This document shows positions 1 to 61,687 of a stretch of 61,687 bases of DNA, one piece after another. Every line of letters starts with the position of its first letter. Position 1 is the stretch's first letter. Position numbers and translations under genes: made by a program. The DNA comes from a virus. Lineage: Duplodnaviria; Caudoviricetes. The stretch lies in the IMG/VR virus record IMGVR_UViG_3300047476_001269, positions 1 to 61,687 of that record; one strand, written 5' to 3'. Under the pieces are notes generated by a model that did no database searches, was not told where the DNA came from, and saw nothing but the letters and a program-made list of their open reading frames with translations.

Positions 1-24
1 AAATCGCATAAGAGCAATGACCAA

Positions 25-390
25 ATGACAAGACTATCGGGGCGAGTAGAAAAAGGATGGGGCTCAGAAGAGATTTGGGCCACCAATGATCGATACTGTG
101 GTAAGATCATGCGTTTTGATACCAACGCAAAATTCAGCATGCATTTTCACTCAGAAAAAGATGAATCGTGGTACGTGCTGAGTGGCAGGTTTAATGTATG
201 GTATATTGATACCAAAGATGCCAGTTTGCATGTTAAAGTTCTAGGTCCTGGTGACACTTGGCACAATCCTCCATTATTACCACATCAACTGCAATGTCTG
301 GAAGCAGGAGCGATCATCGAAGTAAGTACTCCGGACAGTGTAGAAGACAATTACCGTGTGGCCCCAGGCGATAGTCAAGCAGCTCGTTAG
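25..390 (+). CDS. Cupin-domain protein (sugar isomerase-like)
   Basis: Cupin motifs SMHFHSEKDESWYVLSG and PGDTWHNPPLLPHQL; N-terminal KGWGSEEIW. Confidence 0.8.
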   Translation: MTRLSGRVEKGWGSEEIWATNDRYCGKIMRFDTNAKFSMHFHSEKDESWYVLSGRFNVWYIDTKDASLHVKVLGPGDTWHNPPLLPHQLQCLEAGAIIEVSTPDSVEDNYRVAPGDSQAAR

Positions 391-1049
391 GATTGGCTTA
401 GCCTAACGTTCTGATCATTTTTATATCTACGCATCACAACATCATATCGGGCAGGATGAACCATTTCATGCTCATCAAATATGTCGTCAATCCAGTGAGC
501 TTTTATCGCACGTAAAATTTCTATATTTTGGCACAAAACTCCTAGCCCACCCGAGTGAATAAATCTCAACTTGGGTTGAGGTACTCGCAAGTACACCTGC
601 TCTACTGCTTCAAAACTTGACACATCATGCATGAGTACCACGGTGTTGGCATGAAAAAATCTGCTCCACGTTACCAAATCGTGCTCAACTGCTTCGCCGG
701 TGTGCAGTCCGTCAATATGCAGTATATCTATGGGTTGGTCCCAGGTGGCGTTAGTATTGTCAAATGTATCTTTAATCAATTGAACATTATCAAATTTGTG
801 CAGGGTTTTAAACTCTACTACTTTTTGATATTGATCAATGTCTCTCTGACCGGCATGTGCATCACCTTCGAATAAGTCAATTCCGTACACCTGACCGGGA
901 TTGTTTTGTGCAAGAACAAAGGTGCTGTATCCGTAATCTACTCCAAGCTCTACTGTAACCTTGGGTTGAAGATATTGCACTAACCAATGGGCAAAACCTC
1001 TGTGCCCTTTCCATGCGCTGGGCAATGTTTCAATAAAATCTGTGGTCAT
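387..1049 (-). CDS. Class I SAM-dependent methyltransferase (Methyltransf_24-like)
   Basis: VELGVDYGYST, IDILHIDGLH and VLMHD motifs. Confidence 0.8.
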   Translation of the reverse strand: MTTDFIETLPSAWKGHRGFAHWLVQYLQPKVTVELGVDYGYSTFVLAQNNPGQVYGIDLFEGDAHAGQRDIDQYQKVVEFKTLHKFDNVQLIKDTFDNTNATWDQPIDILHIDGLHTGEAVEHDLVTWSRFFHANTVVLMHDVSSFEAVEQVYLRVPQPKLRFIHSGGLGVLCQNIEILRAIKAHWIDDIFDEHEMVHPARYDVVMRRYKNDQNVRLSQS

Positions 1050-1054
1050 GCTGA

Positions 1055-1062
1055 TATTTATA
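1055..1062 (-). promoter_or_regulatory. T4-type late promoter TATAAATA, 5 nt before the ATG at 1049
   Basis: Exact TATAAATA on the minus strand; divergent ATAAATA at 1091-1097 on plus. Confidence 0.65.
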
Positions 1063-1090
1063 GCCCTGTAGGGGTATATCTTGTTTTCCC

Positions 1091-1097
1091 ATAAATA
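1091..1097 (+). promoter_or_regulatory. Late promoter ATAAATA heading the tail-fibre operon
   Basis: TAAATA also recurs before genes at 6427, 17975, 21809, 40881, 45973, 46921, 47960, 49081, 51793, 60590 and 61534. Confidence 0.6.
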
Positions 1098-1122
1098 CTA
1101 AAATATTACGGGCAATAGATCT

Positions 1123-1620
1123 ATGCAAACAATTGAAGTTTTTTCATATAAAAACATCCTAGAAATCCAGATCATAGATCCCGCCATCTTCACAACGAGG
1201 AACAGGATCGTGTACAGCAGAACAATAAAAATCTACCAGGGAATTGATAATCCTATACACATTGTAACCAAAAATCAAGATCAAAAATCAGTTGATCTAA
1301 CAGGTTATGATGTACAAATTGACATACAAGATCCCGAGAACGAAGTTACTGTGGAGGCATTTACAGTGAATTTTATCACACAGAACAAAGGACTAGGAGT
1401 TTTTACTATTCCAGCTGGAGTGGTAAATGGACTAGAACAACGTTACTATGAACTTACTGCAAAACTCATAAACACCTCATCAGCTGATGAAACTCCGCTG
1501 TATATTGATGATAACTATGGTTTGAGAGTGCCATTGCAAGTGCTCAGCGGCTTCTATTCAAACACACCAATTGGCACTACAACCATTGAAGGCGTAATTG
1601 ACGCAGGATTATTAGGATGA
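1123..1620 (+). CDS. Putative structural protein (BppU N-terminal/Ig-like baseplate-associated domain)
   Basis: IYQGIDNPIHIVTKNQDQKSVDLTGYDV pattern; precedes a tail fibre. Confidence 0.5.
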   Translation: MQTIEVFSYKNILEIQIIDPAIFTTRNRIVYSRTIKIYQGIDNPIHIVTKNQDQKSVDLTGYDVQIDIQDPENEVTVEAFTVNFITQNKGLGVFTIPAGVVNGLEQRYYELTAKLINTSSADETPLYIDDNYGLRVPLQVLSGFYSNTPIGTTTIEGVIDAGLLG

Positions 1621-4600
1621 CCACAGCTAATATAAAAATAACCAAGGTACTGTTGGGACGAGGTAATACCGCGATAAGTACCAACTATACTGGTGTCATG
1701 GGCGAAGTAACCATGGACACCACGCTGAAAACTCTGCGTGTGCATGACGGTGTGGTAGTGGGCGGGACCAGACTAGCAACCTACAGCGAACTGGCCAATG
1801 TGTCAGTAGGCAACATTGATCTTTCAGGGTATGCAACCACAGCACAGATCACAGCGGCCAATGCCAATGCAGCCGTTCAAGCCGCAGCCATTGCCTCAAT
1901 TAATGCCAATGTTCTAGCTGCTAATGCAGCTATCACAGCACTACAAAGTAATGCTGCTGTGCAGGCAACAATACTAGATACTCTAACCAGCAATGCAGCC
2001 ACACAGGCAATCACACTAAACACACTGACCAGCAATGCTGGTGCGCAGGCAGATTCTTTAACAGCACTGTTGGCCAATGCTGCCACACAACAAAACAGTT
2101 TAACGGATCTGCTGGCCAACGCTGTGACTCAGGCACAACAGATTGCCAATGCTGGCACCAGTTACGGCAATGCCAATGTACAGAGTTATCTGGCTGCGTT
2201 TGACGGTAATATACTACCGAGCGCAAATGTAACTTACAGTCTTGGTGATGCCACACATCAATGGCGGGACTTATGGGTCAGCAACAATACCATCTATATT
2301 GGTAATACTCCTATTAGAGTAGACGGCGGAACACTATTGGTTAACAATGCGCCAATAACCGGTGGATCAACTTATGGTAATGCCAATGTGGCCACATACC
2401 TGACCAGAGGCAATGTCACTGTCGGCAACATAACCATACAAGACGAATATGATCAACAGTGGCGGTTTAGCAATGGTGCATTGATTTGGCCTGCTGGTGA
2501 TGGTACACCCACTGGACCATATATAGAAGGCAGTAGTTTGTTTACAGTATATCCTGAAAATGACGGCGAGTTCAGGATTCAGACTTATTCTACAACCGCT
2601 GTGGGATCTAGGCAGTGGAAATTTAATTCTGAAGGTAATTTAATTGTACCCGACGACGCTACTATCTGGAGCGATCTAGATCTAAGACTGTATGCCGAGA
2701 CAGGCAACATAGCCTTGGGCAATCAGAATGGCACTTGGATGTTCAACGCAGACGGTACTACTAATTTCCCAAATGATAGACTAGAGGTTGCTCAGGGTAA
2801 TACATTTACTATTGGTACAACAACCGCCGGTACCGATGACAACGAAATACAAGTTAATTCTAAAACCATTGATATTATTGCATCAAACATTAATGCTTAC
2901 AGTTGGTCCGAGTTGTTTTTAAACAATATAGATACTTCGGATCCGGTAGCACAAATTCGTGTTAACGCATATGGCGGCACTGAAAAGGTATGGACATTTG
3001 ACGGCACAGGCAACCTAACCTTCCCTACAGGTGCCAATACCAACGGTAGCAGTTACAACGGCGGATCTGCCAATGTGGCGGTGTCGTTAAACTCGACCAA
3101 CAGTAACGGCGATACAGTAAGCATAATAGCACAAGGTGCCAATTCACGAGCTGTGATTGAAACTTATTCCAATGCCGGAAATAATACTTGGCGTTGGATA
3201 TTTGACGAAACGGGCACACTGACCTTGCCTAGCAGTCCGACTTCAATACAGGGAGAGTCAAATCACGATTTTACCATTGGCACCAATAACGGCAATGTTG
3301 CCTATACCTTTACTTTTACTCAGTCGGGTAGCCTCAATGTTCCTGTTGATATTGAAGCGTCAGGTAATGTAGGTACACCAATTGTGACAGGATACGGATC
3401 CGGAAATCTAACAGTCATGGCCAACACACAGTCGTGGTTGTTTGATACCGATGGCATCTTGACCTTACCCAGCAACAGCCAGATTAGATCTGTTGGTAAT
3501 ACTGGAGTAAGACTCAGTGCTGGCGCCAGCGATGTCACTGGCATGTTGTTGAACAACACCGGTGATGCTGAGATCTACGCATTTGGTAATGTGTCTTTAT
3601 ATGCTGATAGCGATAATACATCAATGGGTTGGACATTTGGAATAGACGGTACTCTAACTGCTCCAGGCAATATCACAGCAGGCAATCTGGTACCAGCTGT
3701 TACAAATGATAGCAGTTTGGGCAGTATAGGCCAGGTGTGGAAAAAACTACATCTTGGTACTCAAGGCATTGCTCTTGGCAATGTGTCAATGTCAGAACTT
3801 GGATCTGAGAATCTGTTGCTAAATGTTGGCGAAACAGGCACCACTTCTTGGAAATTTGATACAGACGGAAACATTAAAGGTCCTCAAACTGCCGCGCTGT
3901 ATGGTAGAAATCCTGGTATAGTTTTCAACTATGCAGGCACAGGGCTTGATTTTACCAGCATGCTCACGGAAGGCAGTTTTATTGACCCAAACATAACCAT
4001 CAACACCGGAAATGCAAATACACTAGATCGTTACAAGTGGATTTTTGGCTCCAACGGAAACTTGACTGCTCCGGGCAATATCACAGCAAATTATTTTGTT
4101 GGTGACGGCAGTCAGCTTACCAATGTGACAACAGCTTATGGCAACACTCAAGTGGCCGCGTACCTAGCCAACTACGACGGTATCATCAACTTCACAGCCA
4201 GTCCTGCTACTATAAACACTGGGGAAATCACAGCGGCAAATGTGAGCAGTACCAATGGTTTCTTCTGGGGCAACGGTGTTGCCTACTCAACAGGTGGTGC
4301 TGGTACATATGGCAATACTGAAGTGGCTGCCTACATGTTGACATTCATCAATGCCAACTTTGATACCTTGTTGGCCAACAATTTTACATCTGGTAACGCA
4401 TTTATTTCTGGCGCAGGTGGTATTGGTTATACTCGTGCCAATGCTGTGAGCCGTATTGGCAATGTATACAGTAACTATGGTAACTTCTTGAATCTTACCA
4501 GCGGCAACATCTTCTTGTCGGGGGCAGGTGGTATAGGATACACAGCAGCCAATGCGGTGAGCCGAATTGGTAATGTTTACAGCACCTACGGCAATTTTAC

Positions 4601-5330
4601 CAACTTCAGCACTGCCAATGCCATCTTGACAGGTGGATACATCAATACAATGACCAATGTGGTATCCACATTGGGATCATTTACCAACTTTGAAAGTGGT
4701 AATGTATTGATCACTGGCGGTTACATCAGCAGCATTGCCAATGCCACGGTATCGGGCAATGTCACTGCCGGTAACTTGATTGGTTATGGTAGCAACACCA
4801 GTATTGTAGCAGGTGCATATACAAGCACATTTGATACTGCGGGTATGGTAACAGTGCCTAACTTAACTGTAACTGGTACAGCAAGTATTCCAAACATAAC
4901 AGTAAGTGGCAACGTCAACATCACCGGTGGTGAGTGGCAAGAGTATACACCTGTTTGGACATCAGCCGATGGCAATGCTGCACTTGGTAACGGATTTGTT
5001 GAAGGTAGATACAAGAAGATAGGTAAAGTAGTGCATGTGTACATATATGTAGGGTTTGGATCATCTACCACTTTTGGTTCAGGCGAGTACAAAGTCTCTC
5101 TACCGGTAGCTGGTAGATCAGTAGGCCAGGCCATGCTGAGTTTGGTCATGCACGATGTAGGAACAAGACTTTACAACTCGTTGGCTCACAATATCTATTC
5201 GACTTATGGTACTAATGTGTCATCGGTGACACTGTTCTGGGATACAGGAGTAGTAACACACAGCGCACCATTTACTTGGACTGACGGCGATTATTTTGTT
5301 ATCACTGGAACTTACGAAGCTGGATCATGA
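1617..5330 (+). CDS. Long tail-fibre protein with Mtd/hyaluronidase-type N-terminal anchor
   Basis: N-terminal RG..YTGVMGEVTMDTTLKTLRVHDG; coiled-coil NAA.QA repeats; about 10 W.F...G.L..P repeats. Confidence 0.75.
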   Translation: MTTANIKITKVLLGRGNTAISTNYTGVMGEVTMDTTLKTLRVHDGVVVGGTRLATYSELANVSVGNIDLSGYATTAQITAANANAAVQAAAIASINANVLAANAAITALQSNAAVQATILDTLTSNAATQAITLNTLTSNAGAQADSLTALLANAATQQNSLTDLLANAVTQAQQIANAGTSYGNANVQSYLAAFDGNILPSANVTYSLGDATHQWRDLWVSNNTIYIGNTPIRVDGGTLLVNNAPITGGSTYGNANVATYLTRGNVTVGNITIQDEYDQQWRFSNGALIWPAGDGTPTGPYIEGSSLFTVYPENDGEFRIQTYSTTAVGSRQWKFNSEGNLIVPDDATIWSDLDLRLYAETGNIALGNQNGTWMFNADGTTNFPNDRLEVAQGNTFTIGTTTAGTDDNEIQVNSKTIDIIASNINAYSWSELFLNNIDTSDPVAQIRVNAYGGTEKVWTFDGTGNLTFPTGANTNGSSYNGGSANVAVSLNSTNSNGDTVSIIAQGANSRAVIETYSNAGNNTWRWIFDETGTLTLPSSPTSIQGESNHDFTIGTNNGNVAYTFTFTQSGSLNVPVDIEASGNVGTPIVTGYGSGNLTVMANTQSWLFDTDGILTLPSNSQIRSVGNTGVRLSAGASDVTGMLLNNTGDAEIYAFGNVSLYADSDNTSMGWTFGIDGTLTAPGNITAGNLVPAVTNDSSLGSIGQVWKKLHLGTQGIALGNVSMSELGSENLLLNVGETGTTSWKFDTDGNIKGPQTAALYGRNPGIVFNYAGTGLDFTSMLTEGSFIDPNITINTGNANTLDRYKWIFGSNGNLTAPGNITANYFVGDGSQLTNVTTAYGNTQVAAYLANYDGIINFTASPATINTGEITAANVSSTNGFFWGNGVAYSTGGAGTYGNTEVAAYMLTFINANFDTLLANNFTSGNAFISGAGGIGYTRANAVSRIGNVYSNYGNFLNLTSGNIFLSGAGGIGYTAANAVSRIGNVYSTYGNFTNFSTANAILTGGYINTMTNVVSTLGSFTNFESGNVLITGGYISSIANATVSGNVTAGNLIGYGSNTSIVAGAYTSTFDTAGMVTVPNLTVTGTASIPNITVSGNVNITGGEWQEYTPVWTSADGNAALGNGFVEGRYKKIGKVVHVYIYVGFGSSTTFGSGEYKVSLPVAGRSVGQAMLSLVMHDVGTRLYNSLAHNIYSTYGTNVSSVTLFWDTGVVTHSAPFTWTDGDYFVITGTYEAGS

Positions 5331-6316
5331 TAATTCAAGGTGCTACAATTTCTGGTATCAACATCTACGGCGAATCACCGCTGTATGAATTTACCACTTG
5401 GACCTTTACTAATGGTAATAGTGTAGGCCGTACTGGTCCCACTGTAGGCAATCTCAGGCTGTTGTATAACACCGTGGGCAACACTTGGATCAACAACGAT
5501 GCCTATTTTACCTCAGTGAATGGCATACAGTACTGGACTGTGCCTCGCACCGGAACTTATACTATTCGCGCCAAAGGTGCCCAGGGTGCTCCTGCTACTG
5601 CTACAGGTGGCGGATTGGGTGCAGACATGCAAGGTGATTTTGTTTTAACTCAAGGACAAAAATTACAGATCTTGGTTGGACAAAGTGGTGTTCCTCCTAG
5701 TTCAGCGTTCAGTTATGGTAATGCCAGTCCCGGCGGTGGTGGCTCATTTGTAGTCCTGAACAGTGGTGCAGTGACCACTGTGGCCAACACTGAAGTGATA
5801 CTGGTAGCTGGCGGTGGTGGCGGATCGGGTAATGTAATGTTGGCCAACAGTCAAGCCAATGCCAGCATAGGTGTTAATGGTAGAAATGCTTATTTTAGTG
5901 TTGTGGGTGGAACCAACAGAATGGGCGGTGCCAGTGGTTCATCCACCGACAGTGGAGCCGGCGCTGGATTTTGGGGCAATGGATCAGGATCTTCAGCAGG
6001 CGGTATTGCTTATAGATTCGGTGGTGCTGGTGGAGCAGTTAGTGCTCAGTATGCACCACAAGGAGGTGGCTTTGGTGGAGGTGGATCTGTCACACAAGGC
6101 CTATATCTAAGACACGCCGGTGGCGGTGGTTATTCGGGTGGTGCAGGCTCTACATCGGTTTCGGGCGTCAGCACGTTTGCCCCGGCCAATAACCAACCAT
6201 ATTTTGGCGGCGGAGGCGGCAGCTATAACGCAGGCGCCAATCAGACCAACCAGGGCAACGCACAAGGCAACTACGGAAACGGATCAGTCACCATAACATT
6301 TGTTAGTGCATCGTGA
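5327..6316 (+). CDS. Glycine-rich domain tail/receptor-binding protein
   Basis: GIQYWTVPRTGTYTIRAKGAQG, ILVGQ and GGGGSF motifs of ALK/LTK-type Gly-rich domains. Confidence 0.65.
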   Translation: MIIQGATISGINIYGESPLYEFTTWTFTNGNSVGRTGPTVGNLRLLYNTVGNTWINNDAYFTSVNGIQYWTVPRTGTYTIRAKGAQGAPATATGGGLGADMQGDFVLTQGQKLQILVGQSGVPPSSAFSYGNASPGGGGSFVVLNSGAVTTVANTEVILVAGGGGGSGNVMLANSQANASIGVNGRNAYFSVVGGTNRMGGASGSSTDSGAGAGFWGNGSGSSAGGIAYRFGGAGGAVSAQYAPQGGGFGGGGSVTQGLYLRHAGGGGYSGGAGSTSVSGVSTFAPANNQPYFGGGGGSYNAGANQTNQGNAQGNYGNGSVTITFVSAS

Positions 6317-6454
6317 GATGTTCCTGTAAGTTTGTAAACACCAAGGCACCGTGTCACAAAGCTAATTTTTGCATTAATTTCAAATAAGCGCATACAAGCT
6401 ACCCAGCTTGATGTTTTGTTTCCAAATAAATAACATAATAACGGATCAAAAACC

Positions 6455-9400
6455 ATGGCAAAACAGATACAATTACGTAGAGGAACCACACAAGAACACA
6501 CCACATTTGTTGGAGCGGTGGGCGAAGTCACTGTTGACACAACTAAAGATGTAGTGGTAGTGCATGATGGAATCACATCAGGTGGTGTTCCAGGGGCAAG
6601 AGAACAAGATATCACAGCAGCAAATGCTGCTATTGCCACACTTACAGCAAATGTTGGGCTGCTGCGGGTTGATGTTAATGCACTTGATCCTGGGGGTGCA
6701 GCAGCAGGTCTAGCACAAGTACGTGCTAATGTTACTGCCGCAAATGTAAAAATTTCCAATTTAGAAAGTAATGCTGTAGTACAAGGCGTACAAATTGCAG
6801 GGCTAACCACAGACCTAGCCGGAGCTAATTCGGCTATAACCAGCGTACAAATTTCATTAGGTATTACCAACAACAACTTAGTACAACTACAAAATTCTGA
6901 TACCGCAGTAAATGCAGCTATTGTAAGTTTGGAAACATTTGCATATTCAAATGCAGCTACTCAGGGCTCGTTAATTGATGATTTAAGGGCTAATATCACC
7001 GCAGCCAATGCGGCTATACTTGTGAATACCAATCGGGTGGCAGCAGCTAATATTGAAATAGCAGCACTTGCAGCCAATATTACCGCAGCCAATGTTGAAA
7101 TAACAAATCTTTATAGTAATGCAGCTACACAATCCACACAGATTTCTAGTACCAATGCCAATGTCACAGCAGCTAATGTTGGCATCGCATTAGGAGTGAG
7201 TAGAAGTATTGCAGCCAATGTTGAAATTGAAGCCTTGCGTGGTAATATTACCGCAGCCAATGCTCAGATCATTACTAATACCAATAGATCCACAGCAGCC
7301 AATATTGAAATTGGTAACCTACGTGCAAACATAACAGCAGCTAACGCAGCCATAACCTCTGCCAATGTCTATAATATCAATTTAACAAACAGTACCTACA
7401 CAACTTTGTTAGGTGGTGCAGATAGCAATTTTAACACCTTAAACAAATTAGCCAATGCAGTGGCCGGTGATCCTGCGTATAGCAGCACTGTAAGTGCTAC
7501 CTTTGACAGTATCAGAGCCAATATCACAGCAGCCAATGCAGCCATAGTGGTAAACACAAATCGTGTGGATGCGGCCAATGCAGCCATAGTGCTAACACAA
7601 CAAGGGGTAGATGGTGCTAATGCTAGAGTTGCGGCGGCTAATGTACTCAATTCCGTAACTAATGCTAACTTAACTGCGGCCAATACACAGATAACCAATA
7701 TCAGAAACGTTGTTTCTAGTAATGGAAATGTTTACACCAGTAATGCCGTGATTGGTAATTTATATCTAGGGGATCATTTCTTTGCTAATGGCGCACAATT
7801 TATTGCCAACTCATCCAACTGGGTGTATGTGGTTGAATCACCAGACAACAATACCGCTTATAATATTCCTTATATTGGATCAGATCTAAACAGTACAGCA
7901 GTTTCAGATTCTTACAAACAGTTGTATAGTGATACAAACACACTCACATTTAATCCTGGCACCAACACCTTGACTTCTGGAAATATTTCCACCAGTTCAA
8001 ATGCTCAAGCCACATCAACTACCACTGGAGCCTTAAGAATCACTGGCGGTGCAAGTATTGCTGTTGGTAATCTTTACATCGGTGGCAGTGCTGGCAGAAG
8101 TATTACAGCTACTGGTAACATAGTGGTAACCGGTGATGCATCAACTGCGGCCAATACAGGAGCACTAGTGGTTGCTGGCGGTGTGGGGATTTCAGGTAAC
8201 GTTAATATTGGCACATCCTTGGGATTGATTGGCTCCAATGATCAAGCATTCCGAATGGGTGTAAACAGTCAAGGACAGCTGGAATTTGTTCCAAATCAAG
8301 TGGCTAGTGTGACCAATGGGGTACCAGTATTGATCATTGACGACGATGCTGGTGCAATTTGGGCAAACATTGCATTTGTAAGCAATTCAAATCTTTCAAT
8401 CACAGCCGCTACTAATAGTTTGTCTAGTTCAACTGGTGCGTTACAAGTAACAGGTGGTGCTGGTATTGGCGGTTCTCTGTACACAGCAGGAAATATTGTA
8501 ACTGAATCAACTACAGCTAGCACAGATACCGCCACAGGCGCATTGGTAATTGCTGGAGGTGCAGGAATTGCCGGGGCAATCAACATAGGCAGTGTGGGAA
8601 AAATTGCAGGTAATTTGGTAATTACCTCAACCACTAACACCACTTCCACTACCACAGGTGCATTGGTAATTGCTGGAGGTGCAGGCATAGCCAACAGTGT
8701 GATTGCTGGTGGTAATATAGTAGCCGCATCTGGAACAGAAAGTACCAATGCCACAACAGGTGCACTGGTAGTCACAGGCGGTGTAGGCATAGCAAATAGA
8801 TTGAATGTTGGCGGCAATATTGTAGCACTAGCTACGACACCTAGTACAAACAGCACCACAGGTGCACTGGTAGTTGCTGGCGGTGTGGGCATTGCTGGAA
8901 CAGTGATCGCTGGCGGGAACATAGTGGCATCGGCTGCTACAGCCAGTTTAAACACAAGCACAGGCGCACTGGTAGTTACAGGCGGTGCTGGTATTGGCGG
9001 AGCTTTACAAGTTGGAGGTAATACAGTGCTGGGCAGTGGTACTGCAACTTCTAGCACAACCACAGGCGCACTAGTGGTTTCCGGAGGTATAGGGCTCAGC
9101 GGCGACATTGTGGCAGGCGGCGCTATTGAAATTGCCGGAAACATTCTTTCAACTTCAGGACAAATTAAAGTAAACACCGGGACAGAAAGTACCAGTACCA
9201 CCACAGGCGCACTGGTAGTTACAGGCGGGGTGGGCATAAGCAACAGATTGAATGTTGGCGGTAACGTGGTAATTGATAATAACGCGACTAGTACAAACAG
9301 CACCACAGGCGCACTGGTAGTTACAGGCGGGGTGGGCATTGGTGGTAACCTAGTGGTTGCTGGAAATCTTAGTGTTGGTGGCGGTAGTTTGTCCAGCTTT

Positions 9401-10600
9401 GTAGCTGGCATGGATATGGTAAATTCTACAGACAGCACCAGCGGACATTATGTAAAATTGGCCACTATTCCGGTTATGCAAGCAGCTGACATGGCCGAAG
9501 TAGTAATCAGTTGTTTAGTTACTGGTAGATACTTGCCAGCGGTTGAAGCATATCGGGTGTTTGTGAGAGCAGTAGGATCAAGTGCAACAGGCGCAGTTCC
9601 GCAATTGTATGTGGAATCTTTATTGAATAATCAAGCCAAAGCGACCTTTGATGCCAGTGATTTTGTACTCAGTTATAATGGCAGCACCTATGCAGCCTAC
9701 GATTTATATTATCAATTTAATGATGCTAACCAAAGATTGTTTGCTAAATTTGATCTAGTCACCAGCGAAGACACCACTTATACTGGTAACTATTGGCAAT
9801 TGTTAAGCAGTCAAACCACCTCTGCTTCTATAACCAGTTTAGGAGTTACCTTAACTGGTATAGAAATGGGCAAGAGTGTAAGCAATCTTGTGGTAAGTTA
9901 CAGTGCTACAGTTATTTCGGCTAACACATCAACATCAACTGGCACAGGTGCACTGGTAGTCGCTGGAGGTGTAGGCATCGGAGACCGTTTGAATGTTGGT
10001 GGTAATGTGGTTGTCTCCAGCGGAACATCTAGCGCAAGCACATCAACCGGAGCACTGGTGGTCAGCGGCGGTGTTGGGGTGTCTGGTAACATTATTGTTG
10101 CTGGTAATATTATTAGTCAAAGCAGTTTTACCACACAGATAGCCGCTGGAACAACTGGTACTCGGCCTGGCGTACCAGCAGTTGGTATGATAAGATACAA
10201 TACCACATTACAAAGTTATGAAGGGTATGGCGCAGGCGCAGCTTGGTCCAGTCTTGGAGGAGTTAAGTCAGTTTCTGGAGATGCATATATTAGTGCAGAA
10301 CTGTCAGCTGCCAGCGGCGACGATGTGTTGAGATTTTATTCAGGTAGTGCTGGGCCTAGCCAACAGGTTGCTTACATGAGTGCAAGCAATGTTGGTATTA
10401 TTATCAATACAGCAGCAACCAGCAGCAGCACCGGAGCACTACAAGTTTCAGGCGGGATTGGATTGGTTGGAAACTTATATTCAGGTGGAAATGTGTATAC
10501 AAGTTCTAGAATTGGATTTACTTTTAGTGCAAATGCAACCAGCGTGGTTTATCAACAGTACAATCAGGCAACAAACAGTCTTGATACGGTGTTCGGATAA
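6455..10600 (+). CDS. Long tail-fibre protein (Mtd-N anchor, ANITAANA coiled coil, STTTGALVVxGGxGI repeats)
   Basis: QLRRGTTQEHTTFVGAVGEVTVDT N-terminus; more than 14 TGALVV-type repeats; GMIRYNTT motif. Confidence 0.75.
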   Translation: MAKQIQLRRGTTQEHTTFVGAVGEVTVDTTKDVVVVHDGITSGGVPGAREQDITAANAAIATLTANVGLLRVDVNALDPGGAAAGLAQVRANVTAANVKISNLESNAVVQGVQIAGLTTDLAGANSAITSVQISLGITNNNLVQLQNSDTAVNAAIVSLETFAYSNAATQGSLIDDLRANITAANAAILVNTNRVAAANIEIAALAANITAANVEITNLYSNAATQSTQISSTNANVTAANVGIALGVSRSIAANVEIEALRGNITAANAQIITNTNRSTAANIEIGNLRANITAANAAITSANVYNINLTNSTYTTLLGGADSNFNTLNKLANAVAGDPAYSSTVSATFDSIRANITAANAAIVVNTNRVDAANAAIVLTQQGVDGANARVAAANVLNSVTNANLTAANTQITNIRNVVSSNGNVYTSNAVIGNLYLGDHFFANGAQFIANSSNWVYVVESPDNNTAYNIPYIGSDLNSTAVSDSYKQLYSDTNTLTFNPGTNTLTSGNISTSSNAQATSTTTGALRITGGASIAVGNLYIGGSAGRSITATGNIVVTGDASTAANTGALVVAGGVGISGNVNIGTSLGLIGSNDQAFRMGVNSQGQLEFVPNQVASVTNGVPVLIIDDDAGAIWANIAFVSNSNLSITAATNSLSSSTGALQVTGGAGIGGSLYTAGNIVTESTTASTDTATGALVIAGGAGIAGAINIGSVGKIAGNLVITSTTNTTSTTTGALVIAGGAGIANSVIAGGNIVAASGTESTNATTGALVVTGGVGIANRLNVGGNIVALATTPSTNSTTGALVVAGGVGIAGTVIAGGNIVASAATASLNTSTGALVVTGGAGIGGALQVGGNTVLGSGTATSSTTTGALVVSGGIGLSGDIVAGGAIEIAGNILSTSGQIKVNTGTESTSTTTGALVVTGGVGISNRLNVGGNVVIDNNATSTNSTTGALVVTGGVGIGGNLVVAGNLSVGGGSLSSFVAGMDMVNSTDSTSGHYVKLATIPVMQAADMAEVVISCLVTGRYLPAVEAYRVFVRAVGSSATGAVPQLYVESLLNNQAKATFDASDFVLSYNGSTYAAYDLYYQFNDANQRLFAKFDLVTSEDTTYTGNYWQLLSSQTTSASITSLGVTLTGIEMGKSVSNLVVSYSATVISANTSTSTGTGALVVAGGVGIGDRLNVGGNVVVSSGTSSASTSTGALVVSGGVGVSGNIIVAGNIISQSSFTTQIAAGTTGTRPGVPAVGMIRYNTTLQSYEGYGAGAAWSSLGGVKSVSGDAYISAELSAASGDDVLRFYSGSAGPSQQVAYMSASNVGIIINTAATSSSTGALQVSGGIGLVGNLYSGGNVYTSSRIGFTFSANATSVVYQQYNQATNSLDTVFG

Positions 10601-10603
10601 TAC

Positions 10604-12199
10604 ATGAGTTACCTAGTACATAGATTAACATCCTCTGGTGATCTTGTTGTTTATGAAGGCAGCTTAGACGAAGTGTCTTCATCTAACATTAAAGTCAGTA
10701 GCACAGCCACAACATCAGCAGAGTTTGATGAAGTTAGCTTAGGTGGTGTAGTAAACGGTATAGTCAAAAAAGAATATGCTAATGGAAATTTATCCATAGC
10801 AGGAGCATTCAACGAAGTTGAGTATGAATCCGAGGAATTTTATACTGTACCAGGTGTGTATACCTGGACTTGTCCTTCTGGTATTTCGTCTGTAAGTGTG
10901 ATCTGCGTTGGTGCCGGAGGTGCCGGTGCAGCCCCGGGTGCGGGCGGTGCTGGTGGCGGGTTACGATACATAAATGATCTTGTAGTCACACCAGGTGCCA
11001 CTTATACTGTGATTGTTGGTGCAGGCGGAACTGCGGGTAACGGCAGTTCACCTGGTGGGTACAGTGCATTTGGATCCAATATTGTGTTTGCCAATGGAGG
11101 AGAATCTCTTGCAGCAGGATCATTACTAACTCCGTTGGGCGGCACCGGGAGTACTATAAGTGGTAACATAGGTGGCGGCAACGGCGGTGCTGGTGGTCCT
11201 TACCGTGGAACTCAGGGCGGGGGTGGCGGTGGTGGTGGCGCCGGCGGGTATGGAGGTAACGGTGGCGATGGTGGTGCCGGCGGAACATTTTCTCCACTCA
11301 CAAACGGAACACCAGGACAATCTAGTATTCTTGGAGGTGCCGGCGGTAGCGGCGGTAGCGGAGAGACTGTTGGAAATCCAACTGGACGTGGCGGCGGCGC
11401 CGGTGGCGGTGTGAGTTTGTTTGGCATACCAGGTCTAACAGCCACTGGAGGAGTAGCAGACATCAATGGTAATGGTAGTGGCGGTCTAGGCGGATATGGA
11501 GGTATCAACGGAGCGAACTATACTGGATCACAGACTGCCATAGGCGGGTTGTATGGTGGTGGCGGAGGTGGTGGTGCCATAGCAAATCATGGCGCAGCCG
11601 GCGCAAATGGTGCAGTAAGAATTATTTGGAGTTTAAGACAATTAAACAGACAATACCCAACACTTAATACCAAAACCATCACAGCCAATGAACCTATTGG
11701 ATTATCTACAATAGCAGGTGCATCAGGCAGTTATTCTACTCTTTGGAGAACTTCTCTAAGACACCGCGTGTCATTAGAATTTGCCAGTGTGACAGACATT
11801 AGAAATTTTTTCAAACTAGGAGGCAGCGTTATTACAAGTGTTGGTGCAATAGGTTCGCCGGCAAATAGTAAAACTAGTGATTGGTATAATTTTCTTAGAA
11901 CGTCAGGAACAGCATCTTATACAGCAAGTAGTTTTCGTAGAGGTGGTAATGTGGTAGTAAGATCTAAAACTTTTGTCAGTGGGTCTTACAGTGACAACTA
12001 TATTCAAGTGTGGGGCGAACTGGTTAATGATACTACTGTGATTATAACAACAATTTTTGATGATGCTTCTATAGATCCTTTATATGACGATTTTGTAAGC
12101 GGTATCAGTGTTTCCAGTGCGGTGAATTACAGTAGACCAGCAAGCGGAATAACCGGTCCAGCTCCAACTGTTAGTACAATTTATGGTTTAGCACCCTAA
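10604..12199 (+). CDS. Glycine-rich domain virion protein
   Basis: PGVYTWTCPSGISSVSVICVGAGG and GAVRIIW motifs; poly-Gly tracts. Confidence 0.65.
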   Translation: MSYLVHRLTSSGDLVVYEGSLDEVSSSNIKVSSTATTSAEFDEVSLGGVVNGIVKKEYANGNLSIAGAFNEVEYESEEFYTVPGVYTWTCPSGISSVSVICVGAGGAGAAPGAGGAGGGLRYINDLVVTPGATYTVIVGAGGTAGNGSSPGGYSAFGSNIVFANGGESLAAGSLLTPLGGTGSTISGNIGGGNGGAGGPYRGTQGGGGGGGGAGGYGGNGGDGGAGGTFSPLTNGTPGQSSILGGAGGSGGSGETVGNPTGRGGGAGGGVSLFGIPGLTATGGVADINGNGSGGLGGYGGINGANYTGSQTAIGGLYGGGGGGGAIANHGAAGANGAVRIIWSLRQLNRQYPTLNTKTITANEPIGLSTIAGASGSYSTLWRTSLRHRVSLEFASVTDIRNFFKLGGSVITSVGAIGSPANSKTSDWYNFLRTSGTASYTASSFRRGGNVVVRSKTFVSGSYSDNYIQVWGELVNDTTVIITTIFDDASIDPLYDDFVSGISVSSAVNYSRPASGITGPAPTVSTIYGLAP

Positions 12200-12238
12200 A
12201 TGCAAGTTGTTTATTTTTTTTTTTGAATAAGTAATATT

Positions 12239-14164
12239 ATGGCAAAATTATTATCTGGTACTAGAATTTATGGTAACGTGCAAATTGACACTAATGCAAT
12301 TGTGCTAGGGTCAAATGTCAGCACATCTACCACCACAGGCGCACTGGTAGTCACAGGCGGGATAGGCACTAGCGGAAATCTAAATGTTGGCGGAGTACTA
12401 AGATCCAGCAACACTAATGTGAGCACCAGTTCAACCACAGGTGCATTGATAGTGGCAGGCGGAGTGGGCATAGCTGGCAACTTGTTTGCAGCAGGCAATG
12501 TAATACTTGGCACAGGAACCACAAGTAACGTGGTGATTGATGCCACCACAAGTTCATCTAGTACTACCACAGGTGCACTTGTAGTAAAAGGTGGTGTGGG
12601 AGTAGCCGGTACATTGACACTACAAAATGTTGGTGATGTGTCAGCAAACATCGGAAGTCTAACTGTGGCTGTAGGTGGTGGCACAGGATTAAGCGGCAAT
12701 TTGGGCGCTTTTCAAACCTATGCTAATAGTAAAATTGGTACTAACACAAACAGTAATTTGGTAGTGGTATCTAGTACAGCAAGTACAAACAGCACCACAG
12801 GTGCACTAGTAGTCACAGGTGGAGTAGGGGTTGGAGGCGCACTACAAGTTGGCGGTAACATAGTAGCTGCTTCATCAACACAAAGTTTTGATACCACACA
12901 GGGTGCTTTGGTAGCAATAGGAGGCGCGGGGATTGGTGGTCGGTTAACTGTTGGGGGAGTTAGCACATTCTCAAGCAACACCGCTAGCGTAAATTCAGGT
13001 ACAGGTACAATTGTAGTGTCGGCTCAAGGTGGAGTAGGCATTGGCGGACGTTTAAATGTAAGTGGTAATGTTTATTTTAACAGTGGAACAGAGAGCACTA
13101 ATTCTGGTGTGGGCGCACTAACTGTATTTGGTGGTACAGGAATTGCTGGACGTTTAAATGTAAGTGGTAATGTTTTATTCAGCAGCGGAACAGAGAGCAC
13201 TAATACTAGTGTGGGCGCACTGGTGGTTGTGGGTGGCGTAGGTGTAACTAATCGTTTAAATGTAGGCGGAAATGTAGTTGTGTCTTCAAGCACTTCAAGT
13301 ATAAACACAACCACTGGTTCAATTGTCACATTTGGCGGAATTGGTGCAGCCGGCGCAATTATTGCTGGCGGAAACATAGTGGCATCAGCTGCCACATTAA
13401 GCACAAACACAACAACAGGAGCACTGGTAGTAACAGGTGGAACAGGCATTGCCGGCCGATTGAATGTTGGCGGCGACGTAGCTTTTAATAGTACTACACC
13501 AAGTACAAGTTCTATTTCAGGGGCTCTAGTAGTAACAGGTGGAGTAGGTATTACCAGTCAGTTGAATGTGGCTGGTATTGTAAGCGTGTCTAATACTACT
13601 GCAAGCTCTAGTTCAACAACCGGAGCTCTAATAGTAACAGGTGGTATTGGCATTGGCGGTAATCTTCATGCTGTTGGCAATGTGATACTTGGAACAGGCA
13701 CTAACAGTAACCTTGTGGCGAATGCAACCACGGTGTCTACCAACAGTACCACAGGCGCACTGGTAGTAAGAGGTGGTGTAGGCATAGCCGGCGATGTAAA
13801 CAGCGCAGGTGCTATACGAGTAACCGCTAACACAGCCAGCATAGGATATGCCACAGGATCTGGAGGAGCAGTCACGCAACTCACAAGTAGAACCACAGGA
13901 GTGACTATAAACACTCCAACTGGCGCGATCACCTTGGTTTCTGCAAATGGAACACCCACATGGCAATCGTTTACAGTAACCAACAGCACAGTTGCAGCCA
14001 CAGACGTTGTAATAGTTAATCAAAGATCTGGCACAGATCTTTACATGATTAATGTAACCGCAGTAGCGGCGGGCAGTTTCCGTGTTAGTTTTGCGACCAC
14101 TGGTGGGACCACAGTAGAATCTCCAATTTTAAACTTTGCAGTGATCAAAGCAGTAGCAGCTTAA
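12239..14164 (+). CDS. Repeat-rich tail-fibre/spike protein
   Basis: About 13 STTTGALVVxGGxGIxGxLNVxG repeats; TAAGTA 5 nt upstream of the ATG. Confidence 0.7.
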   Translation: MAKLLSGTRIYGNVQIDTNAIVLGSNVSTSTTTGALVVTGGIGTSGNLNVGGVLRSSNTNVSTSSTTGALIVAGGVGIAGNLFAAGNVILGTGTTSNVVIDATTSSSSTTTGALVVKGGVGVAGTLTLQNVGDVSANIGSLTVAVGGGTGLSGNLGAFQTYANSKIGTNTNSNLVVVSSTASTNSTTGALVVTGGVGVGGALQVGGNIVAASSTQSFDTTQGALVAIGGAGIGGRLTVGGVSTFSSNTASVNSGTGTIVVSAQGGVGIGGRLNVSGNVYFNSGTESTNSGVGALTVFGGTGIAGRLNVSGNVLFSSGTESTNTSVGALVVVGGVGVTNRLNVGGNVVVSSSTSSINTTTGSIVTFGGIGAAGAIIAGGNIVASAATLSTNTTTGALVVTGGTGIAGRLNVGGDVAFNSTTPSTSSISGALVVTGGVGITSQLNVAGIVSVSNTTASSSSTTGALIVTGGIGIGGNLHAVGNVILGTGTNSNLVANATTVSTNSTTGALVVRGGVGIAGDVNSAGAIRVTANTASIGYATGSGGAVTQLTSRTTGVTINTPTGAITLVSANGTPTWQSFTVTNSTVAATDVVIVNQRSGTDLYMINVTAVAAGSFRVSFATTGGTTVESPILNFAVIKAVAA

Positions 14165-14178
14165 CAAAACTGTAACGG

Positions 14179-14207
14179 TTGACCTTTTTTGGATTTCGTT
14201 ATATAAT
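14179..14207 (+). promoter_or_regulatory. Sigma70-type early promoter
   Basis: TTGACC-17 nt-TATAAT, preceded by CGG. Confidence 0.75.
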
Positions 14208-14239
14208 CCTTGTAGCTTTTATCTAGCACAAGGATCATT

Positions 14240-14653
14240 ATGGAATACGCTGTGAAATCTCGTAGCAAAAAATACAAGATGCTGATAGAAGCAATCTTGC
14301 CCTCTATTATTAAACAGTTAAAATTAACAAAAAGTAAACGATTTGTGCTAGTGGAGATTGGACACAGTGCAGGCGAAGGCAACGATGGTTGCACAGTGCC
14401 TTTGCCTGGTATAGACAGCTATGTGGTCACTATCAAGCCGGGACGATTGCATGAAATGGGCATCACACTTGCACATGAAATGGTGCATGTGAAACAGTTG
14501 GCCCGGGGAGTGTTAAAAACCAAAAACGGTACCAAGTATTGGAAAGGCAAACGCTACCCAAAGAACACCAAGTATTTGAACACACCTTGGGAGCTAGAAG
14601 CATTCGCCAAACAAGAAATATTATTTAGACGAGCAGTAGAAAGGTTATCATAA
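14240..14653 (+). CDS. HEXXH metallopeptidase-like protein
   Basis: TLAHEMVHVKQ and PWELEA. Confidence 0.7.
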   Translation: MEYAVKSRSKKYKMLIEAILPSIIKQLKLTKSKRFVLVEIGHSAGEGNDGCTVPLPGIDSYVVTIKPGRLHEMGITLAHEMVHVKQLARGVLKTKNGTKYWKGKRYPKNTKYLNTPWELEAFAKQEILFRRAVERLS

Positions 14654-15249
14654 TGCCAGCAGTATTTTTAGTAAGTGACACACACTTTGGACACTTGGGG
14701 GTGTGCCGATTCATGCGCAACGATGGTGTGACCAAGTTGCGTCCTTGGGACACCCCTGAGGAAATGGACGAAGAAATGATTCGCCGTTGGAACGAGCGAG
14801 TGCGTCCGAATGACAAGGTGTACCACTTAGGCGATGTTGTGATCAACAGAAAGGCCTTGCCCACCTTGGCACGTCTAAACGGTGACAAAGTGCTGATACG
14901 TGGTAACCACGATATCTTCCGTGATGACGAATATAGAAAGTACTTTCGTGAACTACGTGCATACCATGTAATGAACGGAATGATACTGAGCCATATTCCT
15001 ATTCATTCGGACAGCCTAGGTCGTTTTGGTACTAACATACATGGGCATCTACATGCTAATCGTGTAATGCTTTATAATGAAAATCGTAGTCAGTATGGGC
15101 TTGAAAATGCATATATTGATACTCGTTATCACTGTGTGTGCGTGGAGCAAACGGATTTTGCACCTATCTTGTTTGAGGACGTTATCAAGCGTATTCAAGC
15201 AGAAGGTGGTACAGTTGGCTTTCAAAACGGCAACGGTCCTGCTATGTAA
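14653..15249 (+). CDS. Calcineurin-like metallophosphoesterase
   Basis: SDTHFGH, HLGD, GNHD, SHIP and HGHLH motifs. Confidence 0.85.
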   Translation: MPAVFLVSDTHFGHLGVCRFMRNDGVTKLRPWDTPEEMDEEMIRRWNERVRPNDKVYHLGDVVINRKALPTLARLNGDKVLIRGNHDIFRDDEYRKYFRELRAYHVMNGMILSHIPIHSDSLGRFGTNIHGHLHANRVMLYNENRSQYGLENAYIDTRYHCVCVEQTDFAPILFEDVIKRIQAEGGTVGFQNGNGPAM

Positions 15250-15252
15250 CGG

Positions 15253-15281
15253 TTGACAAACCCGTTGTCGTTAACTAAAAT
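15253..15281 (+). promoter_or_regulatory. Sigma70-type promoter
   Basis: TTGACA-17 nt-TAAAAT, preceded by CGG. Confidence 0.7.
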
Positions 15282-15306
15282 ATGTCAATTAACCAAGGAG
15301 TCTAAC

Positions 15307-15981
15307 ATGAGCTTCACTATTTCCGAATCCAATGCAGTAGGCAGCGGAGTTCAGAGTTTTTTTCGCGATGTGTTCATGCGCATGACCGTTGCTCTGCTGA
15401 TTAGTGCAGGTGCTGCTGCAATTGGTAGCACCATGCCGTTTTTGTACACCGGAGGCATTTTAACCTGGCTGATTATTTTGAGCCCATTAGCGTTTGTGTT
15501 TGCGATGAGTTTAGGTGCGGAACGATTCAGCACCAACACTATTATCCTATTGTTCCTGGGGTTTGCAGTTTCGGAAGGACTGAGCCTGGGCAGTATCTTT
15601 TTAGTGTACACAGGCGCAAGTATTATCACAGCGTTTTTAATTGCCGCGGTAGTGTTTGCTACATTTGCAATTCTAGGATTTACAACCAAACGAGATTTAA
15701 CCAGCATGGGAACCTTCTTGTTTGTGGGCTTGATTGGTATTATTGTTGCTAGTGTGATTAACATCTGGCTTGCATTACCAGTATTGGCACAAATCATTAA
15801 CGTGCTAGCAGTTGTAATCTTTGTGGGACTCACAGCATACGATGTACAAAAACTAAAAGAACTGTACTACGATGGACATGATGATGGTAAGATTCGTACT
15901 ATGGGCGCCTTGACATTGTATCTGGATTTTATTAATATATTCATTGCTCTTTTGCAATTGCTAGGTGGCAAAAAAGAGTAA
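15307..15981 (+). CDS. Bax inhibitor-1/YccA family membrane protein
   Basis: About 7 TM segments; TTKRDLT, AYDVQ and ALTLYLDFINIF; start chosen after AAGGAG. Confidence 0.85.
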   Translation: MSFTISESNAVGSGVQSFFRDVFMRMTVALLISAGAAAIGSTMPFLYTGGILTWLIILSPLAFVFAMSLGAERFSTNTIILLFLGFAVSEGLSLGSIFLVYTGASIITAFLIAAVVFATFAILGFTTKRDLTSMGTFLFVGLIGIIVASVINIWLALPVLAQIINVLAVVIFVGLTAYDVQKLKELYYDGHDDGKIRTMGALTLYLDFINIFIALLQLLGGKKE

Positions 15982-15989
15982 ATAACAAT

Positions 15990-16065
15990 CGCAGAGTATG
16001 GAAGTGGTCATCCGTCCGGTCTCATAAGCCGGGAATCGCAGGTTCGAATCCTGCCTCTGCAACCA
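15990..16065 (+). tRNA. tRNA-Met(CAT), initiator-like
   Basis: Cloverleaf, anticodon CAT at 16023-16025, C1:A72 mismatch, encoded CCA. Confidence 0.85.
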
Positions 16066-16080
16066 AACATAAAGGATGAT

Positions 16081-16230
16081 ATGGATAATCAAGAACATGT
16101 GCCTGGCACTTGTGGATGTGGTCGCAGTCCAACTGGTAATTGTATTGGTTGGCATGACCTAAACGAGGATGAATTTAGACAAGCTCTGGCAGAATATGAA
16201 GTGAAAATTTTAGAACAAAAGGACAAATAA
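16081..16230 (+). CDS. 49-aa CDGSH-like putative 2Fe-2S protein (below the ORF-track cutoff)
   Basis: MDNQEHVPGTCGCGRSPTGNCIGWHDL...; AAAGGA upstream; stop overlaps next ATG (TAATG). Confidence 0.7.
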   Translation: MDNQEHVPGTCGCGRSPTGNCIGWHDLNEDEFRQALAEYEVKILEQKDK

Positions 16231-16499
16231 TGCAGGTAACAGCTAGACATATTTTGGTATCAGATTTAAACACCGCCTTGACTATCAAGGCCAAGATTAC
16301 TGAAGGTACTCAGTTTGGTGATTTGGCTAGAGCACACAGTTCGTGTCCTAGCAGAGCACGTGACGGAGATCTTGGTGTATTTGGTCCAGGCATGATGGTA
16401 AAACCATTTGAAGATGCTGCATTTGCTCTCGGCATTGGCGAAGTGAGTGAACCAGTACAAACACAGTTTGGTTGGCATTTGATTCAAAGAACTGGTTGA
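16230..16499 (+). CDS. ppiC: Parvulin-type peptidyl-prolyl isomerase
   Basis: ARHILV, HSSCPS, GDLGVF, MVKPFEDAAF, VQTQFGWHLI. Confidence 0.9.
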   Translation: MQVTARHILVSDLNTALTIKAKITEGTQFGDLARAHSSCPSRARDGDLGVFGPGMMVKPFEDAAFALGIGEVSEPVQTQFGWHLIQRTG

Positions 16500-16532
16500 T
16501 CTTTATAAATATCGTGCTATAATACTGTATTT

Positions 16533-16607
16533 GCTGGCGTAGCACAACGGTAGTGCAACTGATTTGTAATCAGTAGGTTGAGGGTTCGATTCCTTTCGCC
16601 AGCACCA
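16533..16607 (+). tRNA. tRNA-Thr(TGT)
   Basis: Anticodon arm ACTGA-TTTGTAA-TCAGT, TTCGA T-loop, CCA. Confidence 0.9.
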
Positions 16608-16610
16608 GAA

Positions 16611-16810
16611 CCTCGGGGTCCCTACTCGTTAATAATAGGGGGTAAATTGGCTTCACCACAATGCCAGGGCTCATACGATAACAGCCTCAAAGCCCGCTTA
16701 TATGGGTGATAGAAAAATCGTAGGTGGAGTTCACGCTCTAGCCATAAGTAAAAATGTGCGGACAGAGTAACAGCTCAGTCTAGGGCTAGTGAGGACTAGT
16801 AGCTAGACAA
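16611..16810 (+). ncRNA. Unidentified structured RNA between tRNAs
   Basis: No ORF; many helices (CCCTA/TAGGG, TGGC/GCCA, GGGCT/AGCCC, TACGAT/ATCGTA, GTCTAG/CTAGAC enclosing CTAGT-GAGG-ACTAG). Confidence 0.55.
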
Positions 16811-16813
16811 CAT

Positions 16814-16888
16814 GCAGGATTAATTCAGTGGTAGAATGTCTCGTTGCCAACGAGAATGTCATCGGTTCGAATCCGATATCCTGCTCCA
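16814..16888 (+). tRNA. tRNA-Gly(GCC)
   Basis: Anticodon arm TCTCG-TTGCCAA-CGAGA; U73, CCA. Confidence 0.9.
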
Positions 16889-16895
16889 GGTTCGT

Positions 16896-16971
16896 GGGAA
16901 GTTAGCTCAGCTGGGAGAGCGTCTCGTTTACACCGAGAATGTCGGCGGTTCGATCCCGTCACTTCCTACCA
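16896..16971 (+). tRNA. tRNA-Val(TAC)
   Basis: Anticodon arm TCTCG-TTTACAC-CGAGA; CCA. Confidence 0.9.
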
Positions 16972-16994
16972 AACAGTTTTACAATGAGGCACAT

Positions 16995-17240
16995 ATGGAA
17001 AATCAAATTGCAGTGGAAGTAATTCAAGCAGCAAACTTTGTAACAGGCGCACTATTGATCAGTTTGGGTATCATTATTATTATTAGTGCTATTCTGTTGA
17101 TTAATAACATGTTTACTAGATTCTGGCGACCAATCAAAATATTCACTTACATTGCTGCCAAGATAAGTGCAGAAGATGCAGCCGCTATGGAAGCCGCGAA
17201 AGAACAACGCAAGCCAATCCAACCTACATTGATTAAATAG
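16995..17240 (+). CDS. Small membrane protein
   Basis: GAGG RBS then ATG 16995; one long hydrophobic helix; ends in TAG. Confidence 0.6.
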   Translation: MENQIAVEVIQAANFVTGALLISLGIIIIISAILLINNMFTRFWRPIKIFTYIAAKISAEDAAAMEAAKEQRKPIQPTLIK

Positions 17241-17247
17241 TTAAAAT

Positions 17248-17323
17248 GCGGGTAAAGTGTTTATGGTTACACGTCAGTCTTCCAAACTGAAATAGAGGGG
17301 TTCGAATCCCCCTTCCCGCTCCA
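17248..17323 (+). tRNA. tRNA-Gly(TCC)
   Basis: Anticodon arm TCAGT-CTTCCAA-ACTGA; U73, CCA. Confidence 0.9.
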
Positions 17324-17324
17324 T

Positions 17325-17400
17325 GCGTCTGTAGCTAAGTGGAACAGCAGAAGCCTCTAAAACTTCAGAAGCGTGGGTTCGATTCCCACCAGACGCACCA
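17325..17400 (+). tRNA. tRNA with CTA anticodon (putative amber suppressor, Arg-like body)
   Basis: Acceptor GCGTCTG/CAGACGC; arm GAAGC-CTCTAAA-ACTTC with CTA at 17357-17359, U33, A37 and a C31:A39 mismatch; T-arm GTGGG-TTCGATT-CCCAC; A73-CCA. Confidence 0.8.
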
Positions 17401-17540
17401 GATTCTCCGTCGTTCCCGATAGACGAAAACTCATCGGCGAAGTAGGCCAACTGCGTGAAGAAATGGCTCGGGGTTAACAGTGTCCGCAATGATTGTTCGG
17501 CAGGTGGAGTCGTTAGACTCTGATGAAGTTGAGAATAACC
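17401..17540 (+). ncRNA. Unidentified structured RNA abutting the CUA tRNA 3' end
   Basis: Closing stem ATTCTC/GAGAAT; AACTCATCGG/CTGATGAAGTT; hairpins CGTC/GACG, GGCCA/TGGCT, GAGTC-GTTA-GACTC. Confidence 0.5.
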
Positions 17541-17570
17541 AGAGTTATACATTGATTTTAGAGATTAATA

Positions 17571-17759
17571 ATGAACGAACACTTCGCAAAACAAATTGAA
17601 CAAGGTGCCACAGAAATGTTCTTCTATGGCCTAGAACGACCGGATCCGCACACTGTAAGCATTATGAGCCACAAAGGCACACTTGACTCTTTTCCAACCA
17701 ACTTGGAATATATCCGACATTTAAGCGAAGGTATGCCACTATTCAAGGAACCACAATGA
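17571..17759 (+). CDS. Hypothetical protein
   Basis: ORF coupled to the next by ATGA overlap. Confidence 0.55.
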   Translation: MNEHFAKQIEQGATEMFFYGLERPDPHTVSIMSHKGTLDSFPTNLEYIRHLSEGMPLFKEPQ

Positions 17760-17977
17760 ACGAACGAATTCGAGAATGTTGGATCAAGGCTGCTAGAGAA
17801 GATTCTGACCCAGATAATTGGGATACGCAAGAACAATTTATTGAACGATTTGCTGGGTTGATTGTGGCAGAATGCATGGATGTGTTTGGTCAAAATTTAC
17901 CAGAACCAGGCGATGGTAGAATGACCGAAGTAGTTGATAGAATCTGCCGTGTGGCAGAACATTTTGCAGTAGAGTAA
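17756..17977 (+). CDS. Hypothetical phage protein (MNERIRE...ERFAGLIVAEC type)
   Basis: AAGGA RBS and ATGA overlap. Confidence 0.65.
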   Translation: MNERIRECWIKAAREDSDPDNWDTQEQFIERFAGLIVAECMDVFGQNLPEPGDGRMTEVVDRICRVAEHFAVE

Positions 17978-18001
17978 ATATAATTTTAAGGAGAAACAAA
18001 A

Positions 18002-18697
18002 ATGTCATAGATTGAATTAGGTTGTAAAGATGTAGTATTTCATTTCAACAAAAAGCACTTAGAGGACGCAACAGTCCCTATGTGGATCATTAAAACCGGT
18101 GGCAAGACCTATTATGTCGAGCACGTGGAATGCACAGTTCCATGGAGTACCAAAGAAACCCCAGATAACAGCCATACCAAAGGATCTATCAAGGTCAAGA
18201 ATTGTCTGCTGACCATTGGCGAGGACAATGTGGCACATCTGCGAGAACTTACTGTAGATGACAAGTTTAGACTGCATAACCAGAACCAAGGCATCACACG
18301 AGTGATTGTGAAAGAAGGTACAGATGCATGGGACATGCGCAAGTATCTTAGAGATCTAGAAATTAAGCATGGTCCAATCAAGGGCATTGGTGGCGCATGT
18401 TCTAGCACATTCTATATCACAGATATTCTGGAACCCAGCCATTTCACAGCTCTAGGTTTGGCCATGGCAGGAACCACATTCCGTGAACTCATGCCCAATG
18501 AGCATTATTATCGCATATACGATAGTGGAAAGAATGCACCTGATGAACACTTATGGGAAGAAAACTATGAAGAAGATGACGAAAGCGACGAGGAAGAAAC
18601 AGAAAACTATCTACGGGCTTGCCAGCGTGGGGAAGAAGCACTATCGTTTGGTCAAAAGCTCCTTAAACGAATTAGGGATAAGGTACGGTCGTTTTGA
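18002..18697 (+). CDS. Hypothetical 231-aa protein with in-frame TAG at codon 3 (readthrough needed)
   Basis: TAAATA 17975, AAGGAG 17988-17993, then ATG-TCA-TAG-ATT-GAA in frame with ORF 18080-18697. Confidence 0.7.
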
Positions 18698-18836
18698 GAT
18701 AGGCATGTTGGATAGTAGATTATGGGCAGACAAGTATTTCTTTGACGTATACGATCATCCAGCATTGCCGTTTTTGATATTGAAGTTGGCAAATACAGAT
18801 TTTGAACTGCGCTCAAATAGCTTGACAATTTTATGA
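18576..18836 (+). CDS. Hypothetical protein resembling the C-terminal domain of the preceding gene; start uncertain
   Basis: LNELGIRYG...YFFDV...LKLANTDFEL resembles LRDLEIKHG...FYITDI...LAMAGTTFREL. Confidence 0.45.
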   Translation: MTKATRKKQKTIYGLASVGKKHYRLVKSSLNELGIRYGRFEIGMLDSRLWADKYFFDVYDHPALPFLILKLANTDFELRSNSLTIL

Positions 18837-18850
18837 GGTTGTACTATACT
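18822..18850 (+). promoter_or_regulatory. Sigma70-type promoter
   Basis: TTGACA-17 nt-TATACT; overlapped by inverted repeat ATGAGGTT/AACCTCAT. Confidence 0.7.
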
Positions 18851-18882
18851 CTAGCAGTAATTATAACCTCATGAGGATCAAA

Positions 18883-19041
18883 ATGTTTGAAAATATTGAA
18901 TTGCGGAAAGTTGCCAACGGTTTTATCATGGTGTTAAACACCGACGATGGTGACACAAGAGAATATGTTTATGACACTGCCCGTAAACTCATGCGAGCAG
19001 TAAAACAGCATCTTGACGCTAACGATAAGGCTGAAGATTAA
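18883..19041 (+). CDS. 52-aa hypothetical protein (not in ORF track)
   Basis: GAGGA RBS; MFENIELRKVANGFIMVLNTDDGDTREYVY... Confidence 0.7.
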   Translation: MFENIELRKVANGFIMVLNTDDGDTREYVYDTARKLMRAVKQHLDANDKAED

Positions 19042-19862
19042 TTGCGGTACTGCTCAAAGCCCGCAATTAGTCCTTTGAATGTAAAATTGTTTGACCCTAG
19101 ATGAAAACCATTTCCGGTGAAGTTATTTGCACCGGTATCTTCCACAATAATTCTGCTGTGTGGGATATTGTGTACATCGGCAAACATGTGAGCATACTCG
19201 CTCAGCAAATATTTTTGCATGTAAACAATATTGATATCGTACTCATTGATACTAGGCCCTTCTAGTATGGAATCAATCACTGGCACAAGATCTTCAAGAT
19301 TCACAAAATCAAATTGGTGATCTTGAAAAATACGAAACGGTGCGGAATCAGTTGCATGCAGCAGTCTCTTGAAAAATCTCTTGTCAGACTCAGTATGATG
19401 AAACACTCCAAACAGTCGTAGATTGTAGAAGTCTTGTGTGCTGGCAATCAACCTAGCAATGATGTTTTTGGCATAACCATAACTGGCCATGGGCAAGTGA
19501 TTGTAAAATTCATGTTCGGGGGCAATGTTAATATTGGTACTGGTATCAAATTCATTTCCGGTACCCATGTTGATAAATTTTGTGAAGTGCGCACGATTGC
19601 GCCACAGGTTGTTGAACATTTCAAGATTGGCAGTGACCAGAGCAGGATCAACTGCGTTGATTCTATCACGACCTGCTAGGGCACAGTGTATCACGTAATC
19701 CACTTTATAATCAGCAAAAAACTTGTCAACTGATTGTGCGTTGGTGAGGTCCAACACACTGTGTCCTGGTGCGTAGATCTTGTATTTGTTGGTGTAGTGA
19801 TTGCGGAGAAACGACCCAATAAAGCCGTTGCCTCCAGTGATTAGAATACTTTTTCTATCCAT
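19038..19862 (-). CDS. NAD-dependent epimerase/dehydratase
   Basis: ILITGGNGFIG Rossmann motif; YGYAK catalytic YxxxK. Confidence 0.85.
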   Translation of the reverse strand: MDRKSILITGGNGFIGSFLRNHYTNKYKIYAPGHSVLDLTNAQSVDKFFADYKVDYVIHCALAGRDRINAVDPALVTANLEMFNNLWRNRAHFTKFINMGTGNEFDTSTNINIAPEHEFYNHLPMASYGYAKNIIARLIASTQDFYNLRLFGVFHHTESDKRFFKRLLHATDSAPFRIFQDHQFDFVNLEDLVPVIDSILEGPSINEYDINIVYMQKYLLSEYAHMFADVHNIPHSRIIVEDTGANNFTGNGFHLGSNNFTFKGLIAGFEQYRN

Positions 19863-20635
19863 TCTGTTGCTAGCTTCAGTCCCTTGGCTGCGCGAATCTC
19901 GTTCCATTTGAGAATTTTTTCTTTGTCTTGGTTTCTTACTGCTTCGTGCTTTAGATTGCCCAGCTCATGCACGTACGGAACAAATGCTGATATGTTCATG
20001 TGAAATTGACATTTGACCAAATAGGTGCTGATCAGTCTTTCGCATATGAAACCGGTATAATCCAATGCAGGATTTGGTTCGTATCCTGCACTTGAATATA
20101 ACATTTTTTTATGTTCATCGTCAAGTTTGTCTATAGCAGCAACATACCGATCTAGAAATTCCAATAGTCCGTCCCAAAATTTAGCAGTACCCACAAAGTA
20201 GTTTGCAGCACAGTAGGTACTGCGATCCATGGGCAGATAAACTAGATCTGGGTTTTCTCCCATTAGTTCCAGCAGTTTTCTTCCTAGTACCACAATGTAA
20301 GGATGGCTCCATGCTCCTTGCTCCCACACATTGTATGCCACAAGTTCATCTGCAGGGTAAGCATTAAAAATCAAAACTTCTGCATCTGAAACTTGTTCAG
20401 TCATGCCTAGTACAGCTGAAGATTCAATGTGCTGTAGTTTTTTACGCCATTGCCAACTAAACACGCCCCAACGATCTACACCTTCTGCTAGCGCACGTTT
20501 GCGCACCTGATGATAGATATAGTGTTCGTATAGGTTTTTAACTGGGTTGGCAGTGTTGTCAAATGGTTCAAATTCTGCATCCAGATGTTCTTTTTGATCT
20601 TCACGATAATAGGCTTGATAAATTTTTATGTTCAT
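19841..20635 (-). CDS. Hypothetical glycan-modification protein
   Basis: KIYQAYY, WGVFSW, ANYFVG and FICERL motifs; TAAATA plus GGAG upstream. Confidence 0.55.
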   Translation of the reverse strand: MNIKIYQAYYREDQKEHLDAEFEPFDNTANPVKNLYEHYIYHQVRKRALAEGVDRWGVFSWQWRKKLQHIESSAVLGMTEQVSDAEVLIFNAYPADELVAYNVWEQGAWSHPYIVVLGRKLLELMGENPDLVYLPMDRSTYCAANYFVGTAKFWDGLLEFLDRYVAAIDKLDDEHKKMLYSSAGYEPNPALDYTGFICERLISTYLVKCQFHMNISAFVPYVHELGNLKHEAVRNQDKEKILKWNEIRAAKGLKLATEWIEKVF

Positions 20636-20671
20636 GCTAGACTCCAGGAATATTTAGTAGTATAATAGATC

Positions 20672-21811
20672 ATGTTTGATAACTTCAACCTTATTGTAGT
20701 AGGCAGCGGACTGTTTGGCAGTGTAGTGGCCGAACGTGCTAGCAGAAACGGATACCGTGTGGCAGTAATTGAAAAACGATCACATATTGCCGGCAACTGT
20801 TATACAGAAGATGATACTGCCACTGGTATCAATGTGCATAGATACGGACCTCACATATTTCATACCAGTAATAGAGAAATATGGAATTACATAAATCAGT
20901 TCACAGAATTCAATCACTATCGTCACAAGTGTTTGAGTTCAGTAGAAGGTAAACTGTACAGCATGCCCATCAATCTCGGCACACTGAACAGTTTTTATAA
21001 TACTACCTATACACCTGCACGAGCTGAAGAGTGTCTGAATCAAATGCGAGAACGCTATGCCAACAGTGATCCAAAAAACTTTGAAGAGCAGGCATTGGCT
21101 TTGGTAGGTCCAGAACTGTATCATGCTTTTATTCGAGGCTATACGCAAAAGCAATGGGAAACTGATCCCAAGCAGTTGCCAGCCAGCTATGCCAGACGCT
21201 TGCCAGTGCGCACTAATCATAACGACAGATACTACAACGACCTCTATGAAGGCATACCAGTAGATGGGTACACTCCTATTTTTGAACGCATGCTGAATCA
21301 CGAAAACATAAAAGTGTTTTTGAACACCGACTGGTTTGAAGTGCAGGATCAAGTGCAGAATCAGTTGGTGATTTACACAGGGCCAATTGATCGTTATTAC
21401 AATTATCAATTTGGTAGACTGAACTGGAGAACCATAGACATTGATTTTCAGATCAAAATGGTTAAAGACTATCAAGGGGTAACGCAGGTTAATTTTCCAG
21501 AAACATCAATATCCTGTACTAGGATCATTGAACACAGACATTTTCATCCGGAGAAAAAGTATCCAGACGATAAAACTGTGATTGGTATAGAATACAGTCG
21601 TGCCGCACAAGGAGACGATACGGTGTACTACCCAGTGAACACCCCAGAGGATCAAGAACGATATGCAAAATATAGAGAACTAGCAGATGCAGAGCCACGC
21701 ACTATCATTGGCGGCAGATTGGGCGAGTACATGTACTATGACATGCATCAAGTGATTGGAGCCGCACTCTCTTGCTATAAAAACAAAATACAGGTAAAAT
21801 TGCAACAATAA
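20672..21811 (+). CDS. glf: UDP-galactopyranose mutase
   Basis: VGSGLFG, HIAGNCY, YGPHIFHT, YTQKQW, YYPVN, GRLGEYMYYDMHQ. Confidence 0.92.
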   Translation: MFDNFNLIVVGSGLFGSVVAERASRNGYRVAVIEKRSHIAGNCYTEDDTATGINVHRYGPHIFHTSNREIWNYINQFTEFNHYRHKCLSSVEGKLYSMPINLGTLNSFYNTTYTPARAEECLNQMRERYANSDPKNFEEQALALVGPELYHAFIRGYTQKQWETDPKQLPASYARRLPVRTNHNDRYYNDLYEGIPVDGYTPIFERMLNHENIKVFLNTDWFEVQDQVQNQLVIYTGPIDRYYNYQFGRLNWRTIDIDFQIKMVKDYQGVTQVNFPETSISCTRIIEHRHFHPEKKYPDDKTVIGIEYSRAAQGDDTVYYPVNTPEDQERYAKYRELADAEPRTIIGGRLGEYMYYDMHQVIGAALSCYKNKIQVKLQQ

Positions 21812-21844
21812 ATACATTATCAATTACTCATTGGAGAATTCAAA

Positions 21845-22876
21845 TTGTCTAAGAATGTCTTAATCACCGGCAGCGCCGGATTCATTGCCCACCATGTGAT
21901 TGACCGTATTCTTCGTACCACAGATTGGAACGTGGTATGTTTGGATCGGTTGGATTTTAGTGGAAACCTTAATCGTCTTGCAGACATGATGCAGGATCAT
22001 GATCCAGAAGTTAGAAAACGTGTACGAGTGGTATGGCACGATCTCAAAGCAGAAATTTCACCACTTACCGCAGGCATGATTGGCGAAGTACACTATGTGC
22101 TGCATTTAGCCGCAGGGTCACATGTGGATCGCTCAATCGAGTATCCAATGGAGTTTGTGATGGATAATGTAGTAGGCACTGTGAATCTTCTACAGTGGGG
22201 TCGTACTCTCAAACAGTTGGAACGTTTTGTTTACTTTTCAACTGACGAAGTGTTTGGTCCCGCGCCACATGGCGTAAACTATAAAGAGTATGATCGTTAT
22301 AACAGTACCAATCCATACAGTGCTAGCAAAGCAGCAGCAGAAGAGCTGTGTGTGGCATTTGAAAACACATACAATTTGCCTATTGTGGTAACACATACTA
22401 TGAATGTGTTTGGCGAAAGGCAACATCCAGAGAAGTATATCCCCATGGTGATCCAGAAGGTACGTGATGGCGAAGTGGTTACTGTACACAGTGATCCAAC
22501 TCGTACACAAGCAGGATCGCGTCACTATATTCATGCCAAAGATGTGGCAGACGGACTGATGTTTATTCTAGACAACCTGCAGGACTACAAACACTCAGGT
22601 GATTACGGTCATGCCAAGTGTCCTAAGTTCAACCTGGTTGGACCAGAAGAGATTGACAATCTTGAGCTAGCACAAATTATTGCACGAGCACAAGGCAAAG
22701 AACTCAAATACGAAATGGTTGACTTCCACAGCAGTCGTCCGGGACACGACCTGCGCTATGCATTGGACGGTGGCTTGTTAGAAAGTCTGGGATGGATTCC
22801 TAAAATCAAACTAAGCGAGCGTGTGAAAGAGGTAGTGGATTGGACACTGGCCAACGATCGGTGGCTGCGCAAATGA
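21845..22876 (+). CDS. rfbB: dTDP-glucose 4,6-dehydratase
   Basis: TGSAGFI, HLAAGSHVDRSI, STDEVFG, PYSASKA, RPGHDLRY; TTG start after GGAG. Confidence 0.85.
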   Translation: MSKNVLITGSAGFIAHHVIDRILRTTDWNVVCLDRLDFSGNLNRLADMMQDHDPEVRKRVRVVWHDLKAEISPLTAGMIGEVHYVLHLAAGSHVDRSIEYPMEFVMDNVVGTVNLLQWGRTLKQLERFVYFSTDEVFGPAPHGVNYKEYDRYNSTNPYSASKAAAEELCVAFENTYNLPIVVTHTMNVFGERQHPEKYIPMVIQKVRDGEVVTVHSDPTRTQAGSRHYIHAKDVADGLMFILDNLQDYKHSGDYGHAKCPKFNLVGPEEIDNLELAQIIARAQGKELKYEMVDFHSSRPGHDLRYALDGGLLESLGWIPKIKLSERVKEVVDWTLANDRWLRK

Positions 22877-23598
22877 ATGCACTAGTCATTGTAACCAGTG
22901 CAGTGGAAAGTAGATTTGGCATTTATAATGCTGATCAAAGACTTGCCATGACTCTAGATACTATAAAAAATCTAAGAGAACGCATACCAAATGTTAAAAT
23001 AGTTGTAAATGAAGTTAGTGGCAACGGATTACATGTTGACAAAGAATCTGCGTTGCTAGAGGCCTGTGATATCTTTTTAGATTTCACTACCAACAAAGAA
23101 GTAAACTGGATATATAACAATCCTGCCTGGTACGACAACTGGGACATAGTAAAAAACTTAACCGAACTTACAACTTTTCCTTTGAGCCTACGCAGTCTGA
23201 TAGACTCAGATGAACTGAATGGTATTGATAGAATTTTTAAAATGTCTGGACGATATCTTTTGAACGAACAGTTTGATATTGATTTTTATTCAACAAATCA
23301 AGTTAAAGATAAAATTGTCATAGGCAAAAGAGTTCCTAGTCAGTTTCCGTTTCAGGTGACTCAACTTGCAGAACAGTACATGGCACGATTGCTCAGTTGG
23401 CCATCTAGTATGCATGCAGACATGATCAATTATTATGTTAATGCTCGCAATTACATGCGCGAACGCATGAAGGCAGGCGGGTATGCTGATATTGAACACT
23501 GTTTGTTTTATGCATTACCAAAAGAACATGTGCTAGAAGTTGATCAAGTGGGAGTTTATGGAACCATTGCACCCAACGGACATCCAATTGTAAATTAA
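22873..23598 (+). CDS. Hypothetical glycan-cluster protein
   Basis: RIFKMSGRY motif; ATGA overlap. Confidence 0.55.
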   Translation: MNALVIVTSAVESRFGIYNADQRLAMTLDTIKNLRERIPNVKIVVNEVSGNGLHVDKESALLEACDIFLDFTTNKEVNWIYNNPAWYDNWDIVKNLTELTTFPLSLRSLIDSDELNGIDRIFKMSGRYLLNEQFDIDFYSTNQVKDKIVIGKRVPSQFPFQVTQLAEQYMARLLSWPSSMHADMINYYVNARNYMRERMKAGGYADIEHCLFYALPKEHVLEVDQVGVYGTIAPNGHPIVN

Positions 23599-23600
23599 AT

Positions 23601-24395
23601 ATGCAAAAATTTCTAACAGATAGAAACTGGCGAGCACTACAAGAACAGTTTCTTAGCAATCAACCATTCAACCATGTTGTGATTGATGATTTTTTCTTAC
23701 CAGAAGTGGCCAAACGACTGGTGACAGAATTTCCTGCATATGATAGCCCAGTTTGGAACGCTCATTACAACAATCCTATAGAAAACAAAAAGGCCTGCAA
23801 TCACTGGGACAAATTTCCTCAGACAACCTATGCTGTGTTTCATTATCTGTGCGGCACAGGATTTGAAAATATTGTGTCAGAGATCACAGGCTATCAAGGT
23901 GTGCAGGCCGATGTGGGGTTACACGGGGGTGGCTGGCATGCTCATGCAACCAGTGGAAAGTTAAATGTGCATCTTGACTACAGCATACATCCCAAGTTAC
24001 AATTAGAACGTCATTACAATCTAATCGTGTACATCACTCCGGACTGGAATCCAGCATGGGGTGGTGGATTGGAACTATGGAGTCATGATTATGAAACCAA
24101 CACAGCCCGAGAACTTGTTACCACGGTTGAAAATAGATTCAATCGTGCAGTGCTTTTTGACACCACCCAATATTCATGGCATGGTTTACCCCAAGATCTC
24201 GTTTGTCCTGAAGGTGTCATGCGACAAAGCCTTGCTGTGTACTACGTCACAGAACCAGCAGACAATGTCAGCAGCAGAGGAAAAGCACTGTTTGTGCCAC
24301 GCGAAGATCAAAAAGAAAACGCGGAAATCCTAGAGCTAATACAAAAACGCAGCCAAGTGGCTACAGCAGAAAGTGTTTATAAAGGACTAAAATGA
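23601..24395 (+). CDS. 2OG-Fe(II) oxygenase
   Basis: PFNHVVIDDF, GGGWH, HLD, WGGGLELW, FNRAVLF, SWHG. Confidence 0.85.
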   Translation: MQKFLTDRNWRALQEQFLSNQPFNHVVIDDFFLPEVAKRLVTEFPAYDSPVWNAHYNNPIENKKACNHWDKFPQTTYAVFHYLCGTGFENIVSEITGYQGVQADVGLHGGGWHAHATSGKLNVHLDYSIHPKLQLERHYNLIVYITPDWNPAWGGGLELWSHDYETNTARELVTTVENRFNRAVLFDTTQYSWHGLPQDLVCPEGVMRQSLAVYYVTEPADNVSSRGKALFVPREDQKENAEILELIQKRSQVATAESVYKGLK

Positions 24396-25129
24396 AAATC
24401 AAAATTTATGTACATCTAAATGATTTACCGGGAGCATTTGATCTAATGAGCGAACAAATGACATTGGCCAGCGAAGTGGGATTACTAGATGCAGCAGATC
24501 AAGTGGTATTATGTACCAATGGTCGTGAAGGCAGTTTTACTGCTGCCAAAGAAGTTCTAAATCCAACAGATTTTCCCAATGTGCAATTTGTACATACCAG
24601 CGATGATACCAAATTGTGGGAATATCCCACACTGAATCAACTTAAAAAAGATTGCGATAGCACAGATGAAGAATTCTACATCTGCTATTTTCATCTAAAA
24701 GGTCTCAGCAGACTGGGAGATACTCGTGTGTCTGATTGGCGTGAATACATGCAATACTGGTGCATTGAACGCTGGCAAGATAATGTGGCCAAGCTAGATG
24801 AGGGTATGGACACTGTGGGTGCAAACTTTATTGAAGCGCCATGGCCACACTATTCAGGTAATTTTTGGTGGGCACGAGCTAGCTATGTTCGTAAATTGGA
24901 TCCAATGGTGCATCCTCGGGATTTACCATGGGGCCAGCAGAGCAAATACATTGATGCAAAACTTGACGAAGGCAACTTTCGTTACGAGCATGAAGCCTGG
25001 ATAGGAAGTAAAAATCCAGTATGGGCAGAACTACATGCCAGTCCAGGCAAACACACGCCCGGTTGGCATTTTGAACACACTTACCCAAGAGAACTGTATG
25101 CAATTGAAACCAGCGAAATTACAAATTGA
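24392..25129 (+). CDS. Hypothetical glycosyltransferase-associated protein
   Basis: YFHLKG, HYSGNFWWA and E.WIG motifs. Confidence 0.55.
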   Translation: MKIKIYVHLNDLPGAFDLMSEQMTLASEVGLLDAADQVVLCTNGREGSFTAAKEVLNPTDFPNVQFVHTSDDTKLWEYPTLNQLKKDCDSTDEEFYICYFHLKGLSRLGDTRVSDWREYMQYWCIERWQDNVAKLDEGMDTVGANFIEAPWPHYSGNFWWARASYVRKLDPMVHPRDLPWGQQSKYIDAKLDEGNFRYEHEAWIGSKNPVWAELHASPGKHTPGWHFEHTYPRELYAIETSEITN

Positions 25130-26054
25130 TGATCCAACTAGAATTCTAGTTGATAGAAGAAAAGCAGTAGGCGATGTGATTATGATCACCCCAGTTCTGC
25201 GAGAACTAAGACGTCGTTATGGATCCGATGCATTTATTCAAGTGGTAACCGAAGAAACCAATGTACTTGAAAACAATACAGATATTAATCGTGTGGTTAC
25301 TCCACAAAACATGCAGGCAACCGATGCATGGGACTTGTATTTGAATCTTAATGATGCATACGAGCAAAATGTAAAATCTCATTATGTTGAAGCTTATCTA
25401 TACAGAGCGTTTGGCATGCAGATTGAAAACATTGACAGAACCTTGATACTCAACACCACTCAAGAAGAAAAACAAGCAGTAGACGAAGCATTAATAGATA
25501 TTGGTGGACCTTATGTTGTGCTTCACATGAGACGTTTTGCTTGGGAAAATAAAAATGTTGATCCTACACTGTGGACCATGCTCATGGCCTGGATCGAAGC
25601 CAGTTATCCTGACATGCGTATAATTTCTATTGGAGCACAGTATGATCTTAGAGTACCAGGACAACTTGGGTCAAGATACATTGATCTAGTAGAACAGTTG
25701 AGTCTTGGCGAAATCAAATATCTTATTGAAAACGCTGATGCGTTTATTGGCGGCGATAGTGGTCCGTATCATATTGCATGTACTACTAGTACACCCATAG
25801 TAGCACTGCTGACTCACCTAGATCCAGAACAGATACTGCCCTGGAGAGATGGAGAATTTGGCAAAGATGTGCATGTGGTTAAAAGTCGTGTGCCATGCAC
25901 TGGCTGCTATGCAAGACAAAAGCCACCAGTGCGAGCATTGGTGTGCGAACAACCCAAAGACCAAGAATGGGTGTGTAATAAAAGTTTTGATTTTAATGAG
26001 ATTACCGTGGCCTTGACTAATGCGATTGGAAAAACACATGTTGAACTCGCATAA
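25098..26054 (+). CDS. GT9 (heptosyltransferase-like) glycosyltransferase
   Basis: AVGDVIMITPVLRELR and FIGGDSGPYHIA. Confidence 0.85.
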   Translation: MQLKPAKLQIDDPTRILVDRRKAVGDVIMITPVLRELRRRYGSDAFIQVVTEETNVLENNTDINRVVTPQNMQATDAWDLYLNLNDAYEQNVKSHYVEAYLYRAFGMQIENIDRTLILNTTQEEKQAVDEALIDIGGPYVVLHMRRFAWENKNVDPTLWTMLMAWIEASYPDMRIISIGAQYDLRVPGQLGSRYIDLVEQLSLGEIKYLIENADAFIGGDSGPYHIACTTSTPIVALLTHLDPEQILPWRDGEFGKDVHVVKSRVPCTGCYARQKPPVRALVCEQPKDQEWVCNKSFDFNEITVALTNAIGKTHVELA

Positions 26055-26814
26055 CTGGCAAGAACTGTACAGCGAGTTTTCAACTGCTGAACCTTTCAAT
26101 CATGTGGTAATTGATAATTTTTTTACTCCGCAGGTGGCAGATTTATTGTATAACGAATTTCCTGCCTACGACAGCGAACAGTGGATTTATTACCACAATG
26201 CACTAGAAGACAAAAAAACCTGTAACCACTGGGACAAGTTTCCTCTTGCTACCTATAGAGCTTTTGAATTTTTAAACAGTAACATTTTTGTAGACCAGCT
26301 GAAAATTATTACAGGAATACATGATCTCAAAGGAGACATTGGGTTGCACGGAGGTGGGTGGCATGCCCACAGCAAAGGTGGCAAAAACAACATTCATCTG
26401 GATTACGATATTCACCCGAAGCTTGGACTACAGCGCAAGATCAATATCATTGTGTACATGACTCCCGAGTGGGACTCTACGTGGGGCGGTGGATTAGAGT
26501 TATGGAGTCATGATCCAGACACTGGTAGACCAAAACAAATGGTCAAACTGGTTGAAAATCAATTCAATCGTGCAGTGATCTTTGATACCACACAAAACTC
26601 ATGGCACGGACTGCCTAGAGAATTGATTTGTCCACCTGGGGTTGTAAGACGCAGTCTAGCCGTGTATTATCTTACAACTCCTGCTGCCACTGTGACTGAC
26701 CGTAAAAAAGCACTGTTTGCTCCTTACGGAGATCAAGCAAACGATCCTGAAGTACTAGAACTCATAAGAAAAAGAGCAAACATAGAACAAGCGTCAAGCG
26801 TATATAGAAAATGA
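26038..26814 (+). CDS. 2OG-Fe(II) oxygenase, paralog of 23601
   Basis: Same motifs (KKTCNHWDKFP, GLHGGGWH, SWHGLP). Confidence 0.85.
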   Translation: MLNSHNWQELYSEFSTAEPFNHVVIDNFFTPQVADLLYNEFPAYDSEQWIYYHNALEDKKTCNHWDKFPLATYRAFEFLNSNIFVDQLKIITGIHDLKGDIGLHGGGWHAHSKGGKNNIHLDYDIHPKLGLQRKINIIVYMTPEWDSTWGGGLELWSHDPDTGRPKQMVKLVENQFNRAVIFDTTQNSWHGLPRELICPPGVVRRSLAVYYLTTPAATVTDRKKALFAPYGDQANDPEVLELIRKRANIEQASSVYRK

Positions 26815-28052
26815 AAACTAACGTCACTGAAATTATTGAATGTCTAGCATGCGGTAACAATTATTTGGTGCCTATATTGGATCTAAATGATCAACCTCTA
26901 GCCAATGCATTCAAACAAGAAAGCCAAGACTCTGAACCATATTTTCCTCTAGCGGTAAACATGTGTTCCAACTGTCATCATTTGCAACTTACACATGCAG
27001 TGGATCCTGCATTGATCTATAAACATTATTTGTATGTGAGTGGAACCAGTAAAACCTACTTGCATTACATGCACTGGTATGCAAAATTCACTGAAGAAGT
27101 TTTCATGACACATGCCAAGCGATTGCCACGAACTGTGCTAGACATTGGCTGCAACGATGGCAGTCAGTTGAACTTCTTTGCAGATGATGGCTTAAAAACC
27201 ATTGGCGTGGATCCTGCTGAAAATCTATATCCTATCAGCACACGCAGTGGACATCATGTGGTTATGGATTTTTGGAACAAGGACGCACAGAACAGTGTTG
27301 CACAAGCAGCAGGCATCAGTGGCATTGACATCATAACCAGTCAAAATGCCTTTGCGCACATACCTGATCCATTAGGCTATTTGCAGTTGGTTCGCGATAT
27401 CATGCACGAAAACAGTCTCATGTTTATCAGTACCAGCCAAGCTGACATGGTGTTGAACAATGAGTTTGATACTATCTACCATGAGCATATCAGTTTTTTT
27501 AATGTAAAAAGCATGCAAGCGTTAGCTGAACGTGCTGGGCTATATTTAATAGACACTATCAAGACTCCTATACATGGTGTAAGCTATATCTTTGTACTGA
27601 GCAAACGACCACGTGTTCAACGAGTTAAAAACATCATTGCCATGGAACAAGCAGCAGGATTGTACACAGACGAAACCTATGCAGCTTGGGCAGCAAATAC
27701 CCTCAAGCTGGTTGCAGATCTCAAGGTGTTTGTGGAACTGTATCGTAACAAAGGATACGTACTGGGCGGGTACGGTGCTGCTGCCAAAGGTAACACACTA
27801 TTAAATTTTAGTAAAATTAAACTAGATTTTATTATTGATGACAATGAGCTCAAGCAGAATCATTACAGTCCGGGCATGAGCATTCCTGTGGTTCCTATTG
27901 ATCACTTGGATCAATATGCTGCGGATCAAAAAATACTGTTTATTCCATTAGCATGGAACTATTTTGATGATATCCAAAAGAAAATTCTAGCCAAGAGAAA
28001 CAACGAAAACGATAAGTTTCTCAAATACTTTCCTAAGGTAGAAATACAATGA
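26811..28052 (+). CDS. NDP-sugar C-methyltransferase
   Basis: CxxC...PLAN...CxxC zinc site, DIGCNDG, FDTIYHEH, YGAAAKGNTLLN, LAWNY. Confidence 0.85.
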   Translation: MKTNVTEIIECLACGNNYLVPILDLNDQPLANAFKQESQDSEPYFPLAVNMCSNCHHLQLTHAVDPALIYKHYLYVSGTSKTYLHYMHWYAKFTEEVFMTHAKRLPRTVLDIGCNDGSQLNFFADDGLKTIGVDPAENLYPISTRSGHHVVMDFWNKDAQNSVAQAAGISGIDIITSQNAFAHIPDPLGYLQLVRDIMHENSLMFISTSQADMVLNNEFDTIYHEHISFFNVKSMQALAERAGLYLIDTIKTPIHGVSYIFVLSKRPRVQRVKNIIAMEQAAGLYTDETYAAWAANTLKLVADLKVFVELYRNKGYVLGGYGAAAKGNTLLNFSKIKLDFIIDDNELKQNHYSPGMSIPVVPIDHLDQYAADQKILFIPLAWNYFDDIQKKILAKRNNENDKFLKYFPKVEIQ

Positions 28053-28888
28053 GCACATTAAAAGATGTTACACTAGTAACAATTGAAACACACTATCACG
28101 ATCTTGCTGCTCGTGCGCTAGAAGAAACTGTAAAACGATTACCAGTTGGCAAGGTAGTCACTTTTAGTGATCGTGAACTGCTTGCAGGTGCAACCAACAT
28201 TCCCACCGTCCCTATCAAAAGTATCACAGACTATTGTGATATCATGCTCAAGAGCTTTTGGCCATTTATAGATACAGAGTTTATTATTTTTGCACAATGG
28301 GATGCCATGGCATTTGATCCATCATTGTGGACAGACGACTTTTTAAACTACGATTACATTGGTGCAATCTGGCCTTGGGAACCACCGGGGCAGAATGTGG
28401 GCTGTGGCGGGTTTAGTTTGCGCAGTATGAAACTGCTACAAGCTCTGCGCTATCCAGTTATACAAATGAGTGAAACCCACAGTCTTGGACTTAAACATGA
28501 AGATACTTACATAGGTGTGGTTCATAGAAAATTGTTAGAACAAAAATTCAACATAAGATTTGCGCCGCAAGAAACAGCCAGTAGATTCAGTTACGAGCTT
28601 GGTGCCTATAACGGTAGTATGAGTTTTCATGGATTCTGGAACATTATTAATTTTATGCCTAATGATGTGACGGACTTTTTTGTTACGCATCGTCCGCCTG
28701 GGATGTTTGACGAGTTGCATCGGGCTCACCACACCATTGTTGCTTTAGCAATGGCCGATCGGTTGGATCTGTTAGAACAGTGTGCAGATGAAATACGCAA
28801 TGGCACCGATTATCAAAAGGTATTTGCTTGGTTAAGCAACGAGAACTTTGACAACAAAACAGCAGTGTTAGACTTAATAAAAAGTTAA
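28049..28888 (+). CDS. DUF5672-like protein
   Basis: QWD, FLNYDYIGAIW, VGCGGFSLRS, ED and FHG motifs. Confidence 0.75.
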   Translation: MSTLKDVTLVTIETHYHDLAARALEETVKRLPVGKVVTFSDRELLAGATNIPTVPIKSITDYCDIMLKSFWPFIDTEFIIFAQWDAMAFDPSLWTDDFLNYDYIGAIWPWEPPGQNVGCGGFSLRSMKLLQALRYPVIQMSETHSLGLKHEDTYIGVVHRKLLEQKFNIRFAPQETASRFSYELGAYNGSMSFHGFWNIINFMPNDVTDFFVTHRPPGMFDELHRAHHTIVALAMADRLDLLEQCADEIRNGTDYQKVFAWLSNENFDNKTAVLDLIKS

Positions 28889-28913
28889 TAAAGTAGCAAA
28901 AAAACAACAAAAT

Positions 28914-28939
28914 ACCCTAGCATTTGCTAGGGTTTTTTT
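28914..28939 (+). terminator. Intrinsic terminator
   Basis: ACCCTAGC-ATTT-GCTAGGGT followed by a T-run. Confidence 0.75.
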
Positions 28940-28943
28940 ACGG

Positions 28944-28972
28944 TTGACCATATTACCCCATTTTGCTATACT
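28944..28972 (+). promoter_or_regulatory. Sigma70-type early promoter
   Basis: TTGACC-17 nt-TATACT, preceded by CGG. Confidence 0.8.
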
Positions 28973-29005
28973 AGCGGTGTTGTCAACTACAAAGGAGCGT
29001 TTGCA

Positions 29006-29473
29006 ATGTCCAAACTTTTTACTTTTGCTGGCACTTGTACTGAAAACGGTGCCGTTGTTTACAAATTTGCTAACGATGCAAAACGTGCCAAAGCACTAGA
29101 GCGTTTTGGTTGTACAAATGTAAACATGATTGAGCTGCCAAGTGCAATGGATAAAGAAGCCGCAGTTGCATTTCTTGCAACAAAAGGCATGACAGCAGGC
29201 AAAGCACCCAAGGTTGCTAAAACTGCAAAAGCAGCAACAGTCAAAGTCACTATGCCCAAAGGCAAAGTCAAGGTTGCTAAAACTGCAACCGCTGATGCAC
29301 TGAGCCGCGAGGCCTATGATCAGGCAGTGCTCAATTGGGAAGCTAACGAACTGCCTGTGCGCTCATTTGCCGAGTGGAAGCGTGATGTAGTAGCAGCAGA
29401 CAAGTTCTTTGCCAAGTGCGAAGACAAGTTGGCTAAAAAAATTGCAGTTGGTAAATGGTTCAAGGAGGCCTAA
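29006..29473 (+). CDS. Basic Lys/Ala-rich early protein
   Basis: AAAGGAG RBS; duplicated KVAKTA segment. Confidence 0.7.
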   Translation: MSKLFTFAGTCTENGAVVYKFANDAKRAKALERFGCTNVNMIELPSAMDKEAAVAFLATKGMTAGKAPKVAKTAKAATVKVTMPKGKVKVAKTATADALSREAYDQAVLNWEANELPVRSFAEWKRDVVAADKFFAKCEDKLAKKIAVGKWFKEA

Positions 29474-29477
29474 TCAT

Positions 29478-29636
29478 ATGAAATCCGCAGAACAGCAGCG
29501 ATTAGAACATCGCCTGTTCTGCGTTCGTGAAGCACGATCTCGCGGACGCAGTTCCTGGGCAAGAGATTTTTGGAGCCTGGTTGAAAAAAATCTTGTACGG
29601 CGTTATAATCTTCAACAAGGATTAAAAAATGTCTAG
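29478..29636 (+). CDS. Small hypothetical protein
   Basis: AAGGAGG RBS before ATG 29478. Confidence 0.6.
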   Translation: MKSAEQQRLEHRLFCVREARSRGRSSWARDFWSLVEKNLVRRYNLQQGLKNV

Positions 29637-30024
29637 TGTCACGCTCATGCAAATAATAGAACGCTGTGGCGCCAGAGTATGCGGCGGTGTCGTTTACCAG
29701 TGGCATTGTTATGGTGATTCTGCACGATACATGGATTTTGTTGATGTTGTGGGCAATGAGTATGCTCATGTTGTGCATGACACTGCCACACATCGTGTGT
29801 ACGAAGTGTGTGTTCACGTGCCTGGGCAGGAGCAGGCATTTGCTTGGTATGATTCAGAATTCCACGAAGCATATCTGCAAGAGTGCAAACAGAGAAACAT
29901 TGATCCCTATGTGGCCTGGGATAACCTTAATTATACTCTAGTAGACGCAGAAACTATCATGCAGTATGCTAAAGACATAGGCGAACTGTACTACGACGAT
30001 TTACCCATACCAGAAAATGCGTGA
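29629..30024 (+). CDS. Hypothetical protein
   Basis: Coupled ORF; YQWHCYG motif. Confidence 0.65.
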   Translation: MSSVTLMQIIERCGARVCGGVVYQWHCYGDSARYMDFVDVVGNEYAHVVHDTATHRVYEVCVHVPGQEQAFAWYDSEFHEAYLQECKQRNIDPYVAWDNLNYTLVDAETIMQYAKDIGELYYDDLPIPENA

Positions 30025-30478
30025 AACATATTACAAAAAAGTTGGTCGGCGATACGTACCTGTGGCAGAGTATGACAGTTATCTAATGGATTCTTTTCCA
30101 AAAGGTTCTCATCTTGTGCAGACATATCCAGGTGGACAGTTGAGAAAATTTAATATTGATCCTGCGTATGCTCCTATGATTGCAGCCGGAAGAGTAGCCG
30201 AAGACGCTATATGTGAAATATTAAGAAAAGCCAGCGATCTAAGACCAAGTCGTGGTCCAATAACAGAAGGACAACGCAAAGCATGGGAGAAGCTTTCTAA
30301 AGAATTTGGCGACGATATCCATGTACTACAATGGCCGTCTGCAAGAGAAGCCAGTGAGAAAGCAGTACAGGCTATGGTTAAGGAAGCAGAGAAACTGTTG
30401 GATAACCCTGGTGTGCGAGCAGCATATGATCATTTTATCTTGATGTGCGAACTGACAAAAAAACATGAACAATCATAA
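30017..30478 (+). CDS. Hypothetical protein
   Basis: Coupled ORF; YYKKVGRRYVPV N-terminus. Confidence 0.65.
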   Translation: MRETYYKKVGRRYVPVAEYDSYLMDSFPKGSHLVQTYPGGQLRKFNIDPAYAPMIAAGRVAEDAICEILRKASDLRPSRGPITEGQRKAWEKLSKEFGDDIHVLQWPSAREASEKAVQAMVKEAEKLLDNPGVRAAYDHFILMCELTKKHEQS

Positions 30479-30938
30479 TGAACTTATACAACATCTAAAG
30501 GGTGTGCGCAAGGTAGTGATCAACAACTGCCACGGTGGCTTTGGTCTCAGCCATGAAGGTATTATGGCTTATCTTGACAAGTGTGGCGTTCCGTACTGGA
30601 CCGAGGTCAACGAGCGATTCAGCCGCTTAATCCCATTCAAATACTATCTAGTTCCCCCAGAAGAACGCATCAAAGGTGACCCAGACAATTGGCACGAAAT
30701 GACACTGGCAGAACGTGCCGCACACAATGCCGCATACAGCAAAACAGTATTCACTGACCGTGACTTGGCACGTGATGATCCTTATCTTGTTGCAGTGGTA
30801 GAAGAGCTAGGCAGCGAAGCAGCCAGCGGAGATCATGCTGAGCTAAAAGTGGTTGTGATACCTGCAGATGTGGATTGGTATATTGAAGAATATGATGGAG
30901 CAGAATGGGTAGCAGAACAGCACAGAACCTGGCGCTAA
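30465..30938 (+). CDS. Hypothetical phage protein
   Basis: KVVINNCHGGFGLS, RDDPYLVAVVEELG and IEEYDGAEWV. Confidence 0.7.
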   Translation: MNNHNELIQHLKGVRKVVINNCHGGFGLSHEGIMAYLDKCGVPYWTEVNERFSRLIPFKYYLVPPEERIKGDPDNWHEMTLAERAAHNAAYSKTVFTDRDLARDDPYLVAVVEELGSEAASGDHAELKVVVIPADVDWYIEEYDGAEWVAEQHRTWR

Positions 30939-31018
30939 TAGCAAAAAAAACAACAAAAGTTGCAAAAAAGCAACAAAAATCGCCCATGTTTACTAGGGCT
31001 TACAGCCCTGTGCAGCGG

Positions 31019-31047
31019 TTGACCATTTATTCCAATATCTATATAAT
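31019..31047 (+). promoter_or_regulatory. Sigma70-type early promoter
   Basis: TTGACC-17 nt-TATAAT, preceded by CGG. Confidence 0.8.
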
Positions 31048-31079
31048 ACGAAGTATATTAACTAATAAGGAGCCCAACA

Positions 31080-32123
31080 ATGTCAACAGCATTTGTTCGT
31101 ATCAAAGCCGGTGCGTATCGTAATTTTGATGCATCTGGTCGTGTGTTCCAACTTGTAGAACAGTTTAAACAAACAGCCAAAGGCGGCTATGTTACTGTTA
31201 AAAACGGTGGCAAGTTTCCTGGCTTTCCTGAAGACATTCGCATCAAAGTTGACAGCATGACTGCCTACGAGTTTGTGGGCGCGGACGAATTTGATGGCGA
31301 TATTGTGCCTGTGGATGCGGATGTGCAGAGTACTATCAATGACAGCAAAACTGACGAAGAGCGTATTGCAGAAATTGCAGAACGATTCTCTATTCTGCAG
31401 GACATGACTAAGGCTTGTGTTAACGGTGACATTCGTGCCATGATTGTATCAGGCCCTCCGGGTGTGGGCAAGAGCTTTGGTGTTGAACACGAGATTGAAA
31501 AAGTGCAGATGATGCAGATGCTGGGCAGCCAACGCCTGCGAGCTGAAGTGGTCAAAGGTAGTGCTAGCCCTATTGGCCTGTACCAAACTCTGTACAAGTA
31601 TTCTGACCCTAACTGTGTGGTTGTGTTTGACGACTGTGACTCAATCTTGCTTGATGATGTATCGCTTAACTTGCTCAAAGGTGCTTTGGATTCAGGCAAG
31701 AAACGCAAGATTAGTTGGCTGTCAGAAAGCCGTGTGCTGAAGGACGAAGGCATTCCAGACAGTTTTGATTTCAAAGGTTCGGTTATCTTTATCACCAATC
31801 TTAAGTTTGACAAGATGAAAAGCCAAAAGCTCAAGGACCACTTGGACGCTTTGCAGAGTCGCTGCCACTACTTGGATCTTACTCTTGACAGCATGCGTGA
31901 CAAGATCTTGCGTATCAAACAAATTGCAGCAACAGGCGAACTGTTCAAGGACATGGACATCAGTGAAATTGGTGCAGATGAAATTGTGCAGTTTATGGAT
32001 GATAACAAGAATACATTGCGCGAAGTGAGCTTACGCATGGCAATCAAAGTTGCTCAACTGTACAAGAGCTTTCCTAATCGTTGGCAGGCAATGGCTTCAA
32101 CCACTTGCATGAAGCCCATGTAA
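31080..32123 (+). CDS. AAA+ ATPase
   Basis: Walker A GPPGVGKS, Walker B VVVFDDCD, FITN, ALQSR. Confidence 0.85.
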   Translation: MSTAFVRIKAGAYRNFDASGRVFQLVEQFKQTAKGGYVTVKNGGKFPGFPEDIRIKVDSMTAYEFVGADEFDGDIVPVDADVQSTINDSKTDEERIAEIAERFSILQDMTKACVNGDIRAMIVSGPPGVGKSFGVEHEIEKVQMMQMLGSQRLRAEVVKGSASPIGLYQTLYKYSDPNCVVVFDDCDSILLDDVSLNLLKGALDSGKKRKISWLSESRVLKDEGIPDSFDFKGSVIFITNLKFDKMKSQKLKDHLDALQSRCHYLDLTLDSMRDKILRIKQIAATGELFKDMDISEIGADEIVQFMDDNKNTLREVSLRMAIKVAQLYKSFPNRWQAMASTTCMKPM

Positions 32124-32192
32124 AGAATTAAACGGGCAACGTCCCGTTTGATGGTTGTGGTTTGTTAGCTCCTTTCCACAATCACCTTTTAT

Positions 32193-32219
32193 GCCCTACC
32201 CGATGGTAGGGCTTTTTTT
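32193..32219 (+). terminator. Intrinsic terminator
   Basis: GCCCTACC-CGAT-GGTAGGGC-TTTTTTT. Confidence 0.85.
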
Positions 32220-32251
32220 GACTTCTTAAATAGTATACGTTACAATACACT

Positions 32252-33385
32252 ATGAAGATAACCTTTCCACATGTTGAAGACTACCTGGAAGTAATTGCTG
32301 GCAAAAAAGCATTACCGGGTTCGGTTGCTTTGGTCAGTCAATTTTGGAGCGTCTATGCTCCTATCATTAGTCTAGCTAGATACGATAACAATTTTTTGGA
32401 TAATGTTACAGACCAAACCATAAACGGTGGTGCACTTACAGATCGACAGGCCGAACTGGCGGTGAAGTTGATAACCAAGTATCGTAGACAGTTGCATGCA
32501 CATAATGTAGACGTGCCAGACATGACTGTGCCAACGTTTCGGCGTGCTCTTAGAATAGTTGACCGAAGCAAAAGTGCAGGTGTGGTTGATGATAGGATAT
32601 ACTTAAAGTTTCCATATGACTCCAAGACTATTGATGTGATAAGATCCATGAGCAAGCAAAGTCAAGGCAGCATGCTGTTTGACCGCGAAAACAAGATTTG
32701 GAAAATGGCTTTAACCGAATACAATGTAAATTGGGTCTATGAGTATGCCAAGCAAAATGATTTTACCATTGATCAACGTTTGCAGGATCTAATGCAAAAG
32801 ATAATCGTGGCTGAAAATCAAGGATATGAAATTCTCTTGACCAAGCAAGATCATAAACTGCAAATTACCAATGCTCATGAAAATCTAATAAAATATCTAG
32901 AGAAAAAAATTGGACCTTTTGAATCACATAACACAAATCGCTTGATAGACTATGCTAGCATACTAGGATATCAGGTGAGCCAGGATCTTGTGGACCAAGC
33001 AGAAGAGCAATTTGGTGGCAGCACTCTGTTGCTCATGATGAATAGAGAATACGATTTCAACCAAGGCGAAAATATAGAACAGCGTGTGATTGACTATGCA
33101 AGTGTGGTGAATAGATATCCTATTGTGGTTTTTAATCCTACTGCAACACAAAATCAAGAACAATGGACCAAGAAATTTAACGAGTCTGAGGTGCAGTTTA
33201 TAAACAACACAAGCACTGTTGAAATAGATCCTAATGCCAAATTAATATACACTCAAAAAGCACTTAAAAACATGAGCAGTATTCCATTGCTGGTGTCTTA
33301 TGTGGGCATGATGATAGGCACTGAAAAACAGTTAATGAGTGTAGCAGCAGAAAAGATATTTTTCACTGCCAAGAAATTAAAGTAG
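32252..33385 (+). CDS. Hypothetical protein with HARP-like segment
   Basis: LKFPYD...FDRENKIW; TTGACT-17-TACAAT ends 5 nt before the ATG; ends in TAG. Confidence 0.6.
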   Translation: MKITFPHVEDYLEVIAGKKALPGSVALVSQFWSVYAPIISLARYDNNFLDNVTDQTINGGALTDRQAELAVKLITKYRRQLHAHNVDVPDMTVPTFRRALRIVDRSKSAGVVDDRIYLKFPYDSKTIDVIRSMSKQSQGSMLFDRENKIWKMALTEYNVNWVYEYAKQNDFTIDQRLQDLMQKIIVAENQGYEILLTKQDHKLQITNAHENLIKYLEKKIGPFESHNTNRLIDYASILGYQVSQDLVDQAEEQFGGSTLLLMMNREYDFNQGENIEQRVIDYASVVNRYPIVVFNPTATQNQEQWTKKFNESEVQFINNTSTVEIDPNAKLIYTQKALKNMSSIPLLVSYVGMMIGTEKQLMSVAAEKIFFTAKKLK

Positions 33386-33424
33386 TGGTTGCACTTGCGA
33401 CTACAGGTGTGTTATAGTGTCAAC

Positions 33425-34879
33425 ATGTTTGCAAAATTATTAATCAAAGATGAAGTCAACGTAAAGATAGAAGGACTGGAACTTGGTGATAGAAAGGCCC
33501 TGGTAGACAAATACAAATATGAAATACCAGGTGCTAGATATTTGCCCGCGGTGCGATTAGGTCGCTGGGATGGCAAGGTCAGTTATTTTCAACTGGGTGG
33601 CAGTACCTATATTAATCTGCTGCCTGAAGTTCTAGCGTATCTACACAATCGTGGCTACGATATTGATCTAGAAGACACTAGAACCTATCGCACACAGTTT
33701 GACTTTACTCCGGTTAACGAAAACAGCTACAACCATATAGCCTGGCCCAAGGGTCATCCCAAAGCGGGCGAACCCATGGTGCTGCGCGACTATCAGCCTG
33801 AGATCATCAATAGGTTTTTTGAAAACCCACAGAGTGTACAAGAGATTGCTACAGGCGCAGGCAAGACTGTGATCACAGCAGCACTCAGCGATGCAGTTAG
33901 CCAGTATGGACGCAGCATAGTTATAGTTCCTAACAAGAGCTTGGTCACACAAACTGAAGCGGACTATATCAACATGCAGCTGGATGTGGGTGTGTTCTTT
34001 GGCGATAGAAAAGAGTTTGGACGTACACATACCATATGCACTTGGCAGAGCCTGAATGTGCTGCTCAAGAACACCCGGAACCATGAAGCAGATATTACCA
34101 TACAGGAGTTCTTGGAAGGTGTGGTGTGCGTGATCGTGGATGAAGTACACATGGCCAAAGCCGATGCACTCAAGACTCTGCTCACAGGTGTTATGGCAGA
34201 AATTCCCATCCGCTGGGGACTCACAGGAACCATACCCAAAGAAGAATACGAACGCATGGCCTTGAAGTGCAGTATTGGCGAAGTAGTAGGCAATCTCAAG
34301 GCAGCGGAACTGCAAGAAGCCGGGCATCTGGCACAGTGTCATGTAAACATTGTGCAGCTGGTTGATCACGTGGAGTACAACAACTATCAAAGTGAACTAA
34401 AATATTTGTTAGAAACTGATGGACGCCTGGACTATATAAGTAGATTGGTTGAGACTGTGAGAGAAAGTGGTAACACTCTTATACTGGTAGACCGTGTGGC
34501 AGCAGGGCAAGCTCTAGTGTCTAGAATTCAAGATGCTGTGTTTGTGAGTGGCGCAACCAAAGCAAAGGATCGCAAATCAGAATATGATGAAATTGCAACA
34601 AGTGATGACAAGGTTATTGTGGCGACTTACGGTGTGGCCGCTGTGGGTATTAATATCCCTAGGATTTTTAATCTGGTTCTTCTGGAGCCCGGAAAGAGCT
34701 TTGTCCGCGTTATACAAAGCATTGGACGAGGAATCCGTAAGGCAGAGGACAAGGACTTTGTCCAAATCTGGGATATTACCTCCACCTGTAAGTTTGCCAA
34801 AAGACACCTTACCAAGAGAAAGGCTTTCTACAAGGAAGCCAACTACCCGTTTGCGGTAGAGAAAGCAGAGTGGCAATGA
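33425..34879 (+). CDS. uvsW: UvsW-like SF2 DNA helicase
   Basis: LRDYQ, ATGAGKT, DEVH, LTGT, QSIGRGIR. Confidence 0.85.
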   Translation: MFAKLLIKDEVNVKIEGLELGDRKALVDKYKYEIPGARYLPAVRLGRWDGKVSYFQLGGSTYINLLPEVLAYLHNRGYDIDLEDTRTYRTQFDFTPVNENSYNHIAWPKGHPKAGEPMVLRDYQPEIINRFFENPQSVQEIATGAGKTVITAALSDAVSQYGRSIVIVPNKSLVTQTEADYINMQLDVGVFFGDRKEFGRTHTICTWQSLNVLLKNTRNHEADITIQEFLEGVVCVIVDEVHMAKADALKTLLTGVMAEIPIRWGLTGTIPKEEYERMALKCSIGEVVGNLKAAELQEAGHLAQCHVNIVQLVDHVEYNNYQSELKYLLETDGRLDYISRLVETVRESGNTLILVDRVAAGQALVSRIQDAVFVSGATKAKDRKSEYDEIATSDDKVIVATYGVAAVGINIPRIFNLVLLEPGKSFVRVIQSIGRGIRKAEDKDFVQIWDITSTCKFAKRHLTKRKAFYKEANYPFAVEKAEWQ

Positions 34880-35067
34880 AATTTGACATAGAAGATCGTG
34901 GCAACGGTATTACTTGGATACGAGTATACGATTACCGGTCCCATGTTAAAGTAGCTGATTGGTGTGAAACCACCGGCTGCGGTAAACGAGTTAATCACAC
35001 TGCTTTCAGCTTCAAACGAGAACAAGATCTCACCGCATTTTTATTAAGGTGGCAAGGACAAGAATGA
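34876..35067 (+). CDS. Small hypothetical protein
   Basis: ATGA overlaps at both ends; C-terminal FLLRW. Confidence 0.6.
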   Translation: MKFDIEDRGNGITWIRVYDYRSHVKVADWCETTGCGKRVNHTAFSFKREQDLTAFLLRWQGQE

Positions 35068-35564
35068 GAATACTAACACTAGAAAATACCGCATTTGAAA
35101 TGAACGAAATTCCGGACGAAGTTGATGATTTACGCTTTTGCGTGTTTGACAACAGCGACCCAAAAGATCCAGACTACTTTTTCATTCCTCTTATATTCCT
35201 AGAGAGCTTTAACTCTCCTGCACTGGTGTTGCGCATAGGAGAACATACCATACGTATGCCTGTGGATTGGCAGATACTCATAGGTGAACCAGACCTCGGT
35301 GACCTAGAAGTGGTACCGCTTACATCAATTAATGATCGTGGGTTCAGCGTGTTTACATTTAATCCTCGTAGCAGTTTTCGTCCAGAATTTCAACCAGTAG
35401 AAATTATAGATATCTATCAAGATGTCAAATGGTACTTTCCTAAACTCAAGCCAGGGCAGATGTTGGCAGTACCACTTAGCATAGGAGAGGATCCTGTGTG
35501 CGCATATTTTATCAAAGACGTAAGTAGACAAAGTGAAGTTGTTGATTATGGAAAGGTGTGGTGA
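35064..35564 (+). CDS. Hypothetical protein
   Basis: Coupled ORF in the replication operon. Confidence 0.65.
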   Translation: MRILTLENTAFEMNEIPDEVDDLRFCVFDNSDPKDPDYFFIPLIFLESFNSPALVLRIGEHTIRMPVDWQILIGEPDLGDLEVVPLTSINDRGFSVFTFNPRSSFRPEFQPVEIIDIYQDVKWYFPKLKPGQMLAVPLSIGEDPVCAYFIKDVSRQSEVVDYGKVW

Positions 35565-35908
35565 TGCAAATCAAATACAAAAAAACTGACATTGGTGGCG
35601 ACATTGTAAAAGACAACGAAGTGTATCAATTGAAAGATAATAAAACTCTAAATAATCTGGTACTCAGCAGTACTCGTCTTTATCGTGGGCAGCAAACACG
35701 AGGACATCGCCATGAGGGACAGGAAGAAGTTTACTTCTTTGTTGGAGGATACGGTGAAATGATCGTAGGCGACGAAGACTCGGAACCGTTTGGAGTGGCA
35801 GCCGGAGACATAGTGCTTATACCAGACGGTGCATTCCATCGTGTGATCAATACCGGTGATCTGGACATGCTGTTTAACTGTGTGTTTGACGGCAAGAGGA
35901 ATCACTAA
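35564..35908 (+). CDS. Cupin-domain protein
   Basis: GHRHEGQEEVYFF and AGDIVLIPDGAFHRV. Confidence 0.8.
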   Translation: MQIKYKKTDIGGDIVKDNEVYQLKDNKTLNNLVLSSTRLYRGQQTRGHRHEGQEEVYFFVGGYGEMIVGDEDSEPFGVAAGDIVLIPDGAFHRVINTGDLDMLFNCVFDGKRNH

Positions 35909-36201
35909 TGGGACGCCTTAGACCCGGTGCAGAGTACGTCTACGAAAAGGCAAATGGCATAACCTATGCTAGAGAGGTGGGCGCACATCCTGGCGATAGG
36001 TTTGAAATTGGGCGTGATTGGAATTACACTGATGAACCCAAGATACTGGGCATGCCATTGAACCAAGTGGCTGTGTATGTTGACATGGTGCGTGAAGCTG
36101 AGCATAATCCTGCTTTACAAGCAGCACTAGAACATGCTAGAATAGTCTATGAACTGTGTCGTGACCACAGCAATAACGAAGTAAAATGGCATCCGGTATG
36201 A
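35908..36201 (+). CDS. Hypothetical protein
   Basis: TAATG coupling. Confidence 0.6.
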   Translation: MGRLRPGAEYVYEKANGITYAREVGAHPGDRFEIGRDWNYTDEPKILGMPLNQVAVYVDMVREAEHNPALQAALEHARIVYELCRDHSNNEVKWHPV

Positions 36202-36662
36202 GCGATAAACTAAACATCAACAATGAAATGGCACAGCTAGATCGTAAGAATCGCCGCTTCTACGATGAACTCACAGATGAAGAACGTAAAAAGTTCAGTA
36301 CCTTTTTGATGTTACGGTGGGGCAGTAGTGTGCAAGCAGACGGTGATATTCAGGCTTACTATGTGATGAGTTGTAATGAAAATCTTAACAAACACTTTTT
36401 CAATATCAGTCGCCATCCAAAATTGCAATGGTTGTGTGCCACAGCAGTGAGCCCGGGTGTTGGTACATTTCGGCATCAGTGGATTGCTCTAAAAAAACGA
36501 GAAGGTACAGACAACAAAGCCACCAAGTTTCTAAAAGAAATATATCCATTGGCCAAGGATGACGAAATTGAATTACTCAGACAGCTTAACACTAAAGACG
36601 ATCTTAAGCAATTGGCAAGAGCACATGGATGGGATGACCGACGAATCAAATCCGACCTTTAA
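36198..36662 (+). CDS. Hypothetical protein, possibly clamp-loader small subunit-like
   Basis: Coupled ORF; only weak resemblance to T4 gp62-type pattern. Confidence 0.45.
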   Translation: MSDKLNINNEMAQLDRKNRRFYDELTDEERKKFSTFLMLRWGSSVQADGDIQAYYVMSCNENLNKHFFNISRHPKLQWLCATAVSPGVGTFRHQWIALKKREGTDNKATKFLKEIYPLAKDDEIELLRQLNTKDDLKQLARAHGWDDRRIKSDL

Positions 36663-37335
36663 ATGTCGATACTGCAACAAAGACTTTCGCAAGGAAAGCA
36701 CTCTTGCAGTGCATCTGTGTGAAAACAAAAGACGGTGGCAACAGGAAAAAGAAACAGGTGTGCAACTGGGGCTTAGATCGTATTTGCAGTTTTATGAAAC
36801 AACACAAGGCAGCGCAAAGCTGAAAAGCTATGAAGACTTTGTTAACAGCCCTTATTATAATGCTTTCGTTCGTTACGGCAGACATCTGGTTGCTATCAGG
36901 GCTATCAATAGCAGTAGTTTTACTGCATGGCTCTTAAAGAATAACAAGAAGCTGGACCAGTGGTGCAAGGACAGCTTCTATGACGAGTGGCTGCAGGACT
37001 ATATAAAGAAAGAGGCGGTGCAAGATGCACTTGAGCGCGGTCTCAAGGAGATGCAGGAATATGCAGAACATAATAGAGACCTTAGAAATGGTTTTGTTGA
37101 TTATTTTCGGTATGGTAATTCTAACCGTGTTTGCCATCACATCACTAGTGGTCGTATTAGTGCTTGGGTGGTTTTTAACTGTGACAGCGGCGTATCTTTT
37201 CTTGAAGGATTGGATAGCGGCCAGATTGACATGATCATGCCTTATATAGATCCGGACTATTGGCAACGTAAGTTTCACGACTACATGGCAGACACAGAAT
37301 GGGCCAAACATGTGCTCAAGGAAGCAGGACTATGA
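36634..37335 (+). CDS. C2H2-like zinc-finger protein
   Basis: FKCRYCNKDFRKESTLAVHLC; start uncertain (36625 or 36634). Confidence 0.65.
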   Translation: MTDESNPTFKCRYCNKDFRKESTLAVHLCENKRRWQQEKETGVQLGLRSYLQFYETTQGSAKLKSYEDFVNSPYYNAFVRYGRHLVAIRAINSSSFTAWLLKNNKKLDQWCKDSFYDEWLQDYIKKEAVQDALERGLKEMQEYAEHNRDLRNGFVDYFRYGNSNRVCHHITSGRISAWVVFNCDSGVSFLEGLDSGQIDMIMPYIDPDYWQRKFHDYMADTEWAKHVLKEAGL

Positions 37336-37922
37336 AATTTCGCAGTGATATTGACATTGACTTCGCTGACCGTACACAAATATTAGGCTATATTAAGCAT
37401 ACTGTGGCCAGTCAACAACGAGATAACGAGCTAGCTCCTCACAACACAGGTGTGTATGTAACCAACATACCTGTGGATCCTATCAAAGACATAGCCAGTA
37501 TAGACTATAATGCAGCAGAAGATCGCGGCTACATCAAACTGGATTTTCTAAATGTAAACTTATATCAGCAGGTATGCAACGAAGCTCATCTAGAACAGCT
37601 CATGCATACCGAGCCAGATTGGAACAGATTCAACACAGACCAAGAGTTTTTTGAACAATTAATACATGTAAACAATCATTGGGATCTGTTGAAAAAAATG
37701 CCCGAGCCTGTGAATACTATTCCTCGCTTGGCCATGTTTCTTGCAATAATACGTCCGGCCAAACGACACCTAGCAGGACAAATTTGGGCCGAGGTATCAA
37801 AAACAGTATGGGATAAAACAGAAGATGTGTACTATTTTAAGAAGGCGCATGCAATCAGTTATGCTCATCTAGTTGTTGTGAACATGAATTTATTAACCAA
37901 TCTTGCGCACCAGAGTAATTGA
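37332..37922 (+). CDS. Miniature DNA polymerase III alpha (DnaE)-like protein
   Basis: DIDIDF, HNTGVY, KLDFL, LAIIRPA, YYFKKAHAISYA. Confidence 0.75.
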   Translation: MKFRSDIDIDFADRTQILGYIKHTVASQQRDNELAPHNTGVYVTNIPVDPIKDIASIDYNAAEDRGYIKLDFLNVNLYQQVCNEAHLEQLMHTEPDWNRFNTDQEFFEQLIHVNNHWDLLKKMPEPVNTIPRLAMFLAIIRPAKRHLAGQIWAEVSKTVWDKTEDVYYFKKAHAISYAHLVVVNMNLLTNLAHQSN

Positions 37923-38294
37923 TCTGCGTTTGCTTTTTTTAGAAGCAATTTCTTTTAGGCTAATATAAGGACCAAACTTGATAGTAACATCGCGACTGTT
38001 AAGAGTTTTCAAACAGTACTTAAAAGGCATCCATTCGTGTCTTAAAAACACATTAATGGGCATAAGTCTGTTGCTTTCCCACCACCACACATCTCCTAGT
38101 TGAAGAAACTGTGTTTTTTCTTCTTCGGTGCGAAGGCAACCAAAGTCGTACACCGAGGTGAGATAATCGTCAACGTTTTGAATGATACCAATATACTCGG
38201 AACCACCGTAGCCGATGTAGCTTATAAAAGGATATTTTTCTAACAGAAGTTTATGGTATTCTGTTAGTTCTGGGGCTATTTTTTTAGATGCCAT
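37893..38294 (-). CDS. Hypothetical protein
   Basis: TATAAATA 6 nt upstream; WWWESNR motif. Confidence 0.65.
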   Translation of the reverse strand: MASKKIAPELTEYHKLLLEKYPFISYIGYGGSEYIGIIQNVDDYLTSVYDFGCLRTEEEKTQFLQLGDVWWWESNRLMPINVFLRHEWMPFKYCLKTLNSRDVTIKFGPYISLKEIASKKSKRRSITLVRKIG

Positions 38295-38357
38295 ACGGTT
38301 TATTTATATTTTGGATATCTTTACATTATAAATGATCAAGTGTATAATGTATCAAGC

Positions 38358-39455
38358 ATGAATATCATACAGACCGAAGTTAATAGTTTATTGCCAGCAC
38401 AGCGCAAGACTGCAAATAAATGGATCAGTTTTAACGCTCCTTGCTGTGTGCATACAGGCGAAACACAGGATCGGCGCAGGCGCGGCGGCGTGCTGTATGC
38501 GTCTGACGGTGGAGTGAGCTATCACTGTTTTAATTGCGGATTCAAAACCAGTTATCGCCCTGGGCGAGCTCTTAGCTACAAGTTCAAGCGTTGGTTGGAA
38601 TGGATGGGCGCAGATCACAATCTGGTGCAACGCCTGGTTATTGAAGCTCTGCGTATAAAAGAACAATCACCAGAACAGATACAAGCACAAAGCAAGAGCA
38701 ACACTATTAGTTTTGCTCCTAGGTCTTTGCCCGAGAACAGCGCCACTCTTAGACAGCTAGGCTTGACCATGGCACTAAAAATGCAGTGGAACGAAAACAA
38801 TCAAATTCTTTGGGACGAAACACTGGTACCATCTGATGTTCTAGCAGTGTTAGACTATGTGGGCACTCGTTACACTGATAGATCAAAAAATTATGATTTC
38901 TATTACACAGACGAAACCAGTTACAATCTACATCGCAGAGTGATCATACCCTTCTATTGGCAGAATCAATTGATTGGATACACAGCTCGTGCTGTGTATC
39001 CAGATGTCAAGCCCAAGTATCATTCTAATTACGAGCCAAACTATGTGTTTAACATGGATCAACAGACTGCAGAAAAACAGTTTGTGATTGTGGTTGAAGG
39101 ACCTTTTGATGCCATGGCAGTGGATGGTGTGGCTGTGCTCAGCAGTGAAGTCAGTGAATTGCAGGCCGATATCATAGACAGTCTTGGTCGTGAAGTGATT
39201 GTGGTTCCGGACTTTGATGCACATGTTAACGAGAAGACTGGTAAAAAAGTTTGGGCCGGTCGTAGTCTAATTGAAGCAGCATTGGATTATGGATGGAGTG
39301 TGAGCTTTCCGGTATGGTACGAAAATTACAAGGATGTGGCAGAGGCAGCCACTGCATTAGGCAGTTTATTTGTGCTCAAGAGTATATTGGATGCACGACA
39401 ATCTAATCCCTTAAAAATTGAACTGCAAGCAAAACAAATATATAATAAACTATGA
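38358..39455 (+). CDS. DNA primase (Zn finger plus TOPRIM)
   Basis: APCC...YHCFNCG; VVEGPFDA; VPDFD; KDVAEA. Confidence 0.8.
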   Translation: MNIIQTEVNSLLPAQRKTANKWISFNAPCCVHTGETQDRRRRGGVLYASDGGVSYHCFNCGFKTSYRPGRALSYKFKRWLEWMGADHNLVQRLVIEALRIKEQSPEQIQAQSKSNTISFAPRSLPENSATLRQLGLTMALKMQWNENNQILWDETLVPSDVLAVLDYVGTRYTDRSKNYDFYYTDETSYNLHRRVIIPFYWQNQLIGYTARAVYPDVKPKYHSNYEPNYVFNMDQQTAEKQFVIVVEGPFDAMAVDGVAVLSSEVSELQADIIDSLGREVIVVPDFDAHVNEKTGKKVWAGRSLIEAALDYGWSVSFPVWYENYKDVAEAATALGSLFVLKSILDARQSNPLKIELQAKQIYNKL

Positions 39456-40852
39456 CCACAGAATACAACACAGAAGTACAACGACTGTTTCTTGAAATGA
39501 TGTTACACGACGCCGAATGCTATATTCGTGTGCAAAACATTTATAATGACGAAAATTTTGATCGTAGTCTTAGATCTGTGGCACGTTTTATTAAACAACA
39601 TGTAGACGAACACAAGAGTCTACCTACACTAGATCAGACACGAGCAGTCACTGGCACCGAACTCAATCCTATGCCAGACATGGGAGAAGGACAAACCAGC
39701 TGGTTCATGAAAGAGTTTGAACAGTTTACCAAACAAAAAGAACTAGAACGTGCTATTCTCAAAGCCGCAGACCTTCTAGAAAAGGGAGATTTCAATCCTG
39801 TGGAAAAACTGATCAAGGATGCTGTGCAGATCAGTATTACCAAGGATTTGGGCACAGATTTCTGGGCTGATCCCGAAGGCATGTTTGCCAAGTATTTTGA
39901 CGCAGGCGGACAGGTGAGCACAGGTTGGCCGCAGTTGGACAAACTGCTCTACGGTGGCTTTAGTCGCGGAGAACTAAACATCTTTGCAGGTGGATCGGGC
40001 TCGGGTAAATCCTTGGTTATGATGAACATTGCATTGAACTGGGTACAGGCAGGTTTGCATGGTGTGTACATCACACTGGAATTGAGCGAAGAACTCACAG
40101 GCTTGCGTACAGCGGCCATGCTGGCCAACATGAGTACCAAGGATATTCGCAAGGACAAAGAAACAGCAGCACTCAAGGTCAAAATGGTGGGCAAACGAGC
40201 AGGCAGTTATCAGGTCAAGGCACTGCCAGCGCAAAGCAACATCAATGACATTCGTGCTTTCTTGAAAGAATACCAGATACAAACCAATCGTAAAATTGAC
40301 TTTATTATGATTGATTATCTAGATCTGCTCATGCCAGTAAGTGCCAAGGTTAGCCCTAATGACTTGTTTGTTAAAGACAAATATGTAAGTGAAGAATTGC
40401 GTAATCTAAGCAAAGAGTTAGGCATACTCATGGTCACCGCTAGTCAGCTGAACCGTAGTGCTGTTGAGGAGATTGAATTTGATCACAGCCATATTTCCGG
40501 TGGTATCAGTAAGATTAACACAGCAGATAATGTGTTTGGTATCTTTACTTCACGTGCAATGCGTGAGCGTGGACGCTATCAAATACAGTGTATGAAGAGT
40601 CGTAGTTCCACAGGTGTGGGCATGAAAGTGGACTTGGAATACAATATTGAAACCATGCGTATCACTGACCCAGGAGAAGATGCAACTCCAGGTACATCGC
40701 ATCCGGATTCAATCATGAATAAAATCAAGATCAGCAGTAGAGTAACTGAAACCACAGATATGGAAACTGGAGAAGTTACACCTATAAAAGCTGATGCTAA
40801 TGGCAGCAAGCTCAAAAGCATGTTGGCAGGAATCAAAGCCAAGAGCGTTTAA
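39452..40852 (+). CDS. DnaB/gp41-like replicative helicase
   Basis: GGSGSGKS, ITLEL, IDYLDL, ASQLNR. Confidence 0.88.
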   Translation: MTTEYNTEVQRLFLEMMLHDAECYIRVQNIYNDENFDRSLRSVARFIKQHVDEHKSLPTLDQTRAVTGTELNPMPDMGEGQTSWFMKEFEQFTKQKELERAILKAADLLEKGDFNPVEKLIKDAVQISITKDLGTDFWADPEGMFAKYFDAGGQVSTGWPQLDKLLYGGFSRGELNIFAGGSGSGKSLVMMNIALNWVQAGLHGVYITLELSEELTGLRTAAMLANMSTKDIRKDKETAALKVKMVGKRAGSYQVKALPAQSNINDIRAFLKEYQIQTNRKIDFIMIDYLDLLMPVSAKVSPNDLFVKDKYVSEELRNLSKELGILMVTASQLNRSAVEEIEFDHSHISGGISKINTADNVFGIFTSRAMRERGRYQIQCMKSRSSTGVGMKVDLEYNIETMRITDPGEDATPGTSHPDSIMNKIKISSRVTETTDMETGEVTPIKADANGSKLKSMLAGIKAKSV

Positions 40853-40907
40853 AATGGATCCAGTTAGAACAGTCGGGCGCTAAATATACTAAGATCTGGA
40901 GTAAATC

Positions 40908-41171
40908 TTGCTTAAACGCACTCGCAGCATTTTAGATGAACTTGATAGCCATTTGATTACCAAGGACCGTGAGCACCTGCTGGAAAGCCGTGCTGGACAT
41001 GTGATACAAGGAGCTATCAATCTAATCAACATGATTAGAGAAAACTATGATGCAGACGCTGCTGCTGAATTAGAGCGCAGACTATTGAATAGTATCCGTG
41101 CGCAAGACCCCGCAAAGTTTACTCGAGGAGTACGGAGACTAAAAAGTGAAAACCCAACATCTAACGATTAA
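40908..41171 (+). CDS. Hypothetical late protein
   Basis: TAAATA 40881, GGAG, TTG start. Confidence 0.6.
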   Translation: MLKRTRSILDELDSHLITKDREHLLESRAGHVIQGAINLINMIRENYDADAAAELERRLLNSIRAQDPAKFTRGVRRLKSENPTSND

Positions 41172-43371
41172 CACTGCATTATACCAACACCCAGTATTTA
41201 GAGAATTTTACGAAGAGGTTCAACGCTGCAATCGTGTGCTTGCAGAAGCTCGCAAACGTTTGCTTACTGAAGATCAGCTGAATGCTCAGCAGATTGATCA
41301 GATTTTTAGACTGGTAGCAGATGGTGCCGCTGCTGGTAAAAACACCGACAGCGGCGAAGTTGATATGGGCAGCAATAAGACTGCACTTGGTAAGGTTACC
41401 GGTGCAGTGGGCGATGCTATGTCCAAGCTCAAAAGCAAATGGGAAAGTTTAAAGGACTGGGTGAGCAAGAGTGGCCCAGTACAAGGATTTGATGTGGCAT
41501 TTGATCAACTGCAAGGCAGCTTGTTAAATGCCATGGGCGGCGAGGGCGGCAAGGTTGCCAACGCCATGCAAAAGTATAGACAGTTTGCAGTTAAACACCC
41601 TGTGGCACAAGGATTTATTCTAGTTGCACTTGCAGCACTTGCAGGCACAGCCATGGGTGGCGGCGCAGCAGCAGTTGCTGGTGTGACCTTTGGAATTAGA
41701 ACCATTGATGCATTATTAAAAGGTCACAAGTTTAGTAGCAGTGTGTACAAAGGTGCAAAGGCCGCTGCGGTTATGACTGTTGCAAGTCTTGGTATAAATG
41801 CGATCATTGATAATTTTAATCCAGATCCAACACCGGGTCCTGGACCATCGCCAACACCAGATGTGCCACCAAGCCCAACACCAAGCCCAGACGTACCGCC
41901 ATCACCAGATGTACAACCTGTGCCAGATCTAACTCCAACAGACTATACCATTCGCGCCGGAGACACACTGAGTCAACTGGCTTCAGACAATGGTATTACT
42001 GTTCAGGACATCATGGATGCCAATCCAAACATTACTAATCCCAATGGCATGACCGATGCAGGTCGTTTGCTTCAACCGGGTGATACTATCAAGATACCAC
42101 AGTCCATGGACTTTAGTCCTCCTCCGGTATACGCAGGTGGTACAGGCACACTAGCAGACACCATTCAGAAAATGATGACCGGTCAATACAGCGGCGATGC
42201 CAATATTGCATTAAACGCTTTAAAGAATGACCCATCGCAATTAAAGTTATTAAGTCCAGAACAAGCAGCTTGGGCCAAATCTCAAATTACCAAACTGGCA
42301 GAGAGTGCCAGAAGAGTACAATGGATTGATCGTGATGCTACTGTTCGCACATGGGCACTGAATGAAAGCCTTGGTCGTACTAGAGGTGGTGTAATGCTTA
42401 CCGAAGCAGGCGTAAATGAAGTGTTCCGCAGAGTTGAAGAAGGTGTATGGGATAGTATCAAGAAAGGTGCTGGTGCAGTAGCCGGGGCAGTCGGTAACGC
42501 TGCCAAGAAAGGTTGGAATTCGGCCACCAACAAGATCACCTATGACAGTCTTGGCATGAACTGGCGTTCTATTAATCCTAACAGACTAAAAGGCAATGCC
42601 ACTGGCATGACTGCTGATAGCAGAGATATTGAAGTATTTTTGCGACGCCAAGGAGTTAAAGATCCTTTAATTTTCAGCGTGTACAAACAAATGGGTATTC
42701 CTATCAGCACCATTGCTACTACACAAGATGATACAGACGTGGCAGGACAACCGGCAGACGATAAAACACAAGCTCAAGCAACACAAGCAGCCGCTGGCAG
42801 CACAACTGCACAAGCAGGTGGTGCAGGAGCGACACAAGCAGGTGGTGACAAGGTTGGAGATGCAAATGATCTTATTAGAGACCTTGAGGCAGACCAAGCT
42901 AGAAAAGCAGCAGGTGGAGCAGCAAAAACTGGTACCGCAGGCGCTGGTAGTTCTTCTCAAGCCAAGAATCCTTATGCATATGATTATGCAGCAGCGGCTA
43001 AAATAGCAGGTATTAAACCAGCGGCTGCTAAACCTGACTATAGCAAGATGATGCCAGGATACAGCAGTCAGAAGATGACTATGAAAACTCCTACAGCAGC
43101 AAAACCAGCAGCAGCCGCCCCAGTTACAGGCAAACCAGGAGTGCAAGGTGCGGTACCCAAGACACAAGCACCGGCGCAACAGACAGCAAGTGCTGCAACT
43201 GAAAAAGAGCTAGATGATTTTGTAAAAGCCTCAGATGAGTTAGCTAATTACGCAAAAAATCAGCAAGTCGCCGCAGAAGGTCGTCGCATGTATGGTGGCA
43301 AGTACATTCGTGAAAGTGCAGCACAACGAACTGCACGTGAGTTTGAACACTATCTAAAAAATCTAGGCTAA
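41146..43371 (+). CDS. LysM-domain protein with hydrophobic helices, Pro-rich linker and Ala-rich tail
   Basis: YTIRAGDTLSQLA...IMDANPNI...LQPGDTIKIP. Confidence 0.7.
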   Translation: MKTQHLTINTALYQHPVFREFYEEVQRCNRVLAEARKRLLTEDQLNAQQIDQIFRLVADGAAAGKNTDSGEVDMGSNKTALGKVTGAVGDAMSKLKSKWESLKDWVSKSGPVQGFDVAFDQLQGSLLNAMGGEGGKVANAMQKYRQFAVKHPVAQGFILVALAALAGTAMGGGAAAVAGVTFGIRTIDALLKGHKFSSSVYKGAKAAAVMTVASLGINAIIDNFNPDPTPGPGPSPTPDVPPSPTPSPDVPPSPDVQPVPDLTPTDYTIRAGDTLSQLASDNGITVQDIMDANPNITNPNGMTDAGRLLQPGDTIKIPQSMDFSPPPVYAGGTGTLADTIQKMMTGQYSGDANIALNALKNDPSQLKLLSPEQAAWAKSQITKLAESARRVQWIDRDATVRTWALNESLGRTRGGVMLTEAGVNEVFRRVEEGVWDSIKKGAGAVAGAVGNAAKKGWNSATNKITYDSLGMNWRSINPNRLKGNATGMTADSRDIEVFLRRQGVKDPLIFSVYKQMGIPISTIATTQDDTDVAGQPADDKTQAQATQAAAGSTTAQAGGAGATQAGGDKVGDANDLIRDLEADQARKAAGGAAKTGTAGAGSSSQAKNPYAYDYAAAAKIAGIKPAAAKPDYSKMMPGYSSQKMTMKTPTAAKPAAAAPVTGKPGVQGAVPKTQAPAQQTASAATEKELDDFVKASDELANYAKNQQVAAEGRRMYGGKYIRESAAQRTAREFEHYLKNLG

Positions 43372-43372
43372 C

Positions 43373-44470
43373 ATGCGAGTACGTGAAATCATTCTAGAAG
43401 GCGGCAATGTGCAGATTGGCACACAATCTGCACAGCGTCTAGACCTAAAAAAACTCAAACGAGATCAACTGATACCTGTATTGGATCAACTGCTACAGGC
43501 TATCAATGTTGGTTTTGCTAAGATGCACAAGAAACCGCTATGGAGTCCAAGATTGGTTGCTAGCCGTAAGTTTTTAAGTGGCAGTGCGTTTCATTTTTTT
43601 AATGTAGCAGGCATTCCTAGTGATCAATTTGTTAAATTCAAACCCACAGTAGGCGATATAGACACACAAGTTGATCAAACTCTACTGGAACCTGCCAAAC
43701 AGTTTTTGGATGCTGCTACCGGCAAACAGTTTGGTCCTGCCACATTGATAGGATACAAGGCCAGTGTAGAACAGTTGATCACATTGTGGGCTTTCAGCGA
43801 TCCTCCGGTAAATGTGCAAATTGATCTAGAGTTTGTAGAATATGAAGGCGATGAACCAACAGAATGGGCACAGTTCAGTCACAGCAGTGCATGGAATGAT
43901 ATCGAAGCAGGTATTAAAGGAGTGTTCCACAAGTACCTATTACGAGCACTTAGCACACCCAGTCTACGTGATGTTGTAATTCTCAGTGGTAAGAAGGAAA
44001 CTCCTAAAATAGTTAAAACTACCGACCTTGCATTTGCAGTAACTCGTGGGTTGCGATATAAACTTCGTCCAGTAATGGATGGCAATGTGCAAAGAGAAAT
44101 GGATGGTCTCAAAGTATACAAAGAAATTCCTACCAAGGAAAGTACATATGAAACCAACCTGTACATAATTGCCAAGATATTCTTTGGTAACCAATTTGAT
44201 GCTGATGATATAGAAAAGTTTTGGAGTTATTTAGGTACACTAGAACTGGTTAAAAAATATTTTGATAAATCTCAGCAGGCGGCTGTAATAACAGGATTTG
44301 TTTACACACTGTTTGGACCAGGTGCACAGGAACTGTATCGTGGCGATCCTGAACAGGATGCTCAGGATAAAAATGCTGCACTAGATATCATGGTTAAAAC
44401 ACTTGGCGTTCCTTACGATAAAAAATCAGTTGATGCCATGCGCAAAGACTATTATTCCACTCAAACATGA
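43373..44470 (+). CDS. Pol-beta-superfamily nucleotidyltransferase-like protein
   Basis: LSGSA...GDIDTQVD...VQIDL. Confidence 0.55.
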   Translation: MRVREIILEGGNVQIGTQSAQRLDLKKLKRDQLIPVLDQLLQAINVGFAKMHKKPLWSPRLVASRKFLSGSAFHFFNVAGIPSDQFVKFKPTVGDIDTQVDQTLLEPAKQFLDAATGKQFGPATLIGYKASVEQLITLWAFSDPPVNVQIDLEFVEYEGDEPTEWAQFSHSSAWNDIEAGIKGVFHKYLLRALSTPSLRDVVILSGKKETPKIVKTTDLAFAVTRGLRYKLRPVMDGNVQREMDGLKVYKEIPTKESTYETNLYIIAKIFFGNQFDADDIEKFWSYLGTLELVKKYFDKSQQAAVITGFVYTLFGPGAQELYRGDPEQDAQDKNAALDIMVKTLGVPYDKKSVDAMRKDYYSTQT

Positions 44471-45948
44471 TGTTTAATATAGACAGTTTGTTTTTTGAAA
44501 GTGAAGTTGCGGCCACAACAAGGTCAAACATGCTACACCTGCAAAAAATGACCGACACTGCATTTGTACAGTTTGTACAAGACGTAAAACAAAATCTTCA
44601 AGGCAAGTTGCAAGGCATCCCTGTAAGTCTCAAGGTTGATGGTCTGGGTGCAAGATTTGGACGTGACAGTACAGGACGTCCTTTCTTTGAAGGCAGTCGT
44701 ACAGGTGCTATCTTTGAGCCGGGTGCATTCAGCAAGTATACAGCATCCAAAGGTGGCACTCCTGAAATGATTTCTCGTGCGCAACACTACGATGATATTT
44801 TTGATACTATTACCAAGAGTAATTTTATTAAGACTCTTCCCAAGGATACCAAGATAGTTTGCGAGATATTCTACAATCCACTTGGTGAGATGGTTGAAGG
44901 GGGTATAAAATTTGTAAACATTGCATACGATCCTAGTCGTTTGGGCCAACTGATGACCATTGTGCCATTCAAAGCCTTGCTGGCTAGCACAGGAGAAACA
45001 CACCCTAACAGTGATCTCATCATAGACTCACTGTTTCAGCAGAGTACTCAACAGATTAAATTTGTAGACACCCGACTGGAAATTAAAGGCAGCATTGATA
45101 TTAGCACTGTGGTGGATCCGGTGACCAGTCTGGATGCTCAGGCTATTGCTACATTAAACAGTCGTAAACATAGTGATGCAGATGCCAAGGCTTATCTTAA
45201 ACAGATTGTGCAACAAACCAAAGAATCCCTGGCAGATTTTATTTTAACCAATCCACAAATAGTAGATCGTTTCAAACTAGGACCTAATATAGAAGGTATT
45301 GTATTGAATATCAATGGTAGAGACATTAAGGTAACTACCAGCGAATTCAAGCAGGCAATTGCAGCCAAAAGAGCACAGACAAATGAAAGCACAGGTTTTT
45401 TACAAGAGCTCGTGGAAGCCAGAATGTTTGTGTATCCCGAAAATCTCAAAGGCAAAGACGCTGTGACCATGTCCAGATTGTTATTTTGCAGTTTGTTGGC
45501 CTTGGAAATTCTGCGATATGAAAATGAATACAAAGCACAAGAGTACGTGAACCGTACTATGACATTTAATGATTTTGATCATTTGCGCCCTAGTGCTACA
45601 GATCTAGCCAATTTGATTTCAGTTGTGTCCAATCAAGATCGTTATTTAGATGGTGTTAAAACCAAGATAGGTTTGTATGCACCTGAGCTACAGATAAAAG
45701 CACATCTAAGAACTTTTGCAGGAGCAAAAAATGATACTTCAAGAATAAGACAGTTTTTGTTGAAACTTGATGATGCTCTAATGATTGCCGGCGCAGACCT
45801 GCGTCAAGCTCGTAGAATCATAGGTGATTGGGAAAGAGCCAGCGAAGGTGAAAAGAAAGCGGCATGGGCTACATTAACTAGGGTTTTTATTAGTCACGGT
45901 TCACAGCTGGATATCTATCTGTTGGCAAAGCAATTTTTCATATTCTAA
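44467..45948 (+). CDS. Two-domain protein with N-terminal ATP-dependent ligase-like domain
   Basis: SLKVDG (KxDG), CEIF, EGIVL, IKV; separate helical C-terminal domain. Confidence 0.5.
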   Translation: MMFNIDSLFFESEVAATTRSNMLHLQKMTDTAFVQFVQDVKQNLQGKLQGIPVSLKVDGLGARFGRDSTGRPFFEGSRTGAIFEPGAFSKYTASKGGTPEMISRAQHYDDIFDTITKSNFIKTLPKDTKIVCEIFYNPLGEMVEGGIKFVNIAYDPSRLGQLMTIVPFKALLASTGETHPNSDLIIDSLFQQSTQQIKFVDTRLEIKGSIDISTVVDPVTSLDAQAIATLNSRKHSDADAKAYLKQIVQQTKESLADFILTNPQIVDRFKLGPNIEGIVLNINGRDIKVTTSEFKQAIAAKRAQTNESTGFLQELVEARMFVYPENLKGKDAVTMSRLLFCSLLALEILRYENEYKAQEYVNRTMTFNDFDHLRPSATDLANLISVVSNQDRYLDGVKTKIGLYAPELQIKAHLRTFAGAKNDTSRIRQFLLKLDDALMIAGADLRQARRIIGDWERASEGEKKAAWATLTRVFISHGSQLDIYLLAKQFFIF

Positions 45949-46017
45949 TCAACAGATTTAATTTCCAAATCATAAATATTTACAAGCGTAACACGCTAAA
46001 CTTATAGGAGAAATAAA

Positions 46018-46425
46018 ATGCCAGCAATTGGAGTAACAAGAGTCCACGGCGGTGTGGGCGTAGAGGGTGCAATCAACGGCGAAGCCGGTACCCAACTAGG
46101 TGGTAGTCTTTCATTCTACCACATTCAAGTACGTGGCGCAGGTCTAACAGCAGTTGATGTGCGTCCAGAAATGGCAGCCAACCCAGACGGCGGCTTAGGA
46201 CTAGGTGTAGAAGCGATTCTGCGCAGTTCACCACAAGGTATCTTGGCCTACAATGTAGCCAATACAGCCAATGGTAACATCTATATCATCACTGATGGTG
46301 TTAACAGTCCAACAGCAGCTGAACTACAAACCACAATTCGTAACCTAGGTACATCAGTTGGTACCAACGGTATTGATGTAAGTGGTAGCCTAGTAACCAA
46401 GGGTACAGGTTTCGTAGTATCTTAA
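46018..46425 (+). CDS. Putative virion protein
   Basis: Late promoter 45973, TAGGAG RBS, own terminator. Confidence 0.6.
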   Translation: MPAIGVTRVHGGVGVEGAINGEAGTQLGGSLSFYHIQVRGAGLTAVDVRPEMAANPDGGLGLGVEAILRSSPQGILAYNVANTANGNIYIITDGVNSPTAAELQTTIRNLGTSVGTNGIDVSGSLVTKGTGFVVS

Positions 46426-46452
46426 TTTACGTTTGCAGTTATTAAGAACAAC

Positions 46453-46478
46453 AAAGGCACTTTCATAGTGCCTTTTTT
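46453..46478 (+). terminator. Intrinsic terminator
   Basis: AAAGGCAC-TTTCATA-GTGCCTTT-TTT. Confidence 0.8.
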
Positions 46479-46496
46479 GTTGACATAAGTAATAGT

Positions 46497-46931
46497 ATGC
46501 AACCATATACTTTCTTTTCAGGTTACACTCTAGTTGATATCACAGAAACAGGTATCACCAGAGATCGTAACAATCAGGAACTAGAGCGCAATCAACAGCG
46601 TAATTGGGAAACTGTGTTGCAGTGTATAGGACTTCGTGCTCAACCCATGCACATGGTAACCAAGTACGAAACAACTGACCTTGATTATTATGAATTTGGC
46701 GAAATGTATAAAGGCCAGCACCGTGTGTGGAGTTTTGCTTTCACTGTAGAACATGAAAATGTTTTTAAGAAAAACCAGGATCAATTGTATTATCTAGATC
46801 AAAGTTTTGATCAAGTGCCTGTGATTACAGGGTTAAACGAAACAGCTCGTTTTATACTGCCAATTTTTTACACAGCAGGTGCCATTAAAAATATATACTT
46901 TAAAATAGAACGAATTAGTGTAAATAACTAA
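46497..46931 (+). CDS. Hypothetical protein
   Basis: TAAGTA 5 nt upstream; TLVDITETG and RNQQRNWET. Confidence 0.65.
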   Translation: MQPYTFFSGYTLVDITETGITRDRNNQELERNQQRNWETVLQCIGLRAQPMHMVTKYETTDLDYYEFGEMYKGQHRVWSFAFTVEHENVFKKNQDQLYYLDQSFDQVPVITGLNETARFILPIFYTAGAIKNIYFKIERISVNN

Positions 46932-47018
46932 CGTGATGCGCAGGCATTTCTTAGGCACCCATTATGGCTCATATCAAGGCAGTTATTTGCATCCTCTAAT
47001 ATAATAGGAGTAGTTGTA

Positions 47019-47276
47019 GTGGCGACCGCAATTGAAAAAGAAAACCTAGAAGCACACGTTGAGCTGTGCGCGGAAAGGTATGCTAAATTGGAAACAAAAT
47101 TAGAAACAGTAGAAAAGAAAGTGGAAGCCCTGGAAGAGCATATCATCGCCATCAAGGAAACACTGGCTGGTGCTGGGGAAAAACAAAGCAAGCAGATAAT
47201 CGCCATTGGAACAGCAATTATCACAGTGCTGATAACAGGTATAATCACACTAACTATAAATTTTATTAACAAATGA
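47019..47276 (+). CDS. Coiled-coil plus C-terminal TM protein (XhlA/holin-like architecture)
   Basis: TAGGAG RBS, GTG start; LEAHVELCAERY coil then hydrophobic helix. Confidence 0.55.
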   Translation: MATAIEKENLEAHVELCAERYAKLETKLETVEKKVEALEEHIIAIKETLAGAGEKQSKQIIAIGTAIITVLITGIITLTINFINK

Positions 47277-47482
47277 AAATTATAGAACTAGTAAACCAAA
47301 TAAAAGTTCCAATTACCAACGAGGAGCACGATCTCATGCTCCTGTTTAGAAATCAAGATCAAGTGAATCGCAAGGATCTCAATGAAAGACAAGTACAGAT
47401 TGCTAATAACCTAGTGATCAAGGATGTACTTTATCGTAAAAATCAAGATGGCAAAATCACGTACTTCAAAAAAACGAATTAA
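47273..47482 (+). CDS. Hypothetical protein
   Basis: ATGA coupling. Confidence 0.6.
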   Translation: MKIIELVNQIKVPITNEEHDLMLLFRNQDQVNRKDLNERQVQIANNLVIKDVLYRKNQDGKITYFKKTN

Positions 47483-47984
47483 ACATTTGGCCTATCGCAT
47501 GGCCGAAGCAGAAGTTGTAGAAAATCTTTTAAATTATTATCTTACCTGGTGGACCAAACAAGAAATACAAAATCTTGTAAAACAAGGCAATCTGGTGATT
47601 CTTCCATTAGAAAATAATGGACTGCAAGTAGCACATTTTAAAATTTTACCGTACCATAAGATATGGAAAGTGATAAACTTTAGAAGTAGTCAAGAATTGT
47701 GTTTTAATGAAAAGCTCTCTGCATTGTTCTACTGCTTGTATGAGCATAAAAAAATGTATCGTAGCAGTGCAGAACTGTTATTACAAGATACCCTACTGGG
47801 CAAGTTGGAAAATGACGAACAGTTTTACCGGCATAAGTATACGATAGCTCTAAAAAAGCAAGACTGTTTCAAGCAAGATCTGTGGGAAGCACGTTTGAGT
47901 TTTACAGCACCACACGTGAATCTAGCCAGAGAACAATTGCAGAAAATGATCAAAAGAGCTAAATACATTAAAATTTGGGACTAA
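47448..47984 (+). CDS. Hypothetical protein
   Basis: ORF in operon; start uncertain. Confidence 0.55.
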   Translation: MAKSRTSKKRIKHLAYRMAEAEVVENLLNYYLTWWTKQEIQNLVKQGNLVILPLENNGLQVAHFKILPYHKIWKVINFRSSQELCFNEKLSALFYCLYEHKKMYRSSAELLLQDTLLGKLENDEQFYRHKYTIALKKQDCFKQDLWEARLSFTAPHVNLAREQLQKMIKRAKYIKIWD

Positions 47985-47988
47985 CACC

Positions 47989-48675
47989 ATGCGATTACAA
48001 GAACTAGGCGGTAAAATTACAGCCAAACGTATTAACAAAATCAATGAAAGCCGTTTTGGTTTTAACATTGATTTTGACAAACTCACAGTGGCCAAAGCCA
48101 AAGTTTTGGCACGTGCGCTAAGTGAAAATCTAGACCGTCTACGCCGTAGCTACGGTTTGCACACAGCAGAAAAAAATCCAAAGTACATGGAAATGCTCAT
48201 GGTGCGAGAAGGACTGGTTCGCTGGGTTGACGAGCGTCGTGCTCTAACCGAAAGCGAAATGGGCAAATCAGAAGCTATTCTAGCTGCCAAGGACATGGTA
48301 GATTCAATTCAGGACATGATTGAAGATGTGAGTCGCATGCAGAATGAACAAATGCCTGCGCTGATTGACACAATCCGTGATCAAATTGGCAGCGAGCAAG
48401 CTGACATGTTTAAGAGCCAAGTAGGCGGTGTACTAGGCACAATCCTACAACAGCTAACTGATGCACGTGAACAAACTGACAACGCTGCACGTGGATTGGC
48501 CGGCGAAGGTTCTCCTGATATGGGCATGGGTAGTGCAGATATGGGTGCAATGCCTGGAGCAGCACCTACAATGGGCCCAGGCAGCGACATGGACAGCGAA
48601 ATACCCGGCGATGAATTTGGCGCAACAGATGCTGCCGCAGGCGGCGATCTAGGCCTAGGCAGAGAAAAACGCTAA
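47989..48675 (+). CDS. Putative head/scaffold-associated helical protein
   Basis: TAAATA 47960; LTESE; acidic Gly/Met-rich tail ending GREKR. Confidence 0.5.
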   Translation: MRLQELGGKITAKRINKINESRFGFNIDFDKLTVAKAKVLARALSENLDRLRRSYGLHTAEKNPKYMEMLMVREGLVRWVDERRALTESEMGKSEAILAAKDMVDSIQDMIEDVSRMQNEQMPALIDTIRDQIGSEQADMFKSQVGGVLGTILQQLTDAREQTDNAARGLAGEGSPDMGMGSADMGAMPGAAPTMGPGSDMDSEIPGDEFGATDAAAGGDLGLGREKR

Positions 48676-48676
48676 C

Positions 48677-49057
48677 ATGCGAATCTGCGAGTTGCACGAA
48701 AGCACAGATGGTGATGCTAACCTCATCACCATTTTGCAATTTTTACGCAACAGAAGTCATAATAAAAAAATCACTCCAACGATCAATACACAGAGTTTGA
48801 TCAACATGGTTAAAAATCAAGGTGGATCTGAATGGTTCACTTATGATAATCTTGTTGCAGCTCAAACAGCCAATCCAGCAGTGTCTGGTTTGATCAAAAG
48901 TCTAGACAATGAAAAAGTCACCCTCAATGGATTTGGCGATGAAATTGACGCCAGTGAAGTGGACAAAGCACAGGCCGGCAAGAATCAAGCTAAAACACCA
49001 GACCCACAGAAAACTGTAAGTGCAATGGCCAAACGTGCCGCTGCCAATCGCTCTTAA
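48677..49057 (+). CDS. Hypothetical late protein
   Basis: MRICEL N-terminus; ends TVSAMAKRAA. Confidence 0.6.
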   Translation: MRICELHESTDGDANLITILQFLRNRSHNKKITPTINTQSLINMVKNQGGSEWFTYDNLVAAQTANPAVSGLIKSLDNEKVTLNGFGDEIDASEVDKAQAGKNQAKTPDPQKTVSAMAKRAAANRS

Positions 49058-49091
49058 CCCGCAAGCAAGTGCGCCAATCATAAATACTTGT

Positions 49092-49691
49092 ATGAAACAC
49101 AAGTATAATAAAATTAAAAATTGTTTATTCTGCAATCAAGAATTCTATACACGCCCTAGGTTTGTAGATTATTGTTCTCAGAAATGTAAGAATCCTTTGA
49201 ATAGAGGAGAATATGATCCTTGGAATAAAGGTAAAAAACTTACAGAAGAACAAAAAGCAAAATTAAACACAGACGGACTTAAAAAAGGGTGGGGGTGGAA
49301 TAAAGGACGGCCTAACGAGGTAGCTCGTCGTCGTATGTTGTTGGACAATCCAAATAAAGATGGCAAAGTAAATAATGCTAGACCTAAAAAGCCTTGTAAT
49401 GATAAGTTAAAACAGTATAGAGGATTAGTCAGACGGGCAACTTACCGAACACTAAAAGAAATGAAGAACAATGGCGAATGGGTTCCAACAACAGGAAAAG
49501 GCCCAGACGATTGGCAAGTTGATCATATAATACCGCACAAACAAGGATATGATTTAGGTATTGATCCTGCTTTACTTGGAAGTAAAAATAATATACAATT
49601 TCTTAAAGGTAAAGAAAACAGAAAAAAATGGGATTCATATCAGACTTTAGAAATAGTTGAATTAATTACTGGAGGAAAATATGGCGTATAG
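49092..49691 (+). mobile_element. Free-standing HNH homing endonuclease with NUMOD3-like repeats
   Basis: CLFC...YCSQKC; PWNKGK and GWNKGR; WQVDHIIP...N...NRKK; own TAAATA promoter; overlaps the iscU start. Confidence 0.75.
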
Positions 49692-50077
49692 TAATGCTGT
49701 GATGGATCATTATAATAATCCAAGAAACGTTGGAAAAATGGACAAAGGAGATACGCACGTTGGAACCGGCTTAGTCGGTGCTCCGGCGTGCGGTTAGAGG
49801 CGATGTGCTTCAACTTCAAATTCGTGTAGAAAATGAAATTATCACCGATGCCAAATTCAAGACATATGGCTGTGGCTCGGCGATTGCAAGTTCGTCGCTG
49901 GTCACTACGTGGCTTAAAGGAAAGAGTCTTAACGAAGCGGCTGCGATTAAGAATACGGAAATTGCGCAAGAACTCGCGCTTCCTCCGGTTAAAATACACT
50001 GTAGTATTCTAGCTGAGGACGCAATCAAATCTGCACTAGCAGACTACAAACAAAAACAACAAGGAGCTATCACATGA
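49681..50077 (+). CDS. iscU: Fe-S scaffold IscU interrupted by a 7-nt insert with TAG (recoded gene or pseudogene)
   Basis: GGAGG RBS; MAYSNAVMDHYNNPRNVG...GAPACG-stop, then +1 frame GDVLQLQI...FKTYGCGSAIASSS...LPPVKIHCSILAEDAI. Confidence 0.9.
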
Positions 50078-50625
50078 AACAAATGATTGACAAAGCAACA
50101 GGAAAAACACTTACACGCAGTGAAGCAGAAGCAAAAATCAAAGACAAGGCCGGTTGGGTAATCACGGTAATTGCTTTGTTATTAGCCGTGAACACATACC
50201 TGGCTAATGGCTTCAGCAGCAAGGTTTTAAACAACACCATTGCAGCTAACAATGTGTGGGCGTTCTATCAGGCCAAGAGTATCAAACAGGCGCTGGCAGA
50301 ACAGAATCTTGATGATGCACTTTCACGTGGCGACAAAGCTAAAGCAGAAAAGATGAAAGCCAAGATTGAGCGTTATGAAAGCGATCCAGAAAAAGGCGAA
50401 GGCAAAAAGGAACTGATGGCCAAAGCACAAAAGCTAGAAGCCGACAGAGATCAAGCCAAGCGTCATGGTCCATGGATGACCTTTGCAGGCACTTCATATC
50501 AGCTGGCAATTGTGTTACTGTCGGCTAGTATCTTGGCAGTGAGCATGAGCATGTTTTGGGCCAGCATTGGTGTAGGAGCCATCGGCGCACTTCTCATGAG
50601 TCAGGGCATTTGGCTTTGGATTTAA
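50074..50625 (+). CDS. DUF4337-like membrane protein
   Basis: WAFYQAKSIK, QLAIVLLSASIL; TM helices. Confidence 0.7.
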   Translation: MKQMIDKATGKTLTRSEAEAKIKDKAGWVITVIALLLAVNTYLANGFSSKVLNNTIAANNVWAFYQAKSIKQALAEQNLDDALSRGDKAKAEKMKAKIERYESDPEKGEGKKELMAKAQKLEADRDQAKRHGPWMTFAGTSYQLAIVLLSASILAVSMSMFWASIGVGAIGALLMSQGIWLWI

Positions 50626-50798
50626 AAAATCCATGTAATAACATTTGCACACTGGATCGAGATAAAATTTGCATAGGTTGTAAGAGAACCATAGAAGAGA
50701 TTTGTTTTTGGACTAAATTCAGCAGTGTTGAAAAACAAAATGTACTAAACAGAATCCATGATAAATTTGACCGAACGAGCTGCAAAAAAAGTTATTAA
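50610..50798 (+). CDS. DUF1289-like Cys-rich protein
   Basis: PCNNICTLD...CIGCKRTIEEI..W; start uncertain. Confidence 0.7.
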   Translation: MALDLKNPCNNICTLDRDKICIGCKRTIEEICFWTKFSSVEKQNVLNRIHDKFDRTSCKKSY

Positions 50799-51084
50799 AA
50801 GTCTTGAACATCGTGGACACGGTGTGGGCATTCGCATAGGTGTTAAGACCACAGGTTGCAGTGGTCTTGCCTATGTGCTAGAATACGTTGACGCCCCGCC
50901 TGTTACACGTGACTGGTTCCGTTACGAAAGTCACGGTGCAACTGTTTGGGTAAACGGTAAAGATCATGTTTACGTAAACGGACTAGAAGTAGACTATGTA
51001 AGACAAGGACTCAATGAAGGGTTCAAGTTTCGTAATCCCAATGAACGAGATCGTTGTGGTTGCGGTAAAAGTTTCCGGATATAA
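50758..51084 (+). CDS. iscA: A-type Fe-S carrier protein
   Basis: GVKTTGCSGLAY, GLNEGFKF.NPN, CGCGKSF. Confidence 0.92.
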   Translation: MINLTERAAKKVIKSLEHRGHGVGIRIGVKTTGCSGLAYVLEYVDAPPVTRDWFRYESHGATVWVNGKDHVYVNGLEVDYVRQGLNEGFKFRNPNERDRCGCGKSFRI

Positions 51085-51795
51085 ATGATAATTCAACGAT
51101 ATGACTACAAGCCCTTGAACAGAACCACTGTTGAGGGCAAGAGGCACTATTGCCTCCCTAACGGCGAAAAGGTACCCAGCGTTACCACTATCCTAGATCG
51201 TACCAAGCCACAAGAAAAAATTGATGCTCTAAACAACTGGAAGAAACGTGTGGGCGAGCAACAGGCACAGCAGATTGTTACAGAAGCTGCCAATCGCGGT
51301 ACTAGAATGCACGCCTACTTAGAACAGTATATTCTCAGCAGCGATTTCAAGCCCTTGCCAGACAACCCTTATGCACACCCAAGCTGGTTCATGGCAGCAG
51401 AAGTGGTGCTCAGAGGCTTGTGTCATGTGGATGAATTCTGGGGTACAGAAGTCCCAGTGTACTACAGCGGATTATATGCAGGTACCACAGACTGTGTGGG
51501 AGTGTGGAAAGGCCGCCCGGCTATCATGGATTTCAAGCAGACCAACAAGCCTAAAAAACGCGAGTGGATTGAAGACTACTTTTTACAGCTGGCAGCCTAC
51601 GCAGAAGCACACAATGACACACATGGTACTGACATACAGGACGGGGTGATTTTGATGTGCGCACAGCCTAAATTACAAGAAGATGGCACCTATAACACCC
51701 CAGAATACCAGGAATTTGAAGTCACAAGGGACGAATTTGCACACTGGAGAGAAGAGTGGCTCAAGCGAGTAGAGCTCTACTACCTAATGAACTAA
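51085..51795 (+). CDS. PD-(D/E)XK exonuclease
   Basis: PSVTTIL, RGTRMH, AGTTD, MDFKQ, QLAAYA. Confidence 0.8.
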   Translation: MIIQRYDYKPLNRTTVEGKRHYCLPNGEKVPSVTTILDRTKPQEKIDALNNWKKRVGEQQAQQIVTEAANRGTRMHAYLEQYILSSDFKPLPDNPYAHPSWFMAAEVVLRGLCHVDEFWGTEVPVYYSGLYAGTTDCVGVWKGRPAIMDFKQTNKPKKREWIEDYFLQLAAYAEAHNDTHGTDIQDGVILMCAQPKLQEDGTYNTPEYQEFEVTRDEFAHWREEWLKRVELYYLMN

Positions 51796-51821
51796 ATACC
51801 TAATAACAGAGGTTTTAGCAC

Positions 51822-53447
51822 ATGGCAATCGTACAGATAAGCAGAATTCAGCACCGTAAGGGTTTGCAACAGGATCTACCACAGTTGGCCAGCGCAGAGT
51901 TGGGCTGGAGCGTGGATACCCGCCAACTATACATAGGAAATGGAACTATTACAGAAGGTGCACCTACGGAAGGTGTCACTGAAATTCTAACAGAATTTAG
52001 TGATCTGTTGAACATTGGTAACCAATACATATTCAAAGGTAGTCAGTCAGGATACACTTCACAAACCGGTGCAACCACACTAGCTCCTATCACACGTACT
52101 TTGCAACAAAAACTTGATGACACAGTGAGTGTAAGAGATTTTGGTGCAGTAGGCGACGGTGTTACTGATGACACCGCAGCCATACAACGAGCTATTGATG
52201 AAATTGTGTTTGGTAGTTTTGCATTAAATCAATCACGCCTGAGAAGAAGAATTCATTTTGCGCCGGGCACTTATATTATTAGTTCCAGTCTAAAACTGCC
52301 GTCTTATGTGACCTTGGTGGGAGCAGGACTAGAAAAAACCATATTACAAAGCAGTTCGGCTATATCACCTCTCATGCAATTGAAAGACAGTTCAACTCAA
52401 GTAGACGGTGCGTACGGCACTCTAGGAGCGCAAACTGCCAAATACATTAACATACAAGACATGACTCTAGAACACCAAGGATCAAAAAACATAGTGCAAT
52501 TGGACAGTACGGATAATGTGAATTTCACACGAGTTTTGTTCAAAGGAGGTCAGTCTGCCCCAAACAGCACCAGTACTGTTCTACAAAATGCTGTGTATGC
52601 TGTACCAACTGATTCAACAAAAGATGTAAACAATATAACCTTTATTGATTGTGTAATCACACGTTGTACACAAGGACTAGTATTGTGTGCCAACAATGTT
52701 AAAATCATTGGCTGCGACATCAGTAATGTGAGCCGAGGTGTTTGGGTTGATGCTACCTTGAGTGCAGGGGCTGAATGCAAAAATATTAAAATAGCCAGTT
52801 GTGCATTTGAAAACATTGCCAAGTCAGCAGTGTATGTTGTGGCTGCATCAAACACCGCTAGAACCAACGTGATCAGCATCGGCAACTATTTTGGAGAAGT
52901 AGGAACTGCTTATTCTGGCGCCGGCTCAACCAGTGCACCAGTAATCAGTTTTGGTGGTAGTGGAAATTACAGTATCAGTGATGCGTTTGAAAGAACTGAT
53001 GCAGATTCTGCTGTGCATGCTAGAGTGTTTCATGCAGACAACAGTGTTAATACCAGCATTGATGCAAATGTAGGTGTGACCACTGGTATGATCACAAGAG
53101 GTACCGGTAAGGTGCTGACCATTACAGCAGCACAAACAGATGCCAACACTGGAATCATTCTCAGCGGTGTTAGTAGTGGGTCGGCTTCGGTGCATTACAT
53201 ATTAGAGCGACCTGATGCCAGTGCGTATCGACATGGAAAAATAGATGTGGTGTTTACAGGAACCGATATTCAATATATTGATGAATACATTGAATATCCT
53301 AATAATACTGTGTTTACCTATCCAGGGCCAACCGGAGTAACATTCAGTGTTACCAGTGTTTCTAGTGGAGTAGCAAAAATTAATTATACCAGTGACGCTA
53401 GTGGCACAGGTACATTTACTTACAGTGTTACAAAATTTCAAATCTAA
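51822..53447 (+). CDS. Tailspike-like protein with pectate-lyase-3/beta-helix domain
   Basis: SVRDFGAVGDGVTDDTAAIQRAI, FAPGTY; N-terminal ELGWSVDTRQLYIGNG. Confidence 0.75.
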   Translation: MAIVQISRIQHRKGLQQDLPQLASAELGWSVDTRQLYIGNGTITEGAPTEGVTEILTEFSDLLNIGNQYIFKGSQSGYTSQTGATTLAPITRTLQQKLDDTVSVRDFGAVGDGVTDDTAAIQRAIDEIVFGSFALNQSRLRRRIHFAPGTYIISSSLKLPSYVTLVGAGLEKTILQSSSAISPLMQLKDSSTQVDGAYGTLGAQTAKYINIQDMTLEHQGSKNIVQLDSTDNVNFTRVLFKGGQSAPNSTSTVLQNAVYAVPTDSTKDVNNITFIDCVITRCTQGLVLCANNVKIIGCDISNVSRGVWVDATLSAGAECKNIKIASCAFENIAKSAVYVVAASNTARTNVISIGNYFGEVGTAYSGAGSTSAPVISFGGSGNYSISDAFERTDADSAVHARVFHADNSVNTSIDANVGVTTGMITRGTGKVLTITAAQTDANTGIILSGVSSGSASVHYILERPDASAYRHGKIDVVFTGTDIQYIDEYIEYPNNTVFTYPGPTGVTFSVTSVSSGVAKINYTSDASGTGTFTYSVTKFQI

Positions 53448-53454
53448 TTAAGGT

Positions 53455-53904
53455 ATGTGGAAGTTAAATCCTGATGGTCGTTTTGACCACTGGAAGTCTT
53501 TTAGATCTCATATTGGATCAATGGACTTGGAACGAGCCATTCAAGAATGCAATGATTTTTGGCAAAGAGCTCCGTTCACTCCATTTTATCTTGATCATAA
53601 AGAAATTGATTCTTGGCCCGACCCTTGGCAACTAATTTATGAAAATTGCTATTGTGACCTTGCAAAAGCCTTGGGTATAGTGTATACTCTACATCTAAGT
53701 GCGCACAAAAACAGTGTGGATTTATCCATACATATTTGCCAAGATGCAACAACCAGAGCACAGTATAATTTAGTTTGGATCAATCAGGGAAAATATGTTC
53801 TTAATTTTATTACAGATGAAATTGTAAATAGAACACAGGTACCAAACAGCATGAAAACATTATTCAAACTTTCTAGTAAAGATTTGAAGCTAGATAATTA
53901 TTAA
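53455..53904 (+). CDS. Hypothetical protein
   Basis: WPDPWQLI motif. Confidence 0.6.
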   Translation: MWKLNPDGRFDHWKSFRSHIGSMDLERAIQECNDFWQRAPFTPFYLDHKEIDSWPDPWQLIYENCYCDLAKALGIVYTLHLSAHKNSVDLSIHICQDATTRAQYNLVWINQGKYVLNFITDEIVNRTQVPNSMKTLFKLSSKDLKLDNY

Positions 53905-53922
53905 GTCAATTCAGGAAGATCA

Positions 53923-56226
53923 ATGAGTCAAATACAAGTCACCAAAAGAGATGGCAATCGAGAACAATTAGATTTAGAAAAGTTACACAAGGTTGTGTTC
54001 TGGGCCACAGAAGGAATCACAGGCGTTAGCGCCAGCGAAGTAGAAATAAAAAGTCATATTCAGTTTTACAACGGAATTAAAACAGCAGATATTCAGGAAA
54101 CACTGATCAAGAGTGCTGCTGACCTGATCACAGAAGAAACTCCTAACTATCAATACGTGGCCGGCAGGTTGATCTGTTACCATCTGCGCAAACAAGTGTA
54201 TGGACGCTATGAGCCATGGCCCCTGCTGGACCTCGTACGTAAGAATGTAGAGGCCGGATTTTATGATGCAGGTCTTCTCGCCGCTTATTCAGAAGAAGAA
54301 TGGGCACGTTTAGACAATTTTGTTCATCATGAGAGAGATGAACATTTTACCTATGTGGCTATGGAGCAATGGCGTGGCAAGTATCTGGTGCAGAATCGGG
54401 TGATTGGCGAAATCTACGAAACGCCACAGGTAGCATACTTATTAATTGCAGCAACACTGTTTCAAAACTATCCAGAAGAAACTCGCTTGCAGTGGGTAAA
54501 GGATTACTACGATGCTATTAGCCTTCATGATATTTCTCTGCCTACTCCTGTTATGGCCGGTGTACGCACTCCGCAAAAACAATTCAGCAGTTGTGTACTC
54601 ATTGAAACTGACGATAGCTTGGATAGCATTAATGCTACTACCAGCAGTATTGTTAAGTATGTTAGTCAAAAAGCCGGAATTGGTATCGGAGGAGGAAGAA
54701 TACGTGCCCTTGGAAGTCCCATACGTAACGGTGATGCTTACCACACCGGCGTTATACCCTTTTACAAGCTGTTTCAGAGTGCTACCAGAAGCTGTAGCCA
54801 AGGAGGTGTCCGCAATGGAGCCGCTACCTTGTATTACCCAATATGGCACTACGAAATTGAGGATTTGATTGTTCTCAAGAACAACAAAGGAACAGAAGAC
54901 AATCGTGTGCGTCAAATGGATTATGGCGTACAATTTAACAAATTGATGTATGAAAGATTGATTACAGGTGGTGATATCACCTGCTTCAGTCCACATGATG
55001 TACCTGAGCTGTACTCTGCTTTTTTCAATGACCAAGATAGATTCAAAGAGCTGTACGAACGAGCAGAGCGTAATACCAAGCTGAGAAAGAAAACTTTCAA
55101 AGCGGCTGATTTGTTTAGTAGATTCATGCAGGAACGCAAGGATACTGGTCGTATCTATCTCCAGAATGTTGATCATGCGAACACACATTCACCATTTGAC
55201 GAGAAGGTTGCACCAATCAAGATGAGTAATCTTTGCGCTGAAATAGATTTGCCAACTGTACCGTTAAACGATGTCAACGACGAGGATGGTAGGATCGCCC
55301 TGTGTACTCTATCAGCGATCAATTGGGGCAATGTAAAAAGCCCACATGACTTCGAGAAGATGTGTCGGTTAGCAGTGCGAGGACTAGATGCACTATTAAG
55401 CTATCAAAATTATCCTATACGTGCCGCAGAATTGGCCACACGAGAATTTAGGCCTCTAGGTGTTGGTATTATTAATTTTGCCTACTTCCTTGCAAAACAT
55501 GATGTTGGTTATAGTGATCCACGAGCCTTGACTTTGGTTGATGAGTATGCTGAAGCATGGTCATACTACTTGATCAAGGCCAGTGCAGATCTTGCTGAAG
55601 AACAAGGCGCTTGTGAGCGTTGGCAAGATCTTAAGAGTGCTCGTGGAGTTTTACCCATTGACACACGTAAGCCAGACGTGGATGAACTGGTGCCCTACCA
55701 AGAGCGCATGCCTTGGCAATCACTACGCGAACAAGTTCAACGCACAGGTCAGCGCAATGCTACACTCATGGCTCTGATGCCAGCAGAAACATCTGCGCAG
55801 ATCAGCAATGCTACCAACGGAATTGAGCCACCACGTTCCTATGTGTCAATTAAAGGTTCCAAGCATGGACAACTCAAACAGGTTGTGCCTGAATATCGCA
55901 AGTTAAAAAATCGATATGAACTGCTTTGGGATCAACGCACACCGGAAGGTTATCTTAAATTGTGTGCTGTGCTGCAAAAATACATTGATCAAGGTATTAG
56001 TGTAAACACTTCATACAATCCACAATTCTACGATGATGAAAAAATACCCATGAGTGAAATGCTACAGCACCTGTTGATGTGCTATAAGTATGGACTCAAG
56101 CAACTTTATTATTTCAATACCTTTGACGGTCAAGGCGAAATCAATGTTGACAAGTTGATGGAAGCCAAGCCAGTTGAAACTGAACAGTATCAAGCTCAAG
56201 AAGACTGCGACAGTTGCGTGATCTAA
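53923..56226 (+). CDS. nrdA: Ribonucleotide reductase class Ia alpha subunit
   Basis: ATP cone VTKRDG, QFSSCVLI, SNLCAEI, MPAETS, C-terminal CDSC. Confidence 0.95.
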   Translation: MSQIQVTKRDGNREQLDLEKLHKVVFWATEGITGVSASEVEIKSHIQFYNGIKTADIQETLIKSAADLITEETPNYQYVAGRLICYHLRKQVYGRYEPWPLLDLVRKNVEAGFYDAGLLAAYSEEEWARLDNFVHHERDEHFTYVAMEQWRGKYLVQNRVIGEIYETPQVAYLLIAATLFQNYPEETRLQWVKDYYDAISLHDISLPTPVMAGVRTPQKQFSSCVLIETDDSLDSINATTSSIVKYVSQKAGIGIGGGRIRALGSPIRNGDAYHTGVIPFYKLFQSATRSCSQGGVRNGAATLYYPIWHYEIEDLIVLKNNKGTEDNRVRQMDYGVQFNKLMYERLITGGDITCFSPHDVPELYSAFFNDQDRFKELYERAERNTKLRKKTFKAADLFSRFMQERKDTGRIYLQNVDHANTHSPFDEKVAPIKMSNLCAEIDLPTVPLNDVNDEDGRIALCTLSAINWGNVKSPHDFEKMCRLAVRGLDALLSYQNYPIRAAELATREFRPLGVGIINFAYFLAKHDVGYSDPRALTLVDEYAEAWSYYLIKASADLAEEQGACERWQDLKSARGVLPIDTRKPDVDELVPYQERMPWQSLREQVQRTGQRNATLMALMPAETSAQISNATNGIEPPRSYVSIKGSKHGQLKQVVPEYRKLKNRYELLWDQRTPEGYLKLCAVLQKYIDQGISVNTSYNPQFYDDEKIPMSEMLQHLLMCYKYGLKQLYYFNTFDGQGEINVDKLMEAKPVETEQYQAQEDCDSCVI

Positions 56227-56235
56227 GAGATAATA

Positions 56236-56682
56236 ATGAATTTACGAAAATACATAAATTTATTTGAAGACCAGACCATCAACGATCAATGGTTTGAACA
56301 AGGGTCGTTCAAAACATATAAAAAACCTAACCCAGAAAAATATGAAATGGCGCAGCAAGATGGTACTATACAAACTCTAGAAGGCCCGGTAAATTATAAA
56401 AAAGGTTACTATATTCTCACAGGGCCAAAAGGCGAAACCTATCCAATACCGCCAGAAAAATTTCACGAATTAAAAGATGATGCCGGCACCGGAGTTTGTT
56501 ATCCTAAAAAAATTATCAAACTGGCCAAACTTGCAGATCATAGTGGTTCAGTGCCAACCAGCTGGGGAGAAGTGTTAAATTATACAACAGGAGAAGATTA
56601 CATTGTAAGACATGGTTCAAATGATTACGGTGTGGTTAAGAAAGATATTTTTGCAAAAACTTATGCACAGGAACAACAATGA
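56236..56682 (+). CDS. PGDYG-like protein inserted between nrdA and nrdB
   Basis: Two similar units, TLEG...GYYILTGPKGETYP and TSWG...DYIVRHGSNDYGVV. Confidence 0.6.
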   Translation: MNLRKYINLFEDQTINDQWFEQGSFKTYKKPNPEKYEMAQQDGTIQTLEGPVNYKKGYYILTGPKGETYPIPPEKFHELKDDAGTGVCYPKKIIKLAKLADHSGSVPTSWGEVLNYTTGEDYIVRHGSNDYGVVKKDIFAKTYAQEQQ

Positions 56683-57806
56683 GCGTTTTTAATATTAAAA
56701 ATAAAAAGAATCATACCGAAAGTCTAGCATTTCTAGACGAGTCTGGAACACAACCAGTTCAACGATATGACGTACTAAAGTATAGACAGTTTGATAAACT
56801 AACAGACAAACAGTTGGGATTTTTTTGGCGTCCTGAAGAAGTTGATGTATTAAGAGATGCCAAAGATTTTAAAGACCTAACACCATATGAGCAACATATC
56901 TTTACTTCAAACCTTAAACGACAGATACTTCTTGACTCTGTCCAAGGCCGTAGCCCTAACCTGGCTTTTCTTCCTATTGTATCATTACCTGAGTTGGAGA
57001 CATGGATTCAAACTTGGAGTTTTAACGAAACAATCCATAGCCGTAGCTATACTCATATTATTCGGAATGTATATGCTGACCCTAGTGAAATATTTGATCA
57101 GCTTATGGACATTAACGAAATCGTTGAATGCGCTACCGATATCAGTAGATACTACGATGATCTTATACAAGCAGCCGCATGGTATAACCTACTGGGAACA
57201 GGAACACACACAGTAAACGGAAAAGAGATCACAGTTGATCTCTATGAACTTAAGAAAAAATTATGGATGGCAGTGAATTCTGTTAATGCGCTGGAAGGCA
57301 TAAGATTTTATGTGAGCTTTGCCTGCTCATGGGCCTTTGCTGAATTGAAAAAGATGGAAGGCAATGCCAAGATTATTAAATTGATTGCACGAGACGAAAA
57401 TGTACACTTAGGATCCACACAAACCCTGCTGAAATTGCTGCCGCAGGATGATCCCGACTATGCCCGGATCAAAGAAGAAACTCGTGCAGAGTGTGAACAG
57501 ATGTTCCTGGATGCAGCAGCACAAGAAAAGGCATGGGCACACTATCTGTTCAAGGATGGCAGCATGATTGGTCTTAATGAACAACTGCTGTGTGATTACG
57601 TTGACTGGCTCACTTGCAAACGCATGACCGCAGTTGGTCTCAAGTGTGGTATCAAGACAGGCAGCAATCCATTGCCATGGACAGCCAAGTGGATCGCCGG
57701 TGCCGAAGTTCAAGTGGCACCACAGGAAACAGAGATAAGTAGTTACGTGATTGGTGGCACCAAGCAAGACGTCACCACCGAAACTTTTAAAGGATTTACA
57801 TTATAA
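56679..57806 (+). CDS. nrdB: Ribonucleotide reductase class Ia beta subunit
   Basis: FFWRPEEV, ETIHSRSY, LEGIRFYVSF, DENVH, VAPQETE. Confidence 0.95.
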   Translation: MSVFNIKNKKNHTESLAFLDESGTQPVQRYDVLKYRQFDKLTDKQLGFFWRPEEVDVLRDAKDFKDLTPYEQHIFTSNLKRQILLDSVQGRSPNLAFLPIVSLPELETWIQTWSFNETIHSRSYTHIIRNVYADPSEIFDQLMDINEIVECATDISRYYDDLIQAAAWYNLLGTGTHTVNGKEITVDLYELKKKLWMAVNSVNALEGIRFYVSFACSWAFAELKKMEGNAKIIKLIARDENVHLGSTQTLLKLLPQDDPDYARIKEETRAECEQMFLDAAAQEKAWAHYLFKDGSMIGLNEQLLCDYVDWLTCKRMTAVGLKCGIKTGSNPLPWTAKWIAGAEVQVAPQETEISSYVIGGTKQDVTTETFKGFTL

Positions 57807-58049
57807 ATGTTAACTGTGTATTCAAAGAACAACTGTCCGTTTTGCGTTCAGGCAAAACGTCTATTAGAAAGTAAAAATGTACCTTACCAAGAAGTGAACA
57901 TTGAAGACCAACCTGACGCAAGACAAATGCTGTTGGATCGTGGTCTAAGAAGTGTGCCACAAATTTTTAACAACGAAGAACTAGTGCCAGGTGGCTTTCA
58001 AGGTCTAAGCAAACAATCTGCAGATTTTTTTAATCAATTTCAAGGATAA
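57807..58049 (+). CDS. Glutaredoxin
   Basis: CPFC active site, SVPQIF, GGF. Confidence 0.9.
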   Translation: MLTVYSKNNCPFCVQAKRLLESKNVPYQEVNIEDQPDARQMLLDRGLRSVPQIFNNEELVPGGFQGLSKQSADFFNQFQG

Positions 58050-58051
58050 AA

Positions 58052-58366
58052 ATGTTAATTTCAAACAACAAGTACGATGATGGTGATGTAGTTAGTTTTA
58101 AATTGGTCAACGGCGATGAGATTGTGGCCAAGATAGTTGAAGACCAATCAGATGCTTGGGTATTGAGCAAACCTTGTACAGTGTTGCCTAGTCCCAAAGG
58201 CATTGGTTTGGTACAAAGTTTATTCACAGCTGACCAAAACAAAACAATCATACTCAAAGATCAGCACGTGATCATGCATCAATTGTGTGTTAAAGAAGTA
58301 GGCAATCACTATTTTGAAGTTACAACAGGAATCAAACCTGTCACAGGTGGGAGCATAGTAATCTAA
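58052..58366 (+). CDS. Hypothetical phage protein (Sm-like fold)
   Basis: FKLVNGDEIVAK motif. Confidence 0.6.
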   Translation: MLISNNKYDDGDVVSFKLVNGDEIVAKIVEDQSDAWVLSKPCTVLPSPKGIGLVQSLFTADQNKTIILKDQHVIMHQLCVKEVGNHYFEVTTGIKPVTGGSIVI

Positions 58367-58626
58367 TGCCGGGGGCAGTTCGTCAGAGTCAAGACAGCGC
58401 CGGAGGCATTCTTGTAGCTGGCAGTCCAAATGTGATCACCAACGGAACACCACAAGTGCGTATTGGTGATGCAGTGCAAGGACATGCTCCTGGAGAACAT
58501 GCCGGACCTACCATGGCAGAAGGTTCTTCTAATGTGATTGTGAATGGTATTCCGGCGTGTAGAGCAGGAGATAAAGCCACATGTGGACACCCAGCATCAG
58601 GTAGTCCTAACGTGATTATTAACTGA
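58366..58626 (+). CDS. PAAR-domain spike-tip protein
   Basis: GSPNVITNGTPQVRIGD, GSSNVIVNGIPACRAGD, CGH. Confidence 0.9.
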   Translation: MPGAVRQSQDSAGGILVAGSPNVITNGTPQVRIGDAVQGHAPGEHAGPTMAEGSSNVIVNGIPACRAGDKATCGHPASGSPNVIIN

Positions 58627-58627
58627 T

Positions 58628-60463
58628 ATGACATATTCTGCATCACAACTTATAGCGGTAAGTGGGTTTAGTCAAAATCTAGGTCTACAGGTTTCGTCTG
58701 CTATGTTGGCACGAATAGCCGATTGCCAGGATACTTCTGTGCTATCCGGAAAACTTAGACAGTTATTAACTCATCCAAACAGCACCACTAATGTGATAAC
58801 CATATGTAGGACCAAGATTCCAGGAATCAGCATGACAGTGCCATCGTCGTTTGAAACAGTTCCTGAAGGATTCGTATTCCATAATCTGTCAGATAATGTC
58901 AAAGAACTGGCACAGATTTATTTTAACAATGGAGTGGCTGGTTATCTAAACCGTCTTGGCCTGGCTACTAATGCTTGTAGGGCAGCAAGAGAAATTCTTG
59001 GCAGTGTTTATTTTCTAGAGGCTGAAGGATTTAGTGGTGTAGCCCCAGATGTGAACAATCATAATGATTTAATCACTGGTGGCATTACCAGCAAGTTTGG
59101 TCCATTAGCTGTTGGCAGTCAAGATTATTTACGAGCTTCAGGATTATATACCGGTGGCAGCGCAATTTCAACCACGTCTGTAGACATAAAAAGAAGTATA
59201 AATGCTGTGGCTGACGCTATTGACAATCTTGGCACTTTGTATGATTTCACAAAACCTGAATCTTTGGGCACAGCCTATGGGCTGATCAACAATCTTTTAT
59301 TACAAGGCTTGATAAAAAATGAATTCATACAAACATTTGAAAATCAAAATGTTGATATCAATGCATTGCAGCAAGCAAGCGAATCTGTATTGATTTCTAT
59401 TTTAGAACAAATTCAAGGCAAAGATGTACAAAGAATCATAACCGGTACTGGCCTCAAACAACCTACCAACAGTATCATACAAAATGCAGCAGATCTGCTC
59501 AAAACTGACAAAGTAATAACCATAGCTGCTATAAACGCTATTCCTGGTGGTAAATTAACTGATTTATCCGCTGCCCTGGTCAGTCTCAACGTGAATTATG
59601 AAACCAAACAAGACTTAATCTCTAGTTTGAAAAATATTGAGCTGTTAGACACTCCAGCATTATCATCACTGTCTAAGCCGGTGCCCACAGTGGACACTGA
59701 GTCAATTAGATCATCATTTCCTTCAGGATCTGGAGATTTTGGATCTCCGTTTGTTCAAGAGATTATTGGAACCCCGTCTGGCTATGTACACACGGAAACC
59801 TTTTCAACTGTGTTTAGAGTGTGCAGCTCTATTGCAAGCACAGCTGAAACTGTTGCACTAATATCTGCTTGTGATGCTGTGTTGGCTGCGTATGATACTG
59901 ACGCAGATCCAAGCACAGTAGAAAATACATTTGAAACAGCGGTGGATAATTTGATTGCTGCGTCTGCTATTAGCAGTTTGTTAGATGAAGCAAACACAGC
60001 AATAGGTCTTTCTGTTGCTCAGGTGATTTTAGAGGAAAACAATCAAATCAAAGGCGGTATTGATATTCAAAGTTACATACCTGGTAGTGCCACATTGAGT
60101 CAATTGACTGCTCTGTTAACTTCGCTGGGCACAGATGCTTTTAACAGTGGCACCACACCCATGTTACTGGACATGCTGACAGATGACATCTATGGCGAAG
60201 CCACAAAAGCAGTTCTGCTTCAAGGAAAAAATGAACAAACACTAAAACTGATTGGTAAAGAAACTATCGGTATTTCTGATATTGAAAGATTGGCATTGGG
60301 TGTACGTGCAGCAGAAGGAGAAGGACTCACTGCACAACAAAGAGAAAACGTGATTGACGATGCAAGATCAAGGAATCTTGATATCAATACAGCTTTGGCC
60401 AACGCTGCATTTTATGGGTACAATAATCAATATTATATCAGTAGAGGTTATCCCAAAGCATAA
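58628..60463 (+). CDS. Hypothetical protein, probably tail/baseplate
   Basis: 611-aa ORF directly after PAAR. Confidence 0.5.
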   Translation: MTYSASQLIAVSGFSQNLGLQVSSAMLARIADCQDTSVLSGKLRQLLTHPNSTTNVITICRTKIPGISMTVPSSFETVPEGFVFHNLSDNVKELAQIYFNNGVAGYLNRLGLATNACRAAREILGSVYFLEAEGFSGVAPDVNNHNDLITGGITSKFGPLAVGSQDYLRASGLYTGGSAISTTSVDIKRSINAVADAIDNLGTLYDFTKPESLGTAYGLINNLLLQGLIKNEFIQTFENQNVDINALQQASESVLISILEQIQGKDVQRIITGTGLKQPTNSIIQNAADLLKTDKVITIAAINAIPGGKLTDLSAALVSLNVNYETKQDLISSLKNIELLDTPALSSLSKPVPTVDTESIRSSFPSGSGDFGSPFVQEIIGTPSGYVHTETFSTVFRVCSSIASTAETVALISACDAVLAAYDTDADPSTVENTFETAVDNLIAASAISSLLDEANTAIGLSVAQVILEENNQIKGGIDIQSYIPGSATLSQLTALLTSLGTDAFNSGTTPMLLDMLTDDIYGEATKAVLLQGKNEQTLKLIGKETIGISDIERLALGVRAAEGEGLTAQQRENVIDDARSRNLDINTALANAAFYGYNNQYYISRGYPKA

Positions 60464-60628
60464 TCTGGGCATATAATTGCCGTAATAACCCACTAGATCC
60501 ACCTTAATATACCCACTTTATGGGCTTGAACGATATTTAAGTTGACATAGCACAACTTATATTGTATTATTACCTGGATCCTGTGTTCTTAAATATCACT
60601 ACGTCTAAAACTAAGGAGGAAGTAAATT

Positions 60629-61219
60629 ATGACTCTGACCAATAGATCTTGGCAACGATGGATTCCAGGTATTACCAAACTGGTAATCGGAATCGCAGGA
60701 TTTACATTTTGTGCGACCATGGCAGTTAAAGTCACAGTGGCCAAAATGGATCAATTGAGAACAGCAAACAGTCAAGCACAAACAGTGTTTGTGACCGCTG
60801 CTGTTCGCGAAAGACAGTTGACCTGTCTTGCAAGAAATATCTATCACGAAGCAGGTTACGAGCCTTTTGAAGGCAAAGTGGCTGTGGCTCAAGTGACCAT
60901 TAACCGCGCCAACAGCGGACAGTTTCCTAATGATATCTGTGCTGTGGTATATCAGAAAGGCGTGATCTACGACAAGGTGATCTGCCAATTCTCCTGGTAT
61001 TGTGAACAGCCAGGCAAGATGCGCCCAGTGAATCCTGCTGCTTACGCAGAAAGCTATGCTGTGGCCAAAAAGGTGTTGCTGGAAAATTTTCGGCTTGACG
61101 GATTGAAACATGCACTGTATTATCACGCAGACTATGTAAACCCGCAATGGGGCAAGGAAAAAATTGCCAAAATTGGACGGCATATTTTTTACTCAGATCG
61201 CAAAGCAAAAGGCACATGA
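60629..61219 (+). CDS. SleB-like cell wall hydrolase (Hydrolase_2)
   Basis: CLARNIYHEA, GKVAVAQVTINR, CQFSWYC, YYHADYVNPQW, IGRHIFY; N-terminal TM. Confidence 0.88.
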   Translation: MTLTNRSWQRWIPGITKLVIGIAGFTFCATMAVKVTVAKMDQLRTANSQAQTVFVTAAVRERQLTCLARNIYHEAGYEPFEGKVAVAQVTINRANSGQFPNDICAVVYQKGVIYDKVICQFSWYCEQPGKMRPVNPAAYAESYAVAKKVLLENFRLDGLKHALYYHADYVNPQWGKEKIAKIGRHIFYSDRKAKGT

Positions 61220-61536
61220 TGAAAAAGTTTAGTGTTGAGCAATTTCGTGAAGGCACACTTGCCTGGTTCCGTGCGCATCTTACTCATGTAAGTGCCGAGA
61301 CGCTGGGCTGGATGGCCAGCTTGCTTATTCATTTTAGTATCATTCCCAGCTTGCTAGCGGCCATGGCAGGACTCACTGATAAAATGCCCCCTGTGGACAT
61401 GGTGTTGTTCTGCTGGGGCGCACTGGCCTTGCTGTTTGTCAAAGCTGTGATGATGCGTGACAGATTGAACATTCTCACCATTGGTGTAGGCTTTATTGTG
61501 CAGTGTGTTCTTATGGGGCTCATGTTGTTCAAATAA
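61216..61536 (+). CDS. Three-TM membrane protein
   Basis: Hydrophobic helices; ATGA overlap with the hydrolase. Confidence 0.6.
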   Translation: MMKKFSVEQFREGTLAWFRAHLTHVSAETLGWMASLLIHFSIIPSLLAAMAGLTDKMPPVDMVLFCWGALALLFVKAVMMRDRLNILTIGVGFIVQCVLMGLMLFK

Positions 61537-61565
61537 ATAATACAGCAGTTTAGGAGGCTGCACAC

Positions 61566-61687
61566 ATGAGCAAAATCTCCCAAGACACACAAGAAGAGCA
61601 AGAACTAAGCCTAGAAGAAGAACTGGGCATTGATGGCGAAAACGATTATGGGTTTGTTATAGGTGCAGATGGAGAGCTAAAACATCT
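61566..61687 (+). CDS. Hypothetical protein, truncated by window end
   Basis: TAAATA 61534, AGGAGG RBS, MSKISQDTQEEQ... Confidence 0.6.
   Translation, partial: MSKISQDTQEEQELSLEEELGIDGENDYGFVIGADGELKH

Follow-up and report, generated by a model that had tools for sequence, protein, structure and literature searches.

A probable dedicated pair of a phage suppressor tRNA(CUA) and one amber-gated gene in a family of standard-code jumbo phages

In a 61,687-nt stretch of DNA from a virus of the Caudoviricetes (IMG/VR record IMGVR_UViG_3300047476_001269; the whole analysed stretch is termed the window below), a gene with a well-formed ribosome-binding site meets an in-frame amber codon almost at once, and a tRNA gene with the cognate CUA anticodon lies about 600 nt upstream (Table 1). 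This arrangement raises the question of whether the tRNA licenses that one gene in a phage that otherwise uses the standard code, as was proposed in a first-pass annotation of the sequence.

Table 1. Features of the tRNA(CUA) and gated-gene region, in window positions
Feature	Position	Strand	Basis
Five ordinary tRNA genes (Met-CAT, Thr-TGT, Gly-GCC, Val-TAC, Gly-TCC)	15990..17323	+	ARAGORN; Rfam RF00005, 45-72 bits
tRNA(CUA), amber-suppressor type	17325..17400	+	ARAGORN; Rfam RF00005
Two small overlapping ORFs (62 and 73 aa) in the interval between tRNA and gated gene	17571..17977	+	ORF calls
Shine-Dalgarno AAGGAG, 8-nt spacer to ATG	17988..17993	+	sequence
Start ATG (18002) and leader codon TCA, Ser (18005)	18002..18007	+	sequence; leader variable in relatives
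Amber gate, in-frame TAG as codon 3	18008..18010	+	sequence; conserved in relatives
Constrained context ATT GAA after TAG	18011..18016	+	codon use in gated loci
N-terminal beta-rich 'FHFNKKH' domain, residues 4-96	18011..18289	+	AF2; alignment
C-terminal beta-alpha-beta-beta-alpha domain, residues 97-182	18290..18547	+	AF2
Acidic low-confidence linker, C-terminal helix (residues 197-229) and TGA	18548..18697	+	AF2

The tRNA gene is complete, as had been claimed. ARAGORN delimits 76 nt with the CTA anticodon at 17357-17359 in a C-U-CUA-A-A loop, and Rfam model RF00005 is matched over its full length (1-71) with a score of 61 bits against a gathering score of 29. The gene encodes its CCA end, carries discriminator A73 and the pairs G1:C72 and C2:G71, and has a C31/A39 mismatch. 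In an alignment of 32 family members, U33-CUA-A37 within a 7-nt loop is invariant (32/32), compensatory double changes affect 16 of the 19 stem pairs, and G1:C72 and C2:G71 are conserved, as in most cases is A73. The label 'tRNA-Pyl' given by ARAGORN was rejected: the general tRNA model covers the sequence from end to end, and G18G19, a variable region of 5 nt and a T arm reading GGTTCGA are all present. The tRNA-Pyl cloverleaf is atypical, having a short D loop and a 3-nt variable loop and lacking the GG and T-psi-C consensus. No clear paralogue was found among the phage tRNAs, the best identities (0.69-0.72) being shared by several types; an earlier hint of descent from tRNA-Arg is unsupported, given the unclear paralogue and a base after G18G19 that is not conserved. 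The five-tRNA array stands directly upstream, in a gene order common to the closest relatives (L002 and L003).

The two small ORFs of the intervening region have no match in Pfam or PHROG, and a TAA at 17975-17977 closes the ORF upstream of the gated gene. The ribosome-binding motif, the ATG-TCA-TAG start and the in-frame 205-aa ORF all lie where the first-pass annotation had placed them. From the TAG the frame is open to the ATG of that ORF at 18080, and a TGA ends it at 18695-18697; the full read-through product would have 231 aa. For 23 codons past the TAG the window contains no ATG, GTG or TTG, and gene callers truncate the gene at M27. The TAG, for which a check against reads had been suggested, is also present in Logan contigs of runs X1 and X2, which match the window at 17735-18700 with 0 differences; these runs represent one sample, possibly the source of the window, and their agreement is not independent. 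Contigs of X3, from another study, do not cover the TAG. The RNA-library run X14 yielded a single 151-nt contig at 17424-17574, which lies outside the gated gene and is no evidence of its expression.

Conservation was surveyed in 178 non-redundant related loci pooled from three collections, 174 of which are evaluable. The in-frame TAG is kept in 169 of the 174 (pooled and de-duplicated), a count that overstates independence because the loci share ancestry, with IMG/VR and JGI metagenome contigs also overlapping in part. By source, 76 of 80 viral loci have it, at protein identities of 51-82%, as do 77 of 77 evaluable metagenome loci, none of which has a sense codon there. Of the 169 gated loci, 131 have the TAG at codon 3, 17 at codon 4, 11 at codon 5 and 4 at codon 2, which places it within codons 2-5 in 163. 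An AAGGAG- or AGGAG-like motif precedes the leader ATG at the window spacing in most relatives. The leader peptides themselves (MS in 60 loci, MA in 54, MK in 11, others of up to nine residues) are of 25 kinds and vary freely in length and sequence; judged by this variation, the leader before the TAG is dispensable and variable.

The sequence after the TAG behaves differently from a leader: its 23 codons are the best-conserved part of the protein family. The N-terminus predicted earlier (IExxCKDxVFHFNKKH) is the family's most conserved part, and homologues do not begin at the 18080 Met with unconserved sequence upstream. The stretch shows third-base variation and is under purifying selection; with its invariant residues, its place as the first strand of the predicted fold and the lack of ATG, GTG and TTG in the window, this marks it as translated. 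Any residue inserted at the TAG would fall at a non-conserved position of the protein. At the nucleotide level, A is next after the TAG in 161 of 169 loci; ATT serves for 136 of the 148 Ile codons right after the TAG, compared with 44% elsewhere in the same genes, and GAA for 134 of 144 Glu codons in the post-TAG context, compared with 73% elsewhere in those genes. By this codon use the post-TAG context is constrained at the nucleotide level, although the binomial p-values for it treat related loci as more independent than they are; in E. coli, a 3' purine favours amber suppression. A search for conserved RNA structure around the gate found none.

Five loci are ungated, namely the two-domain homologues L013, L026, L057 and L224 and a cut one, L205; in L013, L057 and L224 an ATG occupies the exact TAG position. 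When 158 two-domain homologues are placed on a tree, those that lack the gate fall into at least three separate positions among gated ones. Single-domain homologues are also gated, among them the copy in the cultured Rhizobium phage RHph_I1_18. From these comparisons the TAG is under selection, and it recurs far more often than chance would allow.

For 121 gated loci the available flank is 2.9 kb or longer, and in 82 of these a tRNA(CUA) gene precedes the gated gene on the same strand, at a median distance of 338 nt; among the 80 viral loci, 63 have one within 4 kb. Unlike the window, many relatives have just 25-60 nt between the end of the tRNA and the gated gene. It is absent within the fetched flank in 39 of the 121, and in all 4 of those contigs that were searched further it occurs elsewhere on the contig. 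Of the complete genomes, G001 has exactly one tRNA(CUA) gene and G002 has one, 8.5 kb from the gated gene, so that a complete genome with a gated gene and no tRNA(CUA) was not seen in these two. Three of the five ungated loci (L026, L057 and L224) also keep a nearby tRNA(CUA), so the tRNA has some use beyond the gated gene. Atu_ph07, Phosso and the contig of L013 were searched for tRNA(CUA) with a pattern so strict that it missed the known tRNA of RHph_I1_18.

Coding density in the window is 96.1% under code 11 and 96.5% with TAG as a sense codon, and in G001, a complete relative of 354,959 bp, the values are 95.5% and 95.7%. TAG terminates 6 of 66 window ORFs of at least 80 aa and 9 of 79 of at least 45 aa, in greedy sets that are crude and include some antisense artefacts; an earlier estimate of about 5 in 75 was roughly right. 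In a similarly crude set for G001, TAG ends 38 of 353 ORFs, and its share of stops is about 10% in both the window and this relative. By these measures general TAG recoding is absent, the phage that carries the gene is a standard-code jumbo phage, and the statement that its other genes read normally in code 11 stands, density being barely higher with TAG as sense.

In an early-TAG scan of G001, only the orthologue of the gated gene passes. No second gated gene is credible in the window or in G001, in scans limited to greedy ORFs and early TAGs, which internal TAGs could escape. Three candidates were set aside: window 38253-39455, with a TAG at 'codon 5', is AT-rich and promoter-like there (TTTACA-17-TATAAT); window 32252-33385, whose TAG end is in frame with a UvsW-like helicase gene, is not kept in G001 and is probably due to chance; and G001 168940-169824 (MCD-TAG...) has eight homologues that all begin MSKGYLV. 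No enrichment of back-up stops was found after TAG terminators. A very efficient suppressor would be costly, since about 10% of the phage genes end in TAG without extra back-up stops.

These observations bear on several other ways of reading the locus. The ATG-NNN-TAG might be a separate mini-ORF, with the protein starting independently, or by re-initiation at or just past the TAG, and without suppression; the lambda bar minigenes are an example of such a leader 'minigene'. A strong Shine-Dalgarno sequence followed by an ORF of one to three codons has the right form, the TAG directly follows the ATG in 4 loci, L013, L057 and L224 have an ATG at exactly its position, and the codon after it is ATT, ATC or ATA, a weak near-cognate start, in 148 of 168. 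In the other 20 of 168, however, the next codon is ACT, AAA, GTA, GTT, AAC, CCC or GTC, among which only the near-cognate GTT and GTC are start-like. With leaders of up to nine codons (L035 and L041), over 30 nt separate the Shine-Dalgarno sequence from the TAG and a second such sequence is absent; the window lacks ATG, GTG and TTG over the 23 codons past the TAG, and the near-constant linkage to tRNA(CUA) would be left unexplained. This account is improbable. Low-level read-through of UAG by host components, with tRNA(CUA) serving some other purpose and the link being positional, has a similarly small chance of being right. The ungated loci that keep the tRNA, and the A-rich context, which could favour leaky termination, are consistent with it, as are suppressor tRNAs for which the available portions of the reports on phages XacN1 and RsoM2USA name no target (PMC5852040; PMC8504454). 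Yet the upstream, same-strand position of the tRNA in 82 of 121 loci, its recovery in 4 of 4 contigs checked past the flank and its presence in both complete genomes with a gated gene (G001 and G002) speak against a merely positional link, and a cognate CUA anticodon in the same cell would decode UAG anyway.

It is even less probable that TAG is generally a sense codon, as in code 15-like block recoding, and that the gated gene is just one example. Recoded phages with suppressor tRNAs are well known, as far as the accessible part of one survey describes them (10.1101/2021.08.26.457843), some database gene calls of the family have Q at the TAG position, and the window covers only about 18% of a genome. 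Against this, the window density hardly changes when TAG is read as sense, the window shows no further credible case, and G001, with its 38 TAG-ended ORFs, yields the orthologue alone in the gate scan, the one further candidate having failed against its eight homologues. A nonsense mutation, gene decay or an assembly error would fit with the truncation by gene callers at M27, but the finding of the TAG across many assemblies (169 of 174 evaluable loci), the purifying selection downstream and the agreement of the X1 and X2 contigs with the window leave almost no room for it, and by these comparisons it is refuted.

Because the TAG is conserved, the tRNA is linked to it, no second gated gene was found in the window or in G001 and TAG still acts as a stop, the tRNA and the gene very probably form a dedicated module, in which a suppressor tRNA(CUA) would decode the amber codon of one gene in a standard-code jumbo phage; the proposal of the first-pass annotation is thereby strongly supported. 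In this family of giant freshwater phages the gated protein can probably be made only when the phage tRNA works. Ribosomes would initiate at the ATG served by the Shine-Dalgarno sequence and meet UAG after one sense codon. Where host RF1 wins, a dipeptide alone would be released; where the phage has produced mature, charged tRNA(CUA) that outcompetes RF1, the 231-aa protein would result, and protein output would follow the balance between suppressor and RF1. No account of a tRNA and gated-gene pair of this kind was found in literature searches.

The purpose of the gate is approached through the neighbourhood of distant ungated relatives and through analogy. The preferred suggestion, a tentative one, is a feed-forward or feedback sensor, in which the protein would be needed in proportion to the UAG read-through that the tRNA causes; the gated protein would then belong to the phage functions for tRNA or translation upkeep. 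With the same reserve, the pair may be a natural AND gate that gauges suppressor against RF1, its protein being a new tRNA, peptidyl-tRNA or termination factor that tunes or copes with read-through. A delay timer is a less likely purpose, and a lock on a harmful protein or a sentinel for tRNA damage are both unlikely.

Ungated relatives follow a gene for PTH2 peptidyl-tRNA hydrolase in 8 of 12 viral loci and likewise in Atu_ph07 and Phosso, and a kinase-phosphoesterase gene is next in L293, L294 and L296. Of 159 loci, 12 have a phage tmRNA gene in the flank. In G000, G001 and G002 neither an RF-1 nor a PTH2 domain was found, and the neighbours of the two-domain loci are variable (peroxiredoxins, AhpD-like, zinc-ribbon, RimK and AAA proteins) and offered no functional clue. 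As read from these gene orders, the context points to translation.

The N-terminal domain is the conserved core of the family, with invariant F13, H14, F15, N16, K17 and W28, and in the AF2 model (block pLDDT 83-91) its first strand, residues 4-15, starts right after the TAG. The domain also exists as a free-standing protein of about 85 aa and as the C-terminal part of other phage proteins. Matches of part of it to WW domains (NEDD4/Itch, about 20 residues) are marginal, at E 0.14-1.2. For the C-terminal domain, the best VIA-align match is the ACT structure 5uyy_A (Z 7.0, rmsd 2.3 over 67 residues), followed by 2f1f_B and 6lxg (both Z 6.9), scores that lie at the common-background level for best matches (Z 7-8). 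The model weakly suggests an ACT/ferredoxin-like domain; no Pfam ACT match was found for it. The C-terminal helix is present only in the closest relatives. Searches of Pfam, PHROGs, NCBIfam and PADLOC gave no match at E <= 0.001 for the window protein and eight other members, a PDB sequence search gave nothing below E 0.09, and Foldseek against PDB gave no match at E <= 0.001. in BFVD the only matches were a homologue and unnamed small phage proteins, the ESM Atlas search gave no usable match, and no longer fused forms were found, which is weak evidence by the tool's own note. The family has more than 1,000 members, and public gene calls mostly start at the wrong Met or are absent.

Genes whose output depends on a stop codon or on defective termination are known in cells and viruses. 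The cellular gene prfB, for RF2, contains an in-frame UGA that is passed by frameshift, and arfA and brfA produce non-stop mRNAs sensed by tmRNA; their products act on the step that is sensed. By analogy, an early or internal stop or defective-termination event would make output report termination or rescue activity here too; unlike in those genes, the sensed activity would be a phage tRNA, and an action of the product on termination is putative. In Qbeta A1 and retroviral gag-pol, the protein made up to the stop is complete and functional, and read-through extends it by a domain. As in those cases, a stop would be decoded as sense at some frequency to give a functional protein, but termination at the gate would release just two to four residues, and the gene is accompanied by a dedicated cognate tRNA; a TAG at codon 3 does not close a complete ORF, as the stop of a C-terminal extension does. 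In synthetic biology, amber switches combine an orthogonal tRNA(CUA) with a TAG near the gene start. The AND-gate logic of an early TAG, a dedicated tRNA(CUA) and one gene would be the same, with the difference that the present pair occurs in nature and has been kept in more than 150 distinct phage loci.

Among phages, crAss-like, Lak and other recoded phages have many scattered TAGs in tens of genes, in structural and lysis blocks, and their coding density rises under the alternative code, according to the accessible part of Borges et al. (10.1101/2021.08.26.457843). Features shared with the phages of that account, so far as it is available, are a phage tRNA(CUA), a host presumed to use the standard code and the proposal of in-frame TAG as post-transcriptional control through the phage tRNA (10.1101/2021.08.26.457843). 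Here, by contrast, one gene has one TAG at codons 2-5, the tRNA is adjacent and TAG ends about 10% of genes. Closer parallels, in the portions of the reports at hand, are XacN1 (PMC5852040) and RsoM2USA (PMC8504454), jumbo phages of about 350 kb with large tRNA sets that include tRNA(CUA), and without general recoding. The XacN1 authors, in the text available, read through annotated TAG stops and did not find a target of the suppressor tRNA (PMC5852040); in the present family the start of one gene offers a candidate target. A homologue of the gated protein is lacking in XacN1, and no early-TAG gene was seen beside its two tRNA-Sup genes.

A conserved, tRNA-linked candidate target is thus available for a class of suppressor tRNAs of standard-code phages that was previously target-less. 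If true, the AND-gate reading would explain why standard-code jumbo phages carry suppressor tRNAs and would give these their first identified target. Stop-codon reassignment would be usable as a lock on a single gene, not only as a change to many genes, and a single-gene gate may be an early stage towards recoding. For annotation, the public gene calls of the family need corrected starts or are missing. The family also brings to light an uncharacterised protein domain encoded in the vicinity of tRNA, tmRNA and PTH2 genes, and the compact natural tRNA and leader pair of these phages is a candidate orthogonal expression switch. Literature searches found no publication on the cultured Rhizobium phage RHph_I1_18, which carries an unannotated gated copy that ends 17 nt before its tRNA(cta); as this phage grows on a plant-symbiotic Rhizobium and carries the module, the idea is directly testable.

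The gated gene of the window, i.e., a gene with an in-frame TAG a few codons after its ATG, lies downstream of a tRNA array containing an amber-suppressor-type tRNA, tRNA(CUA). The first-pass annotation had described this tRNA, a Shine-Dalgarno motif, ATG-TCA-TAG and an open frame beyond, and all of these details were confirmed in the window sequence; ARAGORN calls the tRNA, and the Rfam tRNA model scores 61 bits against a gathering score of 29. The frame after the TAG is open into a 205-aa ORF, which gene finders would start at 18080, and no ATG, GTG or TTG occurs in the window between the TAG and that ATG. As for a sense codon at 18008, contigs of two sequencing runs match the window across the TAG with 0 differences, both runs being of one sample that is possibly the window's own source. 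A related strain in the same sample (run X2, record 16, at window 18008-18068) has the leader M-T-Q-S before the TAG, compared with M-S in the window.

Features of the window, in order of position
Feature	Position	Details
Three Mtd_N ORFs	1617-5330, 6455-10600, 51822-53447	1237, 1381 and 541 aa; each with an N-terminal Mtd_N (major tropism determinant N-terminal) domain
Bax1-I (BI-1/YccA-type) membrane protein gene	15253-15981	E 1.8e-53; among tRNA genes
Six tRNA genes	15990-17400	last is tRNA(CUA)
Small PpiC-type prolyl isomerase gene	16230-16499	among tRNA genes
tRNA(CUA)	17325-17400 (+)	anticodon CUA 17357-17359; normal 7-nt loop; CCA encoded; ARAGORN and Rfam
AAGGAG	17988	8-nt spacer before ATG
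Gated gene	18002-18697 (+)	231-aa product
ATG, TCA, TAG	ATG 18002; TAG 18008-18010	gated gene start and amber
Sugar-modification cluster	19038-28888	two NAD epimerase/dehydratases, UDP-galactopyranose mutase, C-methyltransferase, two 2OG-Fe(II) oxygenases, family-9 glycosyltransferase
377-aa gene	32252-33385	stop TAG, then T
UvsW/ResIII-like helicase gene	33389-34879	in frame with the preceding gene, one codon on
223-aa gene	49020-49694	tandem TAG TAA, a ready back-up stop under TAG read-through
NifU-like and IscA-like Fe-S assembly genes	49778-51084	adjoining ribonucleotide reductase and glutaredoxin genes

A search of the protein collection with the extended protein yields more than 1,000 relatives (of 1,292 candidates, 1,140 reach E <= 0.001), and the N-terminus predicted in the first-pass annotation is kept as ...IE[LYF]AC[KE]D.VFHFNKKHLED...PMW in relatives whose gene calls extend far enough. 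Among 80 viral loci compared as DNA (51-82% protein identity), 76 carry the TAG in frame, two to a few codons past an ATG preceded by an AGGAG-like motif, and the other four have an ATG start at or beside the TAG position. A separate scan of metagenome contigs gave 80 loci, three of them cut at contig ends; the TAG is present in all 77 evaluable loci, none of which has a sense codon there. Genome-bin loci are gated in three of five cases, and a scan seeded with single-domain homologues found the gate in 77 of 80, short forms of ~85 aa among them. The pooled set of 178 loci, window included, comprises 169 gated, 5 ungated and 4 not evaluable; it was de-duplicated on 216 nt, and as the source collections overlap partly and the loci share ancestry, the counts do not amount to independent trials. 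In the gated loci the TAG is codon 3 (131 loci), 4 (17), 5 (11) or 2 (4), after leader peptides of up to nine residues (MS 60, MA 54, MK 11, plus 22 others). The shortest possible leader, an ATG TAG 'start-stop', is seen in L212, L213, L215 and one further locus.

A neutral codon would not be expected to remain TAG at such divergence while neighbouring codons change. In a quick maximum-likelihood tree covering 158 two-domain homologues (midpoint root only; L199 counted as gated), the ungated loci L013, L026, and L057 with L224 fall in at least three separate places. Because ungated homologues are scattered among gated ones, the gate looks ancestral and rarely lost, the direction of change being presumed with a root placed only at the midpoint.

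The DNA alignment downstream of the TAG varies at every third base, and the invariant family residues (F13, H14, F15, N16, K17, D22, P26, M27, W28 and others) begin ten codons past it. In the AlphaFold model (39-sequence alignment, mean pLDDT 81.2, pTM 0.59), residues 4-15 form the first beta strand of the N-domain (residues 4-96), with block pLDDT 83-91 for that strand. Alignment and model both indicate that the stretch 3' of the TAG is translated. A start at M27, as in database gene calls, would remove the first strand and the most conserved motif; public gene calls for the gated family are systematically mis-annotated. The TAG context is also constrained at the nucleotide level: the following base is A in 161 of 169 gated loci, ATT makes up 136 of the 148 Ile codons that come next, compared with 44% of Ile codons elsewhere in the same genes, and GAA makes up 134 of the 144 Glu codons in second place, compared with 73% elsewhere, binomial p-values for these excesses being inflated by kinship of the loci. 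In E. coli, a purine 3' of UAG, A above all, favours suppression. A search for conserved RNA structure around the TAG found none. In the public protein sets P0002-P0121 and P0122-P0271, most calls begin at an internal Met (position 27 of the profile) or at a GTG or ATG inside VFHFNK, or else show Q where the TAG lies.

The early TAG and tRNA(CUA) are linked in the related loci, a point that the first-pass annotation had raised as a check. Of the 80 viral loci, 63 have a tRNA(CUA) in the 4 kb retrieved, where it is often the sole tRNA. Among gated loci whose upstream flank spans at least 2.9 kb, 82 of 121 have one upstream on the same strand (median 338 nt; within 500 nt in 48). The distance from the tRNA end to the ATG is 25-60 nt in many loci. 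Four contigs lacking one in the flank were searched further, and each has one (at 4.4, 5, 8.5 and ~52 kb). No plus-strand terminator-like site was found between the tRNA array and the gated gene in the window, which is weakly consistent with co-transcription. The gate seems to need tRNA(CUA), yet because three of the five ungated loci keep one nearby, it apparently serves another purpose as well. A tRNA(CUA) also lies within 2 kb in three of 12 loci of an ungated, PTH2-linked architecture (L292, L295, L313); these tRNAs are of unrelated types, one with a long variable arm, and their contigs (~140 to 415 kb) may be of recoded phages.

Thirty-two tRNA(CUA) genes from gated-family loci align as a single family, in which U33-CUA-A37 is invariant, G1:C72 is shared, C2:G71 is nearly invariant, A73 is mostly kept and CCA is encoded. 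Double changes hold the stem pairs at 16 of 19; the tRNA is thus maintained and looks functional. Its best identity to phage tRNAs is 0.69-0.72 (Arg, Leu, Val, Asn), no single type being closer, and the base after G18G19 is variable. By identity rules, G1:C72 with A73 presumably disfavours Gln, and U35 with A73 would suit Lys. Some database proteins have Q at the TAG position, probably from code-15 gene calls because no fetched locus has CAG there; in shape, the tRNA is not of the pyrrolysine type that the ARAGORN label suggests. One relative that also carries the gated gene has an ARAGORN tRNA with a four-base anticodon (ttag) and no amino acid assigned (L120:3999-4070 (-), i.e., G004:C1:82498-82569).

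A tRNA(CUA) could alternatively belong to general TAG recoding. The window genes read normally under code 11, crude coding density rises only from 96.1% to 96.5% with TAG as sense, and this reading gives no credible extra gene in the window beyond the gated one. The complete relative G001 (354,959 bp, terminal repeats, 100% complete) carries 30 tRNA genes, one of them for tRNA(CUA), and a tmRNA gene; TAG terminates 38 of its 353 ORFs (>=80 aa), and a crude early-TAG scan, which would miss conserved internal TAGs, found only the orthologue of the gated gene. There is no general TAG recoding in the window or G001, at the resolution of crude scans that would miss conserved internal TAGs. One further early-TAG candidate in G001 failed comparison with eight homologues. 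In the window, read-through at the TAG of the 377-aa gene would fuse its product to the helicase; this arrangement is probably chance because it is not kept in G001.

With the TAG conserved, the tRNA linked and general recoding not seen, the best supported reading of these sequences is that tRNA(CUA) licenses this one gene, which we consider quite likely; this was the core of the first-pass annotation, which had allowed for one or a few such genes. The only cultured gated case in a 50,697-record phage collection is Rhizobium phage RHph_I1_18 (MN988519), whose unannotated single-domain copy (MSEFM-TAG-NESCREVIFHFNKAHL...) ends 17 nt before an annotated tRNA-Pyl(cta). Suppressor tRNAs and in-frame stops have been described as late-gene control in recoded gut phages (preprint 10.1101/2021.08.26.457843), and the standard-code jumbo phages XacN1 and RsoM2USA carry tRNA(CUA) without an identified target (PMC5852040, PMC8504454). 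XacN1 has neither a homologue of the gated gene nor an early-TAG gene after its tRNA-Sup pair. No single conserved amber-gated gene paired with tRNA(CUA) was found in full-text literature searches whose coverage excluded most subscription journals, and the word 'suppressor' is absent from a comparative review of jumbo phages (PMC7824862). We regard the module as a new form of phage stop-codon recoding, in which the amber gate is confined to a single gene, sits at a fixed position and has a dedicated tRNA. In XacN1 (L288, AP018399), the two tRNA-Sup genes are followed by a 2.5-kb unannotated gap (36560-39053) where no long ORF is present even if TAG is taken as sense, and several stretches translate like tRNA T-arms, which suggests tRNA-like remnants.

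The gated protein has no family match in Pfam, PHROGs, NCBIfam or PADLOC, and no PDB sequence matches at a meaningful E-value. A profile search of 1.84 billion representatives gave 175 clusters at E <= 0.001 in three architectures: the two-domain form (~190 aa), the N-domain alone (~85 aa), and a ~180-aa form with a helical extension before the N-domain (HHalign probability 100% for domain homology). In the predicted model, residues 97-182 of the C-terminal half form a beta-alpha-beta-beta-alpha unit; its closest structural matches are ACT domains, at scores common as background for the tool (5uyy_A, Z 7.0, rmsd 2.3, 67 residues; 2f1f_B, Z 6.9; Rel ACT domain 6lxg, Z 6.9).

Eight of 12 viral loci of the third, ungated architecture carry a gene for PTH2 peptidyl-tRNA hydrolase within the same tight cluster, one to three genes upstream, and this also holds for Atu_ph07 and Phosso, two cultured jumbo phages. 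A kinase-plus-metallophosphoesterase gene, which we take to be of the polynucleotide kinase-phosphatase type, follows the third-architecture gene in three loci, and phage tmRNA genes occur in the flank of 12 of 159 loci of gated forms. Because of these neighbours, the family is associated with tRNA and translation upkeep genes, as genomic context rather than function. The flank tmRNA loci are L015, L029, L040, L055, L060, L066, L077, L079, L144, L245, L256 and L278; several of these tmRNA genes directly adjoin tRNA(CUA) and the gated gene, and that of G001 (C1:50318-50763) is far from the module.

The window comprises an entire IMG/VR viral contig (61,687 bp), estimated to be 18% of its genome, and is taken as a piece of a jumbo phage because complete or near-complete contigs of 331-365 kb are among its relatives. 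Sequencing runs containing its sequence are labelled freshwater metagenomes. Its genes include tail-fibre-like giants, sugar-nucleotide enzymes, helicases, ribonucleotide reductase and Fe-S assembly proteins; the three Mtd_N ORFs look tail-fibre-like, one with a pectate-lyase-like domain.
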